This document shows positions 1 to 64,000 of a stretch of 64,000 bases of DNA, piece by piece. This stretch comes from Candidatus Cloacimonadales bacterium. GTDB taxonomy: Bacteria > Cloacimonadota > Cloacimonadia > Cloacimonadales > DAONDQ01. Within the stretch, counting starts at the first letter, position 1. The number at the start of each line of letters is the position of its first letter. The DNA lies in contig OY759316.1 in the NCBI GenBank assembly GCA_963662275.1, positions 1,120,001-1,184,000 on the forward strand, written 5' to 3'. The notes under the pieces were generated by a model. The model saw nothing but the letters and a program-made list of their open reading frames with translations, was not told the DNA's origin and did no database searches. Both the position numbers and the translations under genes were made by a program.

Positions 1-2
1 AG

Positions 3-1166
3 GTGATGTCACCAAATGGAAGAGAAGTATGGTTCTATGGAACTTCCAAGACAATTCGCTGGTCTTCACTTAGTCCTACCGGCTATGTTAAAATTGAATA
101 TTCGATTGATGACGGATTATCCTGGAATATGATTGTCCCCAGTACTTTCAATACAGGAAGTTATGTTTGGAATCAGATACCCAATCTGTATACATCCAAT
201 TGCATTGTGCGGGTTTCTCATTTAACCAATAATTGGACTGATATCAGCAATAATTCGTTTTCCATTTTGAACAATATTCCAATACCAACACCCACTTCAC
301 CTCAGAACCAGGCAACCAATGTCGTGACGAATCCAATGCTGACCTGGCAAACTACGATCGGAACTCTTTCGTATCAAATGCAGATTTCAACTGATGCTGA
401 ATTTGGACAACTCATAGCCGAGCAAAGCAATATAACACACGCATATTATCAAACCCCTACCTTGAATCCATTTACCACTTATTATTGGCATGTCTGCTCG
501 AATACGGAAGTTGGATTGGGTGAATATACAGAGACCCAAAGTTTCATAACAGGACAGGTCTCTGTTACACCTTCTGTCCCGATCATGTCTTTACCTGTCA
601 ATTCAGCATCTGGTTTACCTGCGAATCCTGAATTTTCCTGGAACAGCAGTTTTCAAGCTGATAGTTATCAATTAGTAATTGCCAGAGATAATTATTTTAC
701 TCAAATAGTAATCAGTCATGATAATATCACAGAGACAAGTTATCAAGTTGCTTCTTTATTACCCAATACTCATTACTACTGGAGAATTCGGGCACACAAT
801 ATCGCAGGTTATAGTAATTTCTCAATTATCAGGAATTTCACAACAGGTAACTATACGGCGACTGATGATCAGATTAATTCGGTAATAACCAAGAATGACT
901 TATTTCCAAATTATCCAAATCCTTTTAATCCGGAAACGACAATTGCTTTTAGTTTGCTGAATCACCAATTTGTTAAGCTTGAGGTTTTTGATATTCGGGG
1001 ACAAAAAGTAACTTCTCTAATTCAATCCTCAATGGATGCAGGGATACATAAAGTTGTCTGGAATGGGACTGATTCTTCCGGGAAGAAAACAGCTACCGGT
1101 ATTTACTACAGTAAACTTTGTATAGGAAAACAGACATTTATTAGGAAAATGCTTCTGCTGAAGTAA
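3..1166 (+). CDS. 5'-partial secreted protein with Ig/FN3-like repeats and C-terminal FlgD/T9SS-type sorting domain
   Basis: Frame open at window edge; two FN3-like repeats (L.P.T.YYW); C-terminal NYPNPFNPETTI...WNGTD..G...TGIYY...RKMLLLK. Confidence 0.8.
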   Translation: MMSPNGREVWFYGTSKTIRWSSLSPTGYVKIEYSIDDGLSWNMIVPSTFNTGSYVWNQIPNLYTSNCIVRVSHLTNNWTDISNNSFSILNNIPIPTPTSPQNQATNVVTNPMLTWQTTIGTLSYQMQISTDAEFGQLIAEQSNITHAYYQTPTLNPFTTYYWHVCSNTEVGLGEYTETQSFITGQVSVTPSVPIMSLPVNSASGLPANPEFSWNSSFQADSYQLVIARDNYFTQIVISHDNITETSYQVASLLPNTHYYWRIRAHNIAGYSNFSIIRNFTTGNYTATDDQINSVITKNDLFPNYPNPFNPETTIAFSLLNHQFVKLEVFDIRGQKVTSLIQSSMDAGIHKVVWNGTDSSGKKTATGIYYSKLCIGKQTFIRKMLLLK

Positions 1167-1248
1167 GTTTGTTAGATCAGGATGTCATTCTTGCAATACT
1201 AAACGTTCAGTAGGATCGAGACCTAAGCTATATGGTGAATTGAATAGG

Positions 1249-1890
1249 CTAGACTCCACGCTTATCAGGATGCCATAGAAGCTTGTGTAATTGAATCTGC
1301 AATCTGACTGGTATCTTGTCCTGAATTATCCATTCTGCCAGCGTACTTGGCTCTAATGAGCCATGAACGCAAGAGAACAGTATCTTATGTTCCCAAAGGT
1401 GATATTTCTCCAAGAATGCTAAAGCCCATTGATAATCTTGTTTATCGGAAAGAACAAATTTAATTTCGTCATGGTCTTTATGTATCTCATGCAGATTGGA
1501 CAGTACAAAACAGTCAGAACAGCCGCTGGAAGGGCATTTGACATCCACAATGCTGGTTACATAATAAGGGACATGAGCGATATCAATTGTACCATTCGTT
1601 TCTAAGAGTATGCTGTAATCTCTGTCACGAAGATCTGAAATCAATTCATACACATCATTTTGAAGTAATGGTTCACCACCAGTAATTTCAACCAATTTGA
1701 TTGGAGCATACGAAGTGACTTCCTCAAGGATTTTATCAATTGTGTAATCTGTTCCTTCACCATAAGTATAAGTTGAATCACAGTAACTACATCGAAGATT
1801 ACAACCGCTCAATCGAATAAAGATACAAGGTAAGCCAGCATAAGTTGATTCACCTTGAATACTGAGGAAAATCTCTGTCACTGAAAGCAT
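1249..1890 (-). CDS. queE: 7-carboxy-7-deazaguanine synthase-like radical SAM protein
   Basis: EIFLSIQGE, CNLRCSYC, ITGGEPLLQ, LETNG, QLHK motifs. Confidence 0.8.
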   Translation of the reverse strand: MLSVTEIFLSIQGESTYAGLPCIFIRLSGCNLRCSYCDSTYTYGEGTDYTIDKILEEVTSYAPIKLVEITGGEPLLQNDVYELISDLRDRDYSILLETNGTIDIAHVPYYVTSIVDVKCPSSGCSDCFVLSNLHEIHKDHDEIKFVLSDKQDYQWALAFLEKYHLWEHKILFSCVHGSLEPSTLAEWIIQDKIPVRLQIQLHKLLWHPDKRGV

Positions 1891-1914
1891 AAAACGAAAT
1901 CTCGATCAAACAAA

Positions 1915-3117
1915 TCAGAATGGAAAATATGGTAAATGTTTGTGATAACCTAGTTTGGCATCAATCTGATTATTGAGTTTCATGGGATCACCGATAACGA
2001 ATTTATGGCGTTCATCAACTGTAAAATTCGAGTATTGTGCTTGATCAATGCTAAAAGAATCGAGTAATTCCGCATCCCCATAAATGGGTTTTCCCTTATA
2101 TAACATCAGCTTGATGTTCATACTTTTTACTTTTGTTAGATTCAAGTATGGATCATCATCTAAAGAATCCATGATCAGTATTGATTCTGAATGTATATGA
2201 GAACTTCTTTCACTTTCGGGTAGGAAAAGAGCTTTCTCCGCATTCACAGTTACCATTTCAAAAATCTTCATCATGGAGATATGTGGAAATTTCTGGTGAG
2301 CTGTATGGATTTCATCGAATAAATTGATGCTGCCTGATAATGAGGAATCTGTACCAAGGATAACATTCAGACCATATTCAAGACAGGTTTCAATATCTAA
2401 GGTTTTATCTAATAAGTAAAAATTAGATGATGGGCACCAGCAGAGTGTAGAACCAGCATCTGCGCATTGTCTGATCTCTTGTTTCGTGAGACTTACTCCA
2501 TGAACAATAATGGTATTGGGTTGGAGCAATCCCATCTCCATTAGTTTAGAGAATTCATTCCGGGTTACTTCATCAAATCCTTCACCTAAATGAATAATGA
2601 AAGGCTCTTTCAGCTTAGTTAACTTCCACTCTTCATTTGGAGTCAATCCTCCCCACCAATTTCCTAAAGTCAGGGAATGACATTGCCGATAATTTCGAAG
2701 TATGTTGATAGGGAAGAGGTCATAATACTTTATCGTTTGATTCGGTCCATGATCCTGGACAACAGTGCATCCTGAAAAGATGTTCTTATATGCGCCAATC
2801 AATGCCAGAAGAGGTGCTTCCCCTTTCATTAAGTCGAAACTACCATCATTTACCCATATTTTATTTCTCTCTAAAACTGACTCTGTTTGCTTCATATCTT
2901 CAACCCAGATGTGAGAATTGATATAGGGACGGTGAGTACCGGCTTTGGGATACCAATTACCGATCATATGATCATGAGAATTGATAAGAGTAGGATAGAC
3001 AATAGCGGTCTTGAAGTCAAGCTGAGAATTTGAATTTCGTCCAGTACTGATGTTAATTGTCACATTTTCTTGGATCTTTCGACCTGGATATGCCGTTTTA
3101 CCTATCGTTATCTTCAT
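1915..3117 (-). CDS. Amidohydrolase-superfamily metal-dependent hydrolase
   Basis: INSHDH, IHLGEG, VHG, WCPSSN, LGTDS motifs; ATGA overlap with etfA stop. Confidence 0.75.
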   Translation of the reverse strand: MKITIGKTAYPGRKIQENVTINISTGRNSNSQLDFKTAIVYPTLINSHDHMIGNWYPKAGTHRPYINSHIWVEDMKQTESVLERNKIWVNDGSFDLMKGEAPLLALIGAYKNIFSGCTVVQDHGPNQTIKYYDLFPINILRNYRQCHSLTLGNWWGGLTPNEEWKLTKLKEPFIIHLGEGFDEVTRNEFSKLMEMGLLQPNTIIVHGVSLTKQEIRQCADAGSTLCWCPSSNFYLLDKTLDIETCLEYGLNVILGTDSSLSGSINLFDEIHTAHQKFPHISMMKIFEMVTVNAEKALFLPESERSSHIHSESILIMDSLDDDPYLNLTKVKSMNIKLMLYKGKPIYGDAELLDSFSIDQAQYSNFTVDERHKFVIGDPMKLNNQIDAKLGYHKHLPYFPF

Positions 3118-4304
3118 GACCGAACTTCATTGATTTTTTTTGTAAGCTTAGGGACAATTTCAAACAAATCACCCACAATACCCAAATCTGCTGCTTTAAA
3201 TATCGCTGCATCAGAATCTTTATTAATGGCTATAATGTAATCAGAAGAGGACATCCCGGCAAGATGCTGAACTGCCCCGGAAATACCACAGGCGATATAA
3301 ATACGGGGTTTAACTGTTTTCCCTGTCTGTCCTACCTGGTGGCTGTAAGATATCCATTCAGAATCAACGGCTGCTCGAGATGCTCCAACAGCACCATCAA
3401 GAGCATCTGCCAGGTCTTCCAATATTTTAAAATTAGCTGCATCCTTAAGACCACGTCCTCCGGAAACAATGACATTAGCTTCAACAATATTAATCAGGCT
3501 GGTTTGTTCTTTTACGAATTCCATATACTCAGAAATCTTCCAATCTTCAGGGATATCAATAGTCTCCGTTAAGACGATACCGGAACGATCGGGATCTCTT
3601 TCCAGGGGATTCATTACTTTGTGTCGTACAGTAGCCATTTGAGGTCTGTGATTGGGAGTAATAATGGTTGCCATGATATTACCCCCGAAAGCTGGTCGAG
3701 TTTGTTGAAGATTTCTATTTTCCAAATCAATTTTCAGTCCAGTGCAGTCAGCAGTTAAACCGGTTCGCAAGTTAACGGCAACTCTCGGTATAAATGAACG
3801 CCCTGTGGCTGTAGCTCCAGCCAGGATGATCTCTGGATTAAATTTTCTGCTTAGTTCAGTCAGGATATAGGCATATCTTTCTTCTGTATAATTGAGGAGC
3901 ACCGGATCATCTACAACAATGACTTTATCAGCACCATAAGCAATTAACTCAGAACTGAGTGGTTCTACTTCAGAACCGATCAGGATTGCCGTCAGTTCGG
4001 ATTCAAGTTCATCAGCTAGTTCCCTGCCCTTTCCTAATAACTCTAAGGTGACGGGAGCAATGGTTTTATGATGTTGTTCAGCATAGACCCAAACTCCGGA
4101 ATAATCATTTTTGTTCAGGGTTGGTTTTACATTTCTCCGAATCATGATTGCTTCAAAGGGACATGCACTAACACATGCGCCACAGAGAACACATTTATCC
4201 GAATTAATTTCAGCTATTTTATTCGATATTGTTACAGAATCATAGGCACATGCTTTGCTACATAGACCGCATCCTATACATTTATCCACGATCACTTCAA
4301 TCAT
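3114..4304 (-). CDS. etfA: Electron transfer flavoprotein alpha subunit with N-terminal 2x[4Fe-4S] ferredoxin domain
   Basis: Two CxxCxxCxxxC motifs; GLTADCT, RPAFGGN, QVGQTGKTV, GISGAVQHLAGM. Confidence 0.92.
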   Translation of the reverse strand: MIEVIVDKCIGCGLCSKACAYDSVTISNKIAEINSDKCVLCGACVSACPFEAIMIRRNVKPTLNKNDYSGVWVYAEQHHKTIAPVTLELLGKGRELADELESELTAILIGSEVEPLSSELIAYGADKVIVVDDPVLLNYTEERYAYILTELSRKFNPEIILAGATATGRSFIPRVAVNLRTGLTADCTGLKIDLENRNLQQTRPAFGGNIMATIITPNHRPQMATVRHKVMNPLERDPDRSGIVLTETIDIPEDWKISEYMEFVKEQTSLINIVEANVIVSGGRGLKDAANFKILEDLADALDGAVGASRAAVDSEWISYSHQVGQTGKTVKPRIYIACGISGAVQHLAGMSSSDYIIAINKDSDAAIFKAADLGIVGDLFEIVPKLTKKINEVRS

Positions 4305-4387
4305 GGGAATCTCCTTGAAGAATGGTAATGATTATTGGATAGGTTAAACGTGGAATTTCGTCAAGAAATTTATTTACAGGGAAAATC

Positions 4388-4418
4388 AAAAAAGGCTCTA
4401 ATTTCATAGAACCTTTTT
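4388..4418 (-). terminator. Probable intrinsic terminator of the HU-bS22-like transcript
   Basis: Minus strand GGUUCUA-loop-UAGAGCC hairpin followed by a U6 tract. Confidence 0.6.
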
Positions 4419-4440
4419 GATCTATACCATTCAAGAATTA

Positions 4441-4536
4441 TTATCTGATTCTTTTTTTATGTCTGTTCTTGCGTAGGCGTTTTTTTCTTTTGTGTGTTGC
4501 GATTTTATGTCTTTTTCTCTTTTTTCCGCAGGGCAT
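4441..4536 (-). CDS. 31-aa basic protein, bS22/mS38 (AURKAIP1/COX24, DUF1713)-like small ribosomal protein; not in ORF track
   Basis: Hand translation MPCGKKRKRHKIATHKRKKRLRKNRHKKRIR*; GGAGGAG Shine-Dalgarno just upstream; directly follows the HU gene. Confidence 0.8.
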   Translation of the reverse strand: MPCGKKRKRHKIATHKRKKRLRKNRHKKRIR

Positions 4537-4557
4537 TACTCCTCCTATGAATAGAAT

Positions 4558-4836
4558 TTATTGATCAGAGATTTCAGTTTTGAACTCTCTGGAGAACTTA
4601 AATGTGGGTACAGTTCTTTCTGGTACAGGAATCTTTTCATCAGTTTTCGGATTTCTGCCAATTCGAGGCTTTCTGACTTTCAGTTTGAAAGTTCCAAACC
4701 CGCGAATTTCAATATGATTGCCATCTTTCATACAATCCTTAATTGACTGCAAAAAAGTATCAACTACGATCGCTACATCCTTCCGAATAATGCCAGTATC
4801 TGTTGAAATGATTTTTACTAAATCGGCTTTAGTCAT
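4558..4836 (-). CDS. HU/IHF family DNA-binding protein
   Basis: MTKADLV, IEIRGFGTF, GRNPKT motifs; 92 aa. Confidence 0.92.
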   Translation of the reverse strand: MTKADLVKIISTDTGIIRKDVAIVVDTFLQSIKDCMKDGNHIEIRGFGTFKLKVRKPRIGRNPKTDEKIPVPERTVPTFKFSREFKTEISDQ

Positions 4837-4951
4837 TTGGTACTCCTTATATCCATAATTTAATGAAATAACTTCCTGTATATAAAGGGTTTAAAATTGA
4901 AATACAGGGAATGTGTCAAGAGAAATATCAATTTCATTATTTTCTGCATGT

Positions 4952-4980
4952 GTAGAGACGCCCAACTTGGGCGTCTCTAC
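4952..4980. repeat. GTAG-initiated REP-like perfect palindrome
   Basis: GTAGAGACGCCCAA-C-TTGGGCGTCTCTAC, 14-bp perfect arms. Confidence 0.7.
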
Positions 4981-5124
4981 GACTCAAAAAGAAACAATTT
5001 CCGATTTATCTTCTAAAGTCAATCTCTGGAATTTACATATTATCCCTTTTCCTGATCGAGAATCGACTAAATCTTTGCCAATGGATTATTTTTTTTTGGC
5101 TTTTTGTCCTGCTTCACCTTAGGA

Positions 5125-8100
5125 TCATTTACTTTTTAAACCGAATAGTTGCCCTAACCAACAACCGCAGGCAATTCCAGATGGTTGAGTACTAGTAAGG
5201 TAGTTAAAGTAGCACTGGTTACACTTATTATCTGATGCATACGCCTTAAAGATACTTGTAATTTGTTTGATCATACGAGCTTGAAGTTTAGAAAAATCAG
5301 CATCATCATCAACACAAGATGGACTTAATGATTTTAGCAAACGATGAACATTCTGTAAGATACCTCCGATAGGTGTGATTAATTCATAAAAACAATCCAG
5401 CGCTGCCAACGGAATTCCATATTGTGTTTGTGTATGTGCAGTCCTTTGTGCTTTGAAATTCCTGATTCTATCTCTTATTTGTTCATACGCTAATTCAGGA
5501 TAATATTTATAGCTTGTATCTTTCTCGAAAACATAATTACTTAACTGGATACCAATCCCATTCAACTGAAAATTCGCTAGATCGTGATACTCGGTCATTT
5601 TAACGATAATCTCACAGGCACGGTCTTTTCGCGGACTGTTTAATGGAACACCTAAATACCAAGTGGCATATGTGAATATGTCAGGTACTTGATACTTAAT
5701 ACAAAGTTGATTCAACTGATCAGTAGATAGATTATTTGTCAGGATTTCCAGAAATTGCTGATGAGAAGCAAACCAGTTCCTTGAGACAAAGATTGGTTTA
5801 TAACCTGGAGCATCTGGGTCTGCCTCAAACAATGCTGATATGTCATCTACCTGGTATCCGATACTGGATTGTTTGGCTATTCCGATAAATTCACTCACAG
5901 CCTGTTTCATGGCTTCTCCAGGTTCGATTATGCTATATGAAAATAGCAATTCTAAAAACATTGTGAAGTAATCCTCAGTCGTAGCAGAACCAAAATGATT
6001 TACTTCAATAGTCCCTTCGTAATCCTTACGTCTGATGATCAAATTCAGTCGCGGATTGATATAGAATGGATACGCAAGAGCATGAGCTGTCCTGATATTT
6101 GTATCTGCCTGGTTGTGACTGATATCGAGTACCGGATTGAATAATAGGTCTGGTTCTATCCAGGAGAGAGGATTGGCATTTCTGTGGGCATCATCAGCCA
6201 CAAAACTCAGAGATGACGGTTTCAGAAAGTAATTAGTTTTCCCAAATCTACCTTCTTTATGATCTTTTTTTACTTGATTCAAACCCATCCATCTTTCGCT
6301 CAAAAAAACTTTGTTGTCTGTTGGGGTTGACAATTTATTCTTAGGACTCATATTGATGTAGTCTGTGATTCTGAGTAAATTTGATTTATATCTATTGATT
6401 AAGTGTCCGGGAATACAACTGATTGTCAATGCATCTTTAACACTCTCATCTTCAATAATAATCGATATATCCGTAAACGGATCACTTGCTTTTATAATCT
6501 CTACGACCGGATGTGTCATACTATAGATGATCATTTCCTTCAGATACTTATGCCATTGCTCGTGAGAATCTTTATAAGGAAGTGGAGATTTCTTATCCCT
6601 ATCATAAATGAATGACCTGGAATCGGGATATTTTTCATTCAATTTTACTTGCAGATTGGCATACATATCGAATTCAGACTGAGATTTTCCTGGGAGAAAC
6701 AGTCTAATGGGAATTAATTCCTTCAACTCATTGTGAAAACTCGAAACAAAGGCAAAAGTATCCATCAACTCAAGGAGCCCATCATGTCTTTTGTGAATGT
6801 TATAGTACATTCGGTTGTGCCAACTGGACGATGATCTCTTGATATGGAATACAGAATACCATTCTCCGCAAAAGTACTCTCTCTGGAATTCAAAGATGTT
6901 ATCAGCAATAGCATTGCTGATATCATTAATCTGATTACGTGAGCCTTTACTGATTTGATTGACTATAATTATTGTTATTCCCTTCGCCAAACCAAAATGA
7001 GTAATTGTTGTGATCAAATCCTGAGCTTCAATTTGCTTGAATATATCGATCAGATTTTCCGTATTATCTAAGACCAGCCTCCTTACTTTGATTGGTACGG
7101 TGATTTTATATGAAAAATCGAACTTTTCATATTCGATTAATTTACTCTTTGTTGCATGTTCAGTTAAATAATCCTTGCCTTGATAAATAGCTTTAGAAGG
7201 ACTGAACTTAATTGGATCATCTTTGCTATTATCGGTTTTCAAATTTGCTTTTTCCCAAAGGATTCTTGATAGTTTAATCCGACAAAATAAATCATCAAAA
7301 TTATCAGTGATTATCTCATTTATAGCAAACGATTCAAGTGCACGAATGACGTCCATGATTTGTTCGAGATAGTACTCTTCGGAAAAATTCCTGACTTCAA
7401 AATGACAGATAACATCGGAAACGTTTCCCCAAATTTCGGGTTTCTTCTCAAATGCATTTGCGGGAATTATCACTTTTCCCCAAGGTGCATCAATTACCTT
7501 ATCATACTCATTTTCCTCATAATTTTCTCCAAACTTAACGATTAAACCGATTGCCTTATCGATGGGATAAGCATTCCTCAGAACGCCTTTTTTAGTACGG
7601 ACTGCTGATACTTCCTTCATTTCTGTCCATATTTTATCTGCTTCAGTTTGTGAGTAATTAATTTCACTAATATCACCAGGTAACTCAATTGGAATTTGTA
7701 AGAAATTATCATTAGTAAAATTATCTTCTTTTATGAATACCCATTTTTCGTCTCTATACGAACTCAAAGTAAAGAACTTGGAAAATGATGATTTATGACA
7801 TCCCTTCTCGCCATTAAGTAAACTAACAGAATTCTTTAAAAAATATGGTTTCATTTCAGGTTTTTTTAGATGCGTATATTCAAAGAAATTGATGATGCCA
7901 TCAATTTTGATTCCATATTCTTTCATTTCTCTAATTGGCTGTATCTGTTTTAACTGGTTTGGTATCAATTCCATTAAGGCAGAGGCTGATGGATAAATAC
8001 CAAATGGAGCTTGACCCTTTGTCGAAAAATGGAAGGGATGTCGACCATAACACATATCCTGGAAACGGCTTTCAATTAACTCTATATACCGAAGATACTC

Positions 8101-9330
8101 ACCATTGATATTTCTTTTCTCAAAACCCATCACCACATCGCAGAAGTACTCAACCATAGTATCTTTAATGGAAGGATCTTTTTCCTGTGTTAGCAGAAGA
8201 ATAGTATTATTCTGTTTGGTTGAGTTTCTGTCGGGCATAGTATCTAGAATGGATCGAAACGCCTGTAACACCTGTCGCCATTTTGACTGCTCAACATCCA
8301 TATCCAAAACAGCATTGATTGAGTCGATCACCACAATATGCCTTTCATCTGATGATCTGCTCTTTTGAAAGGATTCCTCATGAACCTGTACTTTGTGAAG
8401 TAAGTCTGCTGCTGAACACATCGGAACAGGATGGATTGACATCACGAGTTTTTTTGTATTATTTACTTTTTTGAATAATTTCAGGCAGTCTTCTTTTTCC
8501 TCTTGGATATAAACCACTTCATCTTTACTTAGTCCTGTAGGTAAAGTTTTTTCGTCATAGATACATAGTAAATCAAAACTGGTAATACAACGCAAAATAT
8601 TAGTATATGATTGTTCAAGAATGAAATAATCGATAACAAAAGAAAGTGGTTCTGCCTTCTTATAATGTATTTTAGTTTTGCTTTTGTTAAGCATAAATCT
8701 GGGGTCATCGCAGTTTTTTAACAAAGCACATACTAAATTCACTAAAAAAGTTGTTTTTCCCGCACCTGATTCTCCATCAACGGTGATCATGGCAGTGCTC
8801 TTCTTAGGAAGTAGAAAGCCACCCATCATCAGTTGATTCAACCCGGATATTCCTGTATCATATCCGAAATAGGAACAGATGAAATCTTTCGGAATCGCTA
8901 TAAAATCCTTGATTAAGATTTCAACTGACTTTTCTTTAGTTGTTTCATCACGTTTTAAATAAATATTATAAAAGGTTCTTTCCCAGGCAATTGAAGGGTC
9001 AGATATTAGTTTCACTTCGTCCGATGATTCATCTTTTGAACTCGGATAACCATAAAAAATGTTGTCTAATAAAGCAAGCATGGCAGTATAAGGTTGTTGC
9101 ATAACATCTTCATATTTTGATTCTTCAGATCTGATCCTTTCCAGTTCTTCAATTTGCTTCTTATCAATTTTGATGGTGATCCAACCCATTTGACTTTTCT
9201 GGAGTTCCTCGATTGTGGAATTTATAGTCTCGGTTGTTGAATTTCTGCTTTTTGCATATTCATGATTAACATGTCTTTCCAAGTCTTTAAGAAAATTAAA
9301 GCTAGCCTGTGTATATTCCAATATTTTCAT
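5125..9330 (-). CDS. 1401-aa protein: tandem KaiC/RecA-like ATPase domains (second degenerate) plus probable C-terminal solute-binding-protein-like fold
   Basis: Walker A GESGAGKTT, FILEQ, Walker B IVVIDSIN, VEYFCDVV, RYIELIESR; second domain GEKGCHKS/RLVLDN/IADNIFEF; C-terminal PFYINPRL and ATWYLGVPLNSPRKDRACEII resemble ABC sugar-type SBP motifs; no signal peptide. Confidence 0.65.
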   Translation of the reverse strand: MKILEYTQASFNFLKDLERHVNHEYAKSRNSTTETINSTIEELQKSQMGWITIKIDKKQIEELERIRSEESKYEDVMQQPYTAMLALLDNIFYGYPSSKDESSDEVKLISDPSIAWERTFYNIYLKRDETTKEKSVEILIKDFIAIPKDFICSYFGYDTGISGLNQLMMGGFLLPKKSTAMITVDGESGAGKTTFLVNLVCALLKNCDDPRFMLNKSKTKIHYKKAEPLSFVIDYFILEQSYTNILRCITSFDLLCIYDEKTLPTGLSKDEVVYIQEEKEDCLKLFKKVNNTKKLVMSIHPVPMCSAADLLHKVQVHEESFQKSRSSDERHIVVIDSINAVLDMDVEQSKWRQVLQAFRSILDTMPDRNSTKQNNTILLLTQEKDPSIKDTMVEYFCDVVMGFEKRNINGEYLRYIELIESRFQDMCYGRHPFHFSTKGQAPFGIYPSASALMELIPNQLKQIQPIREMKEYGIKIDGIINFFEYTHLKKPEMKPYFLKNSVSLLNGEKGCHKSSFSKFFTLSSYRDEKWVFIKEDNFTNDNFLQIPIELPGDISEINYSQTEADKIWTEMKEVSAVRTKKGVLRNAYPIDKAIGLIVKFGENYEENEYDKVIDAPWGKVIIPANAFEKKPEIWGNVSDVICHFEVRNFSEEYYLEQIMDVIRALESFAINEIITDNFDDLFCRIKLSRILWEKANLKTDNSKDDPIKFSPSKAIYQGKDYLTEHATKSKLIEYEKFDFSYKITVPIKVRRLVLDNTENLIDIFKQIEAQDLITTITHFGLAKGITIIIVNQISKGSRNQINDISNAIADNIFEFQREYFCGEWYSVFHIKRSSSSWHNRMYYNIHKRHDGLLELMDTFAFVSSFHNELKELIPIRLFLPGKSQSEFDMYANLQVKLNEKYPDSRSFIYDRDKKSPLPYKDSHEQWHKYLKEMIIYSMTHPVVEIIKASDPFTDISIIIEDESVKDALTISCIPGHLINRYKSNLLRITDYINMSPKNKLSTPTDNKVFLSERWMGLNQVKKDHKEGRFGKTNYFLKPSSLSFVADDAHRNANPLSWIEPDLLFNPVLDISHNQADTNIRTAHALAYPFYINPRLNLIIRRKDYEGTIEVNHFGSATTEDYFTMFLELLFSYSIIEPGEAMKQAVSEFIGIAKQSSIGYQVDDISALFEADPDAPGYKPIFVSRNWFASHQQFLEILTNNLSTDQLNQLCIKYQVPDIFTYATWYLGVPLNSPRKDRACEIIVKMTEYHDLANFQLNGIGIQLSNYVFEKDTSYKYYPELAYEQIRDRIRNFKAQRTAHTQTQYGIPLAALDCFYELITPIGGILQNVHRLLKSLSPSCVDDDADFSKLQARMIKQITSIFKAYASDNKCNQCYFNYLTSTQPSGIACGCWLGQLFGLKSK

Positions 9331-9338
9331 GCGTCCTC

Positions 9339-11510
9339 CTAATTTAGTGAAAGAATTTTTTGTATGTGATTTCGTACTTTGTCTACAAGATGGAAAAGAA
9401 CCTGGTTGCTGGACCCTTGAATTGAAAAGTGTTTTTTAAAATCCTCTAAACATCGGTCTATAATTAACTGAATACTCTGTGTTGCTTTACCGCCAAAATT
9501 CAATTCCAGATGTTCTAATGGATGATGATCCATGCTCTGCAGTCGGTTATAGGTGATGCATTCTATGGGTATCCACAACTGGTCAGAAGTTTTTAATTGG
9601 GTATATAGCGTCTCCAAATCGATTAAATACTTGCTAATCAAGTTAATGATGTTGGCTGAAAAAGCCTTCTGAGCCTCGTTTACGATAGAGAGAATTTGTT
9701 CCTCTCTTTCCAGGATACCTTCAAAAAGACTATCTTTGAGAAATTTGTTAAGCTTAGTGATAGGTGGATGTTTGGAAAGTAAATTCAGATACAACTGAGT
9801 AACAAATTTATCCTTAAGCTGTCTGATATATTTCTCTGGCGCAAGAGAATTTTTTAGTTCAATGATAGAGGTCTTATCTCTGAAATAGTGGGTAAGTTCA
9901 TTTTCACTAAGATTATCAATCAATTCATCCTTGAATAGTTTGAGTTGAAGATCTTTATCAAAACTCTCATATTCATGAAGCAGATCCTCAAACAACATTA
10001 GATATTCCATAAAAATACAATATGTCTGATGATTAGCACTAAATTCCTTCCAACTGGATTCAAGAATTCCGATGATTCTGGTCAGTTCATAATTCGAGAT
10101 AGGATAATTACCGATATTCCTCAATTGGGATAAGACTGGATTTAATGAAAATGTGCAGGATTCAGTGAGATTTAGATTTTGATAACGATATTCAAAAGTA
10201 TTGATTAATTCATTGATTTCTTCTTGTTTATGAGAACCGGATTTTTCTAATTTTTTGATTTGCTTAATCAGATTTTTCGTAAATGGTATTTCTAAGGTCA
10301 AATCTGCTGACAGGTCAGCTTTTCTGTATGATTGCGCTAAGCGAAGCAGCATATTTGTCCAGTTGTCTTTAAAATTGTCACTTAATGCTGTATCATTGAT
10401 TCTAAAATCGTTAAAAGCAATTGGCTTGAATTGGCAAACTAATTCCCTATTCCATACTTGCAGTTCATCAACCAGAATCAACAGATATAATAGAGGTAAT
10501 CTTATCCCAGATATCTTTTCCTTATATCCTTTACTGAAAATCCCTTCTTTAAATTTATCATAATGATGGAGAGAAGCATTACTGATTGCATCTGTAAAAT
10601 CCTTCATTTCCTGGATGATTCGGATGATACTTGCATAGGAAATAGTAGTTTCACTGCTATTTAAAAATATTCCCAGTTCGTGATAATAACCTTTTATTGC
10701 TTCTAAACCACCCAGTATATCATGAGAACCATATTCTTCGACAAAATTCTCCACAGCAATTCGTTTTATTGAATCACTTATCTGATTACTTGAGAATTTT
10801 CCAAGCCTGCCTTGGAGTCGATGGCTTATAATATCAAGCGCATTATCATGGAGTAAATAAGGAGGGACAAATCCTGTTGTGAGGGAATTTTCAATTTCGG
10901 CTATTCCTGAAATATTGATAATATCCTCGAAATGTGGGATTGTCACAGAAAAAACCTGATTTGTTGTATGAAAATGGTGCTTAGCTTCCATATTCATGGC
11001 GTTATAGCTAATTTGTGGAAGATAGGCGATATCATGGAAAAATGCAGTGATAGCCCAACGTCTATGGAATCTTTCATAATCTGGGTGATGAGATAAAGGC
11101 AGGACTTCCGAGGATGGACTCATATATATATTATCGAGCTTTTCAAAATCGATATTCGCAAGCAGCATATTCCCCAGAAAATCATCTTTCATCAAGTACA
11201 AACCCATCAGATAATTATAAACAGAATGTAGATAATGTGATCGATAATCTTTAGTAATCCACGGGAATCCATAATCAACTTTTAAAAGTGAAGTAATATA
11301 CCCTTGCAGGATTCTTTCGATACAATGCGTTTCAAATCCAAGATTACGTATCGTTTGAATCATTAATCTCTGGGCAATATCAGTTTTTTCTTCATTATCA
11401 TTGGATGATAGAAATTGATTAATTAAATGAACATTGTTCACAGGAATGATTCGATCGGATGATTTCACAAAAAAATCTAATAACACTGAATCTATCAAAG
11501 TATCCGGCAT
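9339..11510 (-). CDS. 723-aa HD-superfamily phosphohydrolase domain protein with helical C-terminal extension
   Basis: RSHYLHS...FFHDIAY...SHDILG...SLHH...LVDELQVWNR metal-binding pattern; stop sits 8 nt before the ATPase start, with GGAGG between them. Confidence 0.7.
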   Translation of the reverse strand: MPDTLIDSVLLDFFVKSSDRIIPVNNVHLINQFLSSNDNEEKTDIAQRLMIQTIRNLGFETHCIERILQGYITSLLKVDYGFPWITKDYRSHYLHSVYNYLMGLYLMKDDFLGNMLLANIDFEKLDNIYMSPSSEVLPLSHHPDYERFHRRWAITAFFHDIAYLPQISYNAMNMEAKHHFHTTNQVFSVTIPHFEDIINISGIAEIENSLTTGFVPPYLLHDNALDIISHRLQGRLGKFSSNQISDSIKRIAVENFVEEYGSHDILGGLEAIKGYYHELGIFLNSSETTISYASIIRIIQEMKDFTDAISNASLHHYDKFKEGIFSKGYKEKISGIRLPLLYLLILVDELQVWNRELVCQFKPIAFNDFRINDTALSDNFKDNWTNMLLRLAQSYRKADLSADLTLEIPFTKNLIKQIKKLEKSGSHKQEEINELINTFEYRYQNLNLTESCTFSLNPVLSQLRNIGNYPISNYELTRIIGILESSWKEFSANHQTYCIFMEYLMLFEDLLHEYESFDKDLQLKLFKDELIDNLSENELTHYFRDKTSIIELKNSLAPEKYIRQLKDKFVTQLYLNLLSKHPPITKLNKFLKDSLFEGILEREEQILSIVNEAQKAFSANIINLISKYLIDLETLYTQLKTSDQLWIPIECITYNRLQSMDHHPLEHLELNFGGKATQSIQLIIDRCLEDFKKHFSIQGSSNQVLFHLVDKVRNHIQKILSLN

Positions 11511-11657
11511 TTACCCATCCTTTTAAATTCCCTTATGTATCTTTGAATTCCCAATAGTTTATTACTATGTCTGAATCGTTATATGTTATTTTATTTGTCA
11601 ATAATTAATTTCAAACATTCATTTATTCCTGTATTATAACATAATCAGCCAACCTCT

Positions 11658-11740
11658 TCATCTTTGAACTTCTCTCAGGACTTTCTCATCTTTAAACTTC
11701 TCTCAGGACTCCCTCAGACAACTCTTAAATAACTCTTAAG
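11658..11740. repeat. Direct repeats in the AT-rich divergent intergenic region
   Basis: TCATCTTT(G/A)AACTTCTCTCAGGACT twice at 28-bp period; AACTCTTAA twice at 11-bp period. Confidence 0.6.
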
Positions 11741-12503
11741 ACCTGAGAGAAAAATGAGTATTGGTTGAGAGTTTGCTAACTTTGAAGTGAGTGTAATTTT
11801 CTTGACTAGTAAATCATGAAAATATATGAATTTATATTGTAACTCCTTGTTTTATCTAAATACTGGAAATTCTTTCTTGCTTAAATTTTGCATTGACTTA
11901 GACTATTAGATATTACTCAGGAGAAATTATTGAAAATAACTTCTAATTATTCTCCTTTTCTAGTCTTTTTTTCACTGTTGATAATCCGACATACTTGAGT
12001 ACAGTACAAGGTATGAATGAATTAGAAGTGAGTAGAAAAGGGAATGGGAAAGAAAAGAAAATGAGAATACTGAGATCAAAGTCAGTATTTTTTAAATTGA
12101 ACATAATATGAAGCAGATGAGATGTATATATTTTATAAAAAGCGAAGTTTTAACTGTTTATCCGATTGTTGACTGGCACAACCTAGAGAATATTTTGGAG
12201 ATAAACTATTGAAAAGAAGGAAAAGACAAAACAAGGATAATTCTGATTGTACTATAATTTAAATCACAAAATAGAGGATTTTCCTAATTTATAAGTAGTC
12301 CCAAATGAAAAAAACATTGACAAATGGATATGGAATAAACAAAGATGATATAATAAGAGTGGTAGAATAATAAGTAATTTTCCAATCGGGTAGGCGCTGA
12401 TAAAATATATATGCGTCAATTATATTGGAGTATCATATAAATCTATCATTAACTAATAATTAATTATACAAAAAGAATAAGCGTATTTACAGGAGTGTGA
12501 TTT

Positions 12504-15500
12504 ATGAAACGGATATTTTATGTTATCTTAATGGTAATTATCAGCTTGTCCATCTTAAATGCAGCGCCGACAGACTGGCTCAAACTTTCTGGCTCTGCTA
12601 TTACCCCCCAGGTAATTCAAGATATACAAAATAGTAACCGAGATGTCCGTGGACCCTCTTTTAATTTTACTTCTCCTTATAACTTACCAACAACGGCGGA
12701 AATAGCTGTCAGTAATCTATTTCTGGAGGATACATCCTGGACAAAAGATTTTACTACCCTTGTTATTCCTGCCGGTGGAACTTACTATCTTTATTACAGT
12801 AATCCAGAACACTTTACCATAACACAGGATCTCGTGAATCCTCTCATCTTGACATTTGCCCCCAAACCTTTGAACTGGAATGGCTCAGAAATGGTTATTC
12901 TGACTGTATCTGATGTACCCCTAGGCAGAGAAAGCAGAGCCTATTCAACAGCTATAATTAGGTTGAATGTTACACCTGTTCCGGATCCACCGATTTTGAA
13001 CTTTCCTCTAATATTTCCTCCCGAATTCTTAGAAGATACCACATTAACTGTGAATTTTGCAGATTATGTTCAGTGCGTTGATAGTGCTCCCAATAACTTT
13101 GATTTATATCTTTCGCAAACTCAACTTCCACCTTACAATGTCGAAATATCCCAAGTACCTGCTAATATTGGTCAAATTGTAACATTTACACCAAAACATG
13201 ATTTCAATGGTGAAGTGAATTTTGTATTAACAGCAGTTGATAGAACAACGAGTGCCCTCGTTTCAACAACTATAACTGTGGATGTACAGGCTGTAAATGA
13301 TGCACCAGTAATCGATAGTTTTATCCCTATACTCACAAACCAGAATATTGAGCAATACAGTACATTGAATTTTTCTATTGTAGCACATGATGTGGATTTG
13401 ACACCGCTTGATTATTCATGGACTGTTTCAGGTACTCATAACGGAGTTCCCTTTTCCGATGTTTTTTCGACTCTTTCCACCGGTGCTTATACTTTCAATT
13501 TTCCGGGACTGTATACGGTAGAGGTCGATGTAAATGATGGGGTGAATCATGTTCACCAGACTTGGAATGTGACTGTTGCACCGACAGGTCCTATCTTTAA
13601 TCCTTGGGGTGGAGTATATTTGCATCCAGTTTCAGTGACTCTTACTCCTCCTGCAGAATATCCGACTGCTCCCATTTATTACACCATAAATGGGACACTA
13701 CCGGATAACACGTCGTTGCTTTTTAATCCAGCCAATCCCATATTGATTTCTGCCGGATTGAATAATGACAACATCGTGACTGTGAAAGCAATCTATTATG
13801 AAACTGGATTGCCCCCATCTAGTATCATAACGCAGAATTACCAAATCACAGGTACTGTACATGCCCCTGTGTTTTCTCCAGATCCTGCGGTTTATTATCC
13901 TAATGCCCAACAGGTTCATATTTCCACACCGACTATCGGTGCTTCCATTTATTATACAATAGATGGAACTGATCCTGTTGTCGGTGCGCCTAATACTTTC
14001 CTGTATTCAGATTTAACTCCGATTGATGTTCCCTTGAACACCACGAAAGTCATAAAGGCAATTGCCATGAAAACAGATTGGCAAGCTAGTAGTATTGTCA
14101 CAGCTACCTATAATGTTACGGGAACAGTTGTGATCAGTCATTATGAATTTAATCCCTCTCCAGGTCATTACGATGTTCCACTCGGTGATGTTTTAGATGT
14201 CAATATCAATAATATTGTATTAGCTCCAATGGATGCAGTTCTACATTATACTATTGATAACAGCATACCTACAACAAGCTCTCCAGTTTATAACGCAGGT
14301 CATACTTTTATTTTTAGTACACCGACAACAATCAGAATACGAGCATTTAAAACAAACTGGCAGCCCAGTGATATTATCAGCGTCGAATACGATATAGCTG
14401 GACAGGTAGTCATCGATCGTTATCCTGATCCAAATAATACAGTATTTAATCCTGCACCAGGGATCTTCTCTACTTCTCAAAATGTGACGATCAATAGCAC
14501 AATACCACCAGGCGGTTCGATCTATTACTCACTTGATGGGTCAGATCCAGTCGTTGGTGGTCTCACAACCTTCCAATACTTTGGACCAGTTCTCATAACT
14601 TCATCCAAGATAATTAAAGCCATAGCTACCTATTCAGGGTTAAGACAAAGTCCTGTTTATCAAGGTGGATATACGATAACTGGTACTGTGGCAACACCTG
14701 CCTTCATGCCTCCTGCTGGCGTATATCCTTCCTCCCAGGAAGTTGAAATTAGCTGCGCTACTCCAGGAGCTAGCATTTATTATACACTTGAAAATAATCT
14801 TATTGGGAGTGAACCTGTCATTGGTGCTGCTAATACTTTCCTTTATACTGCTCCATTTACAGTAACTGTTCCAGTTGGATATTCGACTTTGAAAGCCAGG
14901 GCTTTTTTGAATACCTGGGAACCTAGTGCAATAACGACTGGTATATATAGTATAGCAAGGCTCCCGATGCCATCTTTCAATCTTGTGTCAGGAACTTACC
15001 CCGTATCACAGACTATCCATATAACTGATGTTTCGGAGAGAGCTGCTAAAATCTATTATACTCTGGATGGTACTGATCCTACAGAAGATTCTAATTTGTA
15101 TAATGATATTTCTCCCATAGTCTTAGCTGAGAATACAACAACCATCATTCGAGCTCGAGCTTTTAAAGCTGGTTGGAATCCCAGTGATGTAGCAGCACGC
15201 ACATATACGATCACAGGTACCGTTAGTGATCCTCAATTTGCTCCCCCATCAGGTACTTATCCTCTTCCAACAGATGTATCAATTTTCTCTACAACTCCCG
15301 GTAGTACGATTAGATATACAACTAACGGAGTTGTTCCTACACCTACCTTTGGAACAGTTTATAGTGATCCTATCCATGTTTCTTCAGGATTGACAATCAA
15401 AGCTATAGCATATCAGGCAGATTGGAATAATTCCAATGTTACAGAGGCAACATATATCATTTCAGGTATTGTTGGAAATCCTGTTTTTACTCCACCTGCA

Positions 15501-18500
15501 GGTATATATGCCAATGCTCAGCAGGTTTATCTCGGTGTTAGCCCAATAGATGCCAGTATCATATATACGATTGATGGCTCAGATCCAAGCGAAATCCATG
15601 GAACTCTTTTTAATGCCGCAAATCCAATCTTAGTCAGTTCTTCTCATACAACAATAAAAGCTTTTGCTTATAAATTAGGCTGGACTTCATCACAAATAGT
15701 CACAGCAGACTATTATATCACTGGGGCTGTAGCAGCACCGACTTTTGATCCTGCGGGAGGCGAGTATGCTTCTGCTCAGTCTGTCAATTTAAACTGTACC
15801 ACTCCAGGTGCTTCTATCCGCTACACAGTTGATGGTGCATTACCAAGTGCTACAGTAGGTATTCCTTATGATCCACTAATTCCAATTCTCATTACCCAAA
15901 GTACTAATGTAAGGGCAGTAGCCTATAAAACAGATTGGATCACTTCTCCTGTATCCAATGCTATCTATACTATTAATGGTATCATTTCCAGTCCGATATT
16001 TTCTCCAATTGGCGGGTCTTACAATAGTCCGAAGTTCGTCAGTATCCGAACCTTCCCAGTAGATGCCACGATCCGATATACTACAGATGGCAGCATTCCT
16101 ACTGAAATATATGGTACTGAGTTTGTCAGTGGTAACACTATTCCAATCGGTGTTGCAACGACAATAAATGCAATCGCCTATAAAAATAACTGGCAGACTT
16201 CTTTAGTGTCAACTGCAAGCTACTCATTCAATGTGGATAGTCCAGTTTTCACTCCATCTGCTGGAGTTTATGCAGGTAATCAAACAATATCTATTAGTTG
16301 CCCAACATCTTTGGTTACAGATGGGATTTCAATTCGTTACACCATTAATGGTCCTGATCCTACTCCAACAATAGGGATAGAATATCTGAGTTCATTTGAA
16401 ATTAGTTCTAGTCCAACAACAATCAGAGCCATAGCTTATAAAACCGGTTGGAATAATTCTCCAGTTGTCATATCAACTTATGTAATTAATGGAGCTGTTC
16501 GTACCCCAGAATTCTCAGTAGCACCAGGGACTTATTTGAATACGTTTAATGTTTCGATCAGCACAATGCCTACCGATGCTACGATTTACTATACACTCGA
16601 TGGCAGTATTCCTACAGATCATAGTGATATTTACAATGAGGCTATTCCCATAACAAGAAGTACAATTCTGAAAGCAATAGCGTATAAAAGCGCGTATTTA
16701 AATTCTGGAGTGGCTGAAGCTAATTACATTCTGAAAGTGACAAAACCAGTCTTCAGCCCGTTGCCGAATACCTTTAATACTGCACAGACAATCACTTTAA
16801 CAACACCAACACCAGGTGCTCAAATACGTTACACATTAGATGGTGTTACCACACCAAGCTCAGCGATAGGAACTTTTTATGCAGGACCTTTCAGCATTAA
16901 TTCTAACACGACTATCAGAGCTATTGCATTTATGCCAACTTTTGATTGGGAAAATTCTGATGTTGCTGAAGGTGTGTACATGTTCAATCTCAATCCACCC
17001 ACTTTCAGTCCTTCTGCTGGACAATACGATGCTGCCCAGAGTATTACTCTCTCCGCTGGTACAGCTAGCATCCGTTATACACTCGATGGAACTGATCCCA
17101 GTGATGTGAATGGACTTCCGTATAATAGCCCAATTCTACTCACTGAAGCTACAACCATCAGGGCAATTGCTTATATGGCAGGCTGGAACAATTCAACCAT
17201 TGCCATCGCTCCTTATACTTTTAAAGTAGCTACACCAATCTTTTCTCGAAATCCGCTTAATATTTATGGTTCTGCCCAGGATGTAGCTATTTCAACGTCG
17301 ACTGATGGGGCAGCTATTCGTTACACGACAAATGGTGTGGATCCAACAGAAACTGATGGATTACCATATGTTGGATCTATTCATATAGATGGTAATACAT
17401 TAATTAAGGCAGTTGCTTATAAAACAAATTGGATTTCCTCCAGAGCTGAAGCCAACTATAAATTCGAAGTTGCTAAACCAGAATTCACACCTCCGAGTGG
17501 AACTTATACGACTGCTCAGTCCGTATCGCTTTCTTCTCCTACAAGTGCCACTGAGAGTGGTGTTGAGATTAGATATACGGTGGATGGACCTGAACCGACT
17601 CCTTTATTTGGAACTGTTTATGTTGCTGGTTCAACAATAGATTTCCCAATTAACACTTCCCGTACTATCAAAGCGATTGCTTATAAGTCGAACTGGCAAA
17701 ATAGTGTAGTCAATATGGCTGTTTATCTCATCACAGGAACAGTCACAATGAGTGAACCTGTATTCAGTGTATTATCAGGAACCTATCAGTCAGCTCAAGA
17801 TGTATCTATACTTAGTTCAGTTTTCCCTGCTGATGCAGTGATTCATTATACGACAGACGGAAGTGTTCCCACTGAAGCATCTCCAGTATATGCAGGTGCA
17901 GTTACAGTTCCGCTGGCAACCATCACGACAATCAAAGTGCGTGCTTTCAAGGCAGATTGGATTCCCAGTGCGATTTATTCGGAAACTTATAATGTCACCG
18001 GAAAGATAGCAATACCAACTCCGTTGTTTACGCCAGCAGCCGGTGATTATCTGAATGCACAATTTGTGACTCTGAACACCAGTACAACACTTGCTGGAAC
18101 TCATGTTTATTATACTCTCGATGGCAGCGATCCTACAGAAGCTTCTCCTGAATATGTCTTTGGATCTCAAATTGTCATACCACAAGGAGCAACAACAACC
18201 CTGCGGGTAAGAGCATTTAGAGTTGATTGGATACCCAGCGATATTGCAACCGCTGTTTATCATATCAGCAATAAAGTAGTTTTCAATCAACCAGTGTTTA
18301 ATCCTCCGGCTGGACTTTATGCAACATCACAGTCAGTTGTGATAAACACAGCTATTCCAGCAGAAGCAACCGTACATTATACCATCAATGGAACTGATCC
18401 TACACTTGCTTCTCCTGTATATACAATTCCTATTATAGTCGCAGGTAACTCACCGCTGGTGATCAAAGCTTGTGCCTTTGCTCCAGGTTTTGCGGATAGC

Positions 18501-21500
18501 AACATTGAGACTGCTGTTTATAATGCTAATGTAGTACCCACACCTATATTTAGCCTTGCTTCGGGAACTTATACTGAATTCCCGCAATTTCTGACTATAT
18601 CAGTACCAGAAGAAGGTGCAACAATTCGCTATACTCTGGATGGAAGCGAACCTACAGCAACTTCAACTCTATATTCAGGAGTTATCACCCTGAATACTAA
18701 TAATACGTATACATTTAAAGCTAAAGCATTTAAAGACACTTGGGTTAATAGCTTAACTGCCAGTGCAACCTATATTATTACAGGTACTCTTCCCAGTGTT
18801 GTCTTCAATCCTGTTGGCGGAACATATCCTGTATCTCAAAACATTATCCTAACTTCTCCAGTAGAAGGTACCAGTATTCATTATACGATTGATGGTAATG
18901 ACCCCAATGCAGCATCTCCGTTATATTCAGCTCCGATAAACCTTGCTTTAGGCACGAATACTACAGTTAAAGCAATTGCAATGAAGTATGGTTGGGTGAA
19001 TAGTAACGTAAGAAGCGAAGTATATAATATCACAGGTCAGGTTGTGTTTAGTCTTCCTGTCTTCACTCCTGTTGGCGGAGTATATTCTTCTGCCCAGTCA
19101 GTTACCATAAGTTCACCAACTCCTCCTGATGCTACCGTCAAATATACGGTAGACGGAAGCGATCCCAGTGAATTAAATGGAACAACTTACACTGTTCCCT
19201 TCACAGTTAATGCTTCTCAAACCATAAAAGCCATTGCATACAAATCCGATTGGATTAGTAGCAGTATTGCTTCTGTTTCATACGATATAACAGGTCTAGT
19301 TGCTGATGTTACTTTTGATATTCCTGGAGGAATCTATCAGGAAGCCAAAAATATTACCCTCACTTCATTAACTCCTGGAGCAGTAATACGCTATACGACA
19401 AATGGCAGTGAACCAAGCGAAGCTTCAGCGACTTTCACAGGTGCGATCACTATTCCACTTAATTCAACAATGGTTATCAAGGCAAAAGCTTACAAAGCAA
19501 ACTGGATTACCAGTTCTACAACAAGCCAGACCTATACGATCACCGGTCAGGTTGTGTTCAATCAGCCTGTGTTTACGCCAGTTGCAGGAAATTATACTAC
19601 CGCTCAGACGATCAACTTGAATACTGTGCTACCAGCAGATGCCATCATCAAATATACGACGGATGGCACAGAACCAAATCTTGGTTCCTTTTCATATTTA
19701 GCCCCTCTATTATTACCTTTGAATAATTCACTCAATCTTAAAGTGAAGGCATTTAAACTGGATTGGACTCCCAGTGAGACCTATTCAGCGTCCTACAATG
19801 TAACTGGACAGGTAACGATAGCTCAACCTATCTTTACACCAGATCCTGGCTTGTTCCAAACTCCACAGACGATTCACATTAATACTAGTGTAGTACCTGC
19901 AGACGCAGTGATTCATTATACACTTGACGGCTCGAACCCTATAGAAAGTTCCCCGGTTTATACTGATCCAATCAGTATTGGTGCTAATCAGCAGCTATTA
20001 ATCAAGATTCGTGCTTATGCTGCCAATTGGATACCTGGTGAGATTCAATCCGGATTGTTTACAGTTACAGATCAAGTTGCTCAAGTTGCATTTAATCCTG
20101 TTGGAGGAACTTACAGCACAGTACAGAACGTTTTACTTACAACGCCTACTGATGGTGCTACTATCCGCTTTACAACTGATGGAAGTGAACCCAATGAGGG
20201 ATCAACTATATTCACTTCAACAATTACGATACCGCTCAATACCAGCTTAACTATTAAGGCAAAAGCTTTTAAAACTAGTTGGACTCCGAGTATCACTACC
20301 TCACAATCCTATGTGATTAACAGTCAGGTGGTCTTCAACCAACCCATATTCACACCTGCCGGCGGTACATATTCTTCAGATCAGACGGTTAGCATCAATA
20401 CAACATTGCCAAATGATGCTACCATTAAATATACTGTTGATGGGAGTACTCCTTCATTAATTAATGGTATCGTTTATGGCGGTCCAATTCTTATTAATGC
20501 TAATACAACTTTAAAGGTTAAGGCATACAAAGATAATTGGCAAGATTCAGAGATAGCACAAGCTACATATGTGTTCCAAACAGACAATCCTATATTATCA
20601 CTTGCATCTGGAACCTATGCTACTTCTCAGACATTGACAATAACAAGTCCTACAGTAGACTCTCAGGTTCGCTATACAATAGATGGAACAGCCCCAAGTG
20701 CATTAAATGGAACGATTTATTTAATTCCAATACCGATTAATAACTCACAAACTGTGAAAGCAATTGCATATAAAACAGGGTGGAATCCAAGTGCAATCGT
20801 CTCAGGTATCTATGAGATTACCGGTCAGGTGGCAGATGTTACATTTAGCACTCCAGGTGGGACTTATCAGACAGCACAGAATATTACACTTTCAACAATG
20901 ATCGTTGGAGCTGCTATTCGTTATACGACAGATGGAAGTGAACCAGATGAGACTTCAGCAACATATCTGAATTCAATCTATACTCCATTCAATTCTACAA
21001 CAACGATCAAGGCGAAAGCATACAAAACCAACTGGAATCCAAGTACAACAACATCACAGACCTATATTATAACCGGACAGGTTGCTTTCAATCATCCAGT
21101 TTTCAATCCTCCTGCCGGAATCTATACTACTGCTCAAACAATCAGTCTGAATACAGTGTTGCCGGCTGATGCTGTAATCAAGTATACTATAGATGGTTCA
21201 GAACCAGATATGGGATCTTATACCTATGCTGCACCATGGTTATTGCCATTGAATAGTACTCTCGATCTAAAGATCAAAGCATTCAAAACAGACTGGACAC
21301 CAAGCCTGACCTATTCTGCATTCTATACGATTACCGGACAGGTAACGATGGCTCAACCCGTCTTTGATCCAGCACCCGGTTTATATGCCACAGCCCAGGC
21401 GATTCATATCAATACAAATGTGACACCTGCGTCTGCTGTTATTCACTATACTGTAGATGGTTCTACACCTACTGAAAGCTCTCCTGTTTATGGTGCTCCA

Positions 21501-24500
21501 ATCAGTGTCGGACCAGATCAACAGATGATCATAAACGTTCGAGCATTTGCTGCAAACTGGATACCCGGAGACATTCAGACAGGTGTTTATAACATCACAG
21601 ACATAGTTGCACCGGTTACTTTTACTCCTCTTGGTGGAAACTTCACTACTTCCCAAAATATCTTACTAAGCACGACAACAGATGGAGCTACTATCCATTA
21701 TACTACTGATGGCAATGAACCCAGTTCCGGATCAGCACTGTATACTTCTGCGATCGTAATACCACTCAACACTAGCATGACAATTAAAGCGAAAGCTTTC
21801 AAGACCAACTGGACAAACAGTGTTACTACTTCCCAGACGTATGTTGTTTCCGGTCAGGTAGCATTTGCTCAACCTGTCTTCTCACCTGCTGGTGGTGTCT
21901 ATACATCTTCTAGAAATATAACGATCAGCGCTCCAATCCCTGCTGATGCAACCATAAGATATACAACTGATGGTTCGGAACCAAGTGAATCGAATGGAAC
22001 CATTTATACTGTTCCAATTTCAGTAGGTGCTTCCCAAACGATCAAAGCAATTGCATACAAAGCCAATTGGATAAGTAGCGCTATAGCTTCTGCTTCATAT
22101 GAAATTACAGGTCAGGTTGCAGATGTTACTTTCGGTACACCTGGAGGAACTTATCAGACAGCACAGAATATTACCCTTTCAACAGTTACAACAGGGGCAG
22201 TTATTCGTTTTACTTTAGATGGAAGTGATCCAAATGAATTTTCTGCTTCCTATAATGCACCAATCAATATTCCATTAAATACTATAGAGACAATCAAGGC
22301 AAAAGCATATAAAACAAATTGGATTACAAGCTCAACAACCAGTCAGGCTTACATTATTACTGGTCAGATTGCTTTTAACCAGCCTGTATTCAATCCTCTT
22401 GCCGGAATCTATACTTCTCCTCAAATGATCAGCTTGAATACTGTTTTACCCGCAGATGCAGTGATCAGATATACGACCGATGGTACAGAACCAAATCTGG
22501 GATCTCGGATCTATGCAGCACCATGGTTATTGCCATTAAATAGTATTCTTATTCTTCAAGTTAAGGCATTTAAAGAAGATTGGATACCCAGCCTAACATA
22601 CTCCGCCTCCTTTGAGATAACCGGACAGGTAACGATGTCTCAACCAGTCTTTGATCCAGCACCCGGTCTATATGCAACACCCCAGACGATTCATATCAAT
22701 ACAAATGTGACACCAGCTACTGCTGTTATTCACTATACCATTGATGGTTCTATTCCTACGGAAAGTTCTCCTGTTTATGGTGCTTCAATCAACATTGCAG
22801 CTAATCAGCAGATGATCATCAGTGTTCGCGCATTTGCAGCAAATTGGATACCTGGTGATATTCAGACCGGTGTTTATAACATCACAGACATGGTTGCACC
22901 GGTTACTTTTACTCCTATGGGCGGAAATTTCACTACTTCGCAAAATGTCTTACTGAATACAACAACAGACGGTGCTACAATCCATTATACAATTGATGGT
23001 ACTGAACCTAGTATCGCTTCTGAACTCTATACAACAGCGATCGCAATTCCGCTTAACACCAGCCTGACCATCAATGCAAAAGGCTTTAAGACCAATTGGA
23101 CAAACAGTATTACTACTTCTCAGACTTATGTTGTTACTGGTCAGGTAGCGTTTGCTCAACCTGTCTTCACTCCTGCTGGCGGTGTCTATACATCCTCAAG
23201 AAACGTAACGATAAATTCTCCAATTCCTGCTGATGCAACCATTAGATATACAACTGATAATACGGATCCGAGTGAATCGAATGGAACCATTTATACTATT
23301 CCAATATTAGTCGATGCTACTCAGACGATCAAAGCAATTGCATACAAAGCTAATTGGATCAGCAGCAGTATCACTTCTGCTTCATATGAAATTACAGGTC
23401 AGGTTGCAGATGTTACTTTCGGTACTCTTGGTGGAACTTACCAGATAGCACAGAATATCACACTTTCTACTGTAACTGTTGGAGCAGATATACGTTTTAC
23501 AACAGATGGAAGTGAACCTAGTGAAGCTTCTGCTTCCTATACTGCGCCAATCAATGTTCCTTTAAATTCAACGGAGACTATCAAAACGAAAGCTTTTAAA
23601 ACCAATTGGGATCCCAGTAATACTACTTCTCAGACCTATGTTATAACCGGTCAAGTAACAATGGCTCAGCCAGTATTTACTCCTGGACCTGGTTTGTATA
23701 CTACACCTCAGACGATAAGTATCAATAGTAGTGTCATTCCAGTGGATGCGGTTATTCATTATACAATAGATGGGACCATTCCTAATGAAAGCTCTCCTGT
23801 TTATTTAAATCCCATCGGCATCGGAGCAAATCAGCAGATGGAGATAAAAGTCCGAGCTTATGCGGCTAATTGGATACCCGGTAACGTGCAGTCCGGTCTA
23901 TTTATTATTACCGGTCAGGTTAGTGATGTTGCCTTTAATCCACTTGGAGGCACTTACACTACTGCACAGAATGTTCTCCTGTCTACAGCGACTGACGAAG
24001 CAACGATCCATTATACAACTGATGGCAGCGAACCTACTACTGGTTCTCCAGTATACTCTTCCTCGATACCAGTACCCCTTAATACCAATATGACAATCAG
24101 GGCGAAAGCCTTTAAAACGAACTGGTTACCCAGTAATATAACATCGCAGTCCTATGTGATTACGGGTCAGGTTGCATTCAACCAGCCTATCTTCACACCT
24201 GCTGCAGGTATTTTTACTACCGCACAATCAGTATCAATCAATGCACCGATACCTGTAGATGCGACTATCAGGTATACGACAGATGGCACTGATCCCAGTG
24301 AATCGGTGGGAACTATCTATGCAGGTTCAATCAATGTCAATTCAACCCAAACGATCAAAGCGATTGCCTATAAGGCGGATTGGACCAGCAGTGTTATAGT
24401 TTCTGCTGCCTACGAAATCACCGGGCAGGTTAGCAATGTGACTTTCAATCCTCTGGGCGGGACATATCAAACTGCTCAGGATGTTACTTTATCCACAGCG

Positions 24501-27500
24501 ACTTCCGGCGCAGTCATCCGCTACACGCTGGATGGCAGTGAACCAAGTGAAGCTTCAGCTTCCTATACTGCTGCGATCAATATCCCTGTGAACACAACGA
24601 TGACGATCAAAGCCAAGGCATTCAAAACCAACTGGGATCCAAGTGCTGCAACGACCCAGACCTATGTGATAACCGGTCAGATCGTATTCAATCAGCCTGT
24701 GTTTAATCCTTCCGCTGGAATTTATACTTCAGTACAGACAATCAGCCTGAATACTGTCCTGCCGGCAGATGCAGTAATCAAATACACGACAGATGGAACG
24801 GAACCAAGTCTTGGTTCTTTCACTTATTCTGCACCATGGTCATTGCCTTTAAATAGTACTCTGGATCTTAAGGTAAAGGCATTTAAGACAGACTGGATTT
24901 CCAGCCTGACCTATTCTGCCTCCTATATAGTAACCGGACAGGTGACAATGACTCAACCTGTTTACTCTCCCATACCAGGTCTTTATACGACCCCGCAGTT
25001 GATCAGTATCATCAGTAATGTAACACCATCCAATGCAGTTATTCATTATACAATAGATGGAACCAGCCCAACTGAAAGCTCACCGATCTATTTAGACCCC
25101 ATCAGTATCGGAGCAAATCAGCAAATGATTATCAATGCCCGTGCTTATGCCAACAACTGGATACCAAGTGATGTTCAGACAGGTGTGTATAATATCACAG
25201 ACATGGTAGCACCTGTTGCCTTCAATCCATTAGGCGGAACCTACACTACAGCACAGAATGTCTTCCTGACAACCGCTACTGATGGAGCTACCATTCGTTA
25301 TACAACCGATGGCAGTGAACCTAATACTGGCTCTCCAGTATACTCTTCCTCGATACCAGTACCCCTTAATACCAATATGACAATCAGGGCGAAAGCCTTT
25401 AAAACGAATTGGACACCCAGTAATATAACATCACAGTCCTATGTGATTACGGGTCAGGTTGCATTCAACCAGCCTATCTTCACACCTGCTGCAGGTATCT
25501 TTACTACGGCACAATCAGTATCAATCAATGCACCAATACCTGTTGATGCTACTATCAGGTATACGATAGATGGTACTGATCCCAGTGAATCAGTGGGAAC
25601 TATCTATGCAGGTTCAATCAATGTCAATTCAACCCAAACGATCAAAGCGATTGCCTATAAGGCGGATTGGACCAGCAGTGTTATAGTTTCTGCTGCCTAC
25701 GAAATCACGGGACAGGTTAGCAATGTGACTTTCAATCCTCTGGGCGGGACATATCAAACTGCTCAGGATGTTACTTTATCCACAGCGACTTCCGGCGCAG
25801 ACATCCGCTACACGCTCGATGGCAGTGAACCAAGTGAAGCTTCAGCTTCCTATACTGCTGCGATCAATATCCCTGTGAACACAACGATGACGATCAAAGC
25901 CAAGGCATTCAAAACCAACTGGGATCCAAGTGGTACAACGACCCAGACCTATGTGATAACCGGTCAGATCGTATTCAACCAGCCTATGTTCAGTCCTGCC
26001 TCCGGAACATATACATCGGCACAGACGATTAACCTCAACACTGTAATTCCTTCAGATGCTGTGATCAGATACACGACAGATGGAAATGATCCTATTCAGA
26101 CCTCAGCGATTTATACTCCTCAGACAGTACCGTTGAGCAGTTCTCTTAATCTCAAAGTAAAGGCATTTAAGACAGACTGGATTTCCAGCCTGACCTATTC
26201 TGCCTCCTATATAGTAACCGGACAGGTGACAATGACTCAACCTGTTTACTCTCCCATACCAGGTCTTTATACAACCCCGCAGTTGATCAGTATCATCAGT
26301 AATGTAACACCATCCAATGCAGTTATTCATTATACAATAGATGGAACCAGCCCAACTGAAAGCTCACCGATCTATTTAGACCCCATCAGTATCGGAGCAA
26401 ATCAGCAAATGATTATCAATGCCCGTGCTTATGCCAACAACTGGATACCAAGTGATGTTCAGACAGGTGTGTATAATATCACAGACATGGTAGCACCTGT
26501 TGCCTTCAATCCATTAGGCGGAACCTACACTACAGCACAGAATGTCTTCCTGACAACCGCTACTGATGGAGCTACCATTCGTTATACAACCGATGGCAGT
26601 GAACCTAATACTGGCTCTCCAGTATACTCTTCCTCGATACCAGTACCCCTTAATACCAATATGACAATCAGGGCGAAAGCCTTTAAAACGAATTGGACAC
26701 CCAGTAATATAACATCACAGTCCTATGTGATTACGGGTCAGGTTGCATTCAACCAGCCTATCTTCACACCTGCTGCAGGTATCTTTACTACGGCACAATC
26801 AGTATCAATCAATGCACCAATACCTGTTGATGCTACTATCAGGTATACGATAGATGGTACTGATCCCGGTGAATCAGTGGGAACTATCTATGCAGGTTCA
26901 ATCAATGTCAATTCAACCCAAACGATCAAAGCGATTGCCTATAAGGCGGATTGGACCAGCAGTGTTATAGTTTCTGCTGCCTACGAAATCACGGGACAGG
27001 TTAGCAATGTGACTTTCAATCCTCTGGGCGGGACATATCAAACTGCTCAGGATGTTACTTTATCCACAGCGACTTCCGGCGCAGACATCCGCTACACGCT
27101 CGATGGCAGTGAACCAAGTGAAGCTTCAGCTTCCTATACTGCTGCGATCAATATCCCTGTGAACACAACAATGACGATCAAAGCCAAGGCATTCAAGACC
27201 AACTGGGATCCAAGTGGTACTACGACCCAGACCTATGTGATAACCGGTCAGATCGTATTCAACCAGCCTGTGTTTAATCCTTCCGCTGGAATTTATACTT
27301 CAGTACAGACAATCAGCCTGAATACTGTCCTGCCGGCAGATGCAGTAATCAAATACACGACAGATGGAACGGAACCAAGTCTTGGTTCTTTCACTTATTC
27401 TGCACCATGGTTATTGCCTTTAAATAGTACTCTGGATCTTAAGGTAAAGGCATTTAAGACAGACTGGATTTCCAGCCTGACCTATTCTGCCTCCTATATA

Positions 27501-30500
27501 GTAACCGGACAGGTGACGATGGCTCAACCTGTTTACTCTCCCATACCAGGTCTTTATACAACCCCGCAGTTGATCAGTATCATCAGTAATGTAACACCAT
27601 CCAATGCAGTTATTCATTACACAATAGATGGAACCAGCCCAACTGAAAGCTCACCGATCTATTTAGACCCCATCAGTATCGGAGCAAATCAGCAAATGAT
27701 TATCAATGCCCGTGCTTATGCCAACAACTGGATACCAAGTGATGTTCAGACAGGTGTGTATAATATCACAGACATGGTAGCACCTGTTGCTTTCAATCCT
27801 CTTGGTGGCACATATGCAACTGAGCAGGATGTCTTCCTGACGACTGCTACAGATGGCGCTACCATTCGTTATACTACAAATGGCAGTGAACCTAATACCG
27901 GATCTATACTTTATACTTCAGCTATTACCTTACAGCAAAATACAAATGTTACCATCAAGGCAAAAGCCTTTAAGACTAACTGGACAACCAGTAATACCAC
28001 ATCACAGTCTTATGTGATTACGGGTCAGGTTGCATTCAACCAGCCTATTTTCACACCTGCTGCAGGTATCTTCGCTACTGCACAATCTGTATCGATCAAT
28101 ACACCAATACCTGCAGATGCTACTATCAGGTATACTACAGATGGTACTGACCCCAGTGAAACAGTAGGAACTATCTATGCTGGATCAATCACAGTCAGTA
28201 CTTCTCAGGTCATTAAAGCAATTGCCTATAAAGCAAATTGGACTAGCAGTGTGATAGTTGCAGGTACATTTGAAATCACAGGGACAGTTGCTCCAGTAAC
28301 GTTTAATCCTAATGGAGGAACTTATACTTCTTCGCAGAATATATTCCTGTCAACGACAACGGAAGCAGCCAGTATCAGGTATACAACAGATGGAAGTGAA
28401 CCTAATTCTGGATCTACACCATATATTTCAGCGATAACGGTTCCATTCAATACCAGCATGGTCATCAAAGCAAAGGCTTTTAAGAGCAACTGGATACCCA
28501 GTATCACTACTACACAGACTTATGTAGTAACTGGACAGGTAGTCTTTAATCAGCCTGTCTTTACTCCTGCTGCTGGTATCTACTCATCTGTTCAGACAGT
28601 AACTATCGCTGCTCCAATTCCTGCAGATGCTACTGTCAGATATACTATCGACGGTACTGACCCAAGTGAGAGTGTCGGGTCGATTTATGTCGGATCAATT
28701 ACTGTCAGTTCATCGCAAATCATTAAAGCAATAGCGTATAAAGCAAATTGGACTAGCAGTATTATAGCTGTTGGTGCATATGAAATCACTGGTATAGTAG
28801 AACCTGTTACTTTTAACCCCAGTGGTGGTACGTATGCTACAATGCAGAATGTGTTTCTTTCCACAACAACAGAATCTGCCAGCATCCGCTATACTACCGA
28901 TGGTAGTGAACCAACTTCATTATCTACGCTGTATACTTCAGCGATCATGATACCGATAAATACCAGCATGACTATTAAGGCAAAAGCCTATAAGACAAAC
29001 TGGACTCCTAGTATTATAACAACACAGTCTTATATTATTACAGGTCAGGTTGTCTTGAATCAACCTGTCTTTACACCTGTTGCTGGTATCTATTCGACTG
29101 AACAGACAGTTACTATTAGTACTCCAATACCTTCAGATGCGACAATCAGGTATACGATAGATGGCACTGATCCCAGTGAAACAGTGGGAACTATCTATAC
29201 TGGATCAATAACTGTCAGCACTTCGCATACAATTAAAGTTATTGCGTATAAAGCAAATTGGACAAGCAGTGTTATAGCTATAGGTACATATGAAATTACA
29301 GGCACTGTTGCTCCAGTAGCTTTTAACCCTAATGGCGGATCATTTACCTCAGCGCAAAGTGTTGTGCTAACCACATCAACCTTCGAAGCAACAATTCGTT
29401 ATACAACTGATGGTACGGAACCTACAAGCGGTTCTACACTATATACTGCTTCGATCATTGTACCACTCAATACCAGTATGACCATTAAGGCAAAAGCCTT
29501 TAAGACTAATTGGAATCCTAGCAATACGACAACACAAACCTATGTTGTTACCGGTCAGGTTGTTTTTAACCAACCTGCATTCTTGCCTGTAAGTGGTGTT
29601 TATGCTTCTACTCAAACGGTTACAGTAAATACACCAAATCCGAGTGATGCAATTGTACGATATACGATAGATGGTTCAAATCCAAGCGAGACGGTGGGAA
29701 CAATTTATACAGGTCCCATCACAGTCAATACATCTCAAACTATTAAAGCCATCGCGTATAAAACCAATTGGATTAGCAGTATTGTTACCTCAGCAAATTA
29801 TGAAATAACCGGGCAGGTTGCTAGTGTTACATTTGGTACACCGGGCGGTACTTATCAAACGACTCAGGATGTTACACTTTCAACTACAACAGCCGATGCA
29901 GTCATTCATTACACTACTGATGGCAGCAATCCAAGCGAAGCATCTGCTCCATACTTTGATCCTATCAATGTACCATTAAACACAACTATGACGATCAAAG
30001 CTATTGCCTACAAAACCAATTGGCTCCCAAGCTTAATGACAGCGCAGATCTATACTGTAACAGGTCAGGTTGCTATTAACCAGCCGGTGTTCAGTATTCC
30101 AGCGGGGACATATACATCTACTCAAGAAATCACAGTGAATACTGCAATTCCAACGGATGCGATCATCACTTATACATTAGATGGAACGGAACCAACAATT
30201 AGTTCTACTCCATACACAGTTCCATTAAATGTTCAGTTGAATAGTTCTATGGATCTGAGAGTTAAAGCATTTAAAACAGATTGGATTTCAAGTCAGACCT
30301 ATTCATCTCTGTATACAGTAACAGGCCAAGTTACAATGACACAGCCAGTATTCACACCTGAACCGGGTTTGTATATGACAGCTCAGCAAATTAGTATCAA
30401 TACGAATGTCATTCCAGCTACAGCCGTAATTCACTATACTTTAGATGGCAGCAGTCCAACTGAAAGTTCACCTGTTTATGAAACTGCTATCAGTATTGGA

Positions 30501-32990
30501 ACTAATCAACAGGTCGTTATCAATACCCGGGCATTCGCCAACGACTGGTTACCCAGTGATGTTCAGACAGGTATTTATAACATCACTGACCAGGTAGCAC
30601 CGGTTAGCTTCAATCCTCTTGGTGGAACATTCCAAGTTGTACAGAATGTATTATTGACCACAGCGACGGATGGTGCTTCAATCCGTTACACAACGGATGG
30701 AAGCGAGCCTACTGTAAGCTCTACTCTTTATACATCTGCAGTCGTTGTACCACTCAATTCCAATATGACTATCAAAGCTATAGCTTACAAGACAAACTGG
30801 ACTCCTAGTGTTATTACAACTCAATCATACGTAGTGACTGGTCAGGTTGCCTTCACCCAGCCCACATTCTCTCCAGCAGGTGGTATTTACACATCAGCCC
30901 GAACTGTGACAATCAGTTCACCTATCCCTGCTGATGCAACTGTTAGATATACAACTGATGGTACGAATCCGAGTGAAACGGTGGGAACCATTTACACAGG
31001 AACTATTTCAGTCAGTTCAACACAAACCATCAAAGCTATCGCATATAAGACAAATTGGACCAGCAGCAGCATAGCCTCTGCTTCATACGAGATAACTGGT
31101 CAGGTGGCAGCGGTTACCTTCAGCATTCCTGGAGGTACTTATCAAACTGCCCAGAATGTAGCTCTTTCAACAACCACATCTGAGTCAGTCATCCGTTATA
31201 CTCTTGATGGTAGTGAACCTAGCGAGGCATCTGCTTCCTATACTTCTCCGATAGTTATTCCTTTAAACACTGGTTTACAGATCAATGCAAAAGCCTTTAA
31301 AACAAACTGGGATCCTAGTATCACAACACTTGAAACTTATGTGATAACTGGTCAGGTTGCATTCAATACACCAGTGTTCAACCCAATTGCTGGAATCTAT
31401 ACATCTGCTCAAACATTAGCAATTAACACTGTATTCCCAACCGATGCTTCCATACGTTTTACAACTGATGGAACTGATCCAAGCTCTACCGTGGGAACAC
31501 TCTATACACAACCGATAGCAATTGACTCTACGCAAACCATCAAAGTCATTGCTTATAAAACAGACTGGATTTCCAGTGCTGTTATGACGAGTGCATATGT
31601 AATTACTGGTCAGGTAGCTCCTGTTGCGTTCAGTCTACCTGGAGATACATATCAGACTGCTCAAACGGTTGCTCTCTCAACAATGACTATTGATGCATTA
31701 ATTAGATTTACAACTGACAGTAGTGAACCAAACGTATCATCTACTGTCTATACTACACCTATTCAGATTCCATTGAATACGACGATGCTTATCAAAGCTA
31801 AGGCATTTAAAACTGATTGGATACCAAGTGAAACGACAATGCAGACCTATGTTGTTACTGGTAATGTCATATTCTCCAATCCACCTATCTTCTCCTTAGC
31901 GGAAGGAACCTATAGTACAGCTCAAGTAGTATCTCTAGGTGAAACTTCACCAGCAGATGCTCAAATCAATTATACATTGGATGGGTCAACACCTTCCGCA
32001 ACTAATGGAACACTCTATATTGCTCCAATTACCCTGAATGCAAATACAATACTTAAAGTAATCGCCTTCAAGAATAATTGGGTGGATTCAGATCCAGCTC
32101 AGGCAGCGTATAACTTCCAGACTGCTGATCCAGTACTTTCAAATACAAGTGGAATTTACTCTGAAGCATTTTCTCTTACTCTGTCTTGTACTACAGAAAA
32201 TGCTGTGATTCACTATACAACCAATGGAACTGAACCGGATGCTTCTTCACCAATCTATACAGATGGAATCCCAATAGTTGATAATGTTCAGGGCTTTGTA
32301 GTCAAAGGTAAAGCATTTAAAGATAATTGGCTCACAAGTACATCGGTTAGTGGTACTTATTCCGTACTTCTCTTACCAGTCAATGTGAGAGCCAATTCCT
32401 ATGAGGGTTACATCCGAATCTCATGGAATTCTCCAATTGTAGGTCGAGCCTTAGATGGTTTCAATGTTTATCGCAAACAAGTAGGAGATCCGGGATTTAC
32501 TAAGATCAATACTTCAGGTTTAGTGAACACCTATTCACCTCAGGATACTGTATATTACTTTGATGATTATACCATCCAGCAGACACAACCAGGTCAATCT
32601 AATGAATCCTATCAGTATTATGTGACAGCGGTCTACAGCGGTGTAGAGAGTAATCCTAGTAATTACACTACCATTGAATATGTCACTCAAGGTCAGCTCA
32701 TTAGTGCAGCAACTCATGTCTATCCAAATCCTGCCACAAATTCCTGTAAAATTCAATTGGTACTCAGTAGGAGGGATAATGTCCAACTGACAGTTACCAT
32801 TTATGATTTTGCAGGGAAAAAAGTGCAGACTCTCATCGTGCCGATTTCTAATTCAAACAAGATAGAGATTCCTTGGGATCTGACAACTTCCGGTGGTGCG
32901 AAGGTGGCGCGTGGTGCGTACTTTGCCAGGGTGGTAGCCAATAATGGCACAGACCGTTCCGAGAAAATCATCAAGATCGCAGTGAAGTAA
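12504..32990 (+). CDS. Giant 6828-aa secreted surface protein: signal peptide, cadherin/Ig-like N-terminal repeats, roughly 70-75 chitobiase/Fn3-associated (CHB_HEX_C_1-like) repeats, FN3 and T9SS/FlgD-type C-terminal domain
   Basis: N-terminal signal peptide; VNDAP motifs; recurring ~85-aa unit P.F.P.GG.Y...I.YT.DG..P...IKA.A.K..W; C-terminal YPNP...IYDFAG...W...GAYFA; repeat count estimated from length. Confidence 0.85.
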   Translation: MKRIFYVILMVIISLSILNAAPTDWLKLSGSAITPQVIQDIQNSNRDVRGPSFNFTSPYNLPTTAEIAVSNLFLEDTSWTKDFTTLVIPAGGTYYLYYSNPEHFTITQDLVNPLILTFAPKPLNWNGSEMVILTVSDVPLGRESRAYSTAIIRLNVTPVPDPPILNFPLIFPPEFLEDTTLTVNFADYVQCVDSAPNNFDLYLSQTQLPPYNVEISQVPANIGQIVTFTPKHDFNGEVNFVLTAVDRTTSALVSTTITVDVQAVNDAPVIDSFIPILTNQNIEQYSTLNFSIVAHDVDLTPLDYSWTVSGTHNGVPFSDVFSTLSTGAYTFNFPGLYTVEVDVNDGVNHVHQTWNVTVAPTGPIFNPWGGVYLHPVSVTLTPPAEYPTAPIYYTINGTLPDNTSLLFNPANPILISAGLNNDNIVTVKAIYYETGLPPSSIITQNYQITGTVHAPVFSPDPAVYYPNAQQVHISTPTIGASIYYTIDGTDPVVGAPNTFLYSDLTPIDVPLNTTKVIKAIAMKTDWQASSIVTATYNVTGTVVISHYEFNPSPGHYDVPLGDVLDVNINNIVLAPMDAVLHYTIDNSIPTTSSPVYNAGHTFIFSTPTTIRIRAFKTNWQPSDIISVEYDIAGQVVIDRYPDPNNTVFNPAPGIFSTSQNVTINSTIPPGGSIYYSLDGSDPVVGGLTTFQYFGPVLITSSKIIKAIATYSGLRQSPVYQGGYTITGTVATPAFMPPAGVYPSSQEVEISCATPGASIYYTLENNLIGSEPVIGAANTFLYTAPFTVTVPVGYSTLKARAFLNTWEPSAITTGIYSIARLPMPSFNLVSGTYPVSQTIHITDVSERAAKIYYTLDGTDPTEDSNLYNDISPIVLAENTTTIIRARAFKAGWNPSDVAARTYTITGTVSDPQFAPPSGTYPLPTDVSIFSTTPGSTIRYTTNGVVPTPTFGTVYSDPIHVSSGLTIKAIAYQADWNNSNVTEATYIISGIVGNPVFTPPAGIYANAQQVYLGVSPIDASIIYTIDGSDPSEIHGTLFNAANPILVSSSHTTIKAFAYKLGWTSSQIVTADYYITGAVAAPTFDPAGGEYASAQSVNLNCTTPGASIRYTVDGALPSATVGIPYDPLIPILITQSTNVRAVAYKTDWITSPVSNAIYTINGIISSPIFSPIGGSYNSPKFVSIRTFPVDATIRYTTDGSIPTEIYGTEFVSGNTIPIGVATTINAIAYKNNWQTSLVSTASYSFNVDSPVFTPSAGVYAGNQTISISCPTSLVTDGISIRYTINGPDPTPTIGIEYLSSFEISSSPTTIRAIAYKTGWNNSPVVISTYVINGAVRTPEFSVAPGTYLNTFNVSISTMPTDATIYYTLDGSIPTDHSDIYNEAIPITRSTILKAIAYKSAYLNSGVAEANYILKVTKPVFSPLPNTFNTAQTITLTTPTPGAQIRYTLDGVTTPSSAIGTFYAGPFSINSNTTIRAIAFMPTFDWENSDVAEGVYMFNLNPPTFSPSAGQYDAAQSITLSAGTASIRYTLDGTDPSDVNGLPYNSPILLTEATTIRAIAYMAGWNNSTIAIAPYTFKVATPIFSRNPLNIYGSAQDVAISTSTDGAAIRYTTNGVDPTETDGLPYVGSIHIDGNTLIKAVAYKTNWISSRAEANYKFEVAKPEFTPPSGTYTTAQSVSLSSPTSATESGVEIRYTVDGPEPTPLFGTVYVAGSTIDFPINTSRTIKAIAYKSNWQNSVVNMAVYLITGTVTMSEPVFSVLSGTYQSAQDVSILSSVFPADAVIHYTTDGSVPTEASPVYAGAVTVPLATITTIKVRAFKADWIPSAIYSETYNVTGKIAIPTPLFTPAAGDYLNAQFVTLNTSTTLAGTHVYYTLDGSDPTEASPEYVFGSQIVIPQGATTTLRVRAFRVDWIPSDIATAVYHISNKVVFNQPVFNPPAGLYATSQSVVINTAIPAEATVHYTINGTDPTLASPVYTIPIIVAGNSPLVIKACAFAPGFADSNIETAVYNANVVPTPIFSLASGTYTEFPQFLTISVPEEGATIRYTLDGSEPTATSTLYSGVITLNTNNTYTFKAKAFKDTWVNSLTASATYIITGTLPSVVFNPVGGTYPVSQNIILTSPVEGTSIHYTIDGNDPNAASPLYSAPINLALGTNTTVKAIAMKYGWVNSNVRSEVYNITGQVVFSLPVFTPVGGVYSSAQSVTISSPTPPDATVKYTVDGSDPSELNGTTYTVPFTVNASQTIKAIAYKSDWISSSIASVSYDITGLVADVTFDIPGGIYQEAKNITLTSLTPGAVIRYTTNGSEPSEASATFTGAITIPLNSTMVIKAKAYKANWITSSTTSQTYTITGQVVFNQPVFTPVAGNYTTAQTINLNTVLPADAIIKYTTDGTEPNLGSFSYLAPLLLPLNNSLNLKVKAFKLDWTPSETYSASYNVTGQVTIAQPIFTPDPGLFQTPQTIHINTSVVPADAVIHYTLDGSNPIESSPVYTDPISIGANQQLLIKIRAYAANWIPGEIQSGLFTVTDQVAQVAFNPVGGTYSTVQNVLLTTPTDGATIRFTTDGSEPNEGSTIFTSTITIPLNTSLTIKAKAFKTSWTPSITTSQSYVINSQVVFNQPIFTPAGGTYSSDQTVSINTTLPNDATIKYTVDGSTPSLINGIVYGGPILINANTTLKVKAYKDNWQDSEIAQATYVFQTDNPILSLASGTYATSQTLTITSPTVDSQVRYTIDGTAPSALNGTIYLIPIPINNSQTVKAIAYKTGWNPSAIVSGIYEITGQVADVTFSTPGGTYQTAQNITLSTMIVGAAIRYTTDGSEPDETSATYLNSIYTPFNSTTTIKAKAYKTNWNPSTTTSQTYIITGQVAFNHPVFNPPAGIYTTAQTISLNTVLPADAVIKYTIDGSEPDMGSYTYAAPWLLPLNSTLDLKIKAFKTDWTPSLTYSAFYTITGQVTMAQPVFDPAPGLYATAQAIHINTNVTPASAVIHYTVDGSTPTESSPVYGAPISVGPDQQMIINVRAFAANWIPGDIQTGVYNITDIVAPVTFTPLGGNFTTSQNILLSTTTDGATIHYTTDGNEPSSGSALYTSAIVIPLNTSMTIKAKAFKTNWTNSVTTSQTYVVSGQVAFAQPVFSPAGGVYTSSRNITISAPIPADATIRYTTDGSEPSESNGTIYTVPISVGASQTIKAIAYKANWISSAIASASYEITGQVADVTFGTPGGTYQTAQNITLSTVTTGAVIRFTLDGSDPNEFSASYNAPINIPLNTIETIKAKAYKTNWITSSTTSQAYIITGQIAFNQPVFNPLAGIYTSPQMISLNTVLPADAVIRYTTDGTEPNLGSRIYAAPWLLPLNSILILQVKAFKEDWIPSLTYSASFEITGQVTMSQPVFDPAPGLYATPQTIHINTNVTPATAVIHYTIDGSIPTESSPVYGASINIAANQQMIISVRAFAANWIPGDIQTGVYNITDMVAPVTFTPMGGNFTTSQNVLLNTTTDGATIHYTIDGTEPSIASELYTTAIAIPLNTSLTINAKGFKTNWTNSITTSQTYVVTGQVAFAQPVFTPAGGVYTSSRNVTINSPIPADATIRYTTDNTDPSESNGTIYTIPILVDATQTIKAIAYKANWISSSITSASYEITGQVADVTFGTLGGTYQIAQNITLSTVTVGADIRFTTDGSEPSEASASYTAPINVPLNSTETIKTKAFKTNWDPSNTTSQTYVITGQVTMAQPVFTPGPGLYTTPQTISINSSVIPVDAVIHYTIDGTIPNESSPVYLNPIGIGANQQMEIKVRAYAANWIPGNVQSGLFIITGQVSDVAFNPLGGTYTTAQNVLLSTATDEATIHYTTDGSEPTTGSPVYSSSIPVPLNTNMTIRAKAFKTNWLPSNITSQSYVITGQVAFNQPIFTPAAGIFTTAQSVSINAPIPVDATIRYTTDGTDPSESVGTIYAGSINVNSTQTIKAIAYKADWTSSVIVSAAYEITGQVSNVTFNPLGGTYQTAQDVTLSTATSGAVIRYTLDGSEPSEASASYTAAINIPVNTTMTIKAKAFKTNWDPSAATTQTYVITGQIVFNQPVFNPSAGIYTSVQTISLNTVLPADAVIKYTTDGTEPSLGSFTYSAPWSLPLNSTLDLKVKAFKTDWISSLTYSASYIVTGQVTMTQPVYSPIPGLYTTPQLISIISNVTPSNAVIHYTIDGTSPTESSPIYLDPISIGANQQMIINARAYANNWIPSDVQTGVYNITDMVAPVAFNPLGGTYTTAQNVFLTTATDGATIRYTTDGSEPNTGSPVYSSSIPVPLNTNMTIRAKAFKTNWTPSNITSQSYVITGQVAFNQPIFTPAAGIFTTAQSVSINAPIPVDATIRYTIDGTDPSESVGTIYAGSINVNSTQTIKAIAYKADWTSSVIVSAAYEITGQVSNVTFNPLGGTYQTAQDVTLSTATSGADIRYTLDGSEPSEASASYTAAINIPVNTTMTIKAKAFKTNWDPSGTTTQTYVITGQIVFNQPMFSPASGTYTSAQTINLNTVIPSDAVIRYTTDGNDPIQTSAIYTPQTVPLSSSLNLKVKAFKTDWISSLTYSASYIVTGQVTMTQPVYSPIPGLYTTPQLISIISNVTPSNAVIHYTIDGTSPTESSPIYLDPISIGANQQMIINARAYANNWIPSDVQTGVYNITDMVAPVAFNPLGGTYTTAQNVFLTTATDGATIRYTTDGSEPNTGSPVYSSSIPVPLNTNMTIRAKAFKTNWTPSNITSQSYVITGQVAFNQPIFTPAAGIFTTAQSVSINAPIPVDATIRYTIDGTDPGESVGTIYAGSINVNSTQTIKAIAYKADWTSSVIVSAAYEITGQVSNVTFNPLGGTYQTAQDVTLSTATSGADIRYTLDGSEPSEASASYTAAINIPVNTTMTIKAKAFKTNWDPSGTTTQTYVITGQIVFNQPVFNPSAGIYTSVQTISLNTVLPADAVIKYTTDGTEPSLGSFTYSAPWLLPLNSTLDLKVKAFKTDWISSLTYSASYIVTGQVTMAQPVYSPIPGLYTTPQLISIISNVTPSNAVIHYTIDGTSPTESSPIYLDPISIGANQQMIINARAYANNWIPSDVQTGVYNITDMVAPVAFNPLGGTYATEQDVFLTTATDGATIRYTTNGSEPNTGSILYTSAITLQQNTNVTIKAKAFKTNWTTSNTTSQSYVITGQVAFNQPIFTPAAGIFATAQSVSINTPIPADATIRYTTDGTDPSETVGTIYAGSITVSTSQVIKAIAYKANWTSSVIVAGTFEITGTVAPVTFNPNGGTYTSSQNIFLSTTTEAASIRYTTDGSEPNSGSTPYISAITVPFNTSMVIKAKAFKSNWIPSITTTQTYVVTGQVVFNQPVFTPAAGIYSSVQTVTIAAPIPADATVRYTIDGTDPSESVGSIYVGSITVSSSQIIKAIAYKANWTSSIIAVGAYEITGIVEPVTFNPSGGTYATMQNVFLSTTTESASIRYTTDGSEPTSLSTLYTSAIMIPINTSMTIKAKAYKTNWTPSIITTQSYIITGQVVLNQPVFTPVAGIYSTEQTVTISTPIPSDATIRYTIDGTDPSETVGTIYTGSITVSTSHTIKVIAYKANWTSSVIAIGTYEITGTVAPVAFNPNGGSFTSAQSVVLTTSTFEATIRYTTDGTEPTSGSTLYTASIIVPLNTSMTIKAKAFKTNWNPSNTTTQTYVVTGQVVFNQPAFLPVSGVYASTQTVTVNTPNPSDAIVRYTIDGSNPSETVGTIYTGPITVNTSQTIKAIAYKTNWISSIVTSANYEITGQVASVTFGTPGGTYQTTQDVTLSTTTADAVIHYTTDGSNPSEASAPYFDPINVPLNTTMTIKAIAYKTNWLPSLMTAQIYTVTGQVAINQPVFSIPAGTYTSTQEITVNTAIPTDAIITYTLDGTEPTISSTPYTVPLNVQLNSSMDLRVKAFKTDWISSQTYSSLYTVTGQVTMTQPVFTPEPGLYMTAQQISINTNVIPATAVIHYTLDGSSPTESSPVYETAISIGTNQQVVINTRAFANDWLPSDVQTGIYNITDQVAPVSFNPLGGTFQVVQNVLLTTATDGASIRYTTDGSEPTVSSTLYTSAVVVPLNSNMTIKAIAYKTNWTPSVITTQSYVVTGQVAFTQPTFSPAGGIYTSARTVTISSPIPADATVRYTTDGTNPSETVGTIYTGTISVSSTQTIKAIAYKTNWTSSSIASASYEITGQVAAVTFSIPGGTYQTAQNVALSTTTSESVIRYTLDGSEPSEASASYTSPIVIPLNTGLQINAKAFKTNWDPSITTLETYVITGQVAFNTPVFNPIAGIYTSAQTLAINTVFPTDASIRFTTDGTDPSSTVGTLYTQPIAIDSTQTIKVIAYKTDWISSAVMTSAYVITGQVAPVAFSLPGDTYQTAQTVALSTMTIDALIRFTTDSSEPNVSSTVYTTPIQIPLNTTMLIKAKAFKTDWIPSETTMQTYVVTGNVIFSNPPIFSLAEGTYSTAQVVSLGETSPADAQINYTLDGSTPSATNGTLYIAPITLNANTILKVIAFKNNWVDSDPAQAAYNFQTADPVLSNTSGIYSEAFSLTLSCTTENAVIHYTTNGTEPDASSPIYTDGIPIVDNVQGFVVKGKAFKDNWLTSTSVSGTYSVLLLPVNVRANSYEGYIRISWNSPIVGRALDGFNVYRKQVGDPGFTKINTSGLVNTYSPQDTVYYFDDYTIQQTQPGQSNESYQYYVTAVYSGVESNPSNYTTIEYVTQGQLISAATHVYPNPATNSCKIQLVLSRRDNVQLTVTIYDFAGKKVQTLIVPISNSNKIEIPWDLTTSGGAKVARGAYFARVVANNGTDRSEKIIKIAVK
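24045..27790 (+). repeat. About three near-identical tandem copies of a 1284-1287 bp (five-domain) unit inside the giant gene
   Basis: CCAGTATACTCTTCC at 24048, 25335, 26619; CCAGCCTGACCTATTC at 24901, 26185, 27472. Confidence 0.9.
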
Positions 32991-33003
32991 GGGGGAGGAT
33001 AAG

Positions 33004-33984
33004 ATGAGAACAATCATGATTAACCAAGTAAACGGTGTCACAATGAAAAAAATACTTATTATCACTCTGTTGCTGCTTGCGACAATATTACTGAATGCCC
33101 AGGATAACAATTCAGCCGCTGCTTATATCAGAATGGGAATTGGAGCTCGTATCATTGCCATGGGAGAAGCCGGAGCTGCCACAACTACTGGTATTACGTC
33201 TGCTCATTGGAATCCAGCAGGATTGTATAATATGAAGGGCATGGAATTTTCCACCATGTACAACATGAATATGGGACTTGATCGCAGCTACAAGTATGCT
33301 GCCTTTGGGAAAAGATATGAATTTGGAACCATTGCCCTATCTTGGGTAAATGCGTCAGTAGATGATTTTGAAGGTTTTACTGAAGCAAATCAGCCCACAG
33401 GATTTTTCAATGATAATGAACATAATATCAGTCTCAGTTATGCTGGGGAAATGAAGCACATCCAATATGGCATCACACCCAAAATCTATATGTCGAAGTT
33501 GGGCGATGATACAAAATCAGGTTTTGGATTGGATTTGGGACTCAAGTATGATATTAACCAATACCTGGTTGCCGGTATCATGATGCGTGATGCTTATGGT
33601 ACATTAGATGGAGATAAAATTCCTTACGAGTTTTCAGCAGGAGTTGCGGTATATCCATTTCTAGGAATTACCTTGGGAGCAGATGTTAAAATGGAACAGG
33701 ATATGGATCCTAAAGTAATCTTTGGTGCTGAATATTGGACATCGATAGGAAAGGATAATGAAGCTAATTCTCAGCTTTCAGTAATTTCTGTTAATGAACA
33801 CAATACTTGGCAGGATATTTTAGCTAATTCTCAAACAGGTCTTAGAGTTGGATTTAACGATGGTCGTGTCTCAGTGGGAACCGGAATCAAACTGCATAAC
33901 CTGGAAATCGATTATGCCTACAGAATCAATAACCATGACATCTTCAATGATGACCACGTAATTTCGCTGGTTCTCAGGTTTTAA
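33004..33984 (+). CDS. PorV/PorQ-family outer-membrane beta-barrel (start may be ATG 33043)
   Basis: GIGARIIAMGEA, WNPAGL, DLGL.Y, IDYAY, C-terminal Phe; signal peptide. Confidence 0.8.
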   Translation: MRTIMINQVNGVTMKKILIITLLLLATILLNAQDNNSAAAYIRMGIGARIIAMGEAGAATTTGITSAHWNPAGLYNMKGMEFSTMYNMNMGLDRSYKYAAFGKRYEFGTIALSWVNASVDDFEGFTEANQPTGFFNDNEHNISLSYAGEMKHIQYGITPKIYMSKLGDDTKSGFGLDLGLKYDINQYLVAGIMMRDAYGTLDGDKIPYEFSAGVAVYPFLGITLGADVKMEQDMDPKVIFGAEYWTSIGKDNEANSQLSVISVNEHNTWQDILANSQTGLRVGFNDGRVSVGTGIKLHNLEIDYAYRINNHDIFNDDHVISLVLRF

Positions 33985-34011
33985 CCTGGAAACTTCAGAA
34001 ACAAAGGAGTT

Positions 34012-35859
34012 ATGGAGATGAAAATAATATCTATCAGCATCTGTTTACTTTGTATCATGGTCAGCTTAATGGGCATTGGGCTCAAGGGCGAACGTTATGC
34101 CACTGATGGTATTGAGTACTATCAGCATGGAGATTATCACAACGCTATCCTGATGTTTAAAGCTGCTGATGAAGCTGCCCAAGGCAGTAAACCAGAATAT
34201 TTCTACTGGCTGGGTCGGCTGCATATCGCACTTGCTGATACTTCAAAGGCAAAATACTGGCTGAAGCGATATATTGATTCTCACGATACTGCTAATCTTA
34301 CCCAGGTTCAAGATTACTTGGAGATCATTAATCGCCAAACACTGATTTTTGAAAGCATCACCATGCGGGAAATGCCTTCCTATATTAATAGCCGTAACTC
34401 GGATTACGGTGCTGTGGCTTCTCCTAAGGGAAATTACCTCTATTTCAATTCCCTGCGTCCTGCTCCTTATGGAAAAGAAAACATCTGGCGCGCTGAAAGG
34501 CTAAACACTCTTTGGGGTAATCCGGAACTAGTCACGGAACTCTGTACGGATAAAAATGAAGCGATTGGTTCATTTTCTGCGAACGGTGATATTGCCTATC
34601 TATCCGGAAATTATGAAAAAGGAAAGATAGATGGTGATATATACTCAAGTAAACATAACGGTTCCTGGCAAAAACCACTGGATTTGAAGGACGTAAATAG
34701 TGACCAGGTTGACGTACACCCATCAGTCTATAACGATAACCTTTTATTCTTTACATCATCCAGGAAAGGAGGTTTTGGAGGTACTGATATCTATGTGAGT
34801 ATCAAAGATGGAGATACTTGGCAAACTCCAATTAACCTCGGATCAGCAATTAATTCTTCTGACAACGAGCAAACTCCTTTTTTAGACTGGGATGGGAAAA
34901 CCCTCTTTTTTGCATCTTCCGGTCATGTTGGTTTTGGTGGTTATGATATTTTCAAATCTGTAAAAGTTGGTAATAGCTGGACTGAATGGTCTGTACCGGA
35001 AAACTTAGGTCTTCCGATTAATTCTATCAATGATGAACGCTATTATTATCATCTCAAGAACACGAATGAAGCTTTTATCAGTTCAAATCGAGGTGTGGAT
35101 GGATTCGAAAATATGTTTGCTCTCAATCTTGTCTATGCCCCTCGCGAATTCCAAATAGCCGATAGTACCGGCACAAAAATAACTGTCTTTGATGAAGACA
35201 AAACTTCTCCGATTTCAGGAAAAGTAGAAGAAATTGATTTATCATCGAAACCAATCGTATTTTCCGGTCAACTTACTGATGAAGATGGTAGTCCGGTATC
35301 AGCAGATATCCAATTTAATTATGATCGAAATGGTAATCAATTTAGAGATATTACTGCTTCAAATGATAATGGAGATTTTCAAATTACAGTACCTCGTGCC
35401 GAAAAATACACTGTTGTTATCAATGATGATGGATATTTTCTCTATTCTCAGGAGATCACACCTGCTCCCACAGATACCACATTTAGTTTGAATATCACTC
35501 TTAAAAAAATGGAAGCCAAAAAGGTCTTTGTCTTTGATAATATCCAGTTTAAATTTAACAGCTCCATGCTGGTACAAGAATACAACCCTGTTATTAACGA
35601 GATCGTACTGACACTTCTCAATAACCCGGATATCAAAGTGGAAATCTCTGGTCATACATGCAATATGGGTAAAGCATCCTATAATATGTGGCTTTCTGAG
35701 AGACGTGCAAAAAGAGTTATGGATTATTTGATTGCTAAAGGTGTTGATCCTTCCAGGCTCACTTCCATAGGTTTTGGTCTTACAAAGCCATTGAATGATA
35801 ACAGTACAAATGCCCTCAGAATCAAAAACCGCAGAGTTGAAATCAAAGTTATGGACTAA
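34012..35859 (+). CDS. TPR + PD40 beta-propeller + carboxypeptidase-regulatory-like + OmpA domain protein (PorE-like architecture)
   Basis: TPR-like N-terminus; PD40 motifs (FTSSRKGGFGGTDIY, NLG..IN); OmpA motifs EISGHT, LSERRA, NRRVEI. Confidence 0.8.
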   Translation: MEMKIISISICLLCIMVSLMGIGLKGERYATDGIEYYQHGDYHNAILMFKAADEAAQGSKPEYFYWLGRLHIALADTSKAKYWLKRYIDSHDTANLTQVQDYLEIINRQTLIFESITMREMPSYINSRNSDYGAVASPKGNYLYFNSLRPAPYGKENIWRAERLNTLWGNPELVTELCTDKNEAIGSFSANGDIAYLSGNYEKGKIDGDIYSSKHNGSWQKPLDLKDVNSDQVDVHPSVYNDNLLFFTSSRKGGFGGTDIYVSIKDGDTWQTPINLGSAINSSDNEQTPFLDWDGKTLFFASSGHVGFGGYDIFKSVKVGNSWTEWSVPENLGLPINSINDERYYYHLKNTNEAFISSNRGVDGFENMFALNLVYAPREFQIADSTGTKITVFDEDKTSPISGKVEEIDLSSKPIVFSGQLTDEDGSPVSADIQFNYDRNGNQFRDITASNDNGDFQITVPRAEKYTVVINDDGYFLYSQEITPAPTDTTFSLNITLKKMEAKKVFVFDNIQFKFNSSMLVQEYNPVINEIVLTLLNNPDIKVEISGHTCNMGKASYNMWLSERRAKRVMDYLIAKGVDPSRLTSIGFGLTKPLNDNSTNALRIKNRRVEIKVMD

Positions 35860-35863
35860 TATT

Positions 35864-36094
35864 GTAGAGTAGGACGCCGTTCCTGCTGAATAAAGTTATT
35901 AATGAAATGGGATTGAACATATGTTCAATCCCATTTCTCTATTGTAGGGATAGACCCATGTGTCTGTCCTCTGATCCTTCCATATCAGGCTGCAACACCC
36001 CAACCTTGTTATCATCAGTAAACCAAAGAGCACTACGGTACCAATACGGTAGCAATACGGTAGCATTACGGTAAAAAACCGTAATGCTACCGTA
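35864..36094. repeat. Cluster of palindromes and REP-like units downstream of the OmpA gene
   Basis: GTAG hairpin 35864-35890; perfect 34-bp palindrome 35904-35937; GTAG hairpin 35944-35969; 11-bp TACGG tandem ending in a 17-bp-arm inverted repeat 36056-36094. Confidence 0.7.
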
Positions 36095-36240
36095 ATAGTA
36101 TCGTATTCCAACCCTAGTACGTTTCAATGCAAAGATGCTTGCTATCAATCTTGTTCATTTACTTTAGAATTGTGAGTTCTTTTTGCAAAAAGGGAGATGG
36201 GATGGCAATCTGTTAAACCCGGAGCTACTACAATTAACAT

Positions 36241-36290
36241 AATCAAACTCTCCGACCTAAAGGTCACCTCCCTTCATCTGAAGGGAGGAA
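36241..36290 (+). repeat. CCTCCC...GGGAGG hairpin repeat family (related copies 40053-40089, 56499-56541, 56740-56790)
   Basis: AATCAAACTCTCCGACCT(A/G)AAGGTCACCTCCCTT.ATC..AAGGGAGGAAT nearly identical at 36241 and 56740; inverted relatives at the other two sites. Confidence 0.75.
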
Positions 36291-36319
36291 TAGTACCTAG
36301 CACCTGGCATCTGAAGAAG

Positions 36320-36729
36320 AGCATCAAGAAACGCCTAGAGAAGAATGACTTAGTGGAGAAAGTTGATTTCAAAGTATTCGGTGTTCCCAATGATGTTCTT
36401 TCTGCTACCAAGCTGGCAGAACAGGCTCCTTTCCAGTTTGAAGTATGGGCTGTCAGTCAGTTGAATGCCACTCCTACCATTAAATCTGGTGAAAAGGGAG
36501 TGGATGGTGTGATAACTTTTATAGATCATACGAGAAAAGACAAAGTGGGGAAAGGGATTATCGCTATATGGAAGGTGTTACCCAAACAAAGATACCGAAG
36601 ATACAGATCCTGACAGTAGATGATTTATTCGCAGAACCGATTCGGGTAATCTTACCTCCCAATGTAATTGAACCATATAAGAAACCTTCGATGAAAGCCA
36701 AAGAGGATGAAGAAGAGTATTTGTTTTAA
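36320..36729 (+). pseudogene. Remnant of a DNA methyltransferase / Mrr-like restriction endonuclease C-terminus
   Basis: PFQFEVWAV and GEKGVDG in one frame; KIPKIQILTVDDLF...EEYLF* continues in another frame; N-terminus missing. Confidence 0.6.
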
Positions 36730-36753
36730 TGGACTCAATGATTTGGATAGAGA

Positions 36754-36948
36754 ATGGAAAGATTAGTATTGTTTATTGAAGGTCTCGTTGTATTAGGGCT
36801 TATTGTTTTTGAAATTTTCATGGGCGATTTCATCCCTTTATTTGCTGCTGTTATGGTTTTAGCCTGTTTTATCTATTATGTCAGAAAGAAGCAAAGAGCA
36901 TTTCAACAAAAGTTAGAAGAACAGAAACGGAATAAAGAACTTAAGTAA
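36754..36948 (+). CDS. Small hypothetical membrane protein (2 TM)
   Basis: 64-aa ORF with two hydrophobic segments and a basic tail. Confidence 0.5.
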   Translation: MERLVLFIEGLVVLGLIVFEIFMGDFIPLFAAVMVLACFIYYVRKKQRAFQQKLEEQKRNKELK

Positions 36949-37021
36949 TCAGATACTTCATCTACAGAAATTACATCCGGAAAAGCTGAACGAAAGTAAA
37001 TTCGTTCTAAGGAAACTCAAG

Positions 37022-37300
37022 ATGTCGGATAAGTTCTTCAATGTATTTCTTATCACTTTTCTCATTCTGATTATAGCATATTGGATCCTGAGTAATTTCA
37101 GTAGTAAAACTCTCTGGTTTTGGATGAATTTTGTCTTGCTGCCAATTATTTATGTGCTAGTTTTAGAAATCATCTCTGCCGTATTTTTAGGGTGGGATGT
37201 CATCGAAGATCGGGAAACGGAGGTCGCAATTTTCGTGGGTATGATTGTCTCTGTGATCGCGGTTATGGTCTATAGGGGAGTTGTGCATTGGATGGTATGA
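37022..37300 (+). CDS. Small hypothetical membrane protein (3 TM)
   Basis: 92-aa hydrophobic ORF with AAGGA upstream. Confidence 0.5.
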   Translation: MSDKFFNVFLITFLILIIAYWILSNFSSKTLWFWMNFVLLPIIYVLVLEIISAVFLGWDVIEDRETEVAIFVGMIVSVIAVMVYRGVVHWMV

Positions 37301-37327
37301 CGTTTTAGCTATTTATTGATAAAATAG

Positions 37328-37420
37328 AAGTCCCCTACGGACGATAGATATTAACGCTCGGATTTTAATCCGGCGACCAGTGAAACGTAACTATCACCAA
37401 GTCAGGTACAGACGAAAGAG
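37328..37420 (+). repeat. Dispersed GGATTTTAATCCGG repeat family (copies at 55050-55137 plus, 55206-55256 minus)
   Basis: TACGGA.GATAGATATTAAC.CTCGGATTTTAATCCGGCGACC matches the reverse complement of 55206-55256. Confidence 0.75.
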
Positions 37421-37453
37421 GATATTGCAGACTAAACAAATAGATTGTGCCTT

Positions 37454-38479
37454 CTATTTCATTAATTCTAGCATTGAATTAATGACTATTTGGGGTTCAA
37501 ATCTGTAAATATCATGTTCAGAGGTAGTAGCTGGTTTGAATATAGATTGGTTCGATAAATTCAGATATTGCTTTTGTTCTTCATTAAACAATTTCATCAG
37601 CAATTCAGAACTATTTTGTTTTAATTTATAGGATTTCGAGATAGTTTTAGCAATTTCAAACCAATTGGCTGTAATCAGAACCATTGGAATATTCGCAATT
37701 TGTTCCTTTTGTTTATCTGTAAAGTCGATGACTTCATTTTCTGATTCACTATTCATTGCCTTATAGTAATTCTTTGAAGCAGTATTAAGAACTACAGAAT
37801 AATTGCTATCTTTTTCGTTTCCGCCCTGCATTTTGTATAACCAAAAGATTAGTCCTATTGTACCCGCTTTTTGAATCGATGAACCGCCTTTCCCAGACAA
37901 AGTATTGATGGCGAATTTCTTTGTCTTGCCATCTAAATCCGGATTATGCTTAATTTCAGTTACGAAACTTTTTAAATCATATGGGGCGGGATCCAATAAA
38001 AGCAATCCTTTAACATTCTTGATTTTTAATGCATCATGAATGATCTGATTTGCCCCGAACGAATGACCCAAGAGATAAATTTGGTTAGCATCTAAATGTT
38101 CTTTGATTAGAAGTTCGTTAAGTTCATTACTTATCTGATCCGGTGTTCGGGGATAATTGTTTGTTGTACTGTACCCATAATCCCCCCTGTCATAAATGAG
38201 TACTTTAGCATATTTAGCAAGACTGTCCTGTAAAGGTATCCATTTGCTGTAAAGTGTTCCAAAACCTGTTTCAATAATGACTAATTTATCACCGCTCCCC
38301 TTGATCTTGTAGAATAGGGTTGCATTATTTATTGCGACGACTTTGCCATTTATATCCGGTTTGCTTTGCCATTTTCTTAAAGTTTTTTGTGTAGAACAAC
38401 CCGTTGTTATTGAAAAAACTAGGGAAAGAATAGTGATGAATCCGATGAATCTAGAATAATAGTGATGATTAACCGACAT
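37454..38479 (-). CDS. Alpha/beta-hydrolase fold lipoprotein (likely start ATG 38479; track start 38524)
   Basis: YDRGDYGYS, nucleophile GHSFG, LLLLDP, C-terminal His (SEHDI); lipobox TTGC; AGGAG before 38479. Confidence 0.75.
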   Translation of the reverse strand: MSVNHHYYSRFIGFITILSLVFSITTGCSTQKTLRKWQSKPDINGKVVAINNATLFYKIKGSGDKLVIIETGFGTLYSKWIPLQDSLAKYAKVLIYDRGDYGYSTTNNYPRTPDQISNELNELLIKEHLDANQIYLLGHSFGANQIIHDALKIKNVKGLLLLDPAPYDLKSFVTEIKHNPDLDGKTKKFAINTLSGKGGSSIQKAGTIGLIFWLYKMQGGNEKDSNYSVVLNTASKNYYKAMNSESENEVIDFTDKQKEQIANIPMVLITANWFEIAKTISKSYKLKQNSSELLMKLFNEEQKQYLNLSNQSIFKPATTSEHDIYRFEPQIVINSMLELMK

Positions 38480-38746
38480 ATGACACTCCTTAATCTCTTT
38501 GGTCACTTTTAAGAATGAATACAATTAATGTATTCCTGTACAATCAGCAAGAGAAATATGCTTATTTATTTCAATAATGTCTAACTTCCCGAAAGGCTAA
38601 CGCGATTTGTTTGATTACAGTAATTATCATCTGAAGATGATACCCTGATTCGAGAAGAAATCACCAGACAAATAAACCTTGACTGATTAATGGCTATTTG
38701 GCAAAGTAGCCAAATACTAGGTTGTAGGTTGTAATAAGAGGGAAAC

Positions 38747-39025
38747 ATGAAAGATATGTCAAAATACAATGAAATGGCTGCCACTATGAAGGCTTTAGCT
38801 CATCCCACACGATTACTCATTGTGGATACTTTAAACGAGCGAGAGCATTGCGTTTGCGAGTTACAGGAGATGATTGGGGCGGACATGTCAACGGTGTCTA
38901 AACATCTTTCTGTTTTACGGAATGCAGGTATCATAGATAGCCGGAAGCAGAACAACCAGGTTTACTATCGCCTGAAATGCCCTTGTGTGCTTGACATCTA
39001 TAATTGCATCATCAAAACGAAGTGA
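38747..39025 (+). CDS. arsR: ArsR/SmtB family transcriptional regulator
   Basis: KALAHPTRL, CVCE, STVSKHL, VYY. Confidence 0.85.
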   Translation: MKDMSKYNEMAATMKALAHPTRLLIVDTLNEREHCVCELQEMIGADMSTVSKHLSVLRNAGIIDSRKQNNQVYYRLKCPCVLDIYNCIIKTK

Positions 39026-39033
39026 GTAATTAG

Positions 39034-39996
39034 ATGTTCACATGGTGGGAAAACATCACAAAATGGCTAGTTTACAGCGTTATTGGATTAGCAGATGGCA
39101 ATCGCTGGGCATCCGCATTACAGTTCTTTCTCTTTGATACGATCAAAATATTCATACTGCTCGCGGTTATAATTTTCGCAATTACATATATTCGAAGCTA
39201 CTTTCCGCCCGAAAGGACGAAGGCTTTATTAGCTAAACGGAAAGGCAGCACTTACATTGGGCATATCCTTGCAGCATTGTTGGGGATTGTAACACCTTTC
39301 TGTTCCTGTTCGGCAGTGCCGTTATTCATTGGTTTTGTTGAAGCAGGAATTCCTTTGGGTGTGACCTTCACATATCTTATCTCAGCTCCCATGGTGAATG
39401 AAGTGGCGTTGGGAATGCTGTGGGTTCTTTTCGGCTGGAAGATAGCTTTAATCTACATTGTGAGCGGTGAAGTCATCGCAATTGCGGCAGGAATTGTCCT
39501 CGGTCGCATGAAGTTGGAAATGTACATTGAAGAATCAGTCTTTGAAATGAAAGTCGGTGCAAGCTGTGAATGTACTCCTAAACAATCCGATCGTTTCATA
39601 GATGCCTGGCGCTTTACGATCGATTTGATCAAAAAAATATGGATATATGTAGCCATCGGTATCGGCATCGGCGGTATCATGCACGGCTGGGTTCCAGCGA
39701 ATGCTTTAGCTGTCTATGCGGGTAAAGATAATCCCTTTGCTGTGTTCATTGCTGTCTTGATCGGTATTCCGCTCTATTCCAATGCAGCCGGAGTGATCCC
39801 ATTGGTCAGTGAATTGACCCGTGCCGGTGTGGCGATGGGAACAGCCCTGGCTTTCATGATGGCTGTGACAGCGTTATCACTTCCCGAAGCAATCCTGTTG
39901 AGAAAAGTACTGAAACCAAAATTATTAGCTATCTTCATGGGCATCGTTGGATTGGGGATTGTGTTTACGGGGTATTTGTTCAACTGGATAATGTGA
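39034..39996 (+). CDS. DUF318/ArsP family permease
   Basis: TPFCSCSAVP, GIPLYSNAAG, ALSLPE; multiple TM helices. Confidence 0.85.
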   Translation: MFTWWENITKWLVYSVIGLADGNRWASALQFFLFDTIKIFILLAVIIFAITYIRSYFPPERTKALLAKRKGSTYIGHILAALLGIVTPFCSCSAVPLFIGFVEAGIPLGVTFTYLISAPMVNEVALGMLWVLFGWKIALIYIVSGEVIAIAAGIVLGRMKLEMYIEESVFEMKVGASCECTPKQSDRFIDAWRFTIDLIKKIWIYVAIGIGIGGIMHGWVPANALAVYAGKDNPFAVFIAVLIGIPLYSNAAGVIPLVSELTRAGVAMGTALAFMMAVTALSLPEAILLRKVLKPKLLAIFMGIVGLGIVFTGYLFNWIM

Positions 39997-40000
39997 TGCA

Positions 40001-40176
40001 AAAGGGAACAGGGTACAGCGTACAGGGTACAGGGTACAGAGAGCAGTCTGGTTCCCCTCCCATTTGTAAAGGGAGGGGTTAGGGGAGAGCTAGTTCTGAT
40101 CTGTCGTTTATGAAGTCCATTTGCCCTTTTAGACTGTGTTAATTAATAGCTTTATTTGGGAAATTGAACTCCAAAA
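40001..40176. repeat. Intra-operon stack of repeats: AGGGTAC heptamers, CCCTCCC hairpin and an inverted copy of the TTTGGAGTTC element
   Basis: Heptamers 40003-40046; hairpin 40053-40089; 40110-40176 matches the reverse complement of the 60000 element. Confidence 0.65.
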
Positions 40177-40194
40177 TCTTATCAGGAGTAAAAG

Positions 40195-40893
40195 ATGATA
40201 GGAAACATATTTAATGCATTGTATACAGCTTTGTATGGCAATATGGCATTAGCTATACTTGCAGCCTTTTTGTGGGGTCTGGCAAGTATCTTGCTCAGCC
40301 CCTGCCATCTATCCGGTATTCCACTGATGGTTGCCATGCTCACTGGAAAGAGAGTGCTGACGGTGAAACAAGCCCTGAAGCTTAGTACTTTATTTGCCAT
40401 AGGTGTATTATTCAGTTTTCTGATTATCGGGATTGTAACTGCATTATTGGGACGCATGATAGGTGATTTGGGCAGCCACGCCAATCTTATCTTTGGCATA
40501 GCCATGTGTATTGGCGGGATCCTTCTATTGGATGTCATTCCATTTGGCTCAGTTTCTCTGGTTTCCAAGGTTAAAATTGATGGCACCAAGCCATTCACCA
40601 TATTCCTGGTTGGTTTGTTATTCGGTATGGCATTGGGTCCATGCGCTTTTGCCTTCATGGCACCGGTATTGACATTAGTTTTCAGTTTGGCAGAAACCAA
40701 ACTCTTGGCAGCAATTGCTATTACTGTTTCCTACGCTATTGGGCATTGTCTGGTCATTGTCTTTGCAGGCACGTCAGTTGGTTTTGTGCAAAAATTATTG
40801 AATTGGAATGAAGGTTCCAAGGGGTTGAGTATGATGAAAAAAGTCTGCGCAGTCCTCGTGATTGCTGCAGGTATATATCTAATCTTTAAATAA
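40195..40893 (+). CDS. ccdA: CcdA/DsbD transmembrane disulfide-reductant transfer protein
   Basis: LSPC and LGPC cysteine pair; about six TM helices. Confidence 0.8.
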   Translation: MIGNIFNALYTALYGNMALAILAAFLWGLASILLSPCHLSGIPLMVAMLTGKRVLTVKQALKLSTLFAIGVLFSFLIIGIVTALLGRMIGDLGSHANLIFGIAMCIGGILLLDVIPFGSVSLVSKVKIDGTKPFTIFLVGLLFGMALGPCAFAFMAPVLTLVFSLAETKLLAAIAITVSYAIGHCLVIVFAGTSVGFVQKLLNWNEGSKGLSMMKKVCAVLVIAAGIYLIFK

Positions 40894-40904
40894 AGGAGTT
40901 CATT

Positions 40905-41135
40905 ATGATTATCAAAGTATTGGGAAGCGGATGCAGTAAATGCAAGAAACTGGAAGAAAACGTACGCAAGGCTGTTGCAGAGAAAGGTCTGGAAGCAACT
41001 GTAGAAAAAGTCACTGATTTGAAAGTAATCATGAGCTATGGAGTGATGAGTACTCCGGCTCTGATCATCGATGAAAAAGTTGTTTCAGCAGGCAGATTGC
41101 TCAGTGTCTCTGACGTAGTTAAGTTACTAGGATAA
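40905..41135 (+). CDS. Small redox-active disulfide protein (MTH895/TM0996 thioredoxin-like)
   Basis: IKVLGSGCSKC, YGVMSTPAL. Confidence 0.85.
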   Translation: MIIKVLGSGCSKCKKLEENVRKAVAEKGLEATVEKVTDLKVIMSYGVMSTPALIIDEKVVSAGRLLSVSDVVKLLG

Positions 41136-41145
41136 AGGAGTCAAA

Positions 41146-41535
41146 ATGGCTAAATGTAATTGTGAAGGCGGCTGTGCTTCCAGTACATCGAACAAATCTG
41201 TCTTCGCCTGCTCCGGAGCGAGTAATGTTGGCAAGTTATCATATGACTTGGCAATCGAACTGCATAAGATAGATAAGTACAAAATCAGCTGTGCTATTGG
41301 AGTTGGAGCAGATATAGGTGGATTTATCAACGAAGCTAAATCTGATGATAATACTAATCTCTTGATCGATGGCTGTCCTGTTGGATGCTTGAAGCATATG
41401 TTCGATAATAAGGGCATAACAAATTATGACCATATTGTACTTACTGAAATGGGTATCAAAAAAGATGGTACGTTAAAGTATGATAGTGAAGTATTGCCAA
41501 GATTAATTAATGAAATTGAAGAGATGGGGTTATAA
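41146..41535 (+). CDS. DGC-domain putative zinc-binding protein
   Basis: ACSGASNVG and IDGCPVGC motifs. Confidence 0.8.
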   Translation: MAKCNCEGGCASSTSNKSVFACSGASNVGKLSYDLAIELHKIDKYKISCAIGVGADIGGFINEAKSDDNTNLLIDGCPVGCLKHMFDNKGITNYDHIVLTEMGIKKDGTLKYDSEVLPRLINEIEEMGL

Positions 41536-41937
41536 ATGAAAAAACTAATGATCATATTAAGTGCGATCATGATAGTCGGTTCCTTGTTTTGTGTTACACC
41601 GACAGTTGTTAAAGCTAAAGTTAAAGCGAAAGCAAAGCCTCAGGTTACATTTATCGAACTTGGTTCCGTGAACTGTATCCCCTGTAAGCAAATGCAGCCT
41701 GTGATGAAGGAAATCGAAACAACATACGGAGATAAAGTGCAGGTCGTGTTTTATGATGTCTGGCAGCCGAAAGATAAGGATAAGGCTGCCAAATATAAGA
41801 TTAAACTGATACCTACTCAAGTCTTTCTGGATAAAGATGGTAAGGAATTTTCCAGGCATGAAGGTTTCTTTCCTAAAGAGGAGATCATGAAACTAATCGA
41901 TCCTAAACTTGGTATCAAGAGAACTGCAAAAAAGTAA
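41536..41937 (+). CDS. Exported thioredoxin-family protein
   Basis: Signal peptide; CIPC; IPTQVF; RHEGF. Confidence 0.8.
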   Translation: MKKLMIILSAIMIVGSLFCVTPTVVKAKVKAKAKPQVTFIELGSVNCIPCKQMQPVMKEIETTYGDKVQVVFYDVWQPKDKDKAAKYKIKLIPTQVFLDKDGKEFSRHEGFFPKEEIMKLIDPKLGIKRTAKK

Positions 41938-41959
41938 GATATAACATATAGATGGGTAT

Positions 41960-42340
41960 ATGAAAAGGATATTGATAGTATTGAGTTTGCTCGTTATATT
42001 TCATGCTTTGTATGGTGTAAGCAAAACGGCACCCCAAAATACGAAGCAACCACAAGCTAAACCGCTAATTACATTCGTGGAAATTGGCTCTGTGAATTGC
42101 GTTCCCTGCCGACAGATGAAACCTGTGATGAAAGCAATCGAAGAGAAGTATACCGGTAAAGTGAAAGTTGTGTTCTATGATGTGAATAAACAAAGAGCAA
42201 AAGCAAATGAGTATTATATCAAACTCATACCAACCCAGGTATTTTTAGACGCTAAAGGAAAGGAATTCTGGAGGCATGAGGGCTTCTATCCACAAAAGGA
42301 TATAGAAAAGCTGATCGATGAGAAATTAGCAAAGAAATAA
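41960..42340 (+). CDS. Exported thioredoxin-family protein (paralog of the preceding gene)
   Basis: Signal peptide; CVPC; IPTQVF; RHEGF. Confidence 0.8.
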   Translation: MKRILIVLSLLVIFHALYGVSKTAPQNTKQPQAKPLITFVEIGSVNCVPCRQMKPVMKAIEEKYTGKVKVVFYDVNKQRAKANEYYIKLIPTQVFLDAKGKEFWRHEGFYPQKDIEKLIDEKLAKK

Positions 42341-42353
42341 ACTCGAGGTCATA

Positions 42354-43415
42354 ATGAAGAAGAATATCAAGAAGAACGAAGGGATAGGTTTTTTTGAAAA
42401 GTATTTAACGCTTTGGGTTATCCTATGTATGGCTGCGGGAGTACTAATTGGCAGATTCCTTCCGGGGATTCCCGCTTTCCTGGGACAGTTTGAATATGCC
42501 AAAGTATCTATTCCAATTGCCATCCTGATTTGGCTGATGATCTATCCTATGATGATGAAAGTGGACTTTGCCAGTATCAAAAATGTTGGAAAGAACCCCA
42601 AGGGATTGTATGTGACCTGGGTAACCAATTGGCTGATCAAGCCATTCACGATGTATGCCATTGCCTGGTTTTTCTTCTTTATCGTGTTTAAATCACTCAT
42701 ACCTGCCAATCTTGCGAAGGATTACCTGGCAGGAGCAATCTTACTCGGGGCAGCACCATGTACAGCGATGGTCTTTGTCTGGAGTCATTTGACAAAAGGT
42801 GATCCGGCTTATACAGTTGTACAGGTTGCAACCAATGATTTGATCATCCTGGTTGCTTTTACACCAATCGTAGCATTTTTGCTTGGTGTCAGTGGCATTA
42901 CCATTCCCTGGAATACATTGTTACTTTCTGTATTACTGTTTGTCGTTATTCCTCTTGCCGGTGGTATAATAACACGTATGATTGTTATCAAACGCAATGG
43001 TGAGGAATACTTCAATAAGAGCTTTATTACCAAATTCAATCATGTTACTGTTGGTGGGCTGCTATTGACACTGATCATCATATTTGCATTCCAGGGTGAT
43101 ATCATTCTTCATAATCCGCTGCATATTCTCCTGATCGCAGTGCCATTAACCATTCAAACCTTCCTAATCTTCTTCATAGCCTATCTGGCAAGCAGGAAAC
43201 TGAAACTTGCATACAGCATTGCAGCACCAGCAGGTATGATCGGCGCATCCAATTTCTTTGAATTATCTGTGGCAGTGGCAATTTCCCTGTTTGGACCCAC
43301 TTCTCCTGTTGCTCTGGCGACAATAGTGGGTGTTTTGGTGGAAGTACCTGTCATGCTAACGCTTGTAAAGATAGCGAATAGCACTCAACATTGGTTTCCT
43401 GCACTAAAACAGTAG
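42354..43415 (+). CDS. acr3: ACR3 family arsenite efflux transporter
   Basis: FFEKYLTLWV, MIYPMM, GAAPCTAMVFVWS, SNFFEL, VEVPVM. Confidence 0.93.
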   Translation: MKKNIKKNEGIGFFEKYLTLWVILCMAAGVLIGRFLPGIPAFLGQFEYAKVSIPIAILIWLMIYPMMMKVDFASIKNVGKNPKGLYVTWVTNWLIKPFTMYAIAWFFFFIVFKSLIPANLAKDYLAGAILLGAAPCTAMVFVWSHLTKGDPAYTVVQVATNDLIILVAFTPIVAFLLGVSGITIPWNTLLLSVLLFVVIPLAGGIITRMIVIKRNGEEYFNKSFITKFNHVTVGGLLLTLIIIFAFQGDIILHNPLHILLIAVPLTIQTFLIFFIAYLASRKLKLAYSIAAPAGMIGASNFFELSVAVAISLFGPTSPVALATIVGVLVEVPVMLTLVKIANSTQHWFPALKQ

Positions 43416-43435
43416 ATGAATCATGGTGAATGTGA

Positions 43436-43597
43436 TTGAAGTTCTTATCAGAGAAAGGATACATTTTGGTGGCATCACATATCGGTGGAGTACTTGATTG
43501 GGAGAGTGATGGTATGCCTATTTGCATTAATACGGATAATGAATTGGTAGGAGGTTGTGCCTGCCAGTTAAGACCAAGAAAATCCTGGAAAACATAA
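43436..43597 (+). pseudogene. Truncated C-terminal fragment of a rhodanese-like protein
   Basis: Hand translation LKFLSEKGYILVASHIGGVLDWESDGMP...GGCACQLRPRKSWKT*, with a GG...W...G.P rhodanese C-terminal pattern; in-frame stops immediately upstream. Confidence 0.5.
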
Positions 43598-43615
43598 TAA
43601 ACTTATACATTAACA

Positions 43616-45476
43616 GAGACTGTTCATGAAGTTATTCATAATATTCAATAAGTTAGAAAGTAGCAAGTTGAAAAAAGTGGTCGAAACGGTCATAATTTAA
43701 CATACCTTCCAGAATTGACAGATAAGCTCTGCTAAGGACACCAAATCACAAGTTAAGCTTTTTGACTAAAATTGAAAAACACGCGATTATAAGTAATGTT
43801 TCGAAGCCGTTTCTGACTAAATGTGTAGTTAAAATCATATAAAATAGTTCTTTACAAGTTTTTTGCTATAGCTTCAATGGCATTTGTTACCTGGTAACAA
43901 AAGGGAGGATATTATGACAAAAAAACACTCCAATTCAAGAAGCGGTAAGTGTTAGTCATGAAAGTAACCAATACCATGTAAGTATTAACGTACCATTTTC
44001 ATTCACTTTGCCTGAGACAACATCAAACCACAAGTTCTTAATAGCGTTTCTACGCTTATTAGTAGGAATAGGCGGAGACAACCTCCTTACACTTCAGCAA
44101 ATAGCTGATCTGTTTAACTACGCAGACCGCAGGAATGTACATAATTTCTGGCAAGAGTTTGAGCAGCATGGTCATGATATCCTGGCATATTTAAGCCGGA
44201 AAGTTGACCTGCTGGAGTGTATTCCTCAGATCGAGAATTTTGTTATCAATAACCTGCTTTTACCTTTAAATGTCATGTATCAGGAGTTCATCAGCCATCA
44301 TGATTTTAAAATGTCCTATACCACTTTCTGCAAATATGCTTCTCAGGTCAATTCTCTGTCTGTAGTTAAGCAAGCTCAGAAGCTTCTTCTGAAAAAGACA
44401 GTAGGCGGTGATGCTGTACATCTGCTGAAACTGCTTGCCGGTCAGCAGAATACACCTGTTATCTGTGACAGACTCCTGGAACAAATGAAGACTGCTAAAG
44501 GCAATACATCCCATAGAACCGCCGATGCAAAGCCGTTCCATAGTCTGGAACGCAAGAACCTGTGTCTGCTGGTACATTACCTGGTTGGAAGCGGTATGAA
44601 CTTCGAGACGATAGCTTTGCTGCTCAACACCTGTAAAGCTACAGTCTCAAATCTCTGGCATGAAATCGCTGACCTGCAGAGCCTGATTCTGAACTCAATC
44701 GGTAAGTGGAGCGGAAAGATCAGCATTGATGAGAAATATGTGAAGATCAAAGGTATTCCGTACTATGTCATCAGTATTGTTGATTTTGTGACTCACATCC
44801 CTCTGTTTTGTGAGTTGTATCCTGACACAAAGAAAGAATCATTCGAAGCATGTTTCAGAACCTTCAGACAGCTCTACAGGAAAGATCCAACCCTGATTGT
44901 CAGTGATGGCAGTAAATCGTTAGCAGTTGCAAGAAAAACAGTGTTTCCAAAAGTCCATTACCAACTCTGTAAGTTCCATAAGATACGAAATCTCTTCAAA
45001 AGAATCAGTCAATGTCATCTCCCTGAAGACAGGGACAAGTTCTTTAAGAAGAGGATTATGAAAGCTTTCCGAAGAGAAACGGCGGGCGGAAGGAAAAAGG
45101 GTATCGCAAGCCTGACAGCTATTACTCCCCCAACCGCCGCCGAATACATCAAAAGCAATATCATTAGTGATTGGAGACACCTCAGCAAAGGTTTGACTTC
45201 CAATGTCTCTGAACGCTGGAACCGCAAAATCAAGAAGGTGACATCCGGTAGATTTGGACTAAAATCTGAAGAAACCACCCGCAACCTTGTGTTTTCGCTT
45301 TGGTTCAAAGAACTGGTCGATAAAGGTCAACCAATCATGCGTCAGGAATCACTTTTAGCAAGTTTAAATATCTCCCGCATATGTCAAGAAAATGTGGATT
45401 GGTCGCACTTAGACCACTTTTTCTCTGTCACTACCAATAAGGCTGCGTAAAATGGAGGTTAATTTTGAACAGTCTC
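43616..45476 (+). mobile_element. Complete insertion sequence, 1861 bp, DDE type (family uncertain; IS256/Mutator-like or IS6-like motifs)
   Basis: TIR GAGACTGTTCA (43616-43626) / TGAACAGTCTC (45466-45476); 8-bp TSD CATTAACA at 43608-43615 and 45477-45484. Confidence 0.92.
44008..45450 (+). CDS. DDE transposase (natural start probably ATG 43914, out of frame by one base)
   Basis: ISIDEKYVK, IVSDG, CKFH, SERWNR; N-terminal HTH-like segments; frame open from 43918. Confidence 0.85.
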   Translation: MPETTSNHKFLIAFLRLLVGIGGDNLLTLQQIADLFNYADRRNVHNFWQEFEQHGHDILAYLSRKVDLLECIPQIENFVINNLLLPLNVMYQEFISHHDFKMSYTTFCKYASQVNSLSVVKQAQKLLLKKTVGGDAVHLLKLLAGQQNTPVICDRLLEQMKTAKGNTSHRTADAKPFHSLERKNLCLLVHYLVGSGMNFETIALLLNTCKATVSNLWHEIADLQSLILNSIGKWSGKISIDEKYVKIKGIPYYVISIVDFVTHIPLFCELYPDTKKESFEACFRTFRQLYRKDPTLIVSDGSKSLAVARKTVFPKVHYQLCKFHKIRNLFKRISQCHLPEDRDKFFKKRIMKAFRRETAGGRKKGIASLTAITPPTAAEYIKSNIISDWRHLSKGLTSNVSERWNRKIKKVTSGRFGLKSEETTRNLVFSLWFKELVDKGQPIMRQESLLASLNISRICQENVDWSHLDHFFSVTTNKAA

Positions 45477-45572
45477 CATTAACATCTTTCTATTGTTTTC
45501 AGATTATCCTTGACATGATATTTTATCTTTTAGTTATTAACAATTCAAAATAATCAAGGAAAAGGATGTCTT

Positions 45573-47102
45573 ATGCTGAATATATCAATTGCTCCTGATG
45601 GAACCGAATATCCTTTGCCAGTTGCAGAGGATAGCGAGAAAGAAAAAGCGATTCTACTTAAAATAACGGATGAACAAAGAAAGCTTGGTCGAAAGATTGT
45701 AGCGGTTCAAGGATTGGGTTTCGTTGGCTGTGTCATGGCTACAGTTGTTGCAGATGCAACCGATGCCAATGGAAAACCTATCTATTATGTTCATGGTCAT
45801 CAAAGAGCCTCAAAGCGTTCCTATTGGAAAGTTCCCATGATAAATACAGGTATTCCACCTGTGAGTTCCTCAGATCCTGAAGTACCTGAAATCTTCCATC
45901 GCTGCGTGAATGAAAAGAAGAATTTTCGTGCCACTTGGGAAGATTCAGTATATGAAATGGCAGATGTTGTTGTTGTAGATATTCAACTTGATGCCACGAA
46001 ACCTGCATTTGGCGAAGCTGAGAAAGGCTATTGCGATCTTTCTGCATTCCGGGAAGGAATCCGTATGCTGGGAAGATATATTAAACCTGAATGCCTGATT
46101 CTTGTGGAAACAACTGTACCACCAGGAACTTGTGAGAAAGTTGTCAAACCTATCATAGAAGAAGAATTTAAGAAACGCGGGATTACCCAGCCTGCATTAA
46201 TTGCACATTCCTATGAACGTGTCATGCCAGGTGCAAAGTATGTTGCTTCTATCCGTGATTTCTGGCGTGTGTATTCAGGTGTAAACCAGAAAAGCATCGA
46301 TATGTGCCGTGCTTTCCTAACCGATGTTCTTGATACAAAGAATTTCCCTTTGACTGAATTGGATAACACAAATGCTTCAGAAATGTCTAAAGTGATGGAA
46401 AACTCTTACCGTGCAACCAACATTGCCCTGACCTTGGAATGGGCTAAATTTGCAGAGCAGATTGGTGTCGATTTGTTCAAAGTCCGTGATGCCATTCGTA
46501 AACGTAAAGGCACACATGACAACCTTCTTCGTCCAAGCCTTGGTGTGGGTGGATATTGTCTTACTAAAGACCCGGTTCTTGCTAATTGGGCGATGGGTGC
46601 CTTATTCAATTTGGAAGGTAAGCTTGATGTTGCTATTCGTTCGGTGAATATCAACGATACAATGCCTTTACATACGATTGAACTGATCAAACCTGAATTT
46701 GCAGGTCTGAAGGATGTGAAGATCGCTGTACTTGGTGTTTCCTATTTGGAAAACTTAGGTGATACTCGTCATTCACCTTCTAAGACACTAGTGGAATTTT
46801 TGAATAAGGAAAATGCCCTTGTTAGATGTCATGATCCTTATGTCGAATCCTGGGCTGAGATGGAAGAAGTGAGAGTCTATCGAGATATCGATGATGTACT
46901 TCCGGAAGCAGATGTAGTCGTTTTTGCAGTTGGGCACGATGAATATAGGAAAATATTACCTCGTGAACTCATTGAAATATGTGGAACGAGACCTCTGATC
47001 ATTGATTGCTCGAATTTACTTGATGATGATACAATTAAAAAGTATATTGCTCTTGGCTGCAAGGTCAAAGGTGTTGGAAAAGGACATATCAGTCGCTTAT
47101 AG
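45573..47102 (+). CDS. UDP-glucose/GDP-mannose dehydrogenase family nucleotide-sugar dehydrogenase
   Basis: GLGFVG, ETTVPPGT, KVMENSYR, GVGGYCLTKDP, DTRHSP. Confidence 0.9.
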   Translation: MLNISIAPDGTEYPLPVAEDSEKEKAILLKITDEQRKLGRKIVAVQGLGFVGCVMATVVADATDANGKPIYYVHGHQRASKRSYWKVPMINTGIPPVSSSDPEVPEIFHRCVNEKKNFRATWEDSVYEMADVVVVDIQLDATKPAFGEAEKGYCDLSAFREGIRMLGRYIKPECLILVETTVPPGTCEKVVKPIIEEEFKKRGITQPALIAHSYERVMPGAKYVASIRDFWRVYSGVNQKSIDMCRAFLTDVLDTKNFPLTELDNTNASEMSKVMENSYRATNIALTLEWAKFAEQIGVDLFKVRDAIRKRKGTHDNLLRPSLGVGGYCLTKDPVLANWAMGALFNLEGKLDVAIRSVNINDTMPLHTIELIKPEFAGLKDVKIAVLGVSYLENLGDTRHSPSKTLVEFLNKENALVRCHDPYVESWAEMEEVRVYRDIDDVLPEADVVVFAVGHDEYRKILPRELIEICGTRPLIIDCSNLLDDDTIKKYIALGCKVKGVGKGHISRL

Positions 47103-47202
47103 GTGTTAGGTTCTAGGTTCTAGGTGTAAGGGGCAGAGAAGATTTTTTCCACCAAATACCGGAATACTATACTGAATATTAATATTGATTATTACTAAAG
47201 AT

Positions 47203-47229
47203 AAGCCCCGATAACGATCGGGGCTTTTT
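47203..47229 (+). terminator. Intrinsic terminator after the nucleotide-sugar dehydrogenase
   Basis: AAGCCCCGAT-loop-ATCGGGGCTTTTT hairpin with U tract. Confidence 0.7.
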
Positions 47230-47325
47230 CCATTGAAGAGTTAATTTCTGAACAAATTCTAAAAATACACATCCGAAGAATGAATACAGCTTGATTTCAT
47301 GAAAATGGATATTCTCAATCTGGAC

Positions 47326-47388
47326 TAGCACCTAGCACCTAGCACCTAACACCTAACACCTAGCACCTAGCACCTAGAACCTAAGACC
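47326..47388. repeat. Heptamer tandem array TA(G/A)CACC, about 9 units; short inverted array at 47100-47127
   Basis: TAGCACC/TAACACC/TAGAACC units read directly. Confidence 0.85.
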
Positions 47389-47430
47389 TTCTGCTTGACA
47401 AAAACCTCATCATCACTGAAAAGGAATTCA

Positions 47431-47518
47431 CGCCGAGTGGCAGGTTCTAAACTACATAGCATGAACTGTCACCGATAGGGTATAACGGGAAACGGTTATA
47501 CCTCCCTTTGGAAAGGCG
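47431..47518 (+). ncRNA. Moco/Wco (molybdenum/tungsten cofactor) riboswitch-like RNA motif, apparently lacking P3
   Basis: P1 CGCC/GGCG; P2 GUGGCA-GUUC/GAAC-UGUCAC; AGGG; P4 GGUAUAAC/GUUAUACC capped by GAAA; 3' CCUCCCUUUGGAAAGG matching the remembered moaA-leader consensus. Confidence 0.8.
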
Positions 47519-47540
47519 GGACAGAAATAACAGGACTGTC

Positions 47541-47568
47541 TTGCCTCCACGCATAAACATGGAGGTAA
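47541..47568 (+). promoter_or_regulatory. SD-sequestering hairpin (putative riboswitch expression platform)
   Basis: UUGCCUCCA (47541-47549) pairs with UGGAGGUAA (47560-47568), covering the GGAGG just before ATG 47570. Confidence 0.7.
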
Positions 47569-47569
47569 C

Positions 47570-48403
47570 ATGAAAAAGCTACTATTACTAACTCTCACAA
47601 TTGCAATGCTCTTTGTGCTTTTCGGATGCAGCGAAAAGGATAAGAGTCCCACGAAGGTTTATGGCTATAAACTGGATCAGTTCATTTCAAAAACAGCAGT
47701 ATTTGATTCTACTACTCATTCAACTTCTATGGCTGATTCAGTCGAAATTCGTAATCTTTACGCTTATGAAATTGTCAGTGCTGATTCTGATCACTGGAGT
47801 CCTCGTACTGCTACTTCTACAGCAGGATATGATTTATCTTGGAACCAGTTTAAGAATGGATTCTATATGCCCTCAGATGCTAATCTGATATCGTGGTTTC
47901 CGAATACTACTCTCCCTGGAGCTTTTAAAGTTAAACGTGTCGGTTTCTTCAGATTATATCGAAAAATAGATGTAACTGCTTCTGACGGTTCAACAAAGAT
48001 GGTCGAATTGAAGAGTTTACCTTTGTTTCCCATCGATAATTGGAATCATGTACAGGAAAATGCGATTAAATTAAGTGATTTAGTACAGGGAATTGCAGCT
48101 TATGATTCACTGAAAATGGTGGGAGTAGATGGTTTTTCACGTACATATAGTTCTGCACAAATTGCGGATGGTTACTACTTGTTAGATTCAGAAGTAACTA
48201 CTTTCCCATTACTTAATGGAACTACACTCACTCCTGGAATATGGAAAGTAAAGAATCTGGCTTATATAGATGTTATAGGTGTCTCTTCACCTCAATCCTT
48301 TACATTCATCAATGCTCTTGAAGAAACAGCAGATATGATCTTTCTGATGCCTTCGAGCATGAATAGTTATACAACAACAGATGTTACCGGACTATCGAAG
48401 TAG
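47570..48403 (+). CDS. Lipoprotein with two degenerate Moco-binding-like repeats
   Basis: Lipobox LFGC; repeats GYKLDQFI...VSAD...FKVKRV and AIKLSDLV...VGVDGF...WKVKNLAYI. Confidence 0.6.
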   Translation: MKKLLLLTLTIAMLFVLFGCSEKDKSPTKVYGYKLDQFISKTAVFDSTTHSTSMADSVEIRNLYAYEIVSADSDHWSPRTATSTAGYDLSWNQFKNGFYMPSDANLISWFPNTTLPGAFKVKRVGFFRLYRKIDVTASDGSTKMVELKSLPLFPIDNWNHVQENAIKLSDLVQGIAAYDSLKMVGVDGFSRTYSSAQIADGYYLLDSEVTTFPLLNGTTLTPGIWKVKNLAYIDVIGVSSPQSFTFINALEETADMIFLMPSSMNSYTTTDVTGLSK

Positions 48404-48413
48404 TAAATCACTC

Positions 48414-48968
48414 ATGTGGGATAAATTCTTTCGCAGGTTCAGTACACATGATCTGCTTTTAATATCGTTATTCAGCGCTTTGGGATTGGCGATTAAACCA
48501 ATCGTCACTCCCTTGGTGCACTTGATCTCCATGCCGCTAATGATTCCAGGCGGTTCTCTTGCTGGCGGGTTTTATATGATGTGGCTGGCTATGGCAGTTG
48601 CTTTAATACCGAAATTTGGAACAGGGTTTCTTGTTGGAATCGTTCAAGCCCTTTCAATTCTGGTCTTAGGTATTACCGGAAGTCATGGGATAGTATCGAT
48701 CATCAGTTATTCTCTCCCAGGTTTATTGATAGACATTTGTGCTCTTATGATTAAACATAGAGCCTGTTTATGGGCACAAATTCTATTCGTGATCATCGCT
48801 AATGTAACAGGTACGATCATGGTGACGCTACTAATCATGCGATTATCAATCATACCGGCTATGATTGCTCTAACCAGTGCTGCTATATCCGGGTGTCTTG
48901 GTGGTTTGCTTTCTTTTTGGTTGATTAAAAAAATGATTGCATATCATTTAGTTACTATTGAGGATTGA
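48414..48968 (+). CDS. ECF transporter S component (likely start ATG 48414; track start 48381)
   Basis: About 185 aa with six TM helices; ST.DL..I.LFSAL, PKFG, PGLL.D pattern; ECF A and T genes in the same operon. Confidence 0.75.
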   Translation: MWDKFFRRFSTHDLLLISLFSALGLAIKPIVTPLVHLISMPLMIPGGSLAGGFYMMWLAMAVALIPKFGTGFLVGIVQALSILVLGITGSHGIVSIISYSLPGLLIDICALMIKHRACLWAQILFVIIANVTGTIMVTLLIMRLSIIPAMIALTSAAISGCLGGLLSFWLIKKMIAYHLVTIED

Positions 48969-48971
48969 ACT

Positions 48972-49940
48972 ATGCGTAATGTTGTTTTAAGTTTGATAAT
49001 AATACTTGCAATGTGTCTGCCATCCATTCTAATTGGCTGGGTAGTAACCAATTCAGATGGAGGTACGAAAGTGTTTACAAATGACAGCTTTTCTAAGCTG
49101 CCTATGATTGAAGTAAAGACAGAACGGGATAAGAAGGGACAGCATCTTTCTGATCAATGGAAAGGATTTCTTCTTCAGGATTGGCTGGAGAAGAATGGTT
49201 ATACTGATTTCGGTGAGATTATTTTGGAATCTTCAGATCATTACCAGGTTCGATTATCTAAAGATGATTTGGTCAAACAGGAAGCATTGATAGCGATATT
49301 CCAAAATAATCAGCCACTTGAGCAAAAGGATATACGCCTCATACTTCCCGCTATGCGAGATATGTACTGGATTACGAACATTTCAAAGATTACACTTCAG
49401 GATAAAGATCAAGCCAACATTCCCAGTTGCATATATTGGGCAGAACCGATTATTCATGCCAAACAGCTAAGAACTGATATCGTACCATTCAAGGATATGA
49501 AGGGTTATGCTTTTACGGATTTACTTGAACCCAATATTCCCTTCCCTGATGGCGATGTCTTAGTGATGGGCAAAGATGGAGTCAGGCATCTATTGGATTA
49601 TCGCAAATTCTTAAAAAAGGCAGTACTGGAAAAGACAGAAAGCGAAGGTTATTGGCTCAAAAGTCCGGATATGCCAGCAGGAATGTGGATTAAGAACATC
49701 GCTTATGTTCAATTCAGTAAAACAGGTATACTTTTCAAAGAGGCTTTTCAGAAGAAATCATTACAGGATTTAGCTGATATGCTTCTCTGGAAGAATGTGA
49801 CTGCCTTCATACCTATTGAAAAAGATACACCGGCTAATGAGATCAAGTCATGGGAAAACAAGGAATTAAAATTACAAATGATAAACTTGTCGAACGCTCT
49901 AATTACTCATTATCCATCGATTCAACTGAAGGTCAAATGA
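48972..49940 (+). CDS. Exported protein with two sulfite-oxidase-like (Oxidored_molyb) domain repeats, no catalytic Cys apparent
   Basis: WKGFLLQDWL...ESSDHY...LIAIFQNNQPL...RLILP...WITNISKI; second repeat KGY.FTDLL...GKDG...WIKNIAYV. Confidence 0.6.
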   Translation: MRNVVLSLIIILAMCLPSILIGWVVTNSDGGTKVFTNDSFSKLPMIEVKTERDKKGQHLSDQWKGFLLQDWLEKNGYTDFGEIILESSDHYQVRLSKDDLVKQEALIAIFQNNQPLEQKDIRLILPAMRDMYWITNISKITLQDKDQANIPSCIYWAEPIIHAKQLRTDIVPFKDMKGYAFTDLLEPNIPFPDGDVLVMGKDGVRHLLDYRKFLKKAVLEKTESEGYWLKSPDMPAGMWIKNIAYVQFSKTGILFKEAFQKKSLQDLADMLLWKNVTAFIPIEKDTPANEIKSWENKELKLQMINLSNALITHYPSIQLKVK

Positions 49941-50398
49941 AGAAATTAGTTGTGATTATTCTTATTACTTTCGCATTGCTCTTGTTGTGGTCGAAACCAT
50001 TGCCTTTGTATATAGATGGTTCTCAGAATCCTATGATCATTCATAATACGAATCTTGGTGACTTTGTTCAGACTCAAATACCTTTCGTGAAAGCTGCTCT
50101 TATCGTAGGTTCTGATTCAATAGCTGTTGGAGTAACTGCAGATGAATTCGGAATGATAAGTTTAAAGTATGAAAATAATGAGTGGTTTGTAGAAAACGAT
50201 TCCCTGCCTTCACCAGCCAATATCAGGGACATTTCTAAAATCTATTTGTATAATCCATTTGCTTCAGTTACATCATCCAGTGATTCAAATCGTTTTCAAT
50301 TCACGGACATAAGGAATAATGCAGATTTTCTCGGACAGGCAGAAAAGAATGGTTATATTATCTGGAAATATCGTATTCATCAAGGAGTTAATAAATGA
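49937..50398 (+). CDS. Exported hypothetical protein, possibly a highly degenerate member of the same fold (start ATG 49937)
   Basis: Signal peptide MKKLVVII; ATGA overlap with the previous gene; IVGSD...NIRDISKI. Confidence 0.5.
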   Translation: MKKLVVIILITFALLLLWSKPLPLYIDGSQNPMIIHNTNLGDFVQTQIPFVKAALIVGSDSIAVGVTADEFGMISLKYENNEWFVENDSLPSPANIRDISKIYLYNPFASVTSSSDSNRFQFTDIRNNADFLGQAEKNGYIIWKYRIHQGVNK

Positions 50399-50835
50399 AA
50401 CCAATTCCCATATTACTTATCGGCCTTGTATTAATCCTGACAGCATTAGAGCTATGTTCCAAACAAATCATACCAAGTACAGGAATTATTCAAATCGTCA
50501 CCGAAAAGAAAACATACAATATAGCTGATCATATCTTTCAAAGACAAATGACCCAAAAAGTCAAAGCTAAACGAGGTTCGGTATGGCATGGAGTGTATCT
50601 TGCCAAATTCTTTACGGAGAATGGATTCGATGTTAAAAAATATCAGCAATGCACTTTGGTGGCAAAAGATGGAATGCGGATCACGATTCCGATGGATGAA
50701 ATTACCGATAACCAGGCATTTATTACTTTTGTGAAAGATAAGAAAAGCGGTAAGTATGATTTGAAACTTATCATGCTGCAGGACTCTTTTGAGCAGCGTT
50801 GGCTGAAATATATTGTTCAAATCATACTGGAATAA
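50395..50835 (+). CDS. Exported single Oxidored_molyb-like domain protein
   Basis: Signal-like N-terminus; WHGVYLAKF...VAKDGM.I.IPMDEI...LKLIM...WLKYIVQI. Confidence 0.6.
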   Translation: MKPIPILLIGLVLILTALELCSKQIIPSTGIIQIVTEKKTYNIADHIFQRQMTQKVKAKRGSVWHGVYLAKFFTENGFDVKKYQQCTLVAKDGMRITIPMDEITDNQAFITFVKDKKSGKYDLKLIMLQDSFEQRWLKYIVQIILE

Positions 50836-50837
50836 GA

Positions 50838-51530
50838 GTGTCATCATCTTCTTCACTTGAACTGATTGATTTATCTTTCCAATATCACAAAGAATATGAC
50901 TGGTTATTCAGAAATCTGACATTTCAATTTGAAAAGGGCAGCATTACTGCAATAACCGGTCCCAATGGCAGTGGTAAAACAACGTTACTTTATACAATCT
51001 GCGGAATCATTCCGCTGTTGTTTAAAGGAAATCTGCAAGGTCAGGTGAATTACTCTGATAAGGACATTTCCAAATATTCTTTACCCCAACTTTCGAAATG
51101 GATGAATATACTGCTGCAAGACCCAAATTATCAATTAGTGTTTCCAATTGTTGAACAGGAAATTGCATTTGGAGCTGAGAACTTGTGTTTACCTGTTTCT
51201 CAAATCGAGAAAAGAATTTGTAGAAACCTCAATCTCCTGGGAATCGAGGATTTACGCTTTGCCCACACCGCTGAATTATCCTATGGTCAAAAAAAGATGG
51301 TTTCGCTTGCATCCTTATTAGTAATGGAAAGCCAGATTCTGATCCTGGATGAACCTTCAGCCGGATTGGATGAATATGCATGTGAACTGCTAAAGACTCT
51401 GCTGCTGAATTTATCCGCTGAGGGAAGAATCATTATCTTTGCAGATCATAATTCCGAATTAGTGCAAATTGCTCATCACCGGATTACTATGCCGTATTTT
51501 TTGAACAAGGTCGATACTGATGATCTATAA
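50838..51530 (+). CDS. ECF-type ABC ATPase (likely start GTG 50838; track start 50799)
   Basis: GPNGSGKTT, LQDP..Q....VEQEIAFG.EN, LSYGQKK, ILDEP. Confidence 0.85.
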   Translation: MSSSSSLELIDLSFQYHKEYDWLFRNLTFQFEKGSITAITGPNGSGKTTLLYTICGIIPLLFKGNLQGQVNYSDKDISKYSLPQLSKWMNILLQDPNYQLVFPIVEQEIAFGAENLCLPVSQIEKRICRNLNLLGIEDLRFAHTAELSYGQKKMVSLASLLVMESQILILDEPSAGLDEYACELLKTLLLNLSAEGRIIIFADHNSELVQIAHHRITMPYFLNKVDTDDL

Positions 51531-52179
51531 TCTGCAAAATATCAGTTATGGCTATGTTCCTGGAAAGCTTATCCTGGATGAAATAAGCATGATTATCATG
51601 GAGAACGAGATCACTCTACTCACAGGAATCAATGGTTCGGGGAAAACAACTTTCTGCAGATTATTAACAGGTCTCATATCTGCTTATCAAGGAATAATCT
51701 CCTTGGAAAATAGTGATTTAAAGAACTATCAACCATATCAGATTGCTGAAAAAGTACTATATCTCAAACAGGAAGGTATTCAAAACATCGTTGCAGCTAC
51801 ACCTGGTGAAGACCTAATGATTCGACAAAGAAAATTCGTTCAGAAGGATAATACAACTTTTGAAAAAGCCAGGGAAGAGGCTCTTAAAAGTGTTGATCTT
51901 GTTCATCAAAAGAATATTCCAACCTGGGAAATGAGCGCAGGGCAGGTAAAACGGATTGGTCTTGCTACCTTATCGCTATTCACTTCATATTATTGGATAC
52001 TGGATGAGCCATATCTTGGTCTGGATACTAATTTGATAATGAAACTAAAGAAACAGCTTTCTGAGAGAAAAGAACAAGGATATGGAGCGATGATCGTTAA
52101 TCATTTGGATATTTCAGATGATTTTCAATACGATGCACACTATCATTTGAAAAATGGAAAGTTGATTAAAGTATGTTGA
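51520..52179 (+). CDS. Second ECF-type ABC ATPase
   Basis: GINGSGKTT, MSAGQ, ILDEPY, VNH. Confidence 0.8.
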   Translation: MIYNLQNISYGYVPGKLILDEISMIIMENEITLLTGINGSGKTTFCRLLTGLISAYQGIISLENSDLKNYQPYQIAEKVLYLKQEGIQNIVAATPGEDLMIRQRKFVQKDNTTFEKAREEALKSVDLVHQKNIPTWEMSAGQVKRIGLATLSLFTSYYWILDEPYLGLDTNLIMKLKKQLSERKEQGYGAMIVNHLDISDDFQYDAHYHLKNGKLIKVC

Positions 52180-54098
52180 ATAACAACCTGTTTTTTCCGT
52201 TAATCTGTATTTTAACGATTTCATCACTTTATGCTGATACTATTGCAGGTAGAGATACGATAGCGAAGGATAGTTTACAAATCAGGCATTACACATTGGA
52301 TGCGCTGCGTGTTATTGGTGAGAAACCAAGTGAAACGATTGGGTCAGTCAATATTACTAATATTGATTATGCAAATCAACCCGGTCTGCAAAATGTGAAA
52401 GATGCTTTAACAAACTTACCCGGTATCAGTATGACTGTTGGTTCAAAGGATGAAAGTAATTTACGTATCCGGGGTTTTCGAAAGAACGAAGTGAAAATAT
52501 TGTTGGATGGAAGACCTCTCAATGCAGGATATTTCGGGAATGTTAATCTCCAAAACCTGCCAGTTTCAGGTATCAGTGAAATCCAGGTATTGAAAGGACC
52601 AGTTTCTTCGATGTATGGCAGTAATACTTTGGGTGGTGTTGTTAATTTAATTACCAGGGATCCTTCAACAAGAAAATGGTTCAAATTGGGCATGAGCGTT
52701 AAAAGGAATAATACAAATCATTTCGAGTTATCTACTTCTCATCGATTCGAAAATTGGAACTATTGGTTGTTTGCTTCTCTTGAGCACAGCGATGGCTTTC
52801 TTCTTCCAAAAGACTTTCAAGCAACTAATTCAGAGAATGGTGGTGTTCGTGATAATGCCAGCAAAACCCAAGAGCTTGTGGAAGTTAAAAGCACATGCAA
52901 TATCACTGATTTTCACATGATCACTTTTACCGCAGGGGTTGCCAGTATTCCTACAAAGTATTTGCCATCATCCATTTATGAAACTAAATATCGACTTTAT
53001 AAAGACTATCAACGCCTGGAAGGCACAATTCGCAGCAATCTTCAGCTTTCACCTGGTTGGAAGCTGGATTCCATGCTCTATTTGGATGGTGGAAAGGACA
53101 CATATCAAGAGTTTAATGACCCCAATTTCCATCATATGGCAATGGATTCTGATATGAAGAATTTCACTATTGGATTTACACACCGCGCTAATTTGCAGAT
53201 GCAGGATGGAAGCGAGTTGAGCATTGGATATCGGGGTGAAAGGCAATTCAGCAATCGGAAGGATAATGGAAACTACCCAACCTGGACAGATCATTCCACA
53301 ATGCTGCATAATCTCTTTTCCCAGGTGGAATGGAAAGTATCCCAGCCATTGACTGTTACTGGCAGTGCTGGGGCTTCCTATTTCTCAAAAGATGTTGAAA
53401 AAAGTAATGCCCTGTTATTCGAACCTTCCCTGGGGGTTTACTATGAGTTTCCAAATCACGCTTCATTATCTTTGGCTGCAGGTAGAAATACGGCTTTTGG
53501 AACGATGAGACAGTTATTTAGTGTAGAGAATGGCAACATCAATTTACGTCCCCAGGTTAGCATGAAATATGAAATTACTGGTAAAAAGCCATTCCTGCTG
53601 AATACTGCAAATGGACTTCTAAGCTTGAGTCTTTATTTGAATGATGTGAAAGACTTAATCGATATTCATGGAAATACCTATCAAAATATCTATAAAGTGC
53701 GTTCTTACGGTGGTGAATCGGATTTGGAAATAGCACCCTATTCCTGGTGGAATATGACTTATTCATATTGCTATCTCGATTATGCCGATTTAAGCAGCTA
53801 TCGTTTGACTGAAAGCCCCAGAAATACGGTTGGATTGAACTGGACTTTTCTTTTACCCGTAAGAACGAAAGTCACTGTTTCTTCAAATTGGGAAGATATG
53901 CGTTTCAGTGAAGATTCAAATTTCCAATATCATCATTTGGACTCATACTGGGTACATAATCTCGCGTTGAAAAAGGAATGGCGTGATTTTTCAATAACCT
54001 TTGGCTTAGAGAACTTCACAGATACTAATTACCAGGAAGAATACGGCTTCCCTGCACAGGGAATCAACTTCTGCTTTGGTTTAGAGAAGGAATTCTGA
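52173..54098 (+). CDS. TonB-dependent outer-membrane receptor
   Basis: Signal peptide; plug motifs IRGF, LLDG.P, IQVLKGPVSSMYGSNTLGGVVNLIT; EN..D..Y; C-terminal Phe. Confidence 0.92.
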   Translation: MLNNNLFFPLICILTISSLYADTIAGRDTIAKDSLQIRHYTLDALRVIGEKPSETIGSVNITNIDYANQPGLQNVKDALTNLPGISMTVGSKDESNLRIRGFRKNEVKILLDGRPLNAGYFGNVNLQNLPVSGISEIQVLKGPVSSMYGSNTLGGVVNLITRDPSTRKWFKLGMSVKRNNTNHFELSTSHRFENWNYWLFASLEHSDGFLLPKDFQATNSENGGVRDNASKTQELVEVKSTCNITDFHMITFTAGVASIPTKYLPSSIYETKYRLYKDYQRLEGTIRSNLQLSPGWKLDSMLYLDGGKDTYQEFNDPNFHHMAMDSDMKNFTIGFTHRANLQMQDGSELSIGYRGERQFSNRKDNGNYPTWTDHSTMLHNLFSQVEWKVSQPLTVTGSAGASYFSKDVEKSNALLFEPSLGVYYEFPNHASLSLAAGRNTAFGTMRQLFSVENGNINLRPQVSMKYEITGKKPFLLNTANGLLSLSLYLNDVKDLIDIHGNTYQNIYKVRSYGGESDLEIAPYSWWNMTYSYCYLDYADLSSYRLTESPRNTVGLNWTFLLPVRTKVTVSSNWEDMRFSEDSNFQYHHLDSYWVHNLALKKEWRDFSITFGLENFTDTNYQEEYGFPAQGINFCFGLEKEF

Positions 54099-54859
54099 TG
54101 CAGGAAGAAAAGGACAACCGGCTAAACCCGGAGCTACGACTAAATACCAGGACGAAAATACTGATGGTTGTCACCCTCTCTTTTCTTGCCCTACTATACA
54201 GCCAGGTTTGGATACTTGCCATATTGACCTGTATTTCCTTACTCCTTTACATCATTGGAAAAAGGCGATCTTCTTCTAATCATTCTAAAAGCAATTTCAA
54301 ATCTCTATTGATATTAATATTCAGTCTTATGTTCATTCAAATCCTATTCCGACCTGCAGGCACGTTATTATGGCATTGGGGAGTTGTTCGCATTTCAATG
54401 GAAGGAATCAACTATGGCGTTGCTGCTTCTTTCAGAATACTGATCATCTTCCTTTCTGCTGGATACTTGCTGAGTATTTCCTATTATGAATATCTAATGG
54501 CGTTCCGATCCTGGAGACTCCCGTATGAACTATCTTTCCTCATGGCTTCCGTGCTGCAATTCCTGCCTATTCTAAGAAGGGAATTTCAATTAGTGGGAGA
54601 AGCACTCACTTTACGCGGTATAGAATTGGGGAGATTACCTTTATTGAAGAGATTAAATGCCTACCAGGAGCTTGTTTTCCCAATACTGGCTAGAGCAGTT
54701 TCTTCACTAAAGTTTCGTGTAATCTCTCTCGAAATGAGAGGTTTCCGACTTTCTAATAAACGTACTGCATTGCATGAAGATCATTTGAAGATTATTGATT
54801 ACATGGTGCAGGGCGGTCTTGTATTTATCATCACAGTCTGTTTTTACCTGAAGATTTGA
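54098..54859 (+). CDS. ECF transporter transmembrane T component
   Basis: LN.RTK, QFLP, LTLRG and LEMRGF coupling motifs. Confidence 0.85.
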   Translation: MQEEKDNRLNPELRLNTRTKILMVVTLSFLALLYSQVWILAILTCISLLLYIIGKRRSSSNHSKSNFKSLLILIFSLMFIQILFRPAGTLLWHWGVVRISMEGINYGVAASFRILIIFLSAGYLLSISYYEYLMAFRSWRLPYELSFLMASVLQFLPILRREFQLVGEALTLRGIELGRLPLLKRLNAYQELVFPILARAVSSLKFRVISLEMRGFRLSNKRTALHEDHLKIIDYMVQGGLVFIITVCFYLKI

Positions 54860-54904
54860 TGATAATACTTAACTAAGTTTCTGGAGTTCACATGATAGCT
54901 AAAA

Positions 54905-55649
54905 TTTTGAGTTCAATTGCCCAAGCAAAACTATCAATTACCACCTGGCTAGAAGGGAAAATGGACTTCAAACCGACCTTTCATCCCCGGTAGCAAAAAC
55001 TGCTTTCTGGGAAGTTCAAACCGGTAGTATGTCTGAAACATTTCTGATTCCCATCGGGAAGAAAGATACTAACACTGGATTTTAATCCGGTGATATGTAT
55101 GTGAAGAGTGACATAAATCCCATCGGGATGACAGATTGTAACTTACACCAGGCTTTATACCCATTATCTGTTCTTCATACTGGACTGATATAGGTAGGTG
55201 ATTCAGGTCGCCGGATTAAAATCCGAGTGTTAATATCTATCTTCCGTACCGGACTTGGCTTTGTAGCTTACATTGCCAATGTGTTGTGTCCAATTCCGCT
55301 GAGAATATCCAAAAGCGTGAAAATAAATGAAAACTTAGTACCATCCTAACAAAATCTAAGAAAGTCTAGATAATGCCTAGATGATTCCTAGATTATCCCT
55401 AGATGAAACATACATAATTTTATAGCTGGCTTCTTTGTTAACTATTAACTATCAGTTGCAACTTGGGAAGGGGGGAAGGGGGGTCTTAAGGCGTGTGAGA
55501 ACAATTCTTATTGCCTTCCTAAAACCGCACCCAAATAAGTATGTTACTAGAACACAAAAAGCTAGTACTCTGAAGCTAACCAAAATCTTAAATACTTTAG
55601 GAGCTGGTTAGGAGCTGACTAGGATCTGGTTAGTATCTGGTTACTATCT
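54905..55649. repeat. Intergenic mosaic of dispersed repeat families and 11-bp tandem arrays
   Basis: Degenerate TTTGGAGTTC element 54905-55022; GGATTTTAATCC copies 55050-55137 and 55206-55256; CTAGAT at 55366/77/88/99; TTAG-type units at 55597-55649. Confidence 0.7.
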
Positions 55650-55755
55650 CATTTGAATGCCATATGAGTGACTAAAAGGTTACTTCTTTTCGTACTATTA
55701 CAACGCACGGGGTGCGTTGTGCCACCTCACGGGGTGAGGCGTTCCTCTGTAATTT

Positions 55756-56472
55756 CTAATTTCCTATCAGTCTTCTCACATATCTTTGTCCATATTCATA
55801 TGCATCGGGGGTATCAATATCCAGCCATTGTAATGGATTTAGTATTTTCACAGCTTGCATTCGCTGATTTTGAATCAATACCTGGATAGCACCGCTGATT
55901 GATTCACTTCCTCTGGTTAGAGCTGATTCAACCGCTGTAAAGAAATCTTCTTCCAAGCGGAAAACTCCACAGTCTATGCCGTTGTAAACAGCAATTTCCT
56001 TACCGATATGAATGATTTTATTACCTTCACAGAAAACTTTAGTGGCATCGTCTATATCGTGAATGCTGTCACACCAGGGATCCACCAGGAGCAGGTTGAT
56101 CTTACCAGGGGCATTCACAATACTCTTCAGGGCATCAACAGCTACAATATGATCGGACATGGAAAGAATGAAACTTTCATCCTGTACGTAATCCCTTGCT
56201 TTATACACAGACAAGCCGTTACCGCGTTCCCATTCCAGGTTTTCGATGAATGTTATCGGTACTCCAAGATCAGTTTTTTCAATGTAGTCTCGGATATATC
56301 TCTGATTAAATCCCACTACAATCCCGAATTCAGTAACACCGGATAGTTTGAGCTGATGAATAATCGTGGAAAGAATCGAACCACCCGCATAGGGGAGAAG
56401 CGTTTTTGGAACTTGGTTACTGAGGTTCCACAAACGACTTCCGAAACCGGCTGCTATAATGACTGCTTTCAT
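55756..56472 (-). CDS. NTP transferase, CTP:inositol-1-phosphate cytidylyltransferase (IPCT)-like
   Basis: AAGFGSRL, PK.LL, GNGLS, MSDH, DDATKV, IGKE...IDCGVF, WLDIDT; ino1 nearby on the same strand. Confidence 0.7.
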   Translation of the reverse strand: MKAVIIAAGFGSRLWNLSNQVPKTLLPYAGGSILSTIIHQLKLSGVTEFGIVVGFNQRYIRDYIEKTDLGVPITFIENLEWERGNGLSVYKARDYVQDESFILSMSDHIVAVDALKSIVNAPGKINLLLVDPWCDSIHDIDDATKVFCEGNKIIHIGKEIAVYNGIDCGVFRLEEDFFTAVESALTRGSESISGAIQVLIQNQRMQAVKILNPLQWLDIDTPDAYEYGQRYVRRLIGN

Positions 56473-56619
56473 GATATACCTCGAATTCTGGTAATTTTCC
56501 CTCCCTTTGGATAAAGGGAGGGATTAAGGGAGAGTTTGATTCTCTGCGAGGTTGGACTTCAACCCTAATAATAGCAACGTTGCAACATTCTGGTTTGTAC
56601 TTCCCTGAAAACTAGTTTT

Positions 56620-56711
56620 CGCTACCGATGATGAAAGATCGGGTTTGAAGTCCGAATGCCCTTTTAGTCAGGTATTCAATGATAACTTGTTTAGGGCATT
56701 TGAACTCCAAA
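56620..56711 (-). repeat. 92-bp hairpin element, inverted copy of 60000-60091
   Basis: Four mismatches in 92 nt versus 60000-60091 by manual alignment. Confidence 0.85.
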
Positions 56712-56780
56712 CTCCATAGCTTACATCTATACTCAAATGAATCAAACTCTCCGACCTGAAGGTCACCTCCCTTTATCCAA

Positions 56781-57010
56781 AGGGAGGAATGGGTCTGCTG
56801 ACGCGGACCCCTACAAGCTACAAGCTTCATCCGAAGGGAGGAATGGGTCTGCTGACGCGGACCCCTACAAGCTACAAGCTTCATCCGAAGGGAGGAATGG
56901 GTCTGCTGACGCGGACCCCTACAAGCTACAAGCTTCATCCGAAGGGAGGAATGGGTCTGCTGACGCGGACCCCTACGAGTTATAAGCTTCATCCAAAGGG
57001 AGGAATGGGT
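56781..57010. repeat. 54-bp tandem repeat (4 full units plus a partial one), each with a GTAG-REP-like hairpin
   Basis: AGGGAGGAAT at 56781, 56835, 56889, 56943, 56997; internal GGGTCTGC-TGAC-GCGGACCC followed by CTAC. Confidence 0.9.
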
Positions 57011-57081
57011 TTCATCGGTGTATCTCGAAATAATTTCTCAACCGTCTAAAGGCGGAGCTACAAATCATCCGTGAACCGTCT

Positions 57082-57475
57082 CCTATCACTAACACCTATC
57101 ACCTAACACCTATCACCTAACACCTATCACCTATCACCTAACACCTAACACCTAACCCCTAACACCTAACCCCTATCACCTAACCCCTATCACCTAACCC
57201 CTATCACCTAACACCTAACACCTAACACCTAACACCTATCACCTATCACCTAACACCTAACCCCTAACCCCTAACACCTAACCCCTATCACCTAACCCCT
57301 ATCACCTAACACCTAACACCTAACACCTAACACCTAGCACCTAGCACCTAACACCTAACACCTAACACCTAACACCTAACACCTAGCACCTAGCACCTAA
57401 CCCCTATCACCTATCACCTATCACCTAACACCTAGCACCTAACACCTAACACCTATCACCTAACACCTAACACCT
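57082..57475. repeat. Long heptamer array (A/C)CCTA(A/T/G)C, about 56 units
   Basis: ACCTAAC, ACCTATC, CCCTAAC, CCCTATC, ACCTAGC units; overlaps the last codons and stop of the TagF-like gene. Confidence 0.95.
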
Positions 57476-58572
57476 TCTGCAAAAAGTTCTTCCATTCTTT
57501 CTATAAAACGCTCGGATGCTTTACCATCTAATTTATAGAAGTACCTGCTTCGATATTCATTGGCTTTTTCTATCATTCCAGGAGTTGGATGCAGAGCAAT
57601 CTCGATAGCTTCAGCAATTTGTTTTCCGGATTGGATATGTGGAAAAGCCCCTTTCAGGAATTCACGATTATCAATTTCCAGTAGGGGTTGTCCATCGGAA
57701 TGCTTTAAATCATCACAGGGAAGATCATAGACAATACCGAATTTCTCAAAAGCAATAAAATCAAATACAGTGCTGGATGCTTCACTTAATATTGTATCAG
57801 CAGCGAAGTAATATGGAACGATGTTGTATTCATTGAAAGGCAGCAAGACAGCATGCATGTATTTTTTAACAAGTCTTTCGTAGATGGAGTGTTGTTTATG
57901 CGGTGCATATTTCCCCATCCAGCTATAAGGATGAAGCTTGATGATAAGGTTATAATCCTTCGTCTGCTCGAAAATATCCTTCCTGATATCATACAGGCAG
58001 GTGGGTTTATAGGTTGGAGCAAATAACACTGTCTTCTTGCCTGGATCAAGACCCCACTTATTCAGGATGGCATCACGATCGTAACGTCCCTGGAAATAGA
58101 AGTCCAGTTTTGGAAGACCAATCAATTGGACTTCACTCGTTCCCAGGTCAGGGCATTTCAGCAAAGAATCAACACGATGCTGACCTTCTACGAAGATTTG
58201 ATATCGAACTCCCTTCGACCTCGCAAGATTGCGGTAAAGGATGTTTTTGATACCTGTACCATGATTCAGGAAGATAAGGAGTGTCTTACCAAAGTCCTTG
58301 GCATTACGTATGGTATCACCGGAAATGACGATATCAAAGCCTTTTGTTTCCCTGGTGAATCGGTACCCCTGTTTCTTCCATGCTTTGATGATCTTGCTGC
58401 GATAGGGAAATTCAAAGAAAAAGTATTTTTTCTTTTCGATATCGAGAGAAAACCACACATCATACTTCGAATTATTCAATAATAATTCGATAATAGGATC
58501 AAAAGCAGCCTTGTGGTAAACGTATCCGATCTTAAAGAGAAGTTTGATTTTCTTCAAATGCTGCTTCTCCAA
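57460..58572 (-). CDS. CDP-glycerol glycerophosphotransferase (TagB/TagF) family protein
   Basis: NHGTGIK, GLPKLD, VLFAPTY, IKLHP, SEASS..FDF, DGKASER. Confidence 0.8.
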   Translation of the reverse strand: MEKQHLKKIKLLFKIGYVYHKAAFDPIIELLLNNSKYDVWFSLDIEKKKYFFFEFPYRSKIIKAWKKQGYRFTRETKGFDIVISGDTIRNAKDFGKTLLIFLNHGTGIKNILYRNLARSKGVRYQIFVEGQHRVDSLLKCPDLGTSEVQLIGLPKLDFYFQGRYDRDAILNKWGLDPGKKTVLFAPTYKPTCLYDIRKDIFEQTKDYNLIIKLHPYSWMGKYAPHKQHSIYERLVKKYMHAVLLPFNEYNIVPYYFAADTILSEASSTVFDFIAFEKFGIVYDLPCDDLKHSDGQPLLEIDNREFLKGAFPHIQSGKQIAEAIEIALHPTPGMIEKANEYRSRYFYKLDGKASERFIERMEELFAEGVRC

Positions 58573-58575
58573 AAA

Positions 58576-59895
58576 CTACATGGAATCGTAATATTCCAGT
58601 CCGAGATGAGTGATTAGATCTTCCTTCATCATATAACGCAGCGTATTCTTCATCTTCGTTTGCTGGATGAAAAGATCGTTCTCTGGATGAAGATTTGGAG
58701 CAGCCATAGGACTCTTCCAATAGAAGGAAAGCCATTCCTGGACTCCGTACATATCGCAGCGACGTGCTAAGTCTGTGAAGAGAAGCAGGTCGAGCAGTAC
58801 CGGTGCTGCCAGGATGGAATCACGGCAGAGGAAGTTGATCTTAATCTGCATGGGGTAACCAAGCCAACCGAAGATATCGATGTTATCCCAGCTTTCCTTG
58901 TTGTCACCGCGTGGCGGATAATAATTGATTCTGACTTTATGATAGATATTACTGTAAAGTGCCGGGTATTGCTCAGGTTGCAGGATGTCTTCGATTACGG
59001 ATAATTTACTGACTTCCTTAGTTTTGAATGATTCTGGATCATCCAACACTTCACCATCACGATTACCAAGGATATTTGTGGAGAACCAGCCGTTCAAACC
59101 AAGCATGCGGGCTTTGAAACCCGGAGCAAGAATAGTCTTCATAAGAGTCTGACCAGTCTTGAAGTCCTTTCCGCCCACAGGACATTTGTTTTGTGCTGCT
59201 AATGCACGGAGGGCAGGAACTTCCAAGTTGAGATTCGGAGCACCATTGATGAACGGGATTCCCATTTTTAAGGCTGCATAGCAATAGATCATGGAGGGGG
59301 AGATGGCATGGTGGTTTTCCATCATTGCTTTTTCAAAAGTTTCTATTGTATCATGTATGGGGTCTGGTTTCATATAAATTTCAGTGGAAGCAACCCAAGC
59401 CATCATCACACGGTTGAGACCTTTTTCTTTTTTGAAGTTCTCGACATCAGCCATTAATTGTTTGGCAAATTCAAGCTTGTTAGGAGCTTCTTTCACATGT
59501 GTACCATGTAAGTTCTTACAATATTCAGGATTAAACACAGCTTTATGTGGTTTCAGTTTACGAAGTTCAGGTTCGATCTGATCAAGCAGTGTCTTTTCCA
59601 AAACACCGGCTTTCAAGGCAGCTTCATAAGCATCCGCTTCAAAGATATCCCAGGCTAAAAACTCAAGATCTTCAAGTTTTGCCAATGGCACAAAGTCCTT
59701 TATCATGGGGTGTCTGTCTTCTGTGCGTTTGCCCAATCGGATGGTTGCCATTTGAGTTACAGAACCGATGGGTTCAGAAATACCTTTTTTTATCGCTTCA
59801 ACACCGGCAATGAAAGTAGTTGTAACTGCACCAAGTCCAACAATTACGATACCAAGCTTGCCTTCAGCAGGTTTAATTTGATCACCACGTAACAT
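58576..59895 (-). CDS. ino1: myo-inositol-1-phosphate synthase
   Basis: GLGAV, WVASTE, GKDFKTGQT, NILGNRDG, GDNKESWD, CRDSILAAP, LSFYWKSP. Confidence 0.93.
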   Translation of the reverse strand: MLRGDQIKPAEGKLGIVIVGLGAVTTTFIAGVEAIKKGISEPIGSVTQMATIRLGKRTEDRHPMIKDFVPLAKLEDLEFLAWDIFEADAYEAALKAGVLEKTLLDQIEPELRKLKPHKAVFNPEYCKNLHGTHVKEAPNKLEFAKQLMADVENFKKEKGLNRVMMAWVASTEIYMKPDPIHDTIETFEKAMMENHHAISPSMIYCYAALKMGIPFINGAPNLNLEVPALRALAAQNKCPVGGKDFKTGQTLMKTILAPGFKARMLGLNGWFSTNILGNRDGEVLDDPESFKTKEVSKLSVIEDILQPEQYPALYSNIYHKVRINYYPPRGDNKESWDNIDIFGWLGYPMQIKINFLCRDSILAAPVLLDLLLFTDLARRCDMYGVQEWLSFYWKSPMAAPNLHPENDLFIQQTKMKNTLRYMMKEDLITHLGLEYYDSM

Positions 59896-59999
59896 TTGTA
59901 CTCCTTATCTAAGCTTGTATTTTGAAATATAGGTGAATGAGACCGACTCTTGAGTCAAGAAAAAAGTTTAAACTGGGGAGTTTACATGAAAGCTGAGGA

Positions 60000-60091
60000 T
60001 TTGGAGTTCAAATGCCCTAAACAAATTATCATTGAATACCGGATTAAAAGGGCATTCGGACTTCAAACCCGACCTTTCATCATCGGTAGCG
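60000..60091 (+). repeat. 92-bp dispersed hairpin element (MITE/REP-like)
   Basis: Imperfect 18-bp inverted arms TTTGGAGTTCAAATGCCC (60000-60017) and GGGCATTCGGACTTCAAA (60050-60067); relatives at 40110, 54905, 56620. Confidence 0.8.
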
Positions 60092-60195
60092 TAACCTGCT
60101 GTCAGGTATATTCAGCGCACAGATGAATTCATTCTGTTCTCGCTCAGACGAGATACTATATGAATAAAGCGATACACTATATGAATAAAGCGTTA

Positions 60196-60229
60196 CAAAA
60201 CAGCCGGTAGGGGATACCCTGCCGGCTGT
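60196..60229 (-). terminator. Probable terminator of the 1172-aa CTD gene
   Basis: ACAGCCGGTAGGG-ATA-CCCTGCCGGCTGT hairpin, followed on the minus strand by a short U tract. Confidence 0.6.
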
Positions 60230-60255
60230 ATGTTAGTATTGTTTGATTTGATTAT

Positions 60256-63200
60256 TTATTTCATCAGTAACATCTTCCGAGTTGAAGAGTATTTTCCTGC
60301 ATACATCTTGCAGTAGTATATACCACTAGATACCTGGTTTCCATTTTGGTCTTTACCGTTCCATAATACCTTGTAGGTACCTTTGCTCTTGGTATCATTA
60401 ACTAGTGTACGTACCAATTGACCTTTCATATTGTAGATTTCAACTTTCACAGGAGCAGCATCTTTGACAGAGAAAGACAAAAGAGTAGTACCCGTAAATG
60501 GATTTGGATAATTGCCAAGAAGTTTTGTAGCTGTAACTACTCCTGGGTCTGATGTGGAAGTAAGAATTAACAGGAAGTTCAATACCAATTGCTGTCCGGC
60601 AATAATAGTCACATTTTGGGTATCCGTTGGGTATCCCTGTACCATGCACTGGACAGTTTGTTCACCCTGGGGCAAAAGCAGTGAGTAATTCCCATCAGCA
60701 TTCGAGAAAGTGGAATAGCTGCCAGATGAAATCCTGGCGCCATTGATAGGTGTATTAGATGTTCCATCAGAGACAAACCCAGTTAATGTTCCGAAGACCA
60801 CAAGCGGGGTTTCCAGGATATTGGAAAAAGTGGGCTGAGATGGAATATTGCCTGTGTAGATTGCTTTGACAGCCCATTCATAGGTACCGGAAGGCTGAGT
60901 ACTCCAAGCTGTATCAGTGAAATTAAGTGTATTAATGGCATCTTGAGTAAGTAACACCCAAGTTCCTTCATTGCTTTCCTGACCTGAGTTGAGTCTCCAG
61001 ACCTGATAACCGATGAGAGATCGGGTAAGTGTCCCGGTCTTGTTAATCTGTAAACGGGAAGTAGCTTGTTTATTACTATCAGGAAGAATTGGAGCCAGCC
61101 ATGTGAGATTTACACTGGTATGGTCAAGGCTCTCTGATGCGCTTAGTCCTGCAGGTGTATAAGGAACCTCATTCAGATTGAAATCCTGTGTGAGAGTACT
61201 ATCCTGTATGATTATTACCGTAATCGTCTGGTCATGGAATCCAAAGTAACTGGCAGTTACCTGGTGTTCTCCTATGGGGATATTACTGATCATGTAGTTA
61301 CCTAGTTCATCCGTAATAGCTTGACCACCGTCAACAACTTGAACTGTAGCATTAGGCAGCGGTTGATTATCGATTCCATAGACATGCCCTTGTAATTGAC
61401 CTTCTTCAATAGGAATGGGAATGGTTTCTATGATTACATCGTCAACATACAATCCGCGGTAAGTTCCTCCCAGTCCATGCATAAAAGCAACATAATGACC
61501 GCTTTCGGTAGAGTCTGCAAGATGGACGGTGTATTCAGTCCAAGCTGCAGCCAGGGTGATGGATTGTAATTCCGTATATGTAGCTGGGTCAAAAGGAGTA
61601 CTAATTCGACCTACTGACAGAGTATAATTGTTTTGATAACCTCGTGCCCAGAACGTGATTTGTGTTGTATTCAGATTGATTGTATCCACCAAAGGCGGTG
61701 CAACCAGGAGGATAGTACCTGCATTGTCTGTATTATTATATAAGTCTGCACTATTGGGTGAACTATTTGGAGCTACGATTACAGATGTAACAGTAGTCAC
61801 AGAACCATTGGATGTTGTTGGTACATATTTCAGCCAGTCCAGTGGTAAGCCAGGAGTTGTGACTCCATCGAAGTTCTGTGAATAGGGAAGAGAGTATATG
61901 GTAGGGTCGTAGCATGAGCCTTGCAGCGGTATTAAGTGGATCGCTCTTTTCCAATTCAGGTTATCAGCGATGGTGATGACTGCATTGCTCAAACCGGCTG
62001 CTGTGGGTTGATATATACAACTAAAGGTACTAGTTTGTCCGGCTTCGATAACCAGAGGAAACACAGGTAATCCTGAAAGTGAATACATTTCGCTACCAGT
62101 CACAGCAATGCTGTTTATTGTCAGAGCAGTGCTTCCCGAATTAAATATGACAAATGATTGTGTATTGATGCTATTCATCAGGACACTGCCCCAGTCTTTG
62201 GCTGATGGGTTGATTCCAAAGACAGGATTGGGATTTACCGGGTAATACGTAAATGAGGTCTTTGGAAATTGTCCTGATAGAGTACTGCCAGTGGTTGGAG
62301 GACTGGTAGGATCATATGTGACTGTGCTGCTGTAAATGTTGCGTGAGCGGTTTGTTCCTACAGTTTGGCATTGGAAGAGATCACTGCTATTGTAGGAAAG
62401 AGCTTCAATTGGTCTGTTGACCATCATGACCAGGTTGCCGCCTGTATAAGTATAAGGAGTTGTGAAACTGACATGTACTATGTTTTGTCCTGTTGGATAA
62501 TTCACGGTACCATCATAAACCTGGGTGAGTAGGGTTGAAGCAATCCAGCCAGTACTCAGGTCTGATTGAGCTGTTGTTCCGAGCCAGATTTTGGTAGGCA
62601 TGGCTGCCAGGTTGGATACAAAATTATTGTAGAATGACACCTCTGTAATCATACCGAAGGTATCAATTTCTGTACTTTGAAAGACGGTTTCAAAGAGGCT
62701 ATTGCGGTAATACATATCCATCGGAATCATAGATGTTTGATTTCCACTACCAATTGTAATTAGATGAATCCCTGCTTCCTGTACAGTAAGATTAATTGAA
62801 GAACTCTGGTCGTTCACAGTAATTGTGTCTCCAACCAATATCACTTTACCGTAGATGGTTATATCACCTGTTGCAGAAGGTGTCCAGCTAACTGTGACAG
62901 TAGCCGAAGTCAAGGGTTGGATTGCAATGCCGGGAACAGAAGCCAGTTCCGTATCACCAGACATGATTTTTACTAAATAGTCAGACTGCGCAGCAGTTCC
63001 AGCATTACGAACTGTAATCCTGTACCTGGAAGGTATCCCCATGGTAGGTGTGATATTCCCGCTGATACTTAAGCAAGCCATATTACTGGGAACTTGTATA
63101 ACAGGATTGAAATTATAGATTACATTGCTGCCTGGAAACGCAGCAATCGTTGACATTTCAGTTGTGGATGAACTCGTTGCAGGTGAACCGGGGGTTACGC

Positions 63201-63774
63201 TGAGATAATTATCGCTTCCTCCAGTGCTCATATTGATTCCAATGGAAGCAGAAGGACTAGTTGGTGTCCCAGTGGCATTGCCATACACAAATTCGATCTT
63301 ACCATTTTCGTAGAGCTTTGCCTGGAAATCAAATGTCGAAGCTGAATTGTTATTCCATTTACAGGTTGACCATTGGCAGGTAAAAACCCGGTTAGGCTCT
63401 GTACCTTCCGTAATATAAGCAGCTCCGCCTCCCGTAAGGTTAAGGTTATCCCACAAGGGAGCGACAACCGGACATACTGTCGTGCTTACCAGGCTGTTGT
63501 TTTGTGAAGTACTGGTACCAATAGTGCCAAGGTACATGAATCCGTTGGATGACATCTTGATTTGAGTATAAGTGTTCAGTCCATAGGGAAAGGAAAAGCC
63601 GATATCCAAGGCACTGGAAAGGACATTGTCTCCCAGTATCGTGGTGATGGCAGTACCCGTTATCGCATTGTAATTCCCAGTTGTTGAACTGAATGTGTAG
63701 TAGTTGCTGATCTGTGCAGTGAGGCTGCTAATAGACAGAATGAGAATGAGCAGGGGCAATAGATAACTCTTCAT
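60256..63774 (-). CDS. 1172-aa secreted multidomain protein (CARDB/Ig-like, ASPM-like, adhesin-like and carboxypeptidase-regulatory-like domains) with FlgD/T9SS-type C-terminal domain
   Basis: Signal peptide; VRNAG...WTP; QNFD...LP.DW; G.L.G.V...G.Y repeats; C-terminal NYPNPF...IYNMKGQLVRTL...SGIY...RKMLLMK. Confidence 0.8.
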   Translation of the reverse strand: MKSYLLPLLILILSISSLTAQISNYYTFSSTTGNYNAITGTAITTILGDNVLSSALDIGFSFPYGLNTYTQIKMSSNGFMYLGTIGTSTSQNNSLVSTTVCPVVAPLWDNLNLTGGGAAYITEGTEPNRVFTCQWSTCKWNNNSASTFDFQAKLYENGKIEFVYGNATGTPTSPSASIGINMSTGGSDNYLSVTPGSPATSSSTTEMSTIAAFPGSNVIYNFNPVIQVPSNMACLSISGNITPTMGIPSRYRITVRNAGTAAQSDYLVKIMSGDTELASVPGIAIQPLTSATVTVSWTPSATGDITIYGKVILVGDTITVNDQSSSINLTVQEAGIHLITIGSGNQTSMIPMDMYYRNSLFETVFQSTEIDTFGMITEVSFYNNFVSNLAAMPTKIWLGTTAQSDLSTGWIASTLLTQVYDGTVNYPTGQNIVHVSFTTPYTYTGGNLVMMVNRPIEALSYNSSDLFQCQTVGTNRSRNIYSSTVTYDPTSPPTTGSTLSGQFPKTSFTYYPVNPNPVFGINPSAKDWGSVLMNSINTQSFVIFNSGSTALTINSIAVTGSEMYSLSGLPVFPLVIEAGQTSTFSCIYQPTAAGLSNAVITIADNLNWKRAIHLIPLQGSCYDPTIYSLPYSQNFDGVTTPGLPLDWLKYVPTTSNGSVTTVTSVIVAPNSSPNSADLYNNTDNAGTILLVAPPLVDTINLNTTQITFWARGYQNNYTLSVGRISTPFDPATYTELQSITLAAAWTEYTVHLADSTESGHYVAFMHGLGGTYRGLYVDDVIIETIPIPIEEGQLQGHVYGIDNQPLPNATVQVVDGGQAITDELGNYMISNIPIGEHQVTASYFGFHDQTITVIIIQDSTLTQDFNLNEVPYTPAGLSASESLDHTSVNLTWLAPILPDSNKQATSRLQINKTGTLTRSLIGYQVWRLNSGQESNEGTWVLLTQDAINTLNFTDTAWSTQPSGTYEWAVKAIYTGNIPSQPTFSNILETPLVVFGTLTGFVSDGTSNTPINGARISSGSYSTFSNADGNYSLLLPQGEQTVQCMVQGYPTDTQNVTIIAGQQLVLNFLLILTSTSDPGVVTATKLLGNYPNPFTGTTLLSFSVKDAAPVKVEIYNMKGQLVRTLVNDTKSKGTYKVLWNGKDQNGNQVSSGIYYCKMYAGKYSSTRKMLLMK

Positions 63775-63960
63775 AGTTAACTCCTTGTTTTAAACCTACA
63801 GATTGAAATAAGAGCATATTCAAGACTGTATGTCAGTTAACTCGTCCCCTAGCATATCTGACATGGATTTATAGCATTGCCTTGAAGACATATGCTTTTT
63901 TAAAACTTCTGAACTTCAATTTTTAGTCAAACTTTTTTTTATATCTGACAGCATGTTTAC

Positions 63961-63987
63961 TTCAGTAGGATCTGCATCCTACTCTAC
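63961..63987 (-). repeat. GTAG-REP-like hairpin, inverted relative of 35864-35890
   Basis: Minus strand GTAGAGTAGGATGCAGATCCTACTGAA versus GTAGAGTAGGACGCCGTTCCTGCTGAA. Confidence 0.6.
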
Positions 63988-64000
63988 GACCGAAGCGCAT

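Follow-up and report, generated by a model that had tools for sequence, protein, structure and literature searches.

What might a divergent HD-like protein and a very large KaiC-like ATPase, encoded side by side in a member of the Cloacimonadales, do together? The two genes lie on the same strand within the 64,000-nucleotide stretch of DNA that we analysed (the window), and the initial annotation read them as one module of two open reading frames with a coupled junction. All of this was reproduced, with products of 723 and 1401 aa, an 8-nt spacer between the HD-like gene and the ATG of the ATPase gene by direct reading of the sequence, and a GGAGG ribosome-binding motif (Table 1).

A conserved gene pair

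The pairing is kept wherever we could follow it. The HD-like gene is the immediate same-strand upstream neighbour of the ATPase gene at 7 of 7 distinct loci (the window copy, or copy 1; copy 2, L006; L008 = L011 = G084; L012 = L013; L009 = G087; L010; and G141/L070), and the junction is short at every locus, the extremes being genes that overlap by 58 nt and genes that lie 15 nt apart. P0004 and the HD-like P0018 share one 9317-bp ENA contig. Homologues that do not co-occur had been named beforehand as an observation that would speak against a module; the opposite is seen. When the neighbour annotation of the loci is compared, no gene apart from the pair is common to them. Copy 2 lies in the same genome and is 65–68% identical to the window copy; comparison of the two gives pN values of 0.21 and 0.23 and pS values of 0.70 and 0.74, and the pair is under purifying selection. 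Searches of PADLOC, NCBIfam and the literature returned no described system that corresponds to it. The module is rare, always paired and not yet described, and it is known from a few relatives within one bacterial order of uncultured type; the earlier reading stands as a conserved, translationally coupled and uncharacterised gene pair.

Table 1 Features of the gene pair, with positions in the window
Feature	Residues	Position	Strand	Basis or remark
HD-like gene, 723-aa product (P0001)		9339..11510, stop included	(-)	ORF list and translation
HD-superfamily core	1–~360	10431..11510	(-)	Ligand candidates H92/H95, H159-D160, H263, H315, D348
Family-specific C-terminal half	~361–723	9342..10430	(-)	Alignments; poorly conserved
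GGAGG ribosome-binding motif		9335..9339	(-)	Direct sequence reading; overlaps TAG stop of HD-like gene
Tandem KaiC-like ATPase gene, 1401-aa product (P0002)		5125..9330, stop included	(-)	ORF, Pfam KaiC, profile alignment
N-terminal family-specific region	1–~150	8881..9330	(-)	No family match; weakly conserved in alignments
KaiC-like domain 1	~155–465	7936..8868	(-)	Pfam KaiC; aligned to KaiC CI; invariant columns
Domain 1 Walker A GESGAGKT	186–193	8752–8775	(-)	Canonical
Domain 1 further conserved residues	E239, D336, R422			D336 is Walker B
KaiC-like domain 2	~470–865	6736..7923	(-)	Aligned to KaiC CII; family alignments
Domain 2 altered P-loop GEKGCHKS	507–514	7789–7812	(-)	
Domain 2 retained residues	E602, D755, R832			E602 is acidic, after the P-loop; D755 is Walker B
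C-terminal domain (tail), ~536 aa	866–1401	5128..6735	(-)	Conserved in all full-length members

The upstream protein and the HD superfamily

The HD assignment of the upstream protein had been made on an H...HD...H...H...D set, and this set is both present and conserved. H92, H95, H263, H315 and D348 are invariant in an alignment of 64 sequences from the wider clade, in which H159 and D160 are nearly so (at least 90%), and all seven ligand candidates are invariant in 6 of 6 family members. A review of HD proteins (PMC8177086) states that mononuclear HD phosphatases use H...HD...D and that polynuclear phosphodiesterases have extra histidines. The ligands of the 723-aa protein outnumber the mononuclear set, and the H, HD, H, H, D pattern would correspond to a two-metal site.

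Over the HD core, the predicted model (pLDDT 81.7) shows an all-alpha HD fold. Among the 50 rows returned by VIA-align, 12 are proteins that we take to contain HD-type domains and 3 are unrelated or of unknown kind. The other 35 count as HD proteins or class-I phosphodiesterases by title or by the list of a review; Foldseek gave nothing at E ≤ 0.001. The top structural matches are dinuclear HD phosphodiesterases and nucleases, namely YhaM (9h3f), PgpH (4s1b), HD-GYP proteins (4r8z and 4mcw), Cas3-HD (8wth), YqeK (8wmy) and class-I phosphodiesterases, which share with our protein the all-helical fold and a ligand pattern beyond the mononuclear one. Unlike these enzymes, it matches no HD model at the HMM level, and it contains ~25 additional residues between motif I and HD, an additional invariant R90-x-H92 ahead of the first histidine, and a family-specific C-terminal half of 360 aa, from which the paralogue lacks residues 514–610. 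The 'HH' pair of polynuclear phosphodiesterases is also unconserved: its second His occurs only in the two copies of this genome (LHHYD), with H-N in the other members.

Pfam, NCBIfam and PDB profiles all fail to recognise the HD domain of the 723-aa protein. No HD model appears at E ≤ 10 in the 6 family members, and a six-frame search of the genome with PF01966 finds 13 other loci and neither copy of the HD-like gene. Fainter signals come from hhalign, which aligns H95 with motif I and FFHD with motif II across 13 canonical HD domains (a weak match, with P 0.0011 and a probability of 21%), and from weak matches to HDIG in 12 of the 64 clade members (best E 5.5e-4) and to cas3_HD in 2 of them. 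The clade comprises at least 291 representative clusters (50% identity, E ≤ 0.001). Matches of the remote relatives are confined to positions ~70–350 of the HD-like profile, clade members often carry a fused RyR, GAF or second HD domain, and 48 of the 67 clusters scanned have no Pfam family. Because the H, HD, H, H, D set is conserved and a confident predicted model matches almost only HD enzymes and phosphodiesterases, we conclude that the 723-aa protein belongs to the HD superfamily as a very divergent, putative metal-dependent hydrolase.

The KaiC-like ATPase and its C-terminal tail

The downstream protein scores 57.9 bits against the Pfam KaiC model PF06745 (gathering cut-off 26.6; E 1.2e-15; three stretches), and the paralogous ATPase scores 47 bits. 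Two tandem domains are evident, as positions 335–451 of the family profile align to ~131–247 of KaiC CI and positions 728–846 to ~342–468 of KaiC CII. The initial annotation had described one intact and one degenerate domain, of which the first part stands, domain 1 being canonical. The second part needs to be softened: the P-loop of domain 2 (G-x-x-G-C-H/N-K-S/T) has lost the glycine preceding the lysine, but the domain retains the lysine-S/T together with E602, D755 and R832 and is therefore only mildly degenerate. Catalytic residues are conserved in both domains of the alignment; a variable insertion in domain 2 (~620–745) is far longer in P0004 and P0013. Hydropathy bears out that the 1401-aa protein has no transmembrane segment or signal peptide (maximum KD19 1.7, in a strand of the ATPase core) and shows it as a predicted cytoplasmic protein. 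The absence of kaiA, kaiB and ABC permease genes likewise holds among the annotated neighbours in the window.

KaiC itself (PDB 8zn5, 7s65 and 1tf7) also has two tandem KaiC-type P-loop domains, each half aligning with one domain of the ATPase, and the two proteins have in common a Walker B Asp, an acidic residue after the P-loop and a K/R-x-R-type motif. Compared with KaiC, the ATPase is ~2.7 times longer, adding an N-terminal region of 150 aa, large insertions and the 536-aa C-terminal domain, and in its second P-loop no glycine precedes the lysine. Archaeal KaiC-like ATPases have been proposed as signal-transduction hubs (Makarova, Galperin and Koonin 2017, as cited in PMC13700489). Our protein resembles these hubs, which have varied input and output modules, as a KaiC-family ATPase outside clocks; unlike them it is bacterial, fused in tandem and provided with a dedicated HD partner.

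The description of residues ~870–1401 as solute-binding-protein-like found no confirmation. It draws on ESM Atlas features, by which the tail matches SBP_bac_8/SBP_bac_1 clusters (score 0.94, with only ~107 of 256 features in common), and on a local motif seen by eye. Against it, Pfam at E ≤ 10 places no such model (PF13416 SBP_bac_8, PF01547 SBP_bac_1) on the tail of four members, a PDB profile search with the tail finds no solute-binding protein, and an hhalign comparison with 25 SBP_bac_8 proteins from within the order yields P 0.3, which does not improve on the reversed control (P 0.57), so that the tail joins the family neither by HMM nor by profile-profile similarity. AlphaFold2 modelling of the tail from a four-sequence alignment reaches a pLDDT of 33.6. 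The tail is internal to a cytoplasmic protein without a hydrophobic N-terminus and has no export signal or lipobox, and no stand-alone homologue of it occurs among 7286 candidates. It does contain four invariant cysteines (C1313, C1370, C1373 and C1388). In cyanobacterial ABC importers, NrtC and CmpC reportedly join an ATPase to a cytoplasmic regulatory domain that resembles solute-binding proteins, the only precedent known to us for an intracellular sensor of this kind fused to an ATPase. The present protein differs from them in ATPase class (KaiC rather than ABC) and in context, and a solute-binding fold is here a candidate only.

Possible functions of the pair

The best explanation, to which we give a probability of about 0.45, is that the two proteins make up one cytoplasmic machine, in which an ATPase switch gates an HD phosphodiesterase or nuclease for signalling or defence. 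We infer that they act as a complex. The downstream protein, a KaiC/RecA-type ATPase whose two P-loop domains lie in tandem, may by analogy with KaiC assemble into a double-ring hexamer, and its large C-terminal domain is the likely input, or sensor, part. A ligand bound by the tail would set the nucleotide state of the ATPase, which would in turn switch the HD enzyme on or off. The HD metalloenzyme would be the likely output, cleaving phosphodiester bonds either in a nucleotide signal, cyclic or linear, or in a nucleic acid, a role suggested by its two-metal-type ligand set and by the closest matches of its predicted structure, which are phosphodiesterases and an exoribonuclease. A more ambitious version, which we hold to be improbable, makes the pair the first of a new class of sensors and effectors. 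The cytoplasmic tail of a KaiC-type double-ring ATPase, with a solute-binding fold or another ligand- or Zn-binding one, would read an intracellular metabolite or an infection-derived molecule, and the ATPase would then license a dedicated dinuclear HD phosphodiesterase or nuclease of an unrecognised HD clade.

It is possible, if rather unlikely, that the pair is specifically an anti-phage or anti-plasmid system. The ATPase would then detect invader nucleic acid or translocate on it, or its tail would pick up a cue of infection, and DNA, RNA or nucleotides would be degraded by the HD protein; this logic can tentatively be likened to that of Cas3, an HD nuclease with a motor, or of sensor-NTPase/effector pairs. 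As with Cas3, the genes tie an HD enzyme to a large ATPase, and Cas3-HD is among our fold matches; unlike Cas3, the ATPase is a RecA/KaiC-type tandem P-loop protein rather than an SF2 helicase, and there is no CRISPR or Cascade context. The distribution of the family favours defence in being patchy, with strong HD-like matches in 4 and the ATPase C-terminal domain in 5 of 232 genomes of the phylum, and neither in the sole genome of the same genus (G001, 99% complete). With 12 clusters at E ≤ 1e-30 among 1.84 billion representatives, the family is also very rare. Two diverged copies occur in one genome, an IS21 element lies ~3 kb from copy 2, and decayed remnants are found in three genomes: the 3' 663-codon part of the ATPase with no HD-like gene within 19 kb (G063), a 123-codon tail fragment (G044), and, without any ATPase, an HD-like frame interrupted by 2 stops (G010). 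However, typical defence systems spread across phyla, and all located members of this family come from one bacterial order or from unclassified metagenome contigs. Searches of PADLOC-DB 2.0.0 recognised neither protein as a known anti-phage component: P0001, P0006 and P0012 have no match, P0007 has a weak GajB match (E 3.7e-4), and the only match of P0002 (E 0.0019) and P0004 (E 2.9e-5) is to mad8 of MADS, weak and over the first P-loop, a match that could be counted in favour. The annotated neighbours in four contexts (ETF, amidohydrolase, radical SAM, HU, TetR, peptidases, ABC exporters, dNK, SRAP, RecA/RecX and T9SS cargo) include no defence-related Pfam domain, and none of 119 pattern matches on viral contigs was confirmed as a relative. 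The anti-phage reading in the initial annotation thus goes unsupported by the neighbours, the viral contigs and the known defence families.

The neighbours do contain one recurrent element. In 4 of 4 independent contexts (the window, where it is the 6828-aa gene; copy 2; L008/L012; and L009), the pair directly adjoins a gene whose product has a C-terminal sorting domain of the T9SS (FlgD_ig/Por_Secre_tail). This would suit a regulator of housekeeping type with ties to the cell surface or to type IX secretion, in which the pair controls expression, secretion or turnover linked to the adjoining cargo. We regard this as very unlikely. The adjacency was noticed post hoc, this genome has at least 150 Por_Secre_tail matches (278 candidates) and T9SS cargo neighbours are therefore common, the orientation and identity of the cargo genes vary among loci, a response regulator takes the upstream place in L010, and most of the order's genomes encode T9SS-type cargo without encoding the pair. 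A KaiC-type timer, whether hourglass or oscillator, whose output is the HD enzyme is scarcely credible even though the tandem domains align with CI and CII, since the columns of the phosphorylated Ser-Thr pair of KaiC (presumably residues 431/432; S-T in 8zn6, E-A in the mutant chain of 7s65) read N806-A807, invariant in a three-member alignment, no kaiB or kaiA is found among the neighbours in the window, at copy 2 or at related loci, and the NCBIfam KaiC equivalog NF006799 stays at 41 bits, its cut-off being 408; the ATPase, lacking the phosphosites, is therefore not a clock.

A strictly paired and uncharacterised operon has now been defined, with testable parts in Walker A K192, HD residues H159 and D160, and the tail cysteines. 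A clade of the HD superfamily that all curated HMM libraries have missed also comes to light, and many 'hypothetical proteins' could therefore be re-annotated. KaiC-like ATPases outside clocks are poorly understood, and a fixed HD partner would be among the few identifiable enzymatic effectors of such proteins. If the tail does adopt a cytoplasmic binding-protein fold, it would represent a rare use of that fold as an intracellular sensor on a RecA-type ATPase.

A coupled two-gene unit and its surroundings

The 723-aa HD-like protein (P0001) and the 1401-aa tandem KaiC-like ATPase (P0002) are encoded by adjacent genes on the same strand. Read directly from the sequence, the TAG stop codon of the HD-like gene is overlapped by a GGAGG motif, and the ATG of the ATPase gene follows 8 nt on; the ORFs and this junction bear out the two-gene arrangement proposed in the initial annotation. 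One flank of the pair carries genes for HU, an ETF subunit, an amidohydrolase and a radical SAM protein, and the opposite flank a 6828-aa protein ending in a type IX secretion system (T9SS) sorting domain. As had been claimed, kaiA, kaiB and an ABC permease are all missing from the flanking genes in the window, and 19-residue Kyte–Doolittle windows show no hydrophobic N-terminus and no transmembrane-like segment in either protein (the mean peaks at 1.72, within a core strand of the ATPase), in agreement with the predicted lack of a signal peptide. Rfam returned no match at E ≤ 1 for window positions 4300–12600, and promoter and terminator signals at the pair did not exceed those of shuffled sequence. 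Two 25-nt direct repeats, noticed by eye, are identical at 24 of 25 positions and lie 28 nt apart within a divergent intergenic region of about 1 kb, some 150–200 nt before the start codon of the HD-like gene; they may represent an operator.

A second copy of the pair is present in the same genome. Its products, P0003 (626 aa) and P0005 (1432 aa), are 68% and 65% identical to P0001 and P0002, respectively, and its surroundings are quite unlike those in the window, comprising a TetR gene, peptidases, T9SS cargo and, about 3 kb downstream, an IS21-family element with an IstB-like ATPase and a Mu-type transposase domain. Comparison of the two copies gives pN values of 0.21/0.23 against pS values of 0.70/0.74, so the copies are both old, and purifying selection acts on each.

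Failure of homologs of the two genes to co-occur had been named as one ground on which the proposal would fall, and the opposite was observed. A scan combining pattern matching with tblastn found two loci among species-representative genomes, both in Candidatus Cloacimonadota MAGs of the same order as the window's genome, and four on metagenome contigs, two of which duplicate other loci; the locus in genome G084 has the coordinates of L008 and the contig of G087 matches that of L009 in length, and each is counted once. At every scanned locus tblastn places the HD-like gene immediately upstream of the ATPase gene. With an additional pair in genome G141, on a 5.6-kb contig that truncates the ATPase, the genes are paired at 7 of 7 distinct loci, where they overlap by up to 58 nt or stand up to 15 nt apart. 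The sole database relative of P0002 (P0004) shares a 9317-bp ENA contig with the HD-like protein P0018, and this is probably an eighth pair. Comparison of annotated neighbours revealed no third gene common to the loci. The HD-like and ATPase genes form one unit.

Coordinates of the gene pair, its neighbours and related features (G, genome, G000 being the window's own; L, fetched locus or contig, L006 being copy 2)
Feature	Location	Strand	Remarks
HD-like gene, P0001, 723 aa	window 9339-11510	-	ORF list and translation
KaiC-like ATPase gene, P0002, 1401 aa	window 5125-9330	-	ORF list and translation
25-nt direct repeats	window 11686-11710 and 11658-11682	-	by eye
Second copy of the pair	G000:C1:2606254-2612415
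IS21-family element	L007:3456-5785 (G000:C1 ~2615455-2617784)
T9SS-tailed neighbour, window (6828 aa)	12504-32990	+
T9SS-tailed neighbours, copy 2	L006:16616-17971 and 8202-9374
T9SS-tailed neighbour	L008:1573-4929
T9SS-tailed neighbour	L012:42-1742
T9SS-tailed neighbour	L009:3451-7068
G063 remnant	L072:11881-13869		663-codon frame, ATPase profile positions 748-1371 only
G044 remnant	L073:7497-7865		123-codon tail fragment
G010 remnant	G010:C265:1287-2273		HD-like frame interrupted by two TAA stops, no ATPase
Six-gene operon with distant HD-like protein, G219	L071:4712-12440	-	HD-like protein of 649 aa

An HD-like clade outside curated models

P0001 has no match in Pfam, NCBIfam or PADLOC, searches of six HD-like members against Pfam at E ≤ 10 returned scattered chance-level matches, none of them relevant, and two HD-like alignments gave no meaningful match to PDB profiles. 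A six-frame scan of the genome with PF01966 recovered 13 other loci and neither HD-like copy. A profile of the family matched 291 proteins or representative clusters at E ≤ 0.001, over profile positions of about 70–350 only. A Pfam scan of 67 of the 291 left 48 without a family and showed RyR domains in 12; AP_endonuc_2, a TIM-barrel domain, occurred in two and a GAF domain in one. An HD domain was assigned in three, in two of them elsewhere in the protein and in the third (P0059) over the motif I–II region at the cut-off score. The clade proteins P0024–P0161 belong to a large HD-like group that curated models miss.

In an alignment of 64 single-domain members of the clade, H92, H95, G103, H263, H315 and D348 are invariant, and R90, W152, H159, D160, Y163, P339, Q351, W353 and R355 are conserved in at least 90% of sequences. 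Weak matches to HDIG (12 sequences), a cyanamide-hydratase family (8) and cas3_HD (2) were seen among the 64. An hhalign comparison with the 13 canonical HD domains of the genome places H95 and the FFHD segment on motifs I and II, in a register with P 0.0011 and a probability of 21%. AlphaFold2, given the 64-sequence alignment, produced a confident all-helical model (pLDDT 81.7, pTM 0.82) that is ordered to about residue 355, and Foldseek found no PDB match to it at E ≤ 0.001. The remainder of P0001 (residues ~361–723) is family-specific and poorly conserved, and includes a 97-residue stretch absent from the paralogue. According to a review of HD proteins, mononuclear HD phosphatases carry an H...HD...D set and polynuclear phosphodiesterases have added histidines (PMC8177086). 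The H, HD, H, H, D set of the present family suggests a putative two-metal site and chemistry of the phosphodiesterase or nuclease type.

Tandem ATPase domains and a C-terminal tail

P0002 scores 57.9 bits against the Pfam KaiC model, and its family profile aligns to both the CI and CII domains of KaiC. Domain 1 contains GESGAGKT, E239, D336 and R422, and domain 2 contains G-x-x-G-C-H/N-K-S/T, E602, D755 and R832; these residues are kept across five members. One intact and one degenerate domain had been described, and both domains are indeed present, but "degenerate" overstates the case for domain 2, where just the P-loop glycine is missing and nucleotide binding may persist. The first 150 residues of the protein are family-specific, and domain 2 carries a variable insertion, long and coiled-coil-like in P0004 and P0013. 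The columns of the phosphorylated Ser-Thr of KaiC, which read S-T in 8zn6 and E-A in a mutant chain of 7s65, are occupied by N806-A807 in P0002. Since these residues occupy the phosphosites, kaiB is missing nearby and P0002 scores 41 bits against a cut-off of 408 for the KaiC equivalog, the protein is not a clock, and a KaiC-type timer is essentially excluded.

The tail of P0002 (residues 866–1401) is present and conserved in every full-length ATPase member. Four invariant cysteines (C1313, C1370, C1373 and C1388) suggest a putative metal site. The solute-binding protein (SBP)-like fold previously assigned to this region was not confirmed. An ESM Atlas feature search returned SBP_bac_8 and SBP_bac_1 clusters at 0.94 with only about 107 of 256 features shared, a level of agreement that is common for shuffled proteins too. 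By eye, the segment around LNSPRKDRACEIIVKMT looks like a strand–helix motif in an SBP of a related genome (L056), and it also resembles maltose-binding-type proteins. Four tails gave only chance-level matches to Pfam at E ≤ 10, the tail alignment had no meaningful match to a PDB profile, and a search for stand-alone relatives yielded one fragmentary family member among 7286 candidates. Against 25 SBP_bac_8 proteins, representing one SBP family of low diversity, hhalign gave P 0.3 for the tail and 0.57 for a reversed control. Because the alignment tests were negative and the AlphaFold2 model from a four-sequence alignment reached a pLDDT of only 33.6, the SBP reading stands as no more than a possibility.

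Rarity and possible function

Within the phylum, the HD-core profile matched 10 of 232 genomes, strongly in four only (G000, G084, G087 and G141), and the tail profile matched five of 232. The ATPase profile matched none of 40 relatives. The only congeneric genome, G001 (99% complete), has no match to the HD-core or tail profiles. Pieces in G063 (with no HD-like gene within 19 kb), G044 and G010 are read as decayed remnants of the module. A search of 1.84 billion representative proteins with the HD-like profile brought up 12 at E ≤ 1e-30. The few genomes matched, the remnants and these 12 proteins thus describe a module that is very rare, accessory and loss-prone. Beyond the query itself and its paralogue, word-based searches of 5.8 billion proteins matched P0004 and P0162 alone, with the qualification that the P0002 query did not list its own paralogue, P0005. 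A distant HD-like gene in G219 was set aside, as it lies in another operon without a KaiC-like ATPase; its product has an extra N-terminal domain of about 200 residues, and the tightly packed six-gene operon includes an ABC-type ATPase-like protein, the neighbours being named by eye from N-terminal sequence.

Both proteins fall in established superfamilies (HD and KaiC/RecA); curated models miss the HD clade, and the ATPase architecture is unique. The description of the module as uncharacterised stands: PADLOC, run with five neighbouring ORFs included, does not have the pairing among its systems, and a literature search covering a minority of subscription papers found neither a KaiC-like/HD-domain pairing in defence or conflict-system papers nor a KaiC-like protein linked to phage defence. 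That the pair is a defence system is the main rival explanation, one we consider somewhat unlikely; none of 119 pattern matches on viral contigs was a relative. A tie to T9SS cargo is improbable. A cargo gene, recognised by its C-terminal sorting domain (FlgD_ig/Por_Secre_tail), lies directly beside the pair in all four independent contexts, but the observation is post hoc and the adjacency is possibly chance, since the genome carries at least 150 such domains. The 6828-aa neighbour, scanned for domains over its N-terminal 1000 and C-terminal 996 residues, has many CHB_HEX_C_1/Fn3_assoc repeats, Cadherin-like and PKD domains and the T9SS sorting tail.

A sensor/switch-plus-effector machine fits the constant pairing of the genes, their tight coupling and the split into a large multi-domain NTPase and a metal-dependent hydrolase; to this tentative reading we assign a probability of roughly 0.45.

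Follow-up and report, generated by a model that had tools for sequence, protein, structure and literature searches.

Locus and operon layout

The operon lies within a 64 kb stretch of DNA (the window, to which all coordinates refer) from the closed genome of a Candidatus Cloacimonadales bacterium, a member of the Cloacimonadota with 4.38 Mb in one contig and 99.97% completeness. Nine same-strand open reading frames at 47570-54859 (+) encode, in this order, a lipoprotein, an S component, three exported proteins, two ATPases, a TonB receptor and a T component. The widest gap at a junction is 10 bases and the longest overlap 37 bases, and most junctions overlap by 1-11 bases. RF01055 is found directly upstream, which bears out the preliminary description of nine tightly coupled genes behind a structured leader. 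The features are as follows.

47419..47534, +, Moco/Tuco riboswitch aptamer RF01055 without P3 (cmscan, 67.7 bits)
47535..47569, +, predicted expression platform: anti-SD GCCUCCA 47543-47549, SD UGGAGGU 47560-47566, ATG at 47570
47570..48403, +, p1, lipoprotein of 277 aa, possibly PruR-like fold (AF2 and Foldseek, weak matches)
48414..48968, +, ECF S (substrate-specific) component, PF09819/YkoE family (Pfam, 40 bits)
48972..49940, +, p3, exported, 322 aa, two tandem SUOX/PruR-like domains, cysteine-free (PF00174, AF2, Foldseek)
49937..50398, +, p4, small exported protein of 153 aa (matches the N-terminal domain of longer homologues)
50395..50835, +, p5, exported single-domain PruR/SUOX-like protein of 146 aa (hhalign to the p3 N-domain)
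50799..51530, +, ECF ATPase A1 (ABC_tran, 92.5 bits)
51520..52179, +, ECF ATPase A2 (ABC_tran, 74.7 bits)
52173..54098, +, TonB-dependent outer-membrane receptor, 641 aa, no known specificity class (Plug and barrel)
54098..54859, +, ECF T (scaffold) component, CbiQ family (PF02361, 69.4 bits)

The S component probably starts at codon 48414 rather than at the ORF opening at 48381, giving 184 aa, the same as the database copy, and p4 probably starts at 49937.

Riboswitch and expression platform

The earlier assignment of the leader to the Moco RNA motif is confirmed by cmscan, in which RF01055 is matched at 67.7 bits against a gathering threshold of 36 (E 3.6e-14) over the full model, 1-135. This is the sole Rfam family above threshold in the window, where neither a cobalamin nor any other riboswitch is found, and the single RF01055 match in all 4.38 Mb of the genome. 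The alignment has gaps at the model positions of P3, which places the leader in the P3-less 'Tuco' type, and P3 is likewise missing from the 19 copies in operons of relatives that were aligned with it (20 copies of the order in total). According to Regulski et al. (2008), P3-less variants are linked to tungsten-cofactor metabolism, and mod and tup transporters are the classic genes downstream of Moco/Tuco riboswitches. In the minimum-energy fold computed for the ligand-free leader (z -4.2), positions 47536-47548, in the anti-SD region, are predicted to pair with the aptamer 3′ end at 47510-47524, so that the SD is left unpaired. The leader would bind Moco or Wco and switch expression, ligand binding by the aptamer presumably leading to SD sequestration.

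ECF module

Pfam assigns every named part of what had been described as a complete ECF module with a TonB receptor and a Moco-fold exported protein. ECF systems are importers, and the four proteins needed for a dedicated (group I) system are encoded in one operon: the S component (PF09819, 40 bits, cut-off 25.2), the T component (CbiQ, PF02361, 69.4 bits) and two ABC_tran proteins, A1 at 92.5 bits and A2 at 74.7 bits. This gene order is kept in relatives. Judged by sequence, A1 and A2 are divergent ATPases: the best NCBIfam models of A1, cbiO and ECF_ATPase_1, score 137-139 bits, under their cut-offs, and the ECF ATPase equivalog cut-offs are reached by neither protein (A1, 137.4 versus 315; A2, 74.9 versus 315-330). 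The S component has 194 homologues, those with names being mostly from Cloacimonadota, and 505 confirmed loci in species genomes. No solved S component matches it at E ≤ 1 in phmmer, nor does it reach any NCBIfam equivalog of B12, heme or Ni/Co importers at cut-off. Its context shows no link to thiamine, RF01055 being the only Rfam family in the window and homologous loci carrying RF01055 as well.

Outer-membrane receptor and lipoprotein

The receptor combines a Plug domain (81.2 bits) with an OMP_b-brl_3 beta-barrel (37.5 bits) in Pfam and, like the S component, it matches no NCBIfam equivalog for B12, heme or Ni/Co uptake at cut-off. None of the NCBIfam specificity cut-offs for BtuB, heme or siderophore receptors is reached, the best scores being 101 bits for the TonB-hemin model (cut-off 316.85) and 93.6 bits for B12 (cut-off 599.7). 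The receptor is present in 13 of the 20 fetched loci of relatives. In relatives, p1 adjoins the receptor. The lipoprotein p1 matches no Pfam family, and its Cys20 is invariant in 13/13 homologues. Its AF2 model (pLDDT 81) gives PruR chains as the seven best Foldseek matches in the PDB, all of them weak (E about 0.01, TMt 0.49-0.60), and hhalign relates it to the p3 N-domain with a probability of 67% (E 5e-5).

Exported proteins with a pterin-binding fold

The exported Moco-fold proteins of the earlier description proved to have a cysteine-free sulfite-oxidase fold, with the PruR pterin-binding proteins as the nearest solved structures. The p3 protein begins with a Sec-type hydrophobic helix and matches PF00174 (Oxidored_molyb) at 31.2 bits against a cut-off of 24, covering profile positions 60-166 only. 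Its AF2 model (pLDDT 90.8) has PruR 7kom as the best Foldseek match in the PDB (E 1.6e-8, TMt 0.71), followed by sulfite dehydrogenases and YedY, and the family profile matches SorA (7e-8) and PruR 7kp2 (2.5e-5). Among 18 homologues of p3 there is no conserved Cys, and the Mo-ligand cysteine of the SUOX enzymes is missing. A truncated SUOX fold, export and the lack of this cysteine are traits of PruR-type proteins that p3 shares. PruR is periplasmic, binds monapterin/neopterin-type pterins through contacts of an Asn-x-Tyr motif and a Trp, and has a cleft too short for whole Moco (PMC11194511). In the profile alignment, the invariant D89-x-Y91 of p3 is aligned to the N-x-Y of PruR, with the invariant Y91 opposite the pterin-stacking Tyr; the alignment ends at profile position 114, so that W133, also invariant, could not be set against the PruR Trp. 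The fold match thus makes pterin binding by p3 plausible, short of proof of Moco binding.

The p5 family matches the p3 N-domain in hhalign with a probability of 98.3% (E 1.2e-14), and p5 homologues in Bacillota reach PF00174 at 27.2 and 36.3 bits. In many relatives, a longer protein bears a nucleotide pyrophosphatase/phosphodiesterase domain in addition to an N-terminal domain to which the small p4 corresponds; PF01663 is reached in five of six long homologues (416-456 aa), and this genome has the N-terminal part only. Such an extracytoplasmic pyrophosphatase domain would suit the cleavage of a dinucleotide cofactor.

Cofactor biosynthesis and Mo/W enzymes in the host

In favour of the earlier proposal, which called for this check, the host lacks the moa pathway and nonetheless encodes Mo/W enzymes. 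MoaA_C, MoaC, MoaE and MoeA_N have no match in the closed genome, in searches each of which was controlled by recovery of the domains in 11 of 14 known genomes. MogA was not found either, the single PF00994 match being CinA. No ModA- or TupA-type binding protein was recognised in the genome. The single PBP_like_2 match belongs to a pstSCAB-phoU operon; SBP_bac_11 is matched by the PstS of that operon and by an orphan SBP_bac_6-type protein. The Mo/W enzymes comprise two AOR-family proteins, three complete XDH-family proteins and one SUOX-fold lipoprotein. A conserved MobB-like P-loop/Fe-S protein is encoded elsewhere in the genome than the operon, with a kinase-like gene two ORFs downstream.

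Distribution within the order and in other phyla

Among 41 genomes of the order, host included, the S component is present in 30, p3 in 32, the riboswitch in 33, AOR in 30 and the MobB-like protein in 33. MoaC is found in 3 of the 41 and MoeA in 2, indicating an order-wide loss of cofactor biosynthesis. AOR and the S component occur together in 27/41 genomes and are both missing in 8/41, counts that overstate the support because related genomes are not independent. One genome (G009) has MoaC, MoeA and AOR and is missing the uptake system. In all five genomes of one family (98-100% complete), each with two XDH-family genes, there is no S component, p3-type operon, riboswitch, AOR, MoaC, MoeA or MoaA_C; Mo enzymes can thus occur in this order where the system is missing, so that it is either not the sole supply route or serves W enzymes only. 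The MobB-like gene is followed by a kinase-like gene in the loci of three relatives.

The expected recurrence of S-component homologues with Moco riboswitches was observed both within and beyond the order. Of the 30 genomes with an S component, 21 have the riboswitch upstream of the S gene, on the same strand and within 2 kb; in the other nine none was found nearby, one of these contigs giving just 433 bases of flank. Outside Cloacimonadota, the ECF core recurs with p3-, p4- and p5-like proteins, mostly in Bacillota, and 54 of 80 sampled loci carry the riboswitch upstream of the core in scans with an Rfam control. A MobB-like gene is present at 63/80 loci, in the sampled Bacillota operons with an APH-like gene after it, and the first gene of these operons encodes an FMN_bind protein that is extracytoplasmic. 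Between the two phyla, the kinase-like proteins show hardly any resemblance (one comparison giving E 3e-4, another no match). Among the 50 genomes behind these loci, AOR is found in 45 and MoaC in 37, and 11 of the 13 MoaC-less genomes have AOR. Since MoaC is so frequent and one operon (L113) includes MoeA, the system also occurs outside auxotrophs, and some hosts may insert the metal after import.

Comparison with known systems

The arrangement resembles cobalamin uptake by BtuB and an inner-membrane importer, in which a cofactor riboswitch likewise represses a TonB receptor and an ATP-driven importer, binding proteins stand between the membranes, and a complex cofactor is acquired by cells unable to make one. 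It differs in having RF01055 instead of a cobalamin riboswitch, a receptor far below the B12 cut-off, an ECF inner-membrane module and binding proteins of the SUOX/PruR fold. YkoEDC is a dedicated ECF transporter for thiamine/HMP in Bacillus subtilis; it shares the PF09819 S component and, within one operon, a dedicated A1-A2-T module, whereas a Moco/Tuco riboswitch here takes the place of the TPP riboswitch, and the extracytoplasmic pterin-fold partners and TonB receptor have no counterpart there. The PruR proteins of Agrobacterium, Vibrio and Klebsiella (7kom, 7kp2, 7rkb and 7kos; PMC11194511) are also small exported SUOX-fold proteins without the Mo-ligand cysteine, and they are the best structural matches of both p3 and p1, with the N/D-x-Y pterin motif aligned in the p3 profile. 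However, PruR partners the diguanylate cyclase-phosphodiesterase DcpA in signalling (PMC11194511), whereas the proteins here are encoded with a transporter downstream of a Moco riboswitch, come as tandem or multiple domain copies and share 13-17% sequence identity with PruR. ModABC, TupABC and WtpABC share the riboswitch class and metabolic area with the operon; they belong to the type I ABC importers and use oxyanion-binding proteins. No such system was recognised in the host genome, and the operon differs in architecture and accessory folds.

A 2021 review describes Caenorhabditis elegans, which takes up finished Moco of other organisms from its diet, much as proposed here, as the one case known to depart from obligatory de novo Moco synthesis, by a mechanism that is not understood. 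This is a eukaryote with no known transporter and no sequence relation to the operon. Our literature searches found no paper describing a prokaryotic Moco/Wco importer of this layout, in agreement with the preliminary description.

Candidate cargoes and proposed mechanism

Taken together, the data make it reasonably probable that the operon is a riboswitch-repressed, two-membrane uptake route for the Wco/Moco pterin cofactor in an organism unable to make it. The earlier proposal that an intact pterin-metal cofactor or a precursor crosses both membranes is supported by these data; the cargo could be the finished metal cofactor, a metal-free pterin or the metal. Against this reading stand the family with XDH-family genes but neither system nor pathway, the 37 of 50 genomes of other phyla with MoaC, the short cleft of PruR, the lack of a pyrophosphatase domain in the p4 of the host, the nine genomes of the order with an S component and no riboswitch nearby, and the chemical lability of free Moco.

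The foremost alternative, though an unlikely one, is a metal-free pterin (molybdopterin, a form of it that has lost its phosphate or stems from a dinucleotide, or a product of its breakdown) that would be re-phosphorylated and metal-loaded inside the cell, by analogy with the phosphatase-transporter-kinase salvage of other vitamins. The phosphodiesterase/pyrophosphatase domain of the long p4 homologues, the kinase-like genes near MobB-like genes in the host and three relatives, the APH-like genes of Bacillota and the MoeA gene of L113 all fit such a route, and whole Moco fits the PruR pocket less well than a bare pterin does (PMC11194511). However, MoeA has no match in the host and 38 others of the 41 genomes, and the host shows no recognisable binding protein for tungstate or molybdate, so that no known enzyme is left for metal insertion; the slight resemblance of the kinase-like proteins between the two phyla is a further point against it.

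It is improbable that the operon encodes an ECF-type importer of a new kind, for tungstate or molybdate, under a cofactor riboswitch like the tup and mod operons. Metal ECF importers of the Cbi/Nik type provide a precedent, as does the classic position of mod/tup genes behind this riboswitch, and an oxyanion importer would agree with the failure to see a ModA- or TupA-type protein in the host and with the 37 of 50 genomes of other phyla in which pterin synthesis is possible, AOR being present in 45. In the host, on the other hand, with no MoaA, MoaC, MoaE or MoeA match, and in an order with so little MoaC and MoeA, an imported oxyanion would have nothing to enter, and an oxyanion importer would be expected to have neither the pterin-binding fold nor the nucleotide pyrophosphatase domain of relatives.

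Another pterin or pyrimidine-type compound, such as a PruR-like signalling pterin or a YkoE-like thiamine precursor, with an indirect riboswitch link, is a very improbable cargo: the YkoE family of the S component and the monapterin/neopterin-type ligands of PruR (PMC11194511) point that way, but across phyla only the Moco/Tuco riboswitch precedes the operon, MobB-like genes are linked at most sampled loci, presence of the system in the order tracks AOR, and Pfam finds no DcpA-type GGDEF-EAL regulator among the operon genes. Hardly credible is the idea that the exported proteins are periplasmic enzymes or redox partners, the transporter serving their substrate or maturation, for although they share the fold of sulfite oxidases and the FMN_bind protein of Bacillota operons hints at redox chemistry outside the cell, they have no conserved Mo-ligand cysteine, their signals are Sec-type rather than Tat, so that they would leave the cytoplasm without cofactor, ECF systems import, and the genome cannot make the cofactor for loading.

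For the uptake of the Wco/Moco cofactor itself, the following course can be proposed. When the cofactor is scarce in the cytoplasm, the P3-less (Tuco-type) aptamer would be empty, its 3′ end would hold the anti-SD, and the operon would be translated. The TonB-dependent receptor, together with p1, would carry the cofactor or a cofactor-bearing fragment through the outer membrane. In the periplasm, the labile pterin would be kept by the PruR-like, cysteine-free domains of p3 and p5, and probably by that of p1, and the ECF module of S, T, A1 and A2 would import it. In the cytoplasm, the MobB-like P-loop/Fe-S and kinase-like proteins would probably handle the cofactor and hand it to apoenzymes of the AOR family and possibly the XDH family. 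As the cofactor rises, the aptamer would close, the anti-SD would be freed and translation would be switched off. In this way, an organism whose genome lacks the biosynthetic pathway may supply its Mo/W enzymes with a cofactor made elsewhere.

Operon layout and riboswitch leader

The operon consists of nine ORFs on the + strand (47570-54859); adjacent ORFs are at most 10 bases apart and overlap by up to 37 bases. The gene upstream of them has a terminator-like hairpin at 47203-47226, so the nine-gene cluster can be regarded as a separate unit. Its leader contains the following element:

47419-47534, + strand, Moco RNA motif RF01055 (cmscan 67.7 bits, gathering score 36, E 3.6e-14)

This is the sole Rfam family above threshold in the 64-kb window and the sole match to RF01055 in the entire genome, which is closed, 4.38 Mb in size and 99.97% complete, and which the names of homologues assign to Cloacimonadota. 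Stem P3 is absent from the alignment of the leader to RF01055; such P3-less variants of the Moco RNA motif have been linked to tungsten-cofactor (Tuco) metabolism, according to the available text of Regulski et al. (PMC2408646). In the ligand-free fold predicted for the leader (z -4.2), the segment 47536-47548, which contains the anti-SD GCCUCC, is paired with 47510-47524, the 3' end of the aptamer, leaving the SD (47561-47565) unpaired.

The surrounding DNA shows features of its own. The heptamer CACCTA[A/G/T] is repeated in tandem in intergenic DNA at 47325-47383, 47107-47125 and 57093-57470; the first adjoins the riboswitch on the upstream side and holds 8.4 copies, the second is a short inverted copy, and long arrays lie near 57.1-57.5 kb. 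A 14-mer of two such units has 45 matches, compared to 0.16 expected. An ORF for a Mutator/MULE-family transposase of 480 aa is located at 44008-45450, two genes upstream of the operon.

Proteins encoded by the operon

Pfam matches of the operon proteins
S component of the ECF module: PF09819, 40 bits
T component: CbiQ, 69.4 bits
Two ATPases: ABC_tran
TonB-dependent receptor: Plug, 81.2 bits, and barrel, 37.5 bits
Exported protein p3: Oxidored_molyb, partial match, 31.2 bits

No Pfam family was matched by the lipoprotein p1 or by the exported proteins p4 and p5. None of the nine proteins reached the cut-off of an NCBIfam equivalog, and the receptor reached none of the cut-offs of the NCBIfam models for B12, heme and siderophores. 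A single-sequence phmmer search with the S component returned no solved S component from the PDB at E <= 1.

The predicted structure of p3 (pLDDT 90.8, from an 80-sequence alignment) finds its best solved match in PruR (7kom, E 1.6e-8, TMt 0.71), a periplasmic pterin-binding protein of the SUOX (sulfite-oxidase) fold, followed by sulfite dehydrogenases/oxidases and then by YedY; the profile of the p3 family matches SorA (7e-8) and PruR (7kp2, 2.5e-5). In the profile alignment, the invariant D89-x-Y91 of p3 falls onto the N-x-Y of PruR, residues that touch the pterin ring according to the accessible part of the PruR study (PMC11194511). The same text describes PruR as lacking the Mo-ligand cysteine of SUOX enzymes, and no cysteine is conserved across the p3 family. 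A single PruR/SUOX-like domain makes up p5 (hhalign 98.3%, E 1.2e-14). The lipoprotein p1, whose Cys20 is invariant in 13/13 homologues, bears a weaker likeness to this domain (hhalign 67%); the seven top fold matches of its model are all PruR chains, yet with an E of only about 0.01. For p4, assignment as a PruR-like domain was rejected, the comparison of its family with p3 being not significant (hhalign E 0.037, probability 1.4%). Prediction of a complex between the S component and residues 28-146 of p5 gave a score of 0.00, which has no bearing either way.

All N-termini of the exported proteins are of the Sec or lipoprotein type and do not contain a twin arginine, suggesting that these proteins exit the cytoplasm cofactor-free. 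Another exported, cysteine-free SUOX-fold protein is encoded outside the operon on the - strand (G000:C1:3749873-3750565, corresponding to L016:1387-2079). This lipoprotein of 230 aa contains a complete Oxidored_molyb domain (93 bits) and carries a serine at the position of the Mo-ligand cysteine of YedY (RLTSVTRWSV vs RMRCVEAWSM).

Cofactor need and supply in the genome

Searches of all six reading frames of the genome for MoaA_C, MoaC, MoeA_N and MoaE found none of these families, each of which was recovered in 11/14 known genomes used as a control. The sole MoCF_biosynth match was rejected as a cofactor-pathway gene, being CinA. Likewise, the sole PBP_like_2 protein was rejected as TupA, being located in the pstSCAB-phoU operon, and the SBP_bac_11 matches are the PstS of that operon and an orphan SBP_bac_6-type protein. 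With these matches so accounted for, no transporter of the TupA, ModA or WtpA type was recognised. The potential users of the cofactor include a full AOR of 720 aa (AFOR_C 327 bits), the gene of which follows one for a ferredoxin, another AOR-family protein that is divergent, three complete xanthine-dehydrogenase-family (XDH) enzymes with FAD and 2Fe-2S partners, and one SUOX-fold lipoprotein. A PF00384 match was considered as a formate dehydrogenase and rejected, since the protein is a NuoG/GltD-like fusion covering the first 148 profile positions only; it was thus left out of the count of Mo/W enzymes. As judged from its gene content, the genome needs a cofactor of the Wco/Moco type yet is without recognisable means to make it.

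A further cluster (G000:C1:862319-864907) encodes a MobB-like protein of 246 aa, a ThiF-family protein of 203 aa and a kinase-like protein of 237 aa, and MobB-like and kinase-like genes are immediate neighbours in three relatives. With its counterpart in the terminal part of Bacillota ECF operons, the MobB-like protein of the cluster shares 43% identity. The kinase-like proteins of the own genome and the Bacillota operons matched at E 3e-4 in one comparison and not at all in another, and their possible equivalence is taken as a lead only. A group II intron reverse transcriptase (857429-858781) lies immediately upstream of the cluster.

Distribution within and beyond the order

Detection in 41 genomes of the order, own genome included
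S component: 30/41
p3: 32/41
Riboswitch: 33/41
AOR: 30/41
MobB-like protein, over cut-off: 33/41
MoaC: 3/41
MoeA: 2/41
MoaA_C: 2/41, both below cut-off

AOR and S occur together in 27/41 genomes and neither is present in 8/41, counts which overstate the support, since the genomes are related and not independent. AOR without S is found in three genomes, namely G009, in which both MoaC and MoeA are present, and two assemblies with a completeness of 82% and 91%; S without AOR is also found in three. In 21 of the 30 S-bearing genomes, a riboswitch lies within 2 kb upstream of S on the same strand; the other nine have none near S, and one of them has just 433 bases of flank. P3 is missing in all 20 aligned riboswitch copies of the order. 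Such copies are also located immediately 5' of AOR (for example G014:C1:2623925-2624667, G002:C13:906029-906771, G031:C66:33475-34213 and G009:C27:52829-53573), the first of these with the riboswitch at 2623925 and AOR at 2624071. The presence of the P3-less riboswitch before both the S operon and AOR in relatives suggests that one sensor governs the putative importer as well as an enzyme that uses the cofactor.

The gene order lipoprotein, S, p3, p4, p5, A1, A2, receptor, T (A1 and A2 being the ATPases) is conserved. Among 20 fetched loci of relatives, 13 have the receptor and 14 the lipoprotein, and one family of the order has a minimal S-p3-A1-A2-T form. Five of six long p4 homologues carry a C-terminal nucleotide pyrophosphatase/phosphodiesterase domain. 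In tblastn searches of the own genome with the long p4 homologues and a Bacillota FMN_bind protein, neither the pyrophosphatase nor the FMN-binding part was found; the long p4 homologues retrieved the N-terminal p4 part alone, within the operon.

One family, f12, departs from this pattern. Its five genomes (G012, G020, G026, G032 and G038), which are 98-100% complete, contain two XDH-family genes apiece, and S, the p3 operon, the riboswitch, AOR, MoaC, MoeA and MoaA_C were detected in none of them; a profile search for p3-like proteins gave just a weak SUOX-like ORF in two. Mo enzymes are thus present in the order in genomes without this system, which weighs against the cofactor-uptake reading. 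Either f12 has another supply route or the system serves tungsten enzymes only, the latter option being consistent with the Tuco-type riboswitch and the link to AOR.

To look outside the phylum, species genomes were scanned with the S-component alignment, which gave 505 confirmed loci; nearly all of the best 80 are from Bacillota, with one carrying the label Thermotogaceae and another Thermoleophilia. A covariance model made from the riboswitches of the order has 61 matches in these 80 loci; in 54 loci a match precedes S on the same strand, and of the 26 remaining loci, 12 offer less than 1 kb of flanking sequence. As a control with Rfam on 20 loci, RF01055 was found at the same places in 11/11 and nothing was found in the nine match-free loci. 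Profiles matched ORFs for p3 in 56, p5 in 70 and p4 in 52 of the 80 loci, and 63 have a MobB-like gene. The sampled operons run in the order riboswitch, FMN_bind, p3, S, p4 with pyrophosphatase domain, p5, A1, A2, T, MobB-like/Fe-S and kinase-like; MoeA is present in addition in one of them, and a further ABC system of the FecCD type in one. Tandem Moco/Tuco riboswitches, about 50 bases apart, precede Bacillota operons at L053:6951-7235 and L058:3435-3713, and in L058 the same leader is also found ahead of a FecCD/Peripla_BP_2 ABC transporter. In a Thermoleophilia bin (L091:7592-11713), the S-component match lies within a 1373-aa ORF, which may be a fusion or an ORF-calling artefact in high-GC DNA.

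Nature of the cargo and proposed mechanism

Collectively, we consider it possible, if tentatively, that most Cloacimonadales are natural auxotrophs for the W/Mo pterin cofactor and import the finished, metal-bearing form by the TonB-receptor and ECF route. The length of the PruR cleft, described in the accessible text as too short for an entire Moco (PMC11194511), would by analogy count against whole Moco as the cargo. Import of a metal-free pterin is an unlikely alternative. Among the first 50 genomes behind loci outside Cloacimonadota, AOR is present in 45 and MoaC in 37, so 37 can make the pterin themselves, and one operon contains MoeA; this weighs against the main reading and keeps import of metal-free pterin, as well as import of the metal, in play. 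AOR is found in 11 of the 13 MoaC-negative genomes; these genomes are mostly metagenome bins of unstated completeness. Import of the metal itself is improbable and hard to sustain for the order, where an oxyanion would lack a pterin into which it could be inserted, and it leaves the pterin folds and the pyrophosphatase domain unexplained.

Operon anatomy allows us to infer the following as the most probable mechanism. In the empty aptamer, the anti-SD would be bound to the aptamer 3' end and the SD would be open; upon ligand binding, the aptamer would reclaim its 3' end, and the released anti-SD would close the ribosome site. The receptor and p1 could carry the cargo over the outer membrane, the PruR-like domains could keep the pterin in the periplasm, and the ECF module would provide the import step, with the MobB-like and kinase-like proteins as putative cytoplasmic actors. 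In relatives, the pyrophosphatase domain could cleave dinucleotide forms of the cofactor extracellularly.

Comparison with known systems and implications

In its logic, the operon resembles B12 uptake, which likewise combines a riboswitch with a TonB receptor, binding proteins and an importer driven by ATP; its own parts are a YkoE-family ECF module, PruR-like domains and the Moco/Tuco riboswitch. The receptor falls short of membership in BtuB, the operon does not have the thiamine-type context of YkoE or belong to PruR-DcpA signalling, and its SUOX-fold proteins fall outside the SUOX enzymes. No description of such a system was found in the open-access main texts searched. Searches combining Moco riboswitch with ECF transporter returned none, those combining molybdopterin, energy-coupling factor and tungsten nothing related, and those combining Cloacimon* with molybdenum cofactor none on topic among the papers listed, as judged by title. 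On salvage, import or transport of Moco or molybdopterin, the listed match is a review in which C. elegans alone is named. In its available text, a survey of riboswitch regulons assigns transporters for B12, thiamin, riboflavin, queuosine and folate to coenzyme uptake, but no transporter for Moco (PMC3766115). The accessible part of a 2021 review holds de novo synthesis of Moco to be obligatory, the cofactor being too labile for uptake; C. elegans is given there as the sole known exception, no other organism being known to take up Moco (PMC9026282).

The retention of AOR- and XDH-type enzymes in an order that lacks the entire pathway implies cofactor exchange among microbes, for which the operon is a concrete candidate machine comprising receptor, binding proteins, importer and sensor. 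If confirmed, a function would be assigned to a widespread ECF subfamily and to MobB-like proteins, and proteins that stabilise and carry the cofactor would be of interest for tungsten-enzyme production and Moco-deficiency research. It would be the first prokaryotic uptake pathway for Moco/Wco, extending the set of vitamins shared by microbes to a further cofactor, one traded within anaerobic communities, and it would explain a dependency of the hard-to-culture syntrophs of anaerobic digesters.

Follow-up and report, generated by a model that had tools for sequence, protein, structure and literature searches.

A riboswitch-preceded operon of Cloacimonadota is a candidate uptake system for finished tungsten or molybdenum cofactor

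Introduction

What do exported proteins with the fold of a molybdenum enzyme do in an operon that also encodes a vitamin-type importer? Moco and its tungsten form (Tuco) are oxygen-labile, and because of this instability each user is generally assumed to make its own. Our literature searches found no published bacterial Moco importer and no precedent for the uptake of free cofactor by bacteria. A preliminary description of a 64,000-nt stretch of DNA from a Candidatus Cloacimonadales bacterium (the window; all coordinates here are positions within it) had pointed to four exported proteins with sulfite-oxidase-like (SUOX) domains that lack a metal-ligating Cys. We computed the folds of these proteins, the riboswitch in front of their genes, synteny, missing matches for cofactor biosynthesis and oxyanion uptake, and co-occurrence across genomes. 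We lean toward the view that the operon is an uptake system for finished Tuco or Moco (i.e., metal-loaded molybdopterin) in a bacterium that is unable to make it, and we present it as a candidate for that function.

An operon for an ECF importer, exported proteins, and an outer membrane receptor

All features of the operon lie on the plus strand. The four previously described open reading frames, referred to here as P1 (47570..48403), P3 (48972..49940), P4 (49937..50398), and P5 (50395..50835), were all found as described. P2, between P1 and P3, is an ECF S component (48414..48968) that scores 40 bits for PF09819 (ABC_cobalt; cut-off 25.2); its reading frame opens at 48381, and the start in homologues is 48414. 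The 194 homologues of P2 are named in their sources as ECF S components or thiamin/HMP permeases. The P2 profile gave nothing significant against PDB sequences, and no solved ECF S component, YkoE included, was matched. P5 is followed by two ECF ATPases (50799..51530, start codon uncertain, ABC_tran 92.5 bits; and 51520..52179, ABC_tran 74.7 bits), a TonB-dependent outer membrane receptor (52173..54098; Plug 81.2 bits and the beta-barrel OMP_b-brl_3 37.5 bits), and an ECF T component (54098..54859; Pfam CbiQ 69.4 bits). The best NCBIfam models for the first ATPase were cbiO and ECF_ATPase_1, each under its own cut-off. The operon thus holds the S component (PF09819), the T component (CbiQ), and the two ABC_tran ATPases of a group I ECF importer.

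We found that this gene order is kept in 32 Cloacimonadota loci and that, at the loci examined, P2, P3, P4, and P5 stay together with the ECF genes. A signalling partner such as a diguanylate cyclase or a kinase is missing from the operon, and Pfam found no SBP_bac_11 or PBP_like_2 protein for oxyanion binding there. The receptor reached no curated substrate-specific model, and models of haem and B12 receptors were matched only below threshold. Haem or B12 as the substrate, suggested by this weak likeness, was dropped, since a search of 40000-60000 returned no B12 riboswitch at E ≤ 1 and the binding proteins have a pterin fold.

Cysteine-free SUOX/PruR-like domains in four exported proteins

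The preliminary description held that a recurring domain similar to Oxidored_molyb occurs in about six copies. Our data indicate that the recurrence is real, with five of the six copies exceeding chance, and they support the fold assignment: P3 scores over the Pfam cut-off, and models of the P3 N-domain and P1 C-domain match SUOX enzymes and PruR. PruR, which the proteins resemble, is described as a known periplasmic protein of the SUOX fold that lacks the Cys and binds pterin without catalysis (PMC11194511). Pairwise BLASTP among the four proteins was nearly uninformative, with only P5 versus P3 reaching an E value of 2e-4; P1, P4, and P5 had no Pfam match at E ≤ 1, and their profiles gave nothing significant against PDB sequences. 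P1, P4, and P5 are thus linked to P3 by hhalign only, with the fold as an addition for P1.

In P3, an exported protein of 322 aa, a SUOX N-domain that resembles PruR is followed by a related C-domain (residues 149-262), with a short tail at the end. The N-domain (residues ~20-148) matches Oxidored_molyb (PF00174) over positions 60-166 of the 169 in the profile, at 31.2 bits (cut-off 24; E = 2e-7). Its model (P3 pLDDT 80) fitted PruR (Z 14.6) and SoxC (Z 14.4) best; ten chains were found at Z ≥ 8, all of them SUOX or PruR, and their Z scores span 14.6-9.9 overall. Foldseek also placed PruR (7kom) at the top, with an E value of 7e-8. The homologue alignment of P3 has T50, R52, W63, G65, D89, Y91, R122, R129, W133, and the motif SPDMPAGMWIK as invariants. 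D89-x-Y91 aligns on the N-D-Y of PruR 7kom, where N-x-Y is named as contacting the pterin in the passages on PruR (PMC11194511). PruR stacks the pterin on Tyr and Trp and hydrogen-bonds it through Asn; W133 of P3 probably corresponds to W160 of PruR. P5 (146 aa) starts with a membrane anchor, followed by a single SUOX/PruR-like domain, which hhalign ties to the P3 N-domain at 98.8% (E = 8e-17; 98.5% with whole proteins). It keeps the Asp and Trp positions, has no Tyr, and its invariants are D92, W136, and K138; none of its 79 homologues is named.

P1 is a 277-aa lipoprotein in which model fold and hhalign identify two SUOX/PruR-like domains. For its C-domain (residues ~128-238), the best ten of 48,161 chains were all SUOX or PruR (Z 10.2-5.9, with SoxC at 10.2 and PruR at 9.8), and the next row had a Z score of 5.3. 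This fold was seen via VIA-align only, as Foldseek gave no match to the P1 model at E ≤ 0.001 (best E = 0.068). Confidence in the model (pLDDT 78) is lower in the N-half, which hhalign relates to the C-domain at 95.7% (E = 9.5e-9), indicating an internal duplicate. P1 and the receptor co-occur, with both in 13 loci, neither in 5, and one alone in 0, and we propose that P1 is the partner of the TonB-dependent receptor.

The remaining copies are more distant. The P3 C-domain matches P5 at 76% (E = 2e-5), and P4, an exported module of 153 aa, matches the P3 C-domain at 92.5% (E = 4.8e-7), both being profile-to-profile ties only. The P4 tie was obtained with an alignment of 70 rows (P4 of the window and 69 homologues); with the first alignment of 20 sequences, P4 reached at most 14% to anything in hhalign, and the ESM Atlas gave no usable match for it. 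In relatives, P4 is a lipoprotein that is often fused to a nucleotide pyrophosphatase/phosphodiesterase domain: 30 of 69 full-domain homologues exceed 380 aa, and PF01663 was present in all 6 long forms tested (6/6). Such a phosphodiesterase would suit the trimming of dinucleotide cofactor forms.

Alignments of the four families contain no invariant or near-invariant Cys in the mature parts, in agreement with the reported lack of a metal-ligating Cys. Signal peptides or lipoboxes had been claimed for all four proteins; we judged the export signals by eye and from the alignments. P1 has a lipobox whose Cys is at least 90% conserved, and P5 has an N-terminal hydrophobic anchor. The lipobox Cys is likewise at least 90% conserved in relatives of P4; it is lost in the P4 of the window.

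A tungsten-cofactor-class riboswitch precedes the operon

Directly 5' of the operon, a covariance model search identified a Moco/Tuco riboswitch aptamer (Rfam RF01055; 47419..47534) that scores 67.7 bits, where the gathering score is 36 (E = 1e-14), with the full model, positions 1-135, aligned. It is the only RF01055 copy in the closed host genome. Of 20 related loci tested, 17 also have RF01055 in front of the operon. This aptamer lacks the part of the RNA model that forms the P3 hairpin, and the P3 stem is missing in 18/18 aligned RF01055 copies when the alignment is read by eye. Riboswitches of this class without the P3 stem have been tied to the use of Tuco (Regulski et al., PMC2408646). 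The preliminary description had missed this riboswitch.

The region between the aptamer and P1 (47536..47569) is a putative expression platform, in which CCTCCA (47544-47549) is complementary to the Shine-Dalgarno sequence TGGAGG (47560-47565). The predicted fold of 47500-47580 has a free energy of -25.4 kcal/mol (z -3.2), and in it the Shine-Dalgarno sequence pairs with ACCUCC of the aptamer. This pairing suggests that the operon might be controlled at translation through a sequestered Shine-Dalgarno sequence.

The host genome encodes tungsten and molybdenum enzymes without recognizable cofactor genes

The host genome is one closed contig (99.97% complete). It encodes one clear aldehyde:ferredoxin oxidoreductase (AOR), one divergent AOR-like gene, and three MoCoBD_1 enzymes of the xanthine dehydrogenase (XDH) family, which are adjoined by a MocA-like gene. 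Another exported Oxidored_molyb lipoprotein is encoded elsewhere in this genome. No match in the host genome was found for MoaA-C, MoaC, Mob_synth_C, or MoaE, nor for MogA/MoeA, the sole MoCF_biosynth domain being that of CinA. ModA, TupA, and WtpA likewise had no match in this genome, where the families SBP_bac_11 and PBP_like_2 are represented only by a thiamine/iron-type binder and by PstS. Since enzymes of tungsten and molybdenum are present and genes for their pterin cofactor were not found, the bacterium probably scavenges ready-made cofactor.

Proposed function and alternative explanations

That the exported proteins are carriers for the ECF system, as the preliminary description had suggested, has strong contextual support as a candidate role from the riboswitch, ECF synteny, and enzymes without cofactor genes. 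The system also includes an outer membrane module (the TonB-dependent receptor and lipoprotein P1) that lies beyond the periplasmic picture given before. The following scheme is our inference as to which ligand is carried, in what order it is handed over, which proteins touch, and in which direction regulation acts. The receptor and P1 would bring the cofactor across the outer membrane, where the Cys-less, PruR-like SUOX-fold proteins (soluble P3, P4, and P5 with its anchor in the inner membrane) would hold the labile cofactor and pass it along. The ECF importer, formed by S component P2, the T component, and the two ATPases, would then move it to the cytoplasm. There, the imported cofactor would serve the AOR and, following MocA-like cytidylylation, may also serve the XDH-family enzymes. 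At plentiful cofactor, the riboswitch of the Tuco class would shut the operon off.

The ligand might not be the finished cofactor. The imported compound could be molybdopterin without metal, a dephosphorylated or oxidised form that arises by breakdown, or some other pterin, which the cell would complete by an unrecognised route; this is in our view unlikely, and it is the alternative we take most seriously. The closest solved relatives, PruR, bind neopterin or monapterin rather than Moco in the account of PMC11194511, and the PruR cleft is truncated and takes small pterins. P3 covers just part of the Pfam domain (positions 60-166 only), so its ligand could likewise be a smaller pterin, and the fusion of P4 to a phosphodiesterase in relatives points to processing of the substrate before transport. 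However, with no MoaE match and the sole MoCF_biosynth domain in CinA, the cell has no known enzyme that would finish metal-free molybdopterin or cPMP, and the riboswitch class is described as sensing the metal-loaded cofactor (PMC2408646). An importer for tungstate or molybdate, built like the ECF-type CbiMNQO system for cobalt and with the SUOX-like proteins binding the oxyanion, seems to us improbable. Moco riboswitches commonly control modABC, and one that lacks the P3 stem precedes a molybdate/tungstate transporter in Pelobacter, as reported in PMC2408646; moreover, with no ModA-, WtpA-, or TupA-type binder in the genome, a cell that made its own cofactor would need some oxyanion route. 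Tungstate is useless without molybdopterin, however, and the near-complete genome gave no match to the enzymes that make it. The binders also have a pterin-binding fold and appear to keep the D-x-Y and Trp positions, and the S component is of the thiamin/HMP type (PF09819) rather than CbiM/NikM.

The SUOX-like proteins might instead not be carriers at all: they might act as sensors in the periplasm, like PruR for DcpA, or as redox enzymes with a non-Cys metal ligand, and merely share an operon with the importer. PruR is a signalling protein according to PMC11194511, and the lipoprotein encoded elsewhere in the genome is a further exported member of the family. Nonetheless, we judge this highly improbable: the operon lacks any signalling partner, P2, P3, P4, and P5 remain with the ECF genes, and a periplasmic Moco enzyme would itself require the cofactor that the cell cannot make. 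No DcpA-like partner with a periplasmic domain (cyclase/phosphodiesterase or kinase) was found in 47570-54859 or in the related loci examined, and signalling of the PruR type was dropped for want of a partner gene.

Comparison with known systems

PruR proteins of Agrobacterium, Vibrio, and Klebsiella (PDB 7kos, 7kou, 7kom, 7kp2, and 7rkb) are, like the proteins described here, small and exported, and they consist almost wholly of a SUOX fold without the Cys ligand of Mo. PruR is the best structural match of the P3 N-domain and among the best for the P1 C-domain, and the N/D-x-Y position appears to be kept, while sequence identity is only 13-20%. In the description given in PMC11194511, PruR has a single domain and a signalling role, and is encoded in a two-gene operon with the cyclase/phosphodiesterase DcpA. 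Here, in contrast, four proteins with about six domains are encoded in a riboswitch-controlled TonB/ECF operon that has no signalling partner. Enzymes of the SUOX family (SorA, SoxC, chicken sulfite oxidase, and YedY/MsrP) share the cofactor-binding fold (P3 Z 14.4-9.9) and, for P3, membership in the Pfam family. In the catalytic enzymes a conserved Cys ligates Mo (PMC11194511), whereas the proteins here have neither a conserved Cys nor a dimerisation or haem domain, and P3 matches only the C-terminal two-thirds of the Pfam domain. Given these features of their sequences, catalysis would not be expected.

Group I ECF importers (YkoEDC, BioMNY, and CbiMNQO) likewise have an S component, a CbiQ-type T component, and two ATPases encoded together behind a cofactor riboswitch. 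To our knowledge, ECF importers have been described without extracytoplasmic binding proteins, whereas this one is always accompanied by two to four exported proteins of a binding fold and, in most loci, by a TonB-dependent receptor. The riboswitch is also that of Moco/Tuco and not of TPP or B12. The same RNA family gates cofactor supply in the modABC, tupABC, and moa operons, but those make the cofactor or import the oxyanion, while the operon here combines a vitamin-type transporter with pterin-fold binders. Caenorhabditis elegans, an animal, is reported to take finished Moco from other organisms in its diet, and we found no transporter named for it; we found no bacterial counterpart in literature searches.

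If uptake of finished cofactor is correct, the operon would be the first example in which binding proteins and an ECF importer work together, and P3, P4, and P5 would be candidates for natural Moco-stabilising carriers. Predictions of molybdenum and tungsten metabolism from genomes would change, as organisms that appear to lack the pathway may still run AOR or XDH-type enzymes. Moco/Tuco would join the cofactors traded in anaerobic digesters and sediments.

Distribution across Cloacimonadota

We surveyed 201 genomes of the phylum, which are related and hence not independent samples, and scored the system as P2 or P3. It is present in 127 of the 143 AOR-bearing genomes; MoaC or MoaE occurs in 8 more, and 8 have neither. 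MoaE is found in none of the 134 P3-bearing genomes (0/134) and MoaC in three of them. It is a real possibility, which we put forward with some reserve, that most of the phylum gave up the synthesis of Moco/Tuco and lives on cofactor that its neighbours release, by means of a TonB-dependent receptor paired with a lipoprotein of the surface or the periplasm, Cys-free SUOX-fold carriers that would shield the labile cofactor, an ECF importer that exceptionally uses extracytoplasmic binding proteins, and a tungsten-cofactor riboswitch. Moco/Tuco would then be a "vitamin" shared within anaerobic communities. Another source of cofactor must exist in the phylum, since both the system and MoaC/MoaE are missing from 29 of the 186 genomes that carry AOR or XDH-family genes, and auxotrophy alone therefore does not single out the operon. 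In one family (f6), all 11 of 11 genomes carry XDH-family genes without the system or MoaC/MoaE. Conversely, 22 genomes have the system and no AOR. P3 is a poor sole marker, as the S component occurs without it in 15 genomes, and the order riboswitch, P2, P5 is found at some loci. One further genome carries the S component P2 together with MoaC and MoaE, without P3.

Organization of the operon and its riboswitch

We found that 47419-54859 on the plus strand forms a single tightly packed gene string, headed by a riboswitch of the molybdenum/tungsten pterin cofactor (Moco/Tuco) class (Rfam RF01055, 47419-47534, plus strand; 67.7 bits, gathering score 36, full model covered) that ends 35 nt before the start codon of the first gene. 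The genes, all on the plus strand, encode P1, a lipoprotein of 277 aa (47570-48403); P2, an ECF S component (48414-48968; Pfam PF09819, 40 bits); P3, of 322 aa (48972-49940; Pfam Oxidored_molyb); P4, of 153 aa (49937-50398); P5, of 146 aa (50395-50835); two ABC ATPases, at 50799-51530 and 51520-52179; a TonB-dependent receptor whose Plug domain scores 81 bits (52173-54098); and a CbiQ-type ECF T component (54098-54859). The operon is preceded by an unrelated gene of the UDP-glucose-dehydrogenase family and by a terminator-like hairpin (47203-47226). A tandem array of the 7-nt unit CTAGCAC (8.4 copies, 94% matches) occupies 47325-47383, just upstream of the riboswitch. Beyond the intergenic terminator is a short TAGGTTC array (2.7 copies, 47107-47125), flanked by text that is the inverse of the CTAGCAC array. 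Two genes upstream of the operon, a 480-aa ORF (44008-45450, plus strand) looks transposase-like by eye.

The riboswitch is the only RF01055 copy in the genome. We scanned 20 of 32 related loci and found the riboswitch ahead of the operon in 17 of them (8/9 and 9/11); it was not found in the other three (L010, L027 and L030). Where P1 is missing, it stands directly before the P2 gene. The hairpin of stem P3 in the RF01055 model (not to be confused with protein P3) is deleted in the window's copy, and stems P2 and P4 are joined by 3-4 nt in all 18 copies of an alignment read by eye. A passage in Regulski et al. states that representatives lacking stem P3 accompany tungsten-cofactor metabolism (PMC2408646). 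Downstream of the aptamer, pairing is possible between CCTCCA (47544-47549) and the Shine-Dalgarno sequence TGGAGG (47560-47565), which is paired in the predicted fold of 47500-47580 (z -3.2), and the riboswitch is probably a translational OFF switch.

A repeated, Cys-less SUOX-like domain in four exported proteins

The preliminary description had proposed that P1, P3, P4 and P5 carry about six copies of a domain resembling Oxidored_molyb, the sulfite-oxidase Moco-binding (SUOX) fold, without a metal-ligating Cys. Among these four proteins, Pfam matches Oxidored_molyb in P3 only (31.2 bits, cut-off 24; residues 52-148 aligning with positions 60-166 of the 169-position profile), while P1, P4 and P5 gave zero Pfam matches at E<=1. 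Since pairwise BLASTP among the proteins was weak, we built family alignments of P3 (A1; 23 of 25 homologues, the truncated P0019 and P0022 being left out), P5 (A2; 27 sequences encoded by ORFs in the 32 related loci), P4 (A3; 20 sequences) and P1 (A4; 16 sequences), split them into domains and compared these with hhalign. The P3 N-domain matched P5 (98.8%, E 8e-17), the two halves of P1 matched each other (95.7%, E 9.5e-9), and P5 matched both the P3 C-domain (76%, E 2e-5) and the P1 C-domain (58.5%, E 1e-4). P4, as the 20-sequence alignment, reached at most 14% against anything. A search among 1.84 billion representatives returned 77 P4 relatives, and a 70-row alignment of the window's P4 with 69 of them matched the P3 C-domain over 67 columns (92.5%, E 4.8e-7). 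Through these matches, the deeper P4 alignment included, all six copies form a linked chain, with the P3 C-domain and P4 as its weakest links.

Structural models agree with the proposed fold. With the P3 model (pLDDT 80.4), the best Foldseek match was PruR, a periplasmic pterin binder (7kom, E 7e-8, target TM 0.71); SorA, chicken sulfite oxidase and YedY came next. In a VIA-align comparison with 48,161 chains, residues 17-143 of this model superposed on PruR 7rkb (Z 14.6; 122 residues at rmsd 2.6), with SoxC at Z 14.4 and SorA at Z 12.9; all ten chains at Z>=8 were SUOX or PruR, these P3 lists being filled by one domain and the C-domain lying outside their reach. Foldseek alone returned nothing at E 0.001 for the P1 model (pLDDT 78.2). 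Using VIA-align, P1 residues ~128-238 matched SoxC (Z 10.2), PruR 7kp2 (Z 9.8) and 7rkb (Z 9.2) and SorA (Z 8.9); the best 10 rows were SUOX or PruR throughout, and the row after them fell to Z 5.3.

No Cys outside the lipobox is invariant or nearly invariant in any of the four alignments, and the preliminary description is confirmed. The first cluster of invariant P3 residues in A1 comprises T50, R52, W63, G65, D89, Y91, V93, R122, P126, R129, M131 and W133, and the second domain contains an invariant S231-PDMPAGMWIK-241. In a profile search of PDB sequences (E 0.007), D89-x-Y91 falls on the N-D-Y of PruR 7kom. The portions of the PruR report that we draw on describe a protein without the Mo-ligand cysteine, in which pterin is stacked between Tyr and Trp and hydrogen-bonded by the Asn two residues N-terminal of the stacking Tyr (PMC11194511). 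We infer that W133 is the counterpart of the PruR Trp, and the extra invariant arginines of P3 may bind the Moco phosphate or oxo-metal.

The host genome encodes cofactor-dependent enzymes without cofactor biosynthesis

The window comes from a genome closed as one 4.38-Mb contig (99.97% complete), whose gene content was assessed by six-frame HMM searches. MoaC, the MoaA C-domain and MoaE gave no match in these searches; as positive controls, the three Moa models matched in 11 of 14 reference genomes. The only MoCF_biosynth domain lies within a CinA protein, and MogA, MoaB and MoeA are therefore absent. Likewise, SBP_bac_11 and PBP_like_2 proteins are limited to a thiamine/iron-type binder and PstS, and thus there is no ModA, WtpA or TupA. 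Judged by gene content, the host appears unable to make the pterin cofactor.

The genome encodes one clear aldehyde:ferredoxin oxidoreductase (AOR; AFOR_N 161 bits, AFOR_C 327 bits) adjoining a ferredoxin, an additional divergent AOR-like gene, and three xanthine dehydrogenase (XDH)-family large subunits with FAD and 2Fe-2S partners. Beside a xanthine-dehydrogenase/amidohydrolase cluster lies a MocA/YgfJ-like cytidylyltransferase of 191 aa (L048:1486-2061; G000:C1:~1792838-1793413); MocA (TIGR03310) is its top-scoring model, at 98.5 bits where the cut-off is 186. Retention of a late tailoring enzyme alone would be as expected of a salvager. A group II intron reverse transcriptase/maturase ORF (L046:7-1041; RVT_1 136 bits, GIIM 84.5 bits) was also observed near the XDH cluster. 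Elsewhere, a second exported Oxidored_molyb protein (G000:C1:3749987-3750421, minus strand; L044:1387-2079) of 230 aa has a lipobox and matches nearly the whole PF00174 profile (94 bits). Its best NCBIfam model is MsrP (64 bits, far under the cut-off), and it has Ser at the site of what we take to be the YedY-type Cys motif.

Distribution across Cloacimonadota and candidate function

We surveyed 201 Cloacimonadota genomes, including that of the window; counts are given without a statistical test because related genomes are not independent. P3 was found in 134 genomes, P2 (E<=1e-30) in 146 and either one (hereafter the system) in 149, compared to 14 with MoaC, 7 with MoaE, 143 with AOR and 176 with the XDH family. 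The system occurs in 127 of the 143 AOR genomes; eight have MoaC or MoaE instead and eight have neither, of which five are <=86% complete and two of these five carry the riboswitch and P1 on short contigs. No P3-bearing genome contains MoaE (0/134). Several observations count against a simple story. The system and MoaC/MoaE are both missing from 29 of 186 AOR- or XDH-bearing genomes, among them all 11 members of family f6 (e.g., G024, G044, G045, G048 and G050), several of them closed, which have two XDH-family genes each and in which we found no MoaC, MoaE, AOR, S component, P3 or Moco riboswitch (0/11). Conversely, 22 genomes contain the system without AOR, three P3-bearing genomes contain MoaC, and G068 has P2 without P3 together with MoaC and MoaE.

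The context of the operon supports the preliminary interpretation of the SUOX-like proteins as cofactor binders or carriers for an ECF system. Our data suggest salvage of a finished tungsten or molybdenum pterin cofactor as the most likely function of the operon, one that we consider somewhat probable. Uptake of another pterin, which the likeness of P3 to PruR would allow, seems unlikely beside a Moco/Tuco aptamer; uptake of an oxyanion is quite improbable. We give very little credence to a role of the SUOX-like proteins in sensing or catalysis. The literature searched, with subscription journals outside its scope, yielded no transporter of Moco or molybdopterin from bacteria; it did include work on dietary Moco in nematodes and a single speculative remark about T11SS proteins. 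The uptake categories excerpted from a 2013 riboswitch-regulon survey are B12, thiamin, riboflavin, queuosine and folate, with none for Moco (PMC3766115). A Cloacimonadota pangenome preprint mentions AOR; the words tungsten, molybd- and cofactor are absent from it.

Variation in operon composition

P1 and the receptor occur together in 13 of the 32 loci, are both missing from five and never occur singly, 14 loci being not judgeable since their contigs end. Because the two go together, this points to an outer-membrane module made of P1 and the receptor. The usual inner module is P2-P3-P4-P5-ATPases-T, and some genomes have riboswitch-P2-P5 without proteins P3 and P4. All six long P4 forms tested (L012, L017, L021, L022, L024 and L028) consist of the 150-aa P4 module followed by a C-terminal phosphodiesterase of the alkaline phosphatase superfamily (type I phosphodiesterase/nucleotide pyrophosphatase, PF01663, 31-49 bits), while those of intermediate length (L020 and L029) have no Pfam match. 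Among 69 relatives with a full P4 domain, 30 exceed 380 aa, 20 have 190-230 aa and 19 are shorter. A periplasmic pyrophosphatase would fit the conversion of MGD/MCD dinucleotide forms to plain cofactor.

Homologues of P3 (25) and P5 (79) come, where the organism is named, almost entirely from Cloacimonadota and are mostly labelled hypothetical. The 194 homologues of P2 are also mostly from Cloacimonadota, and one occurs in Vallitalea okinawensis (47% identity). Two ORFs make up the receptor gene in each of two MAG contigs (L016:4290-6221 and L017:4116-6009); a frameshift, pseudogene formation or misassembly could account for this. The operon of L023 is rearranged: P3-P4 are encoded on the strand opposite to that of P2, P5, the ATPases and T, a few kb away from them.
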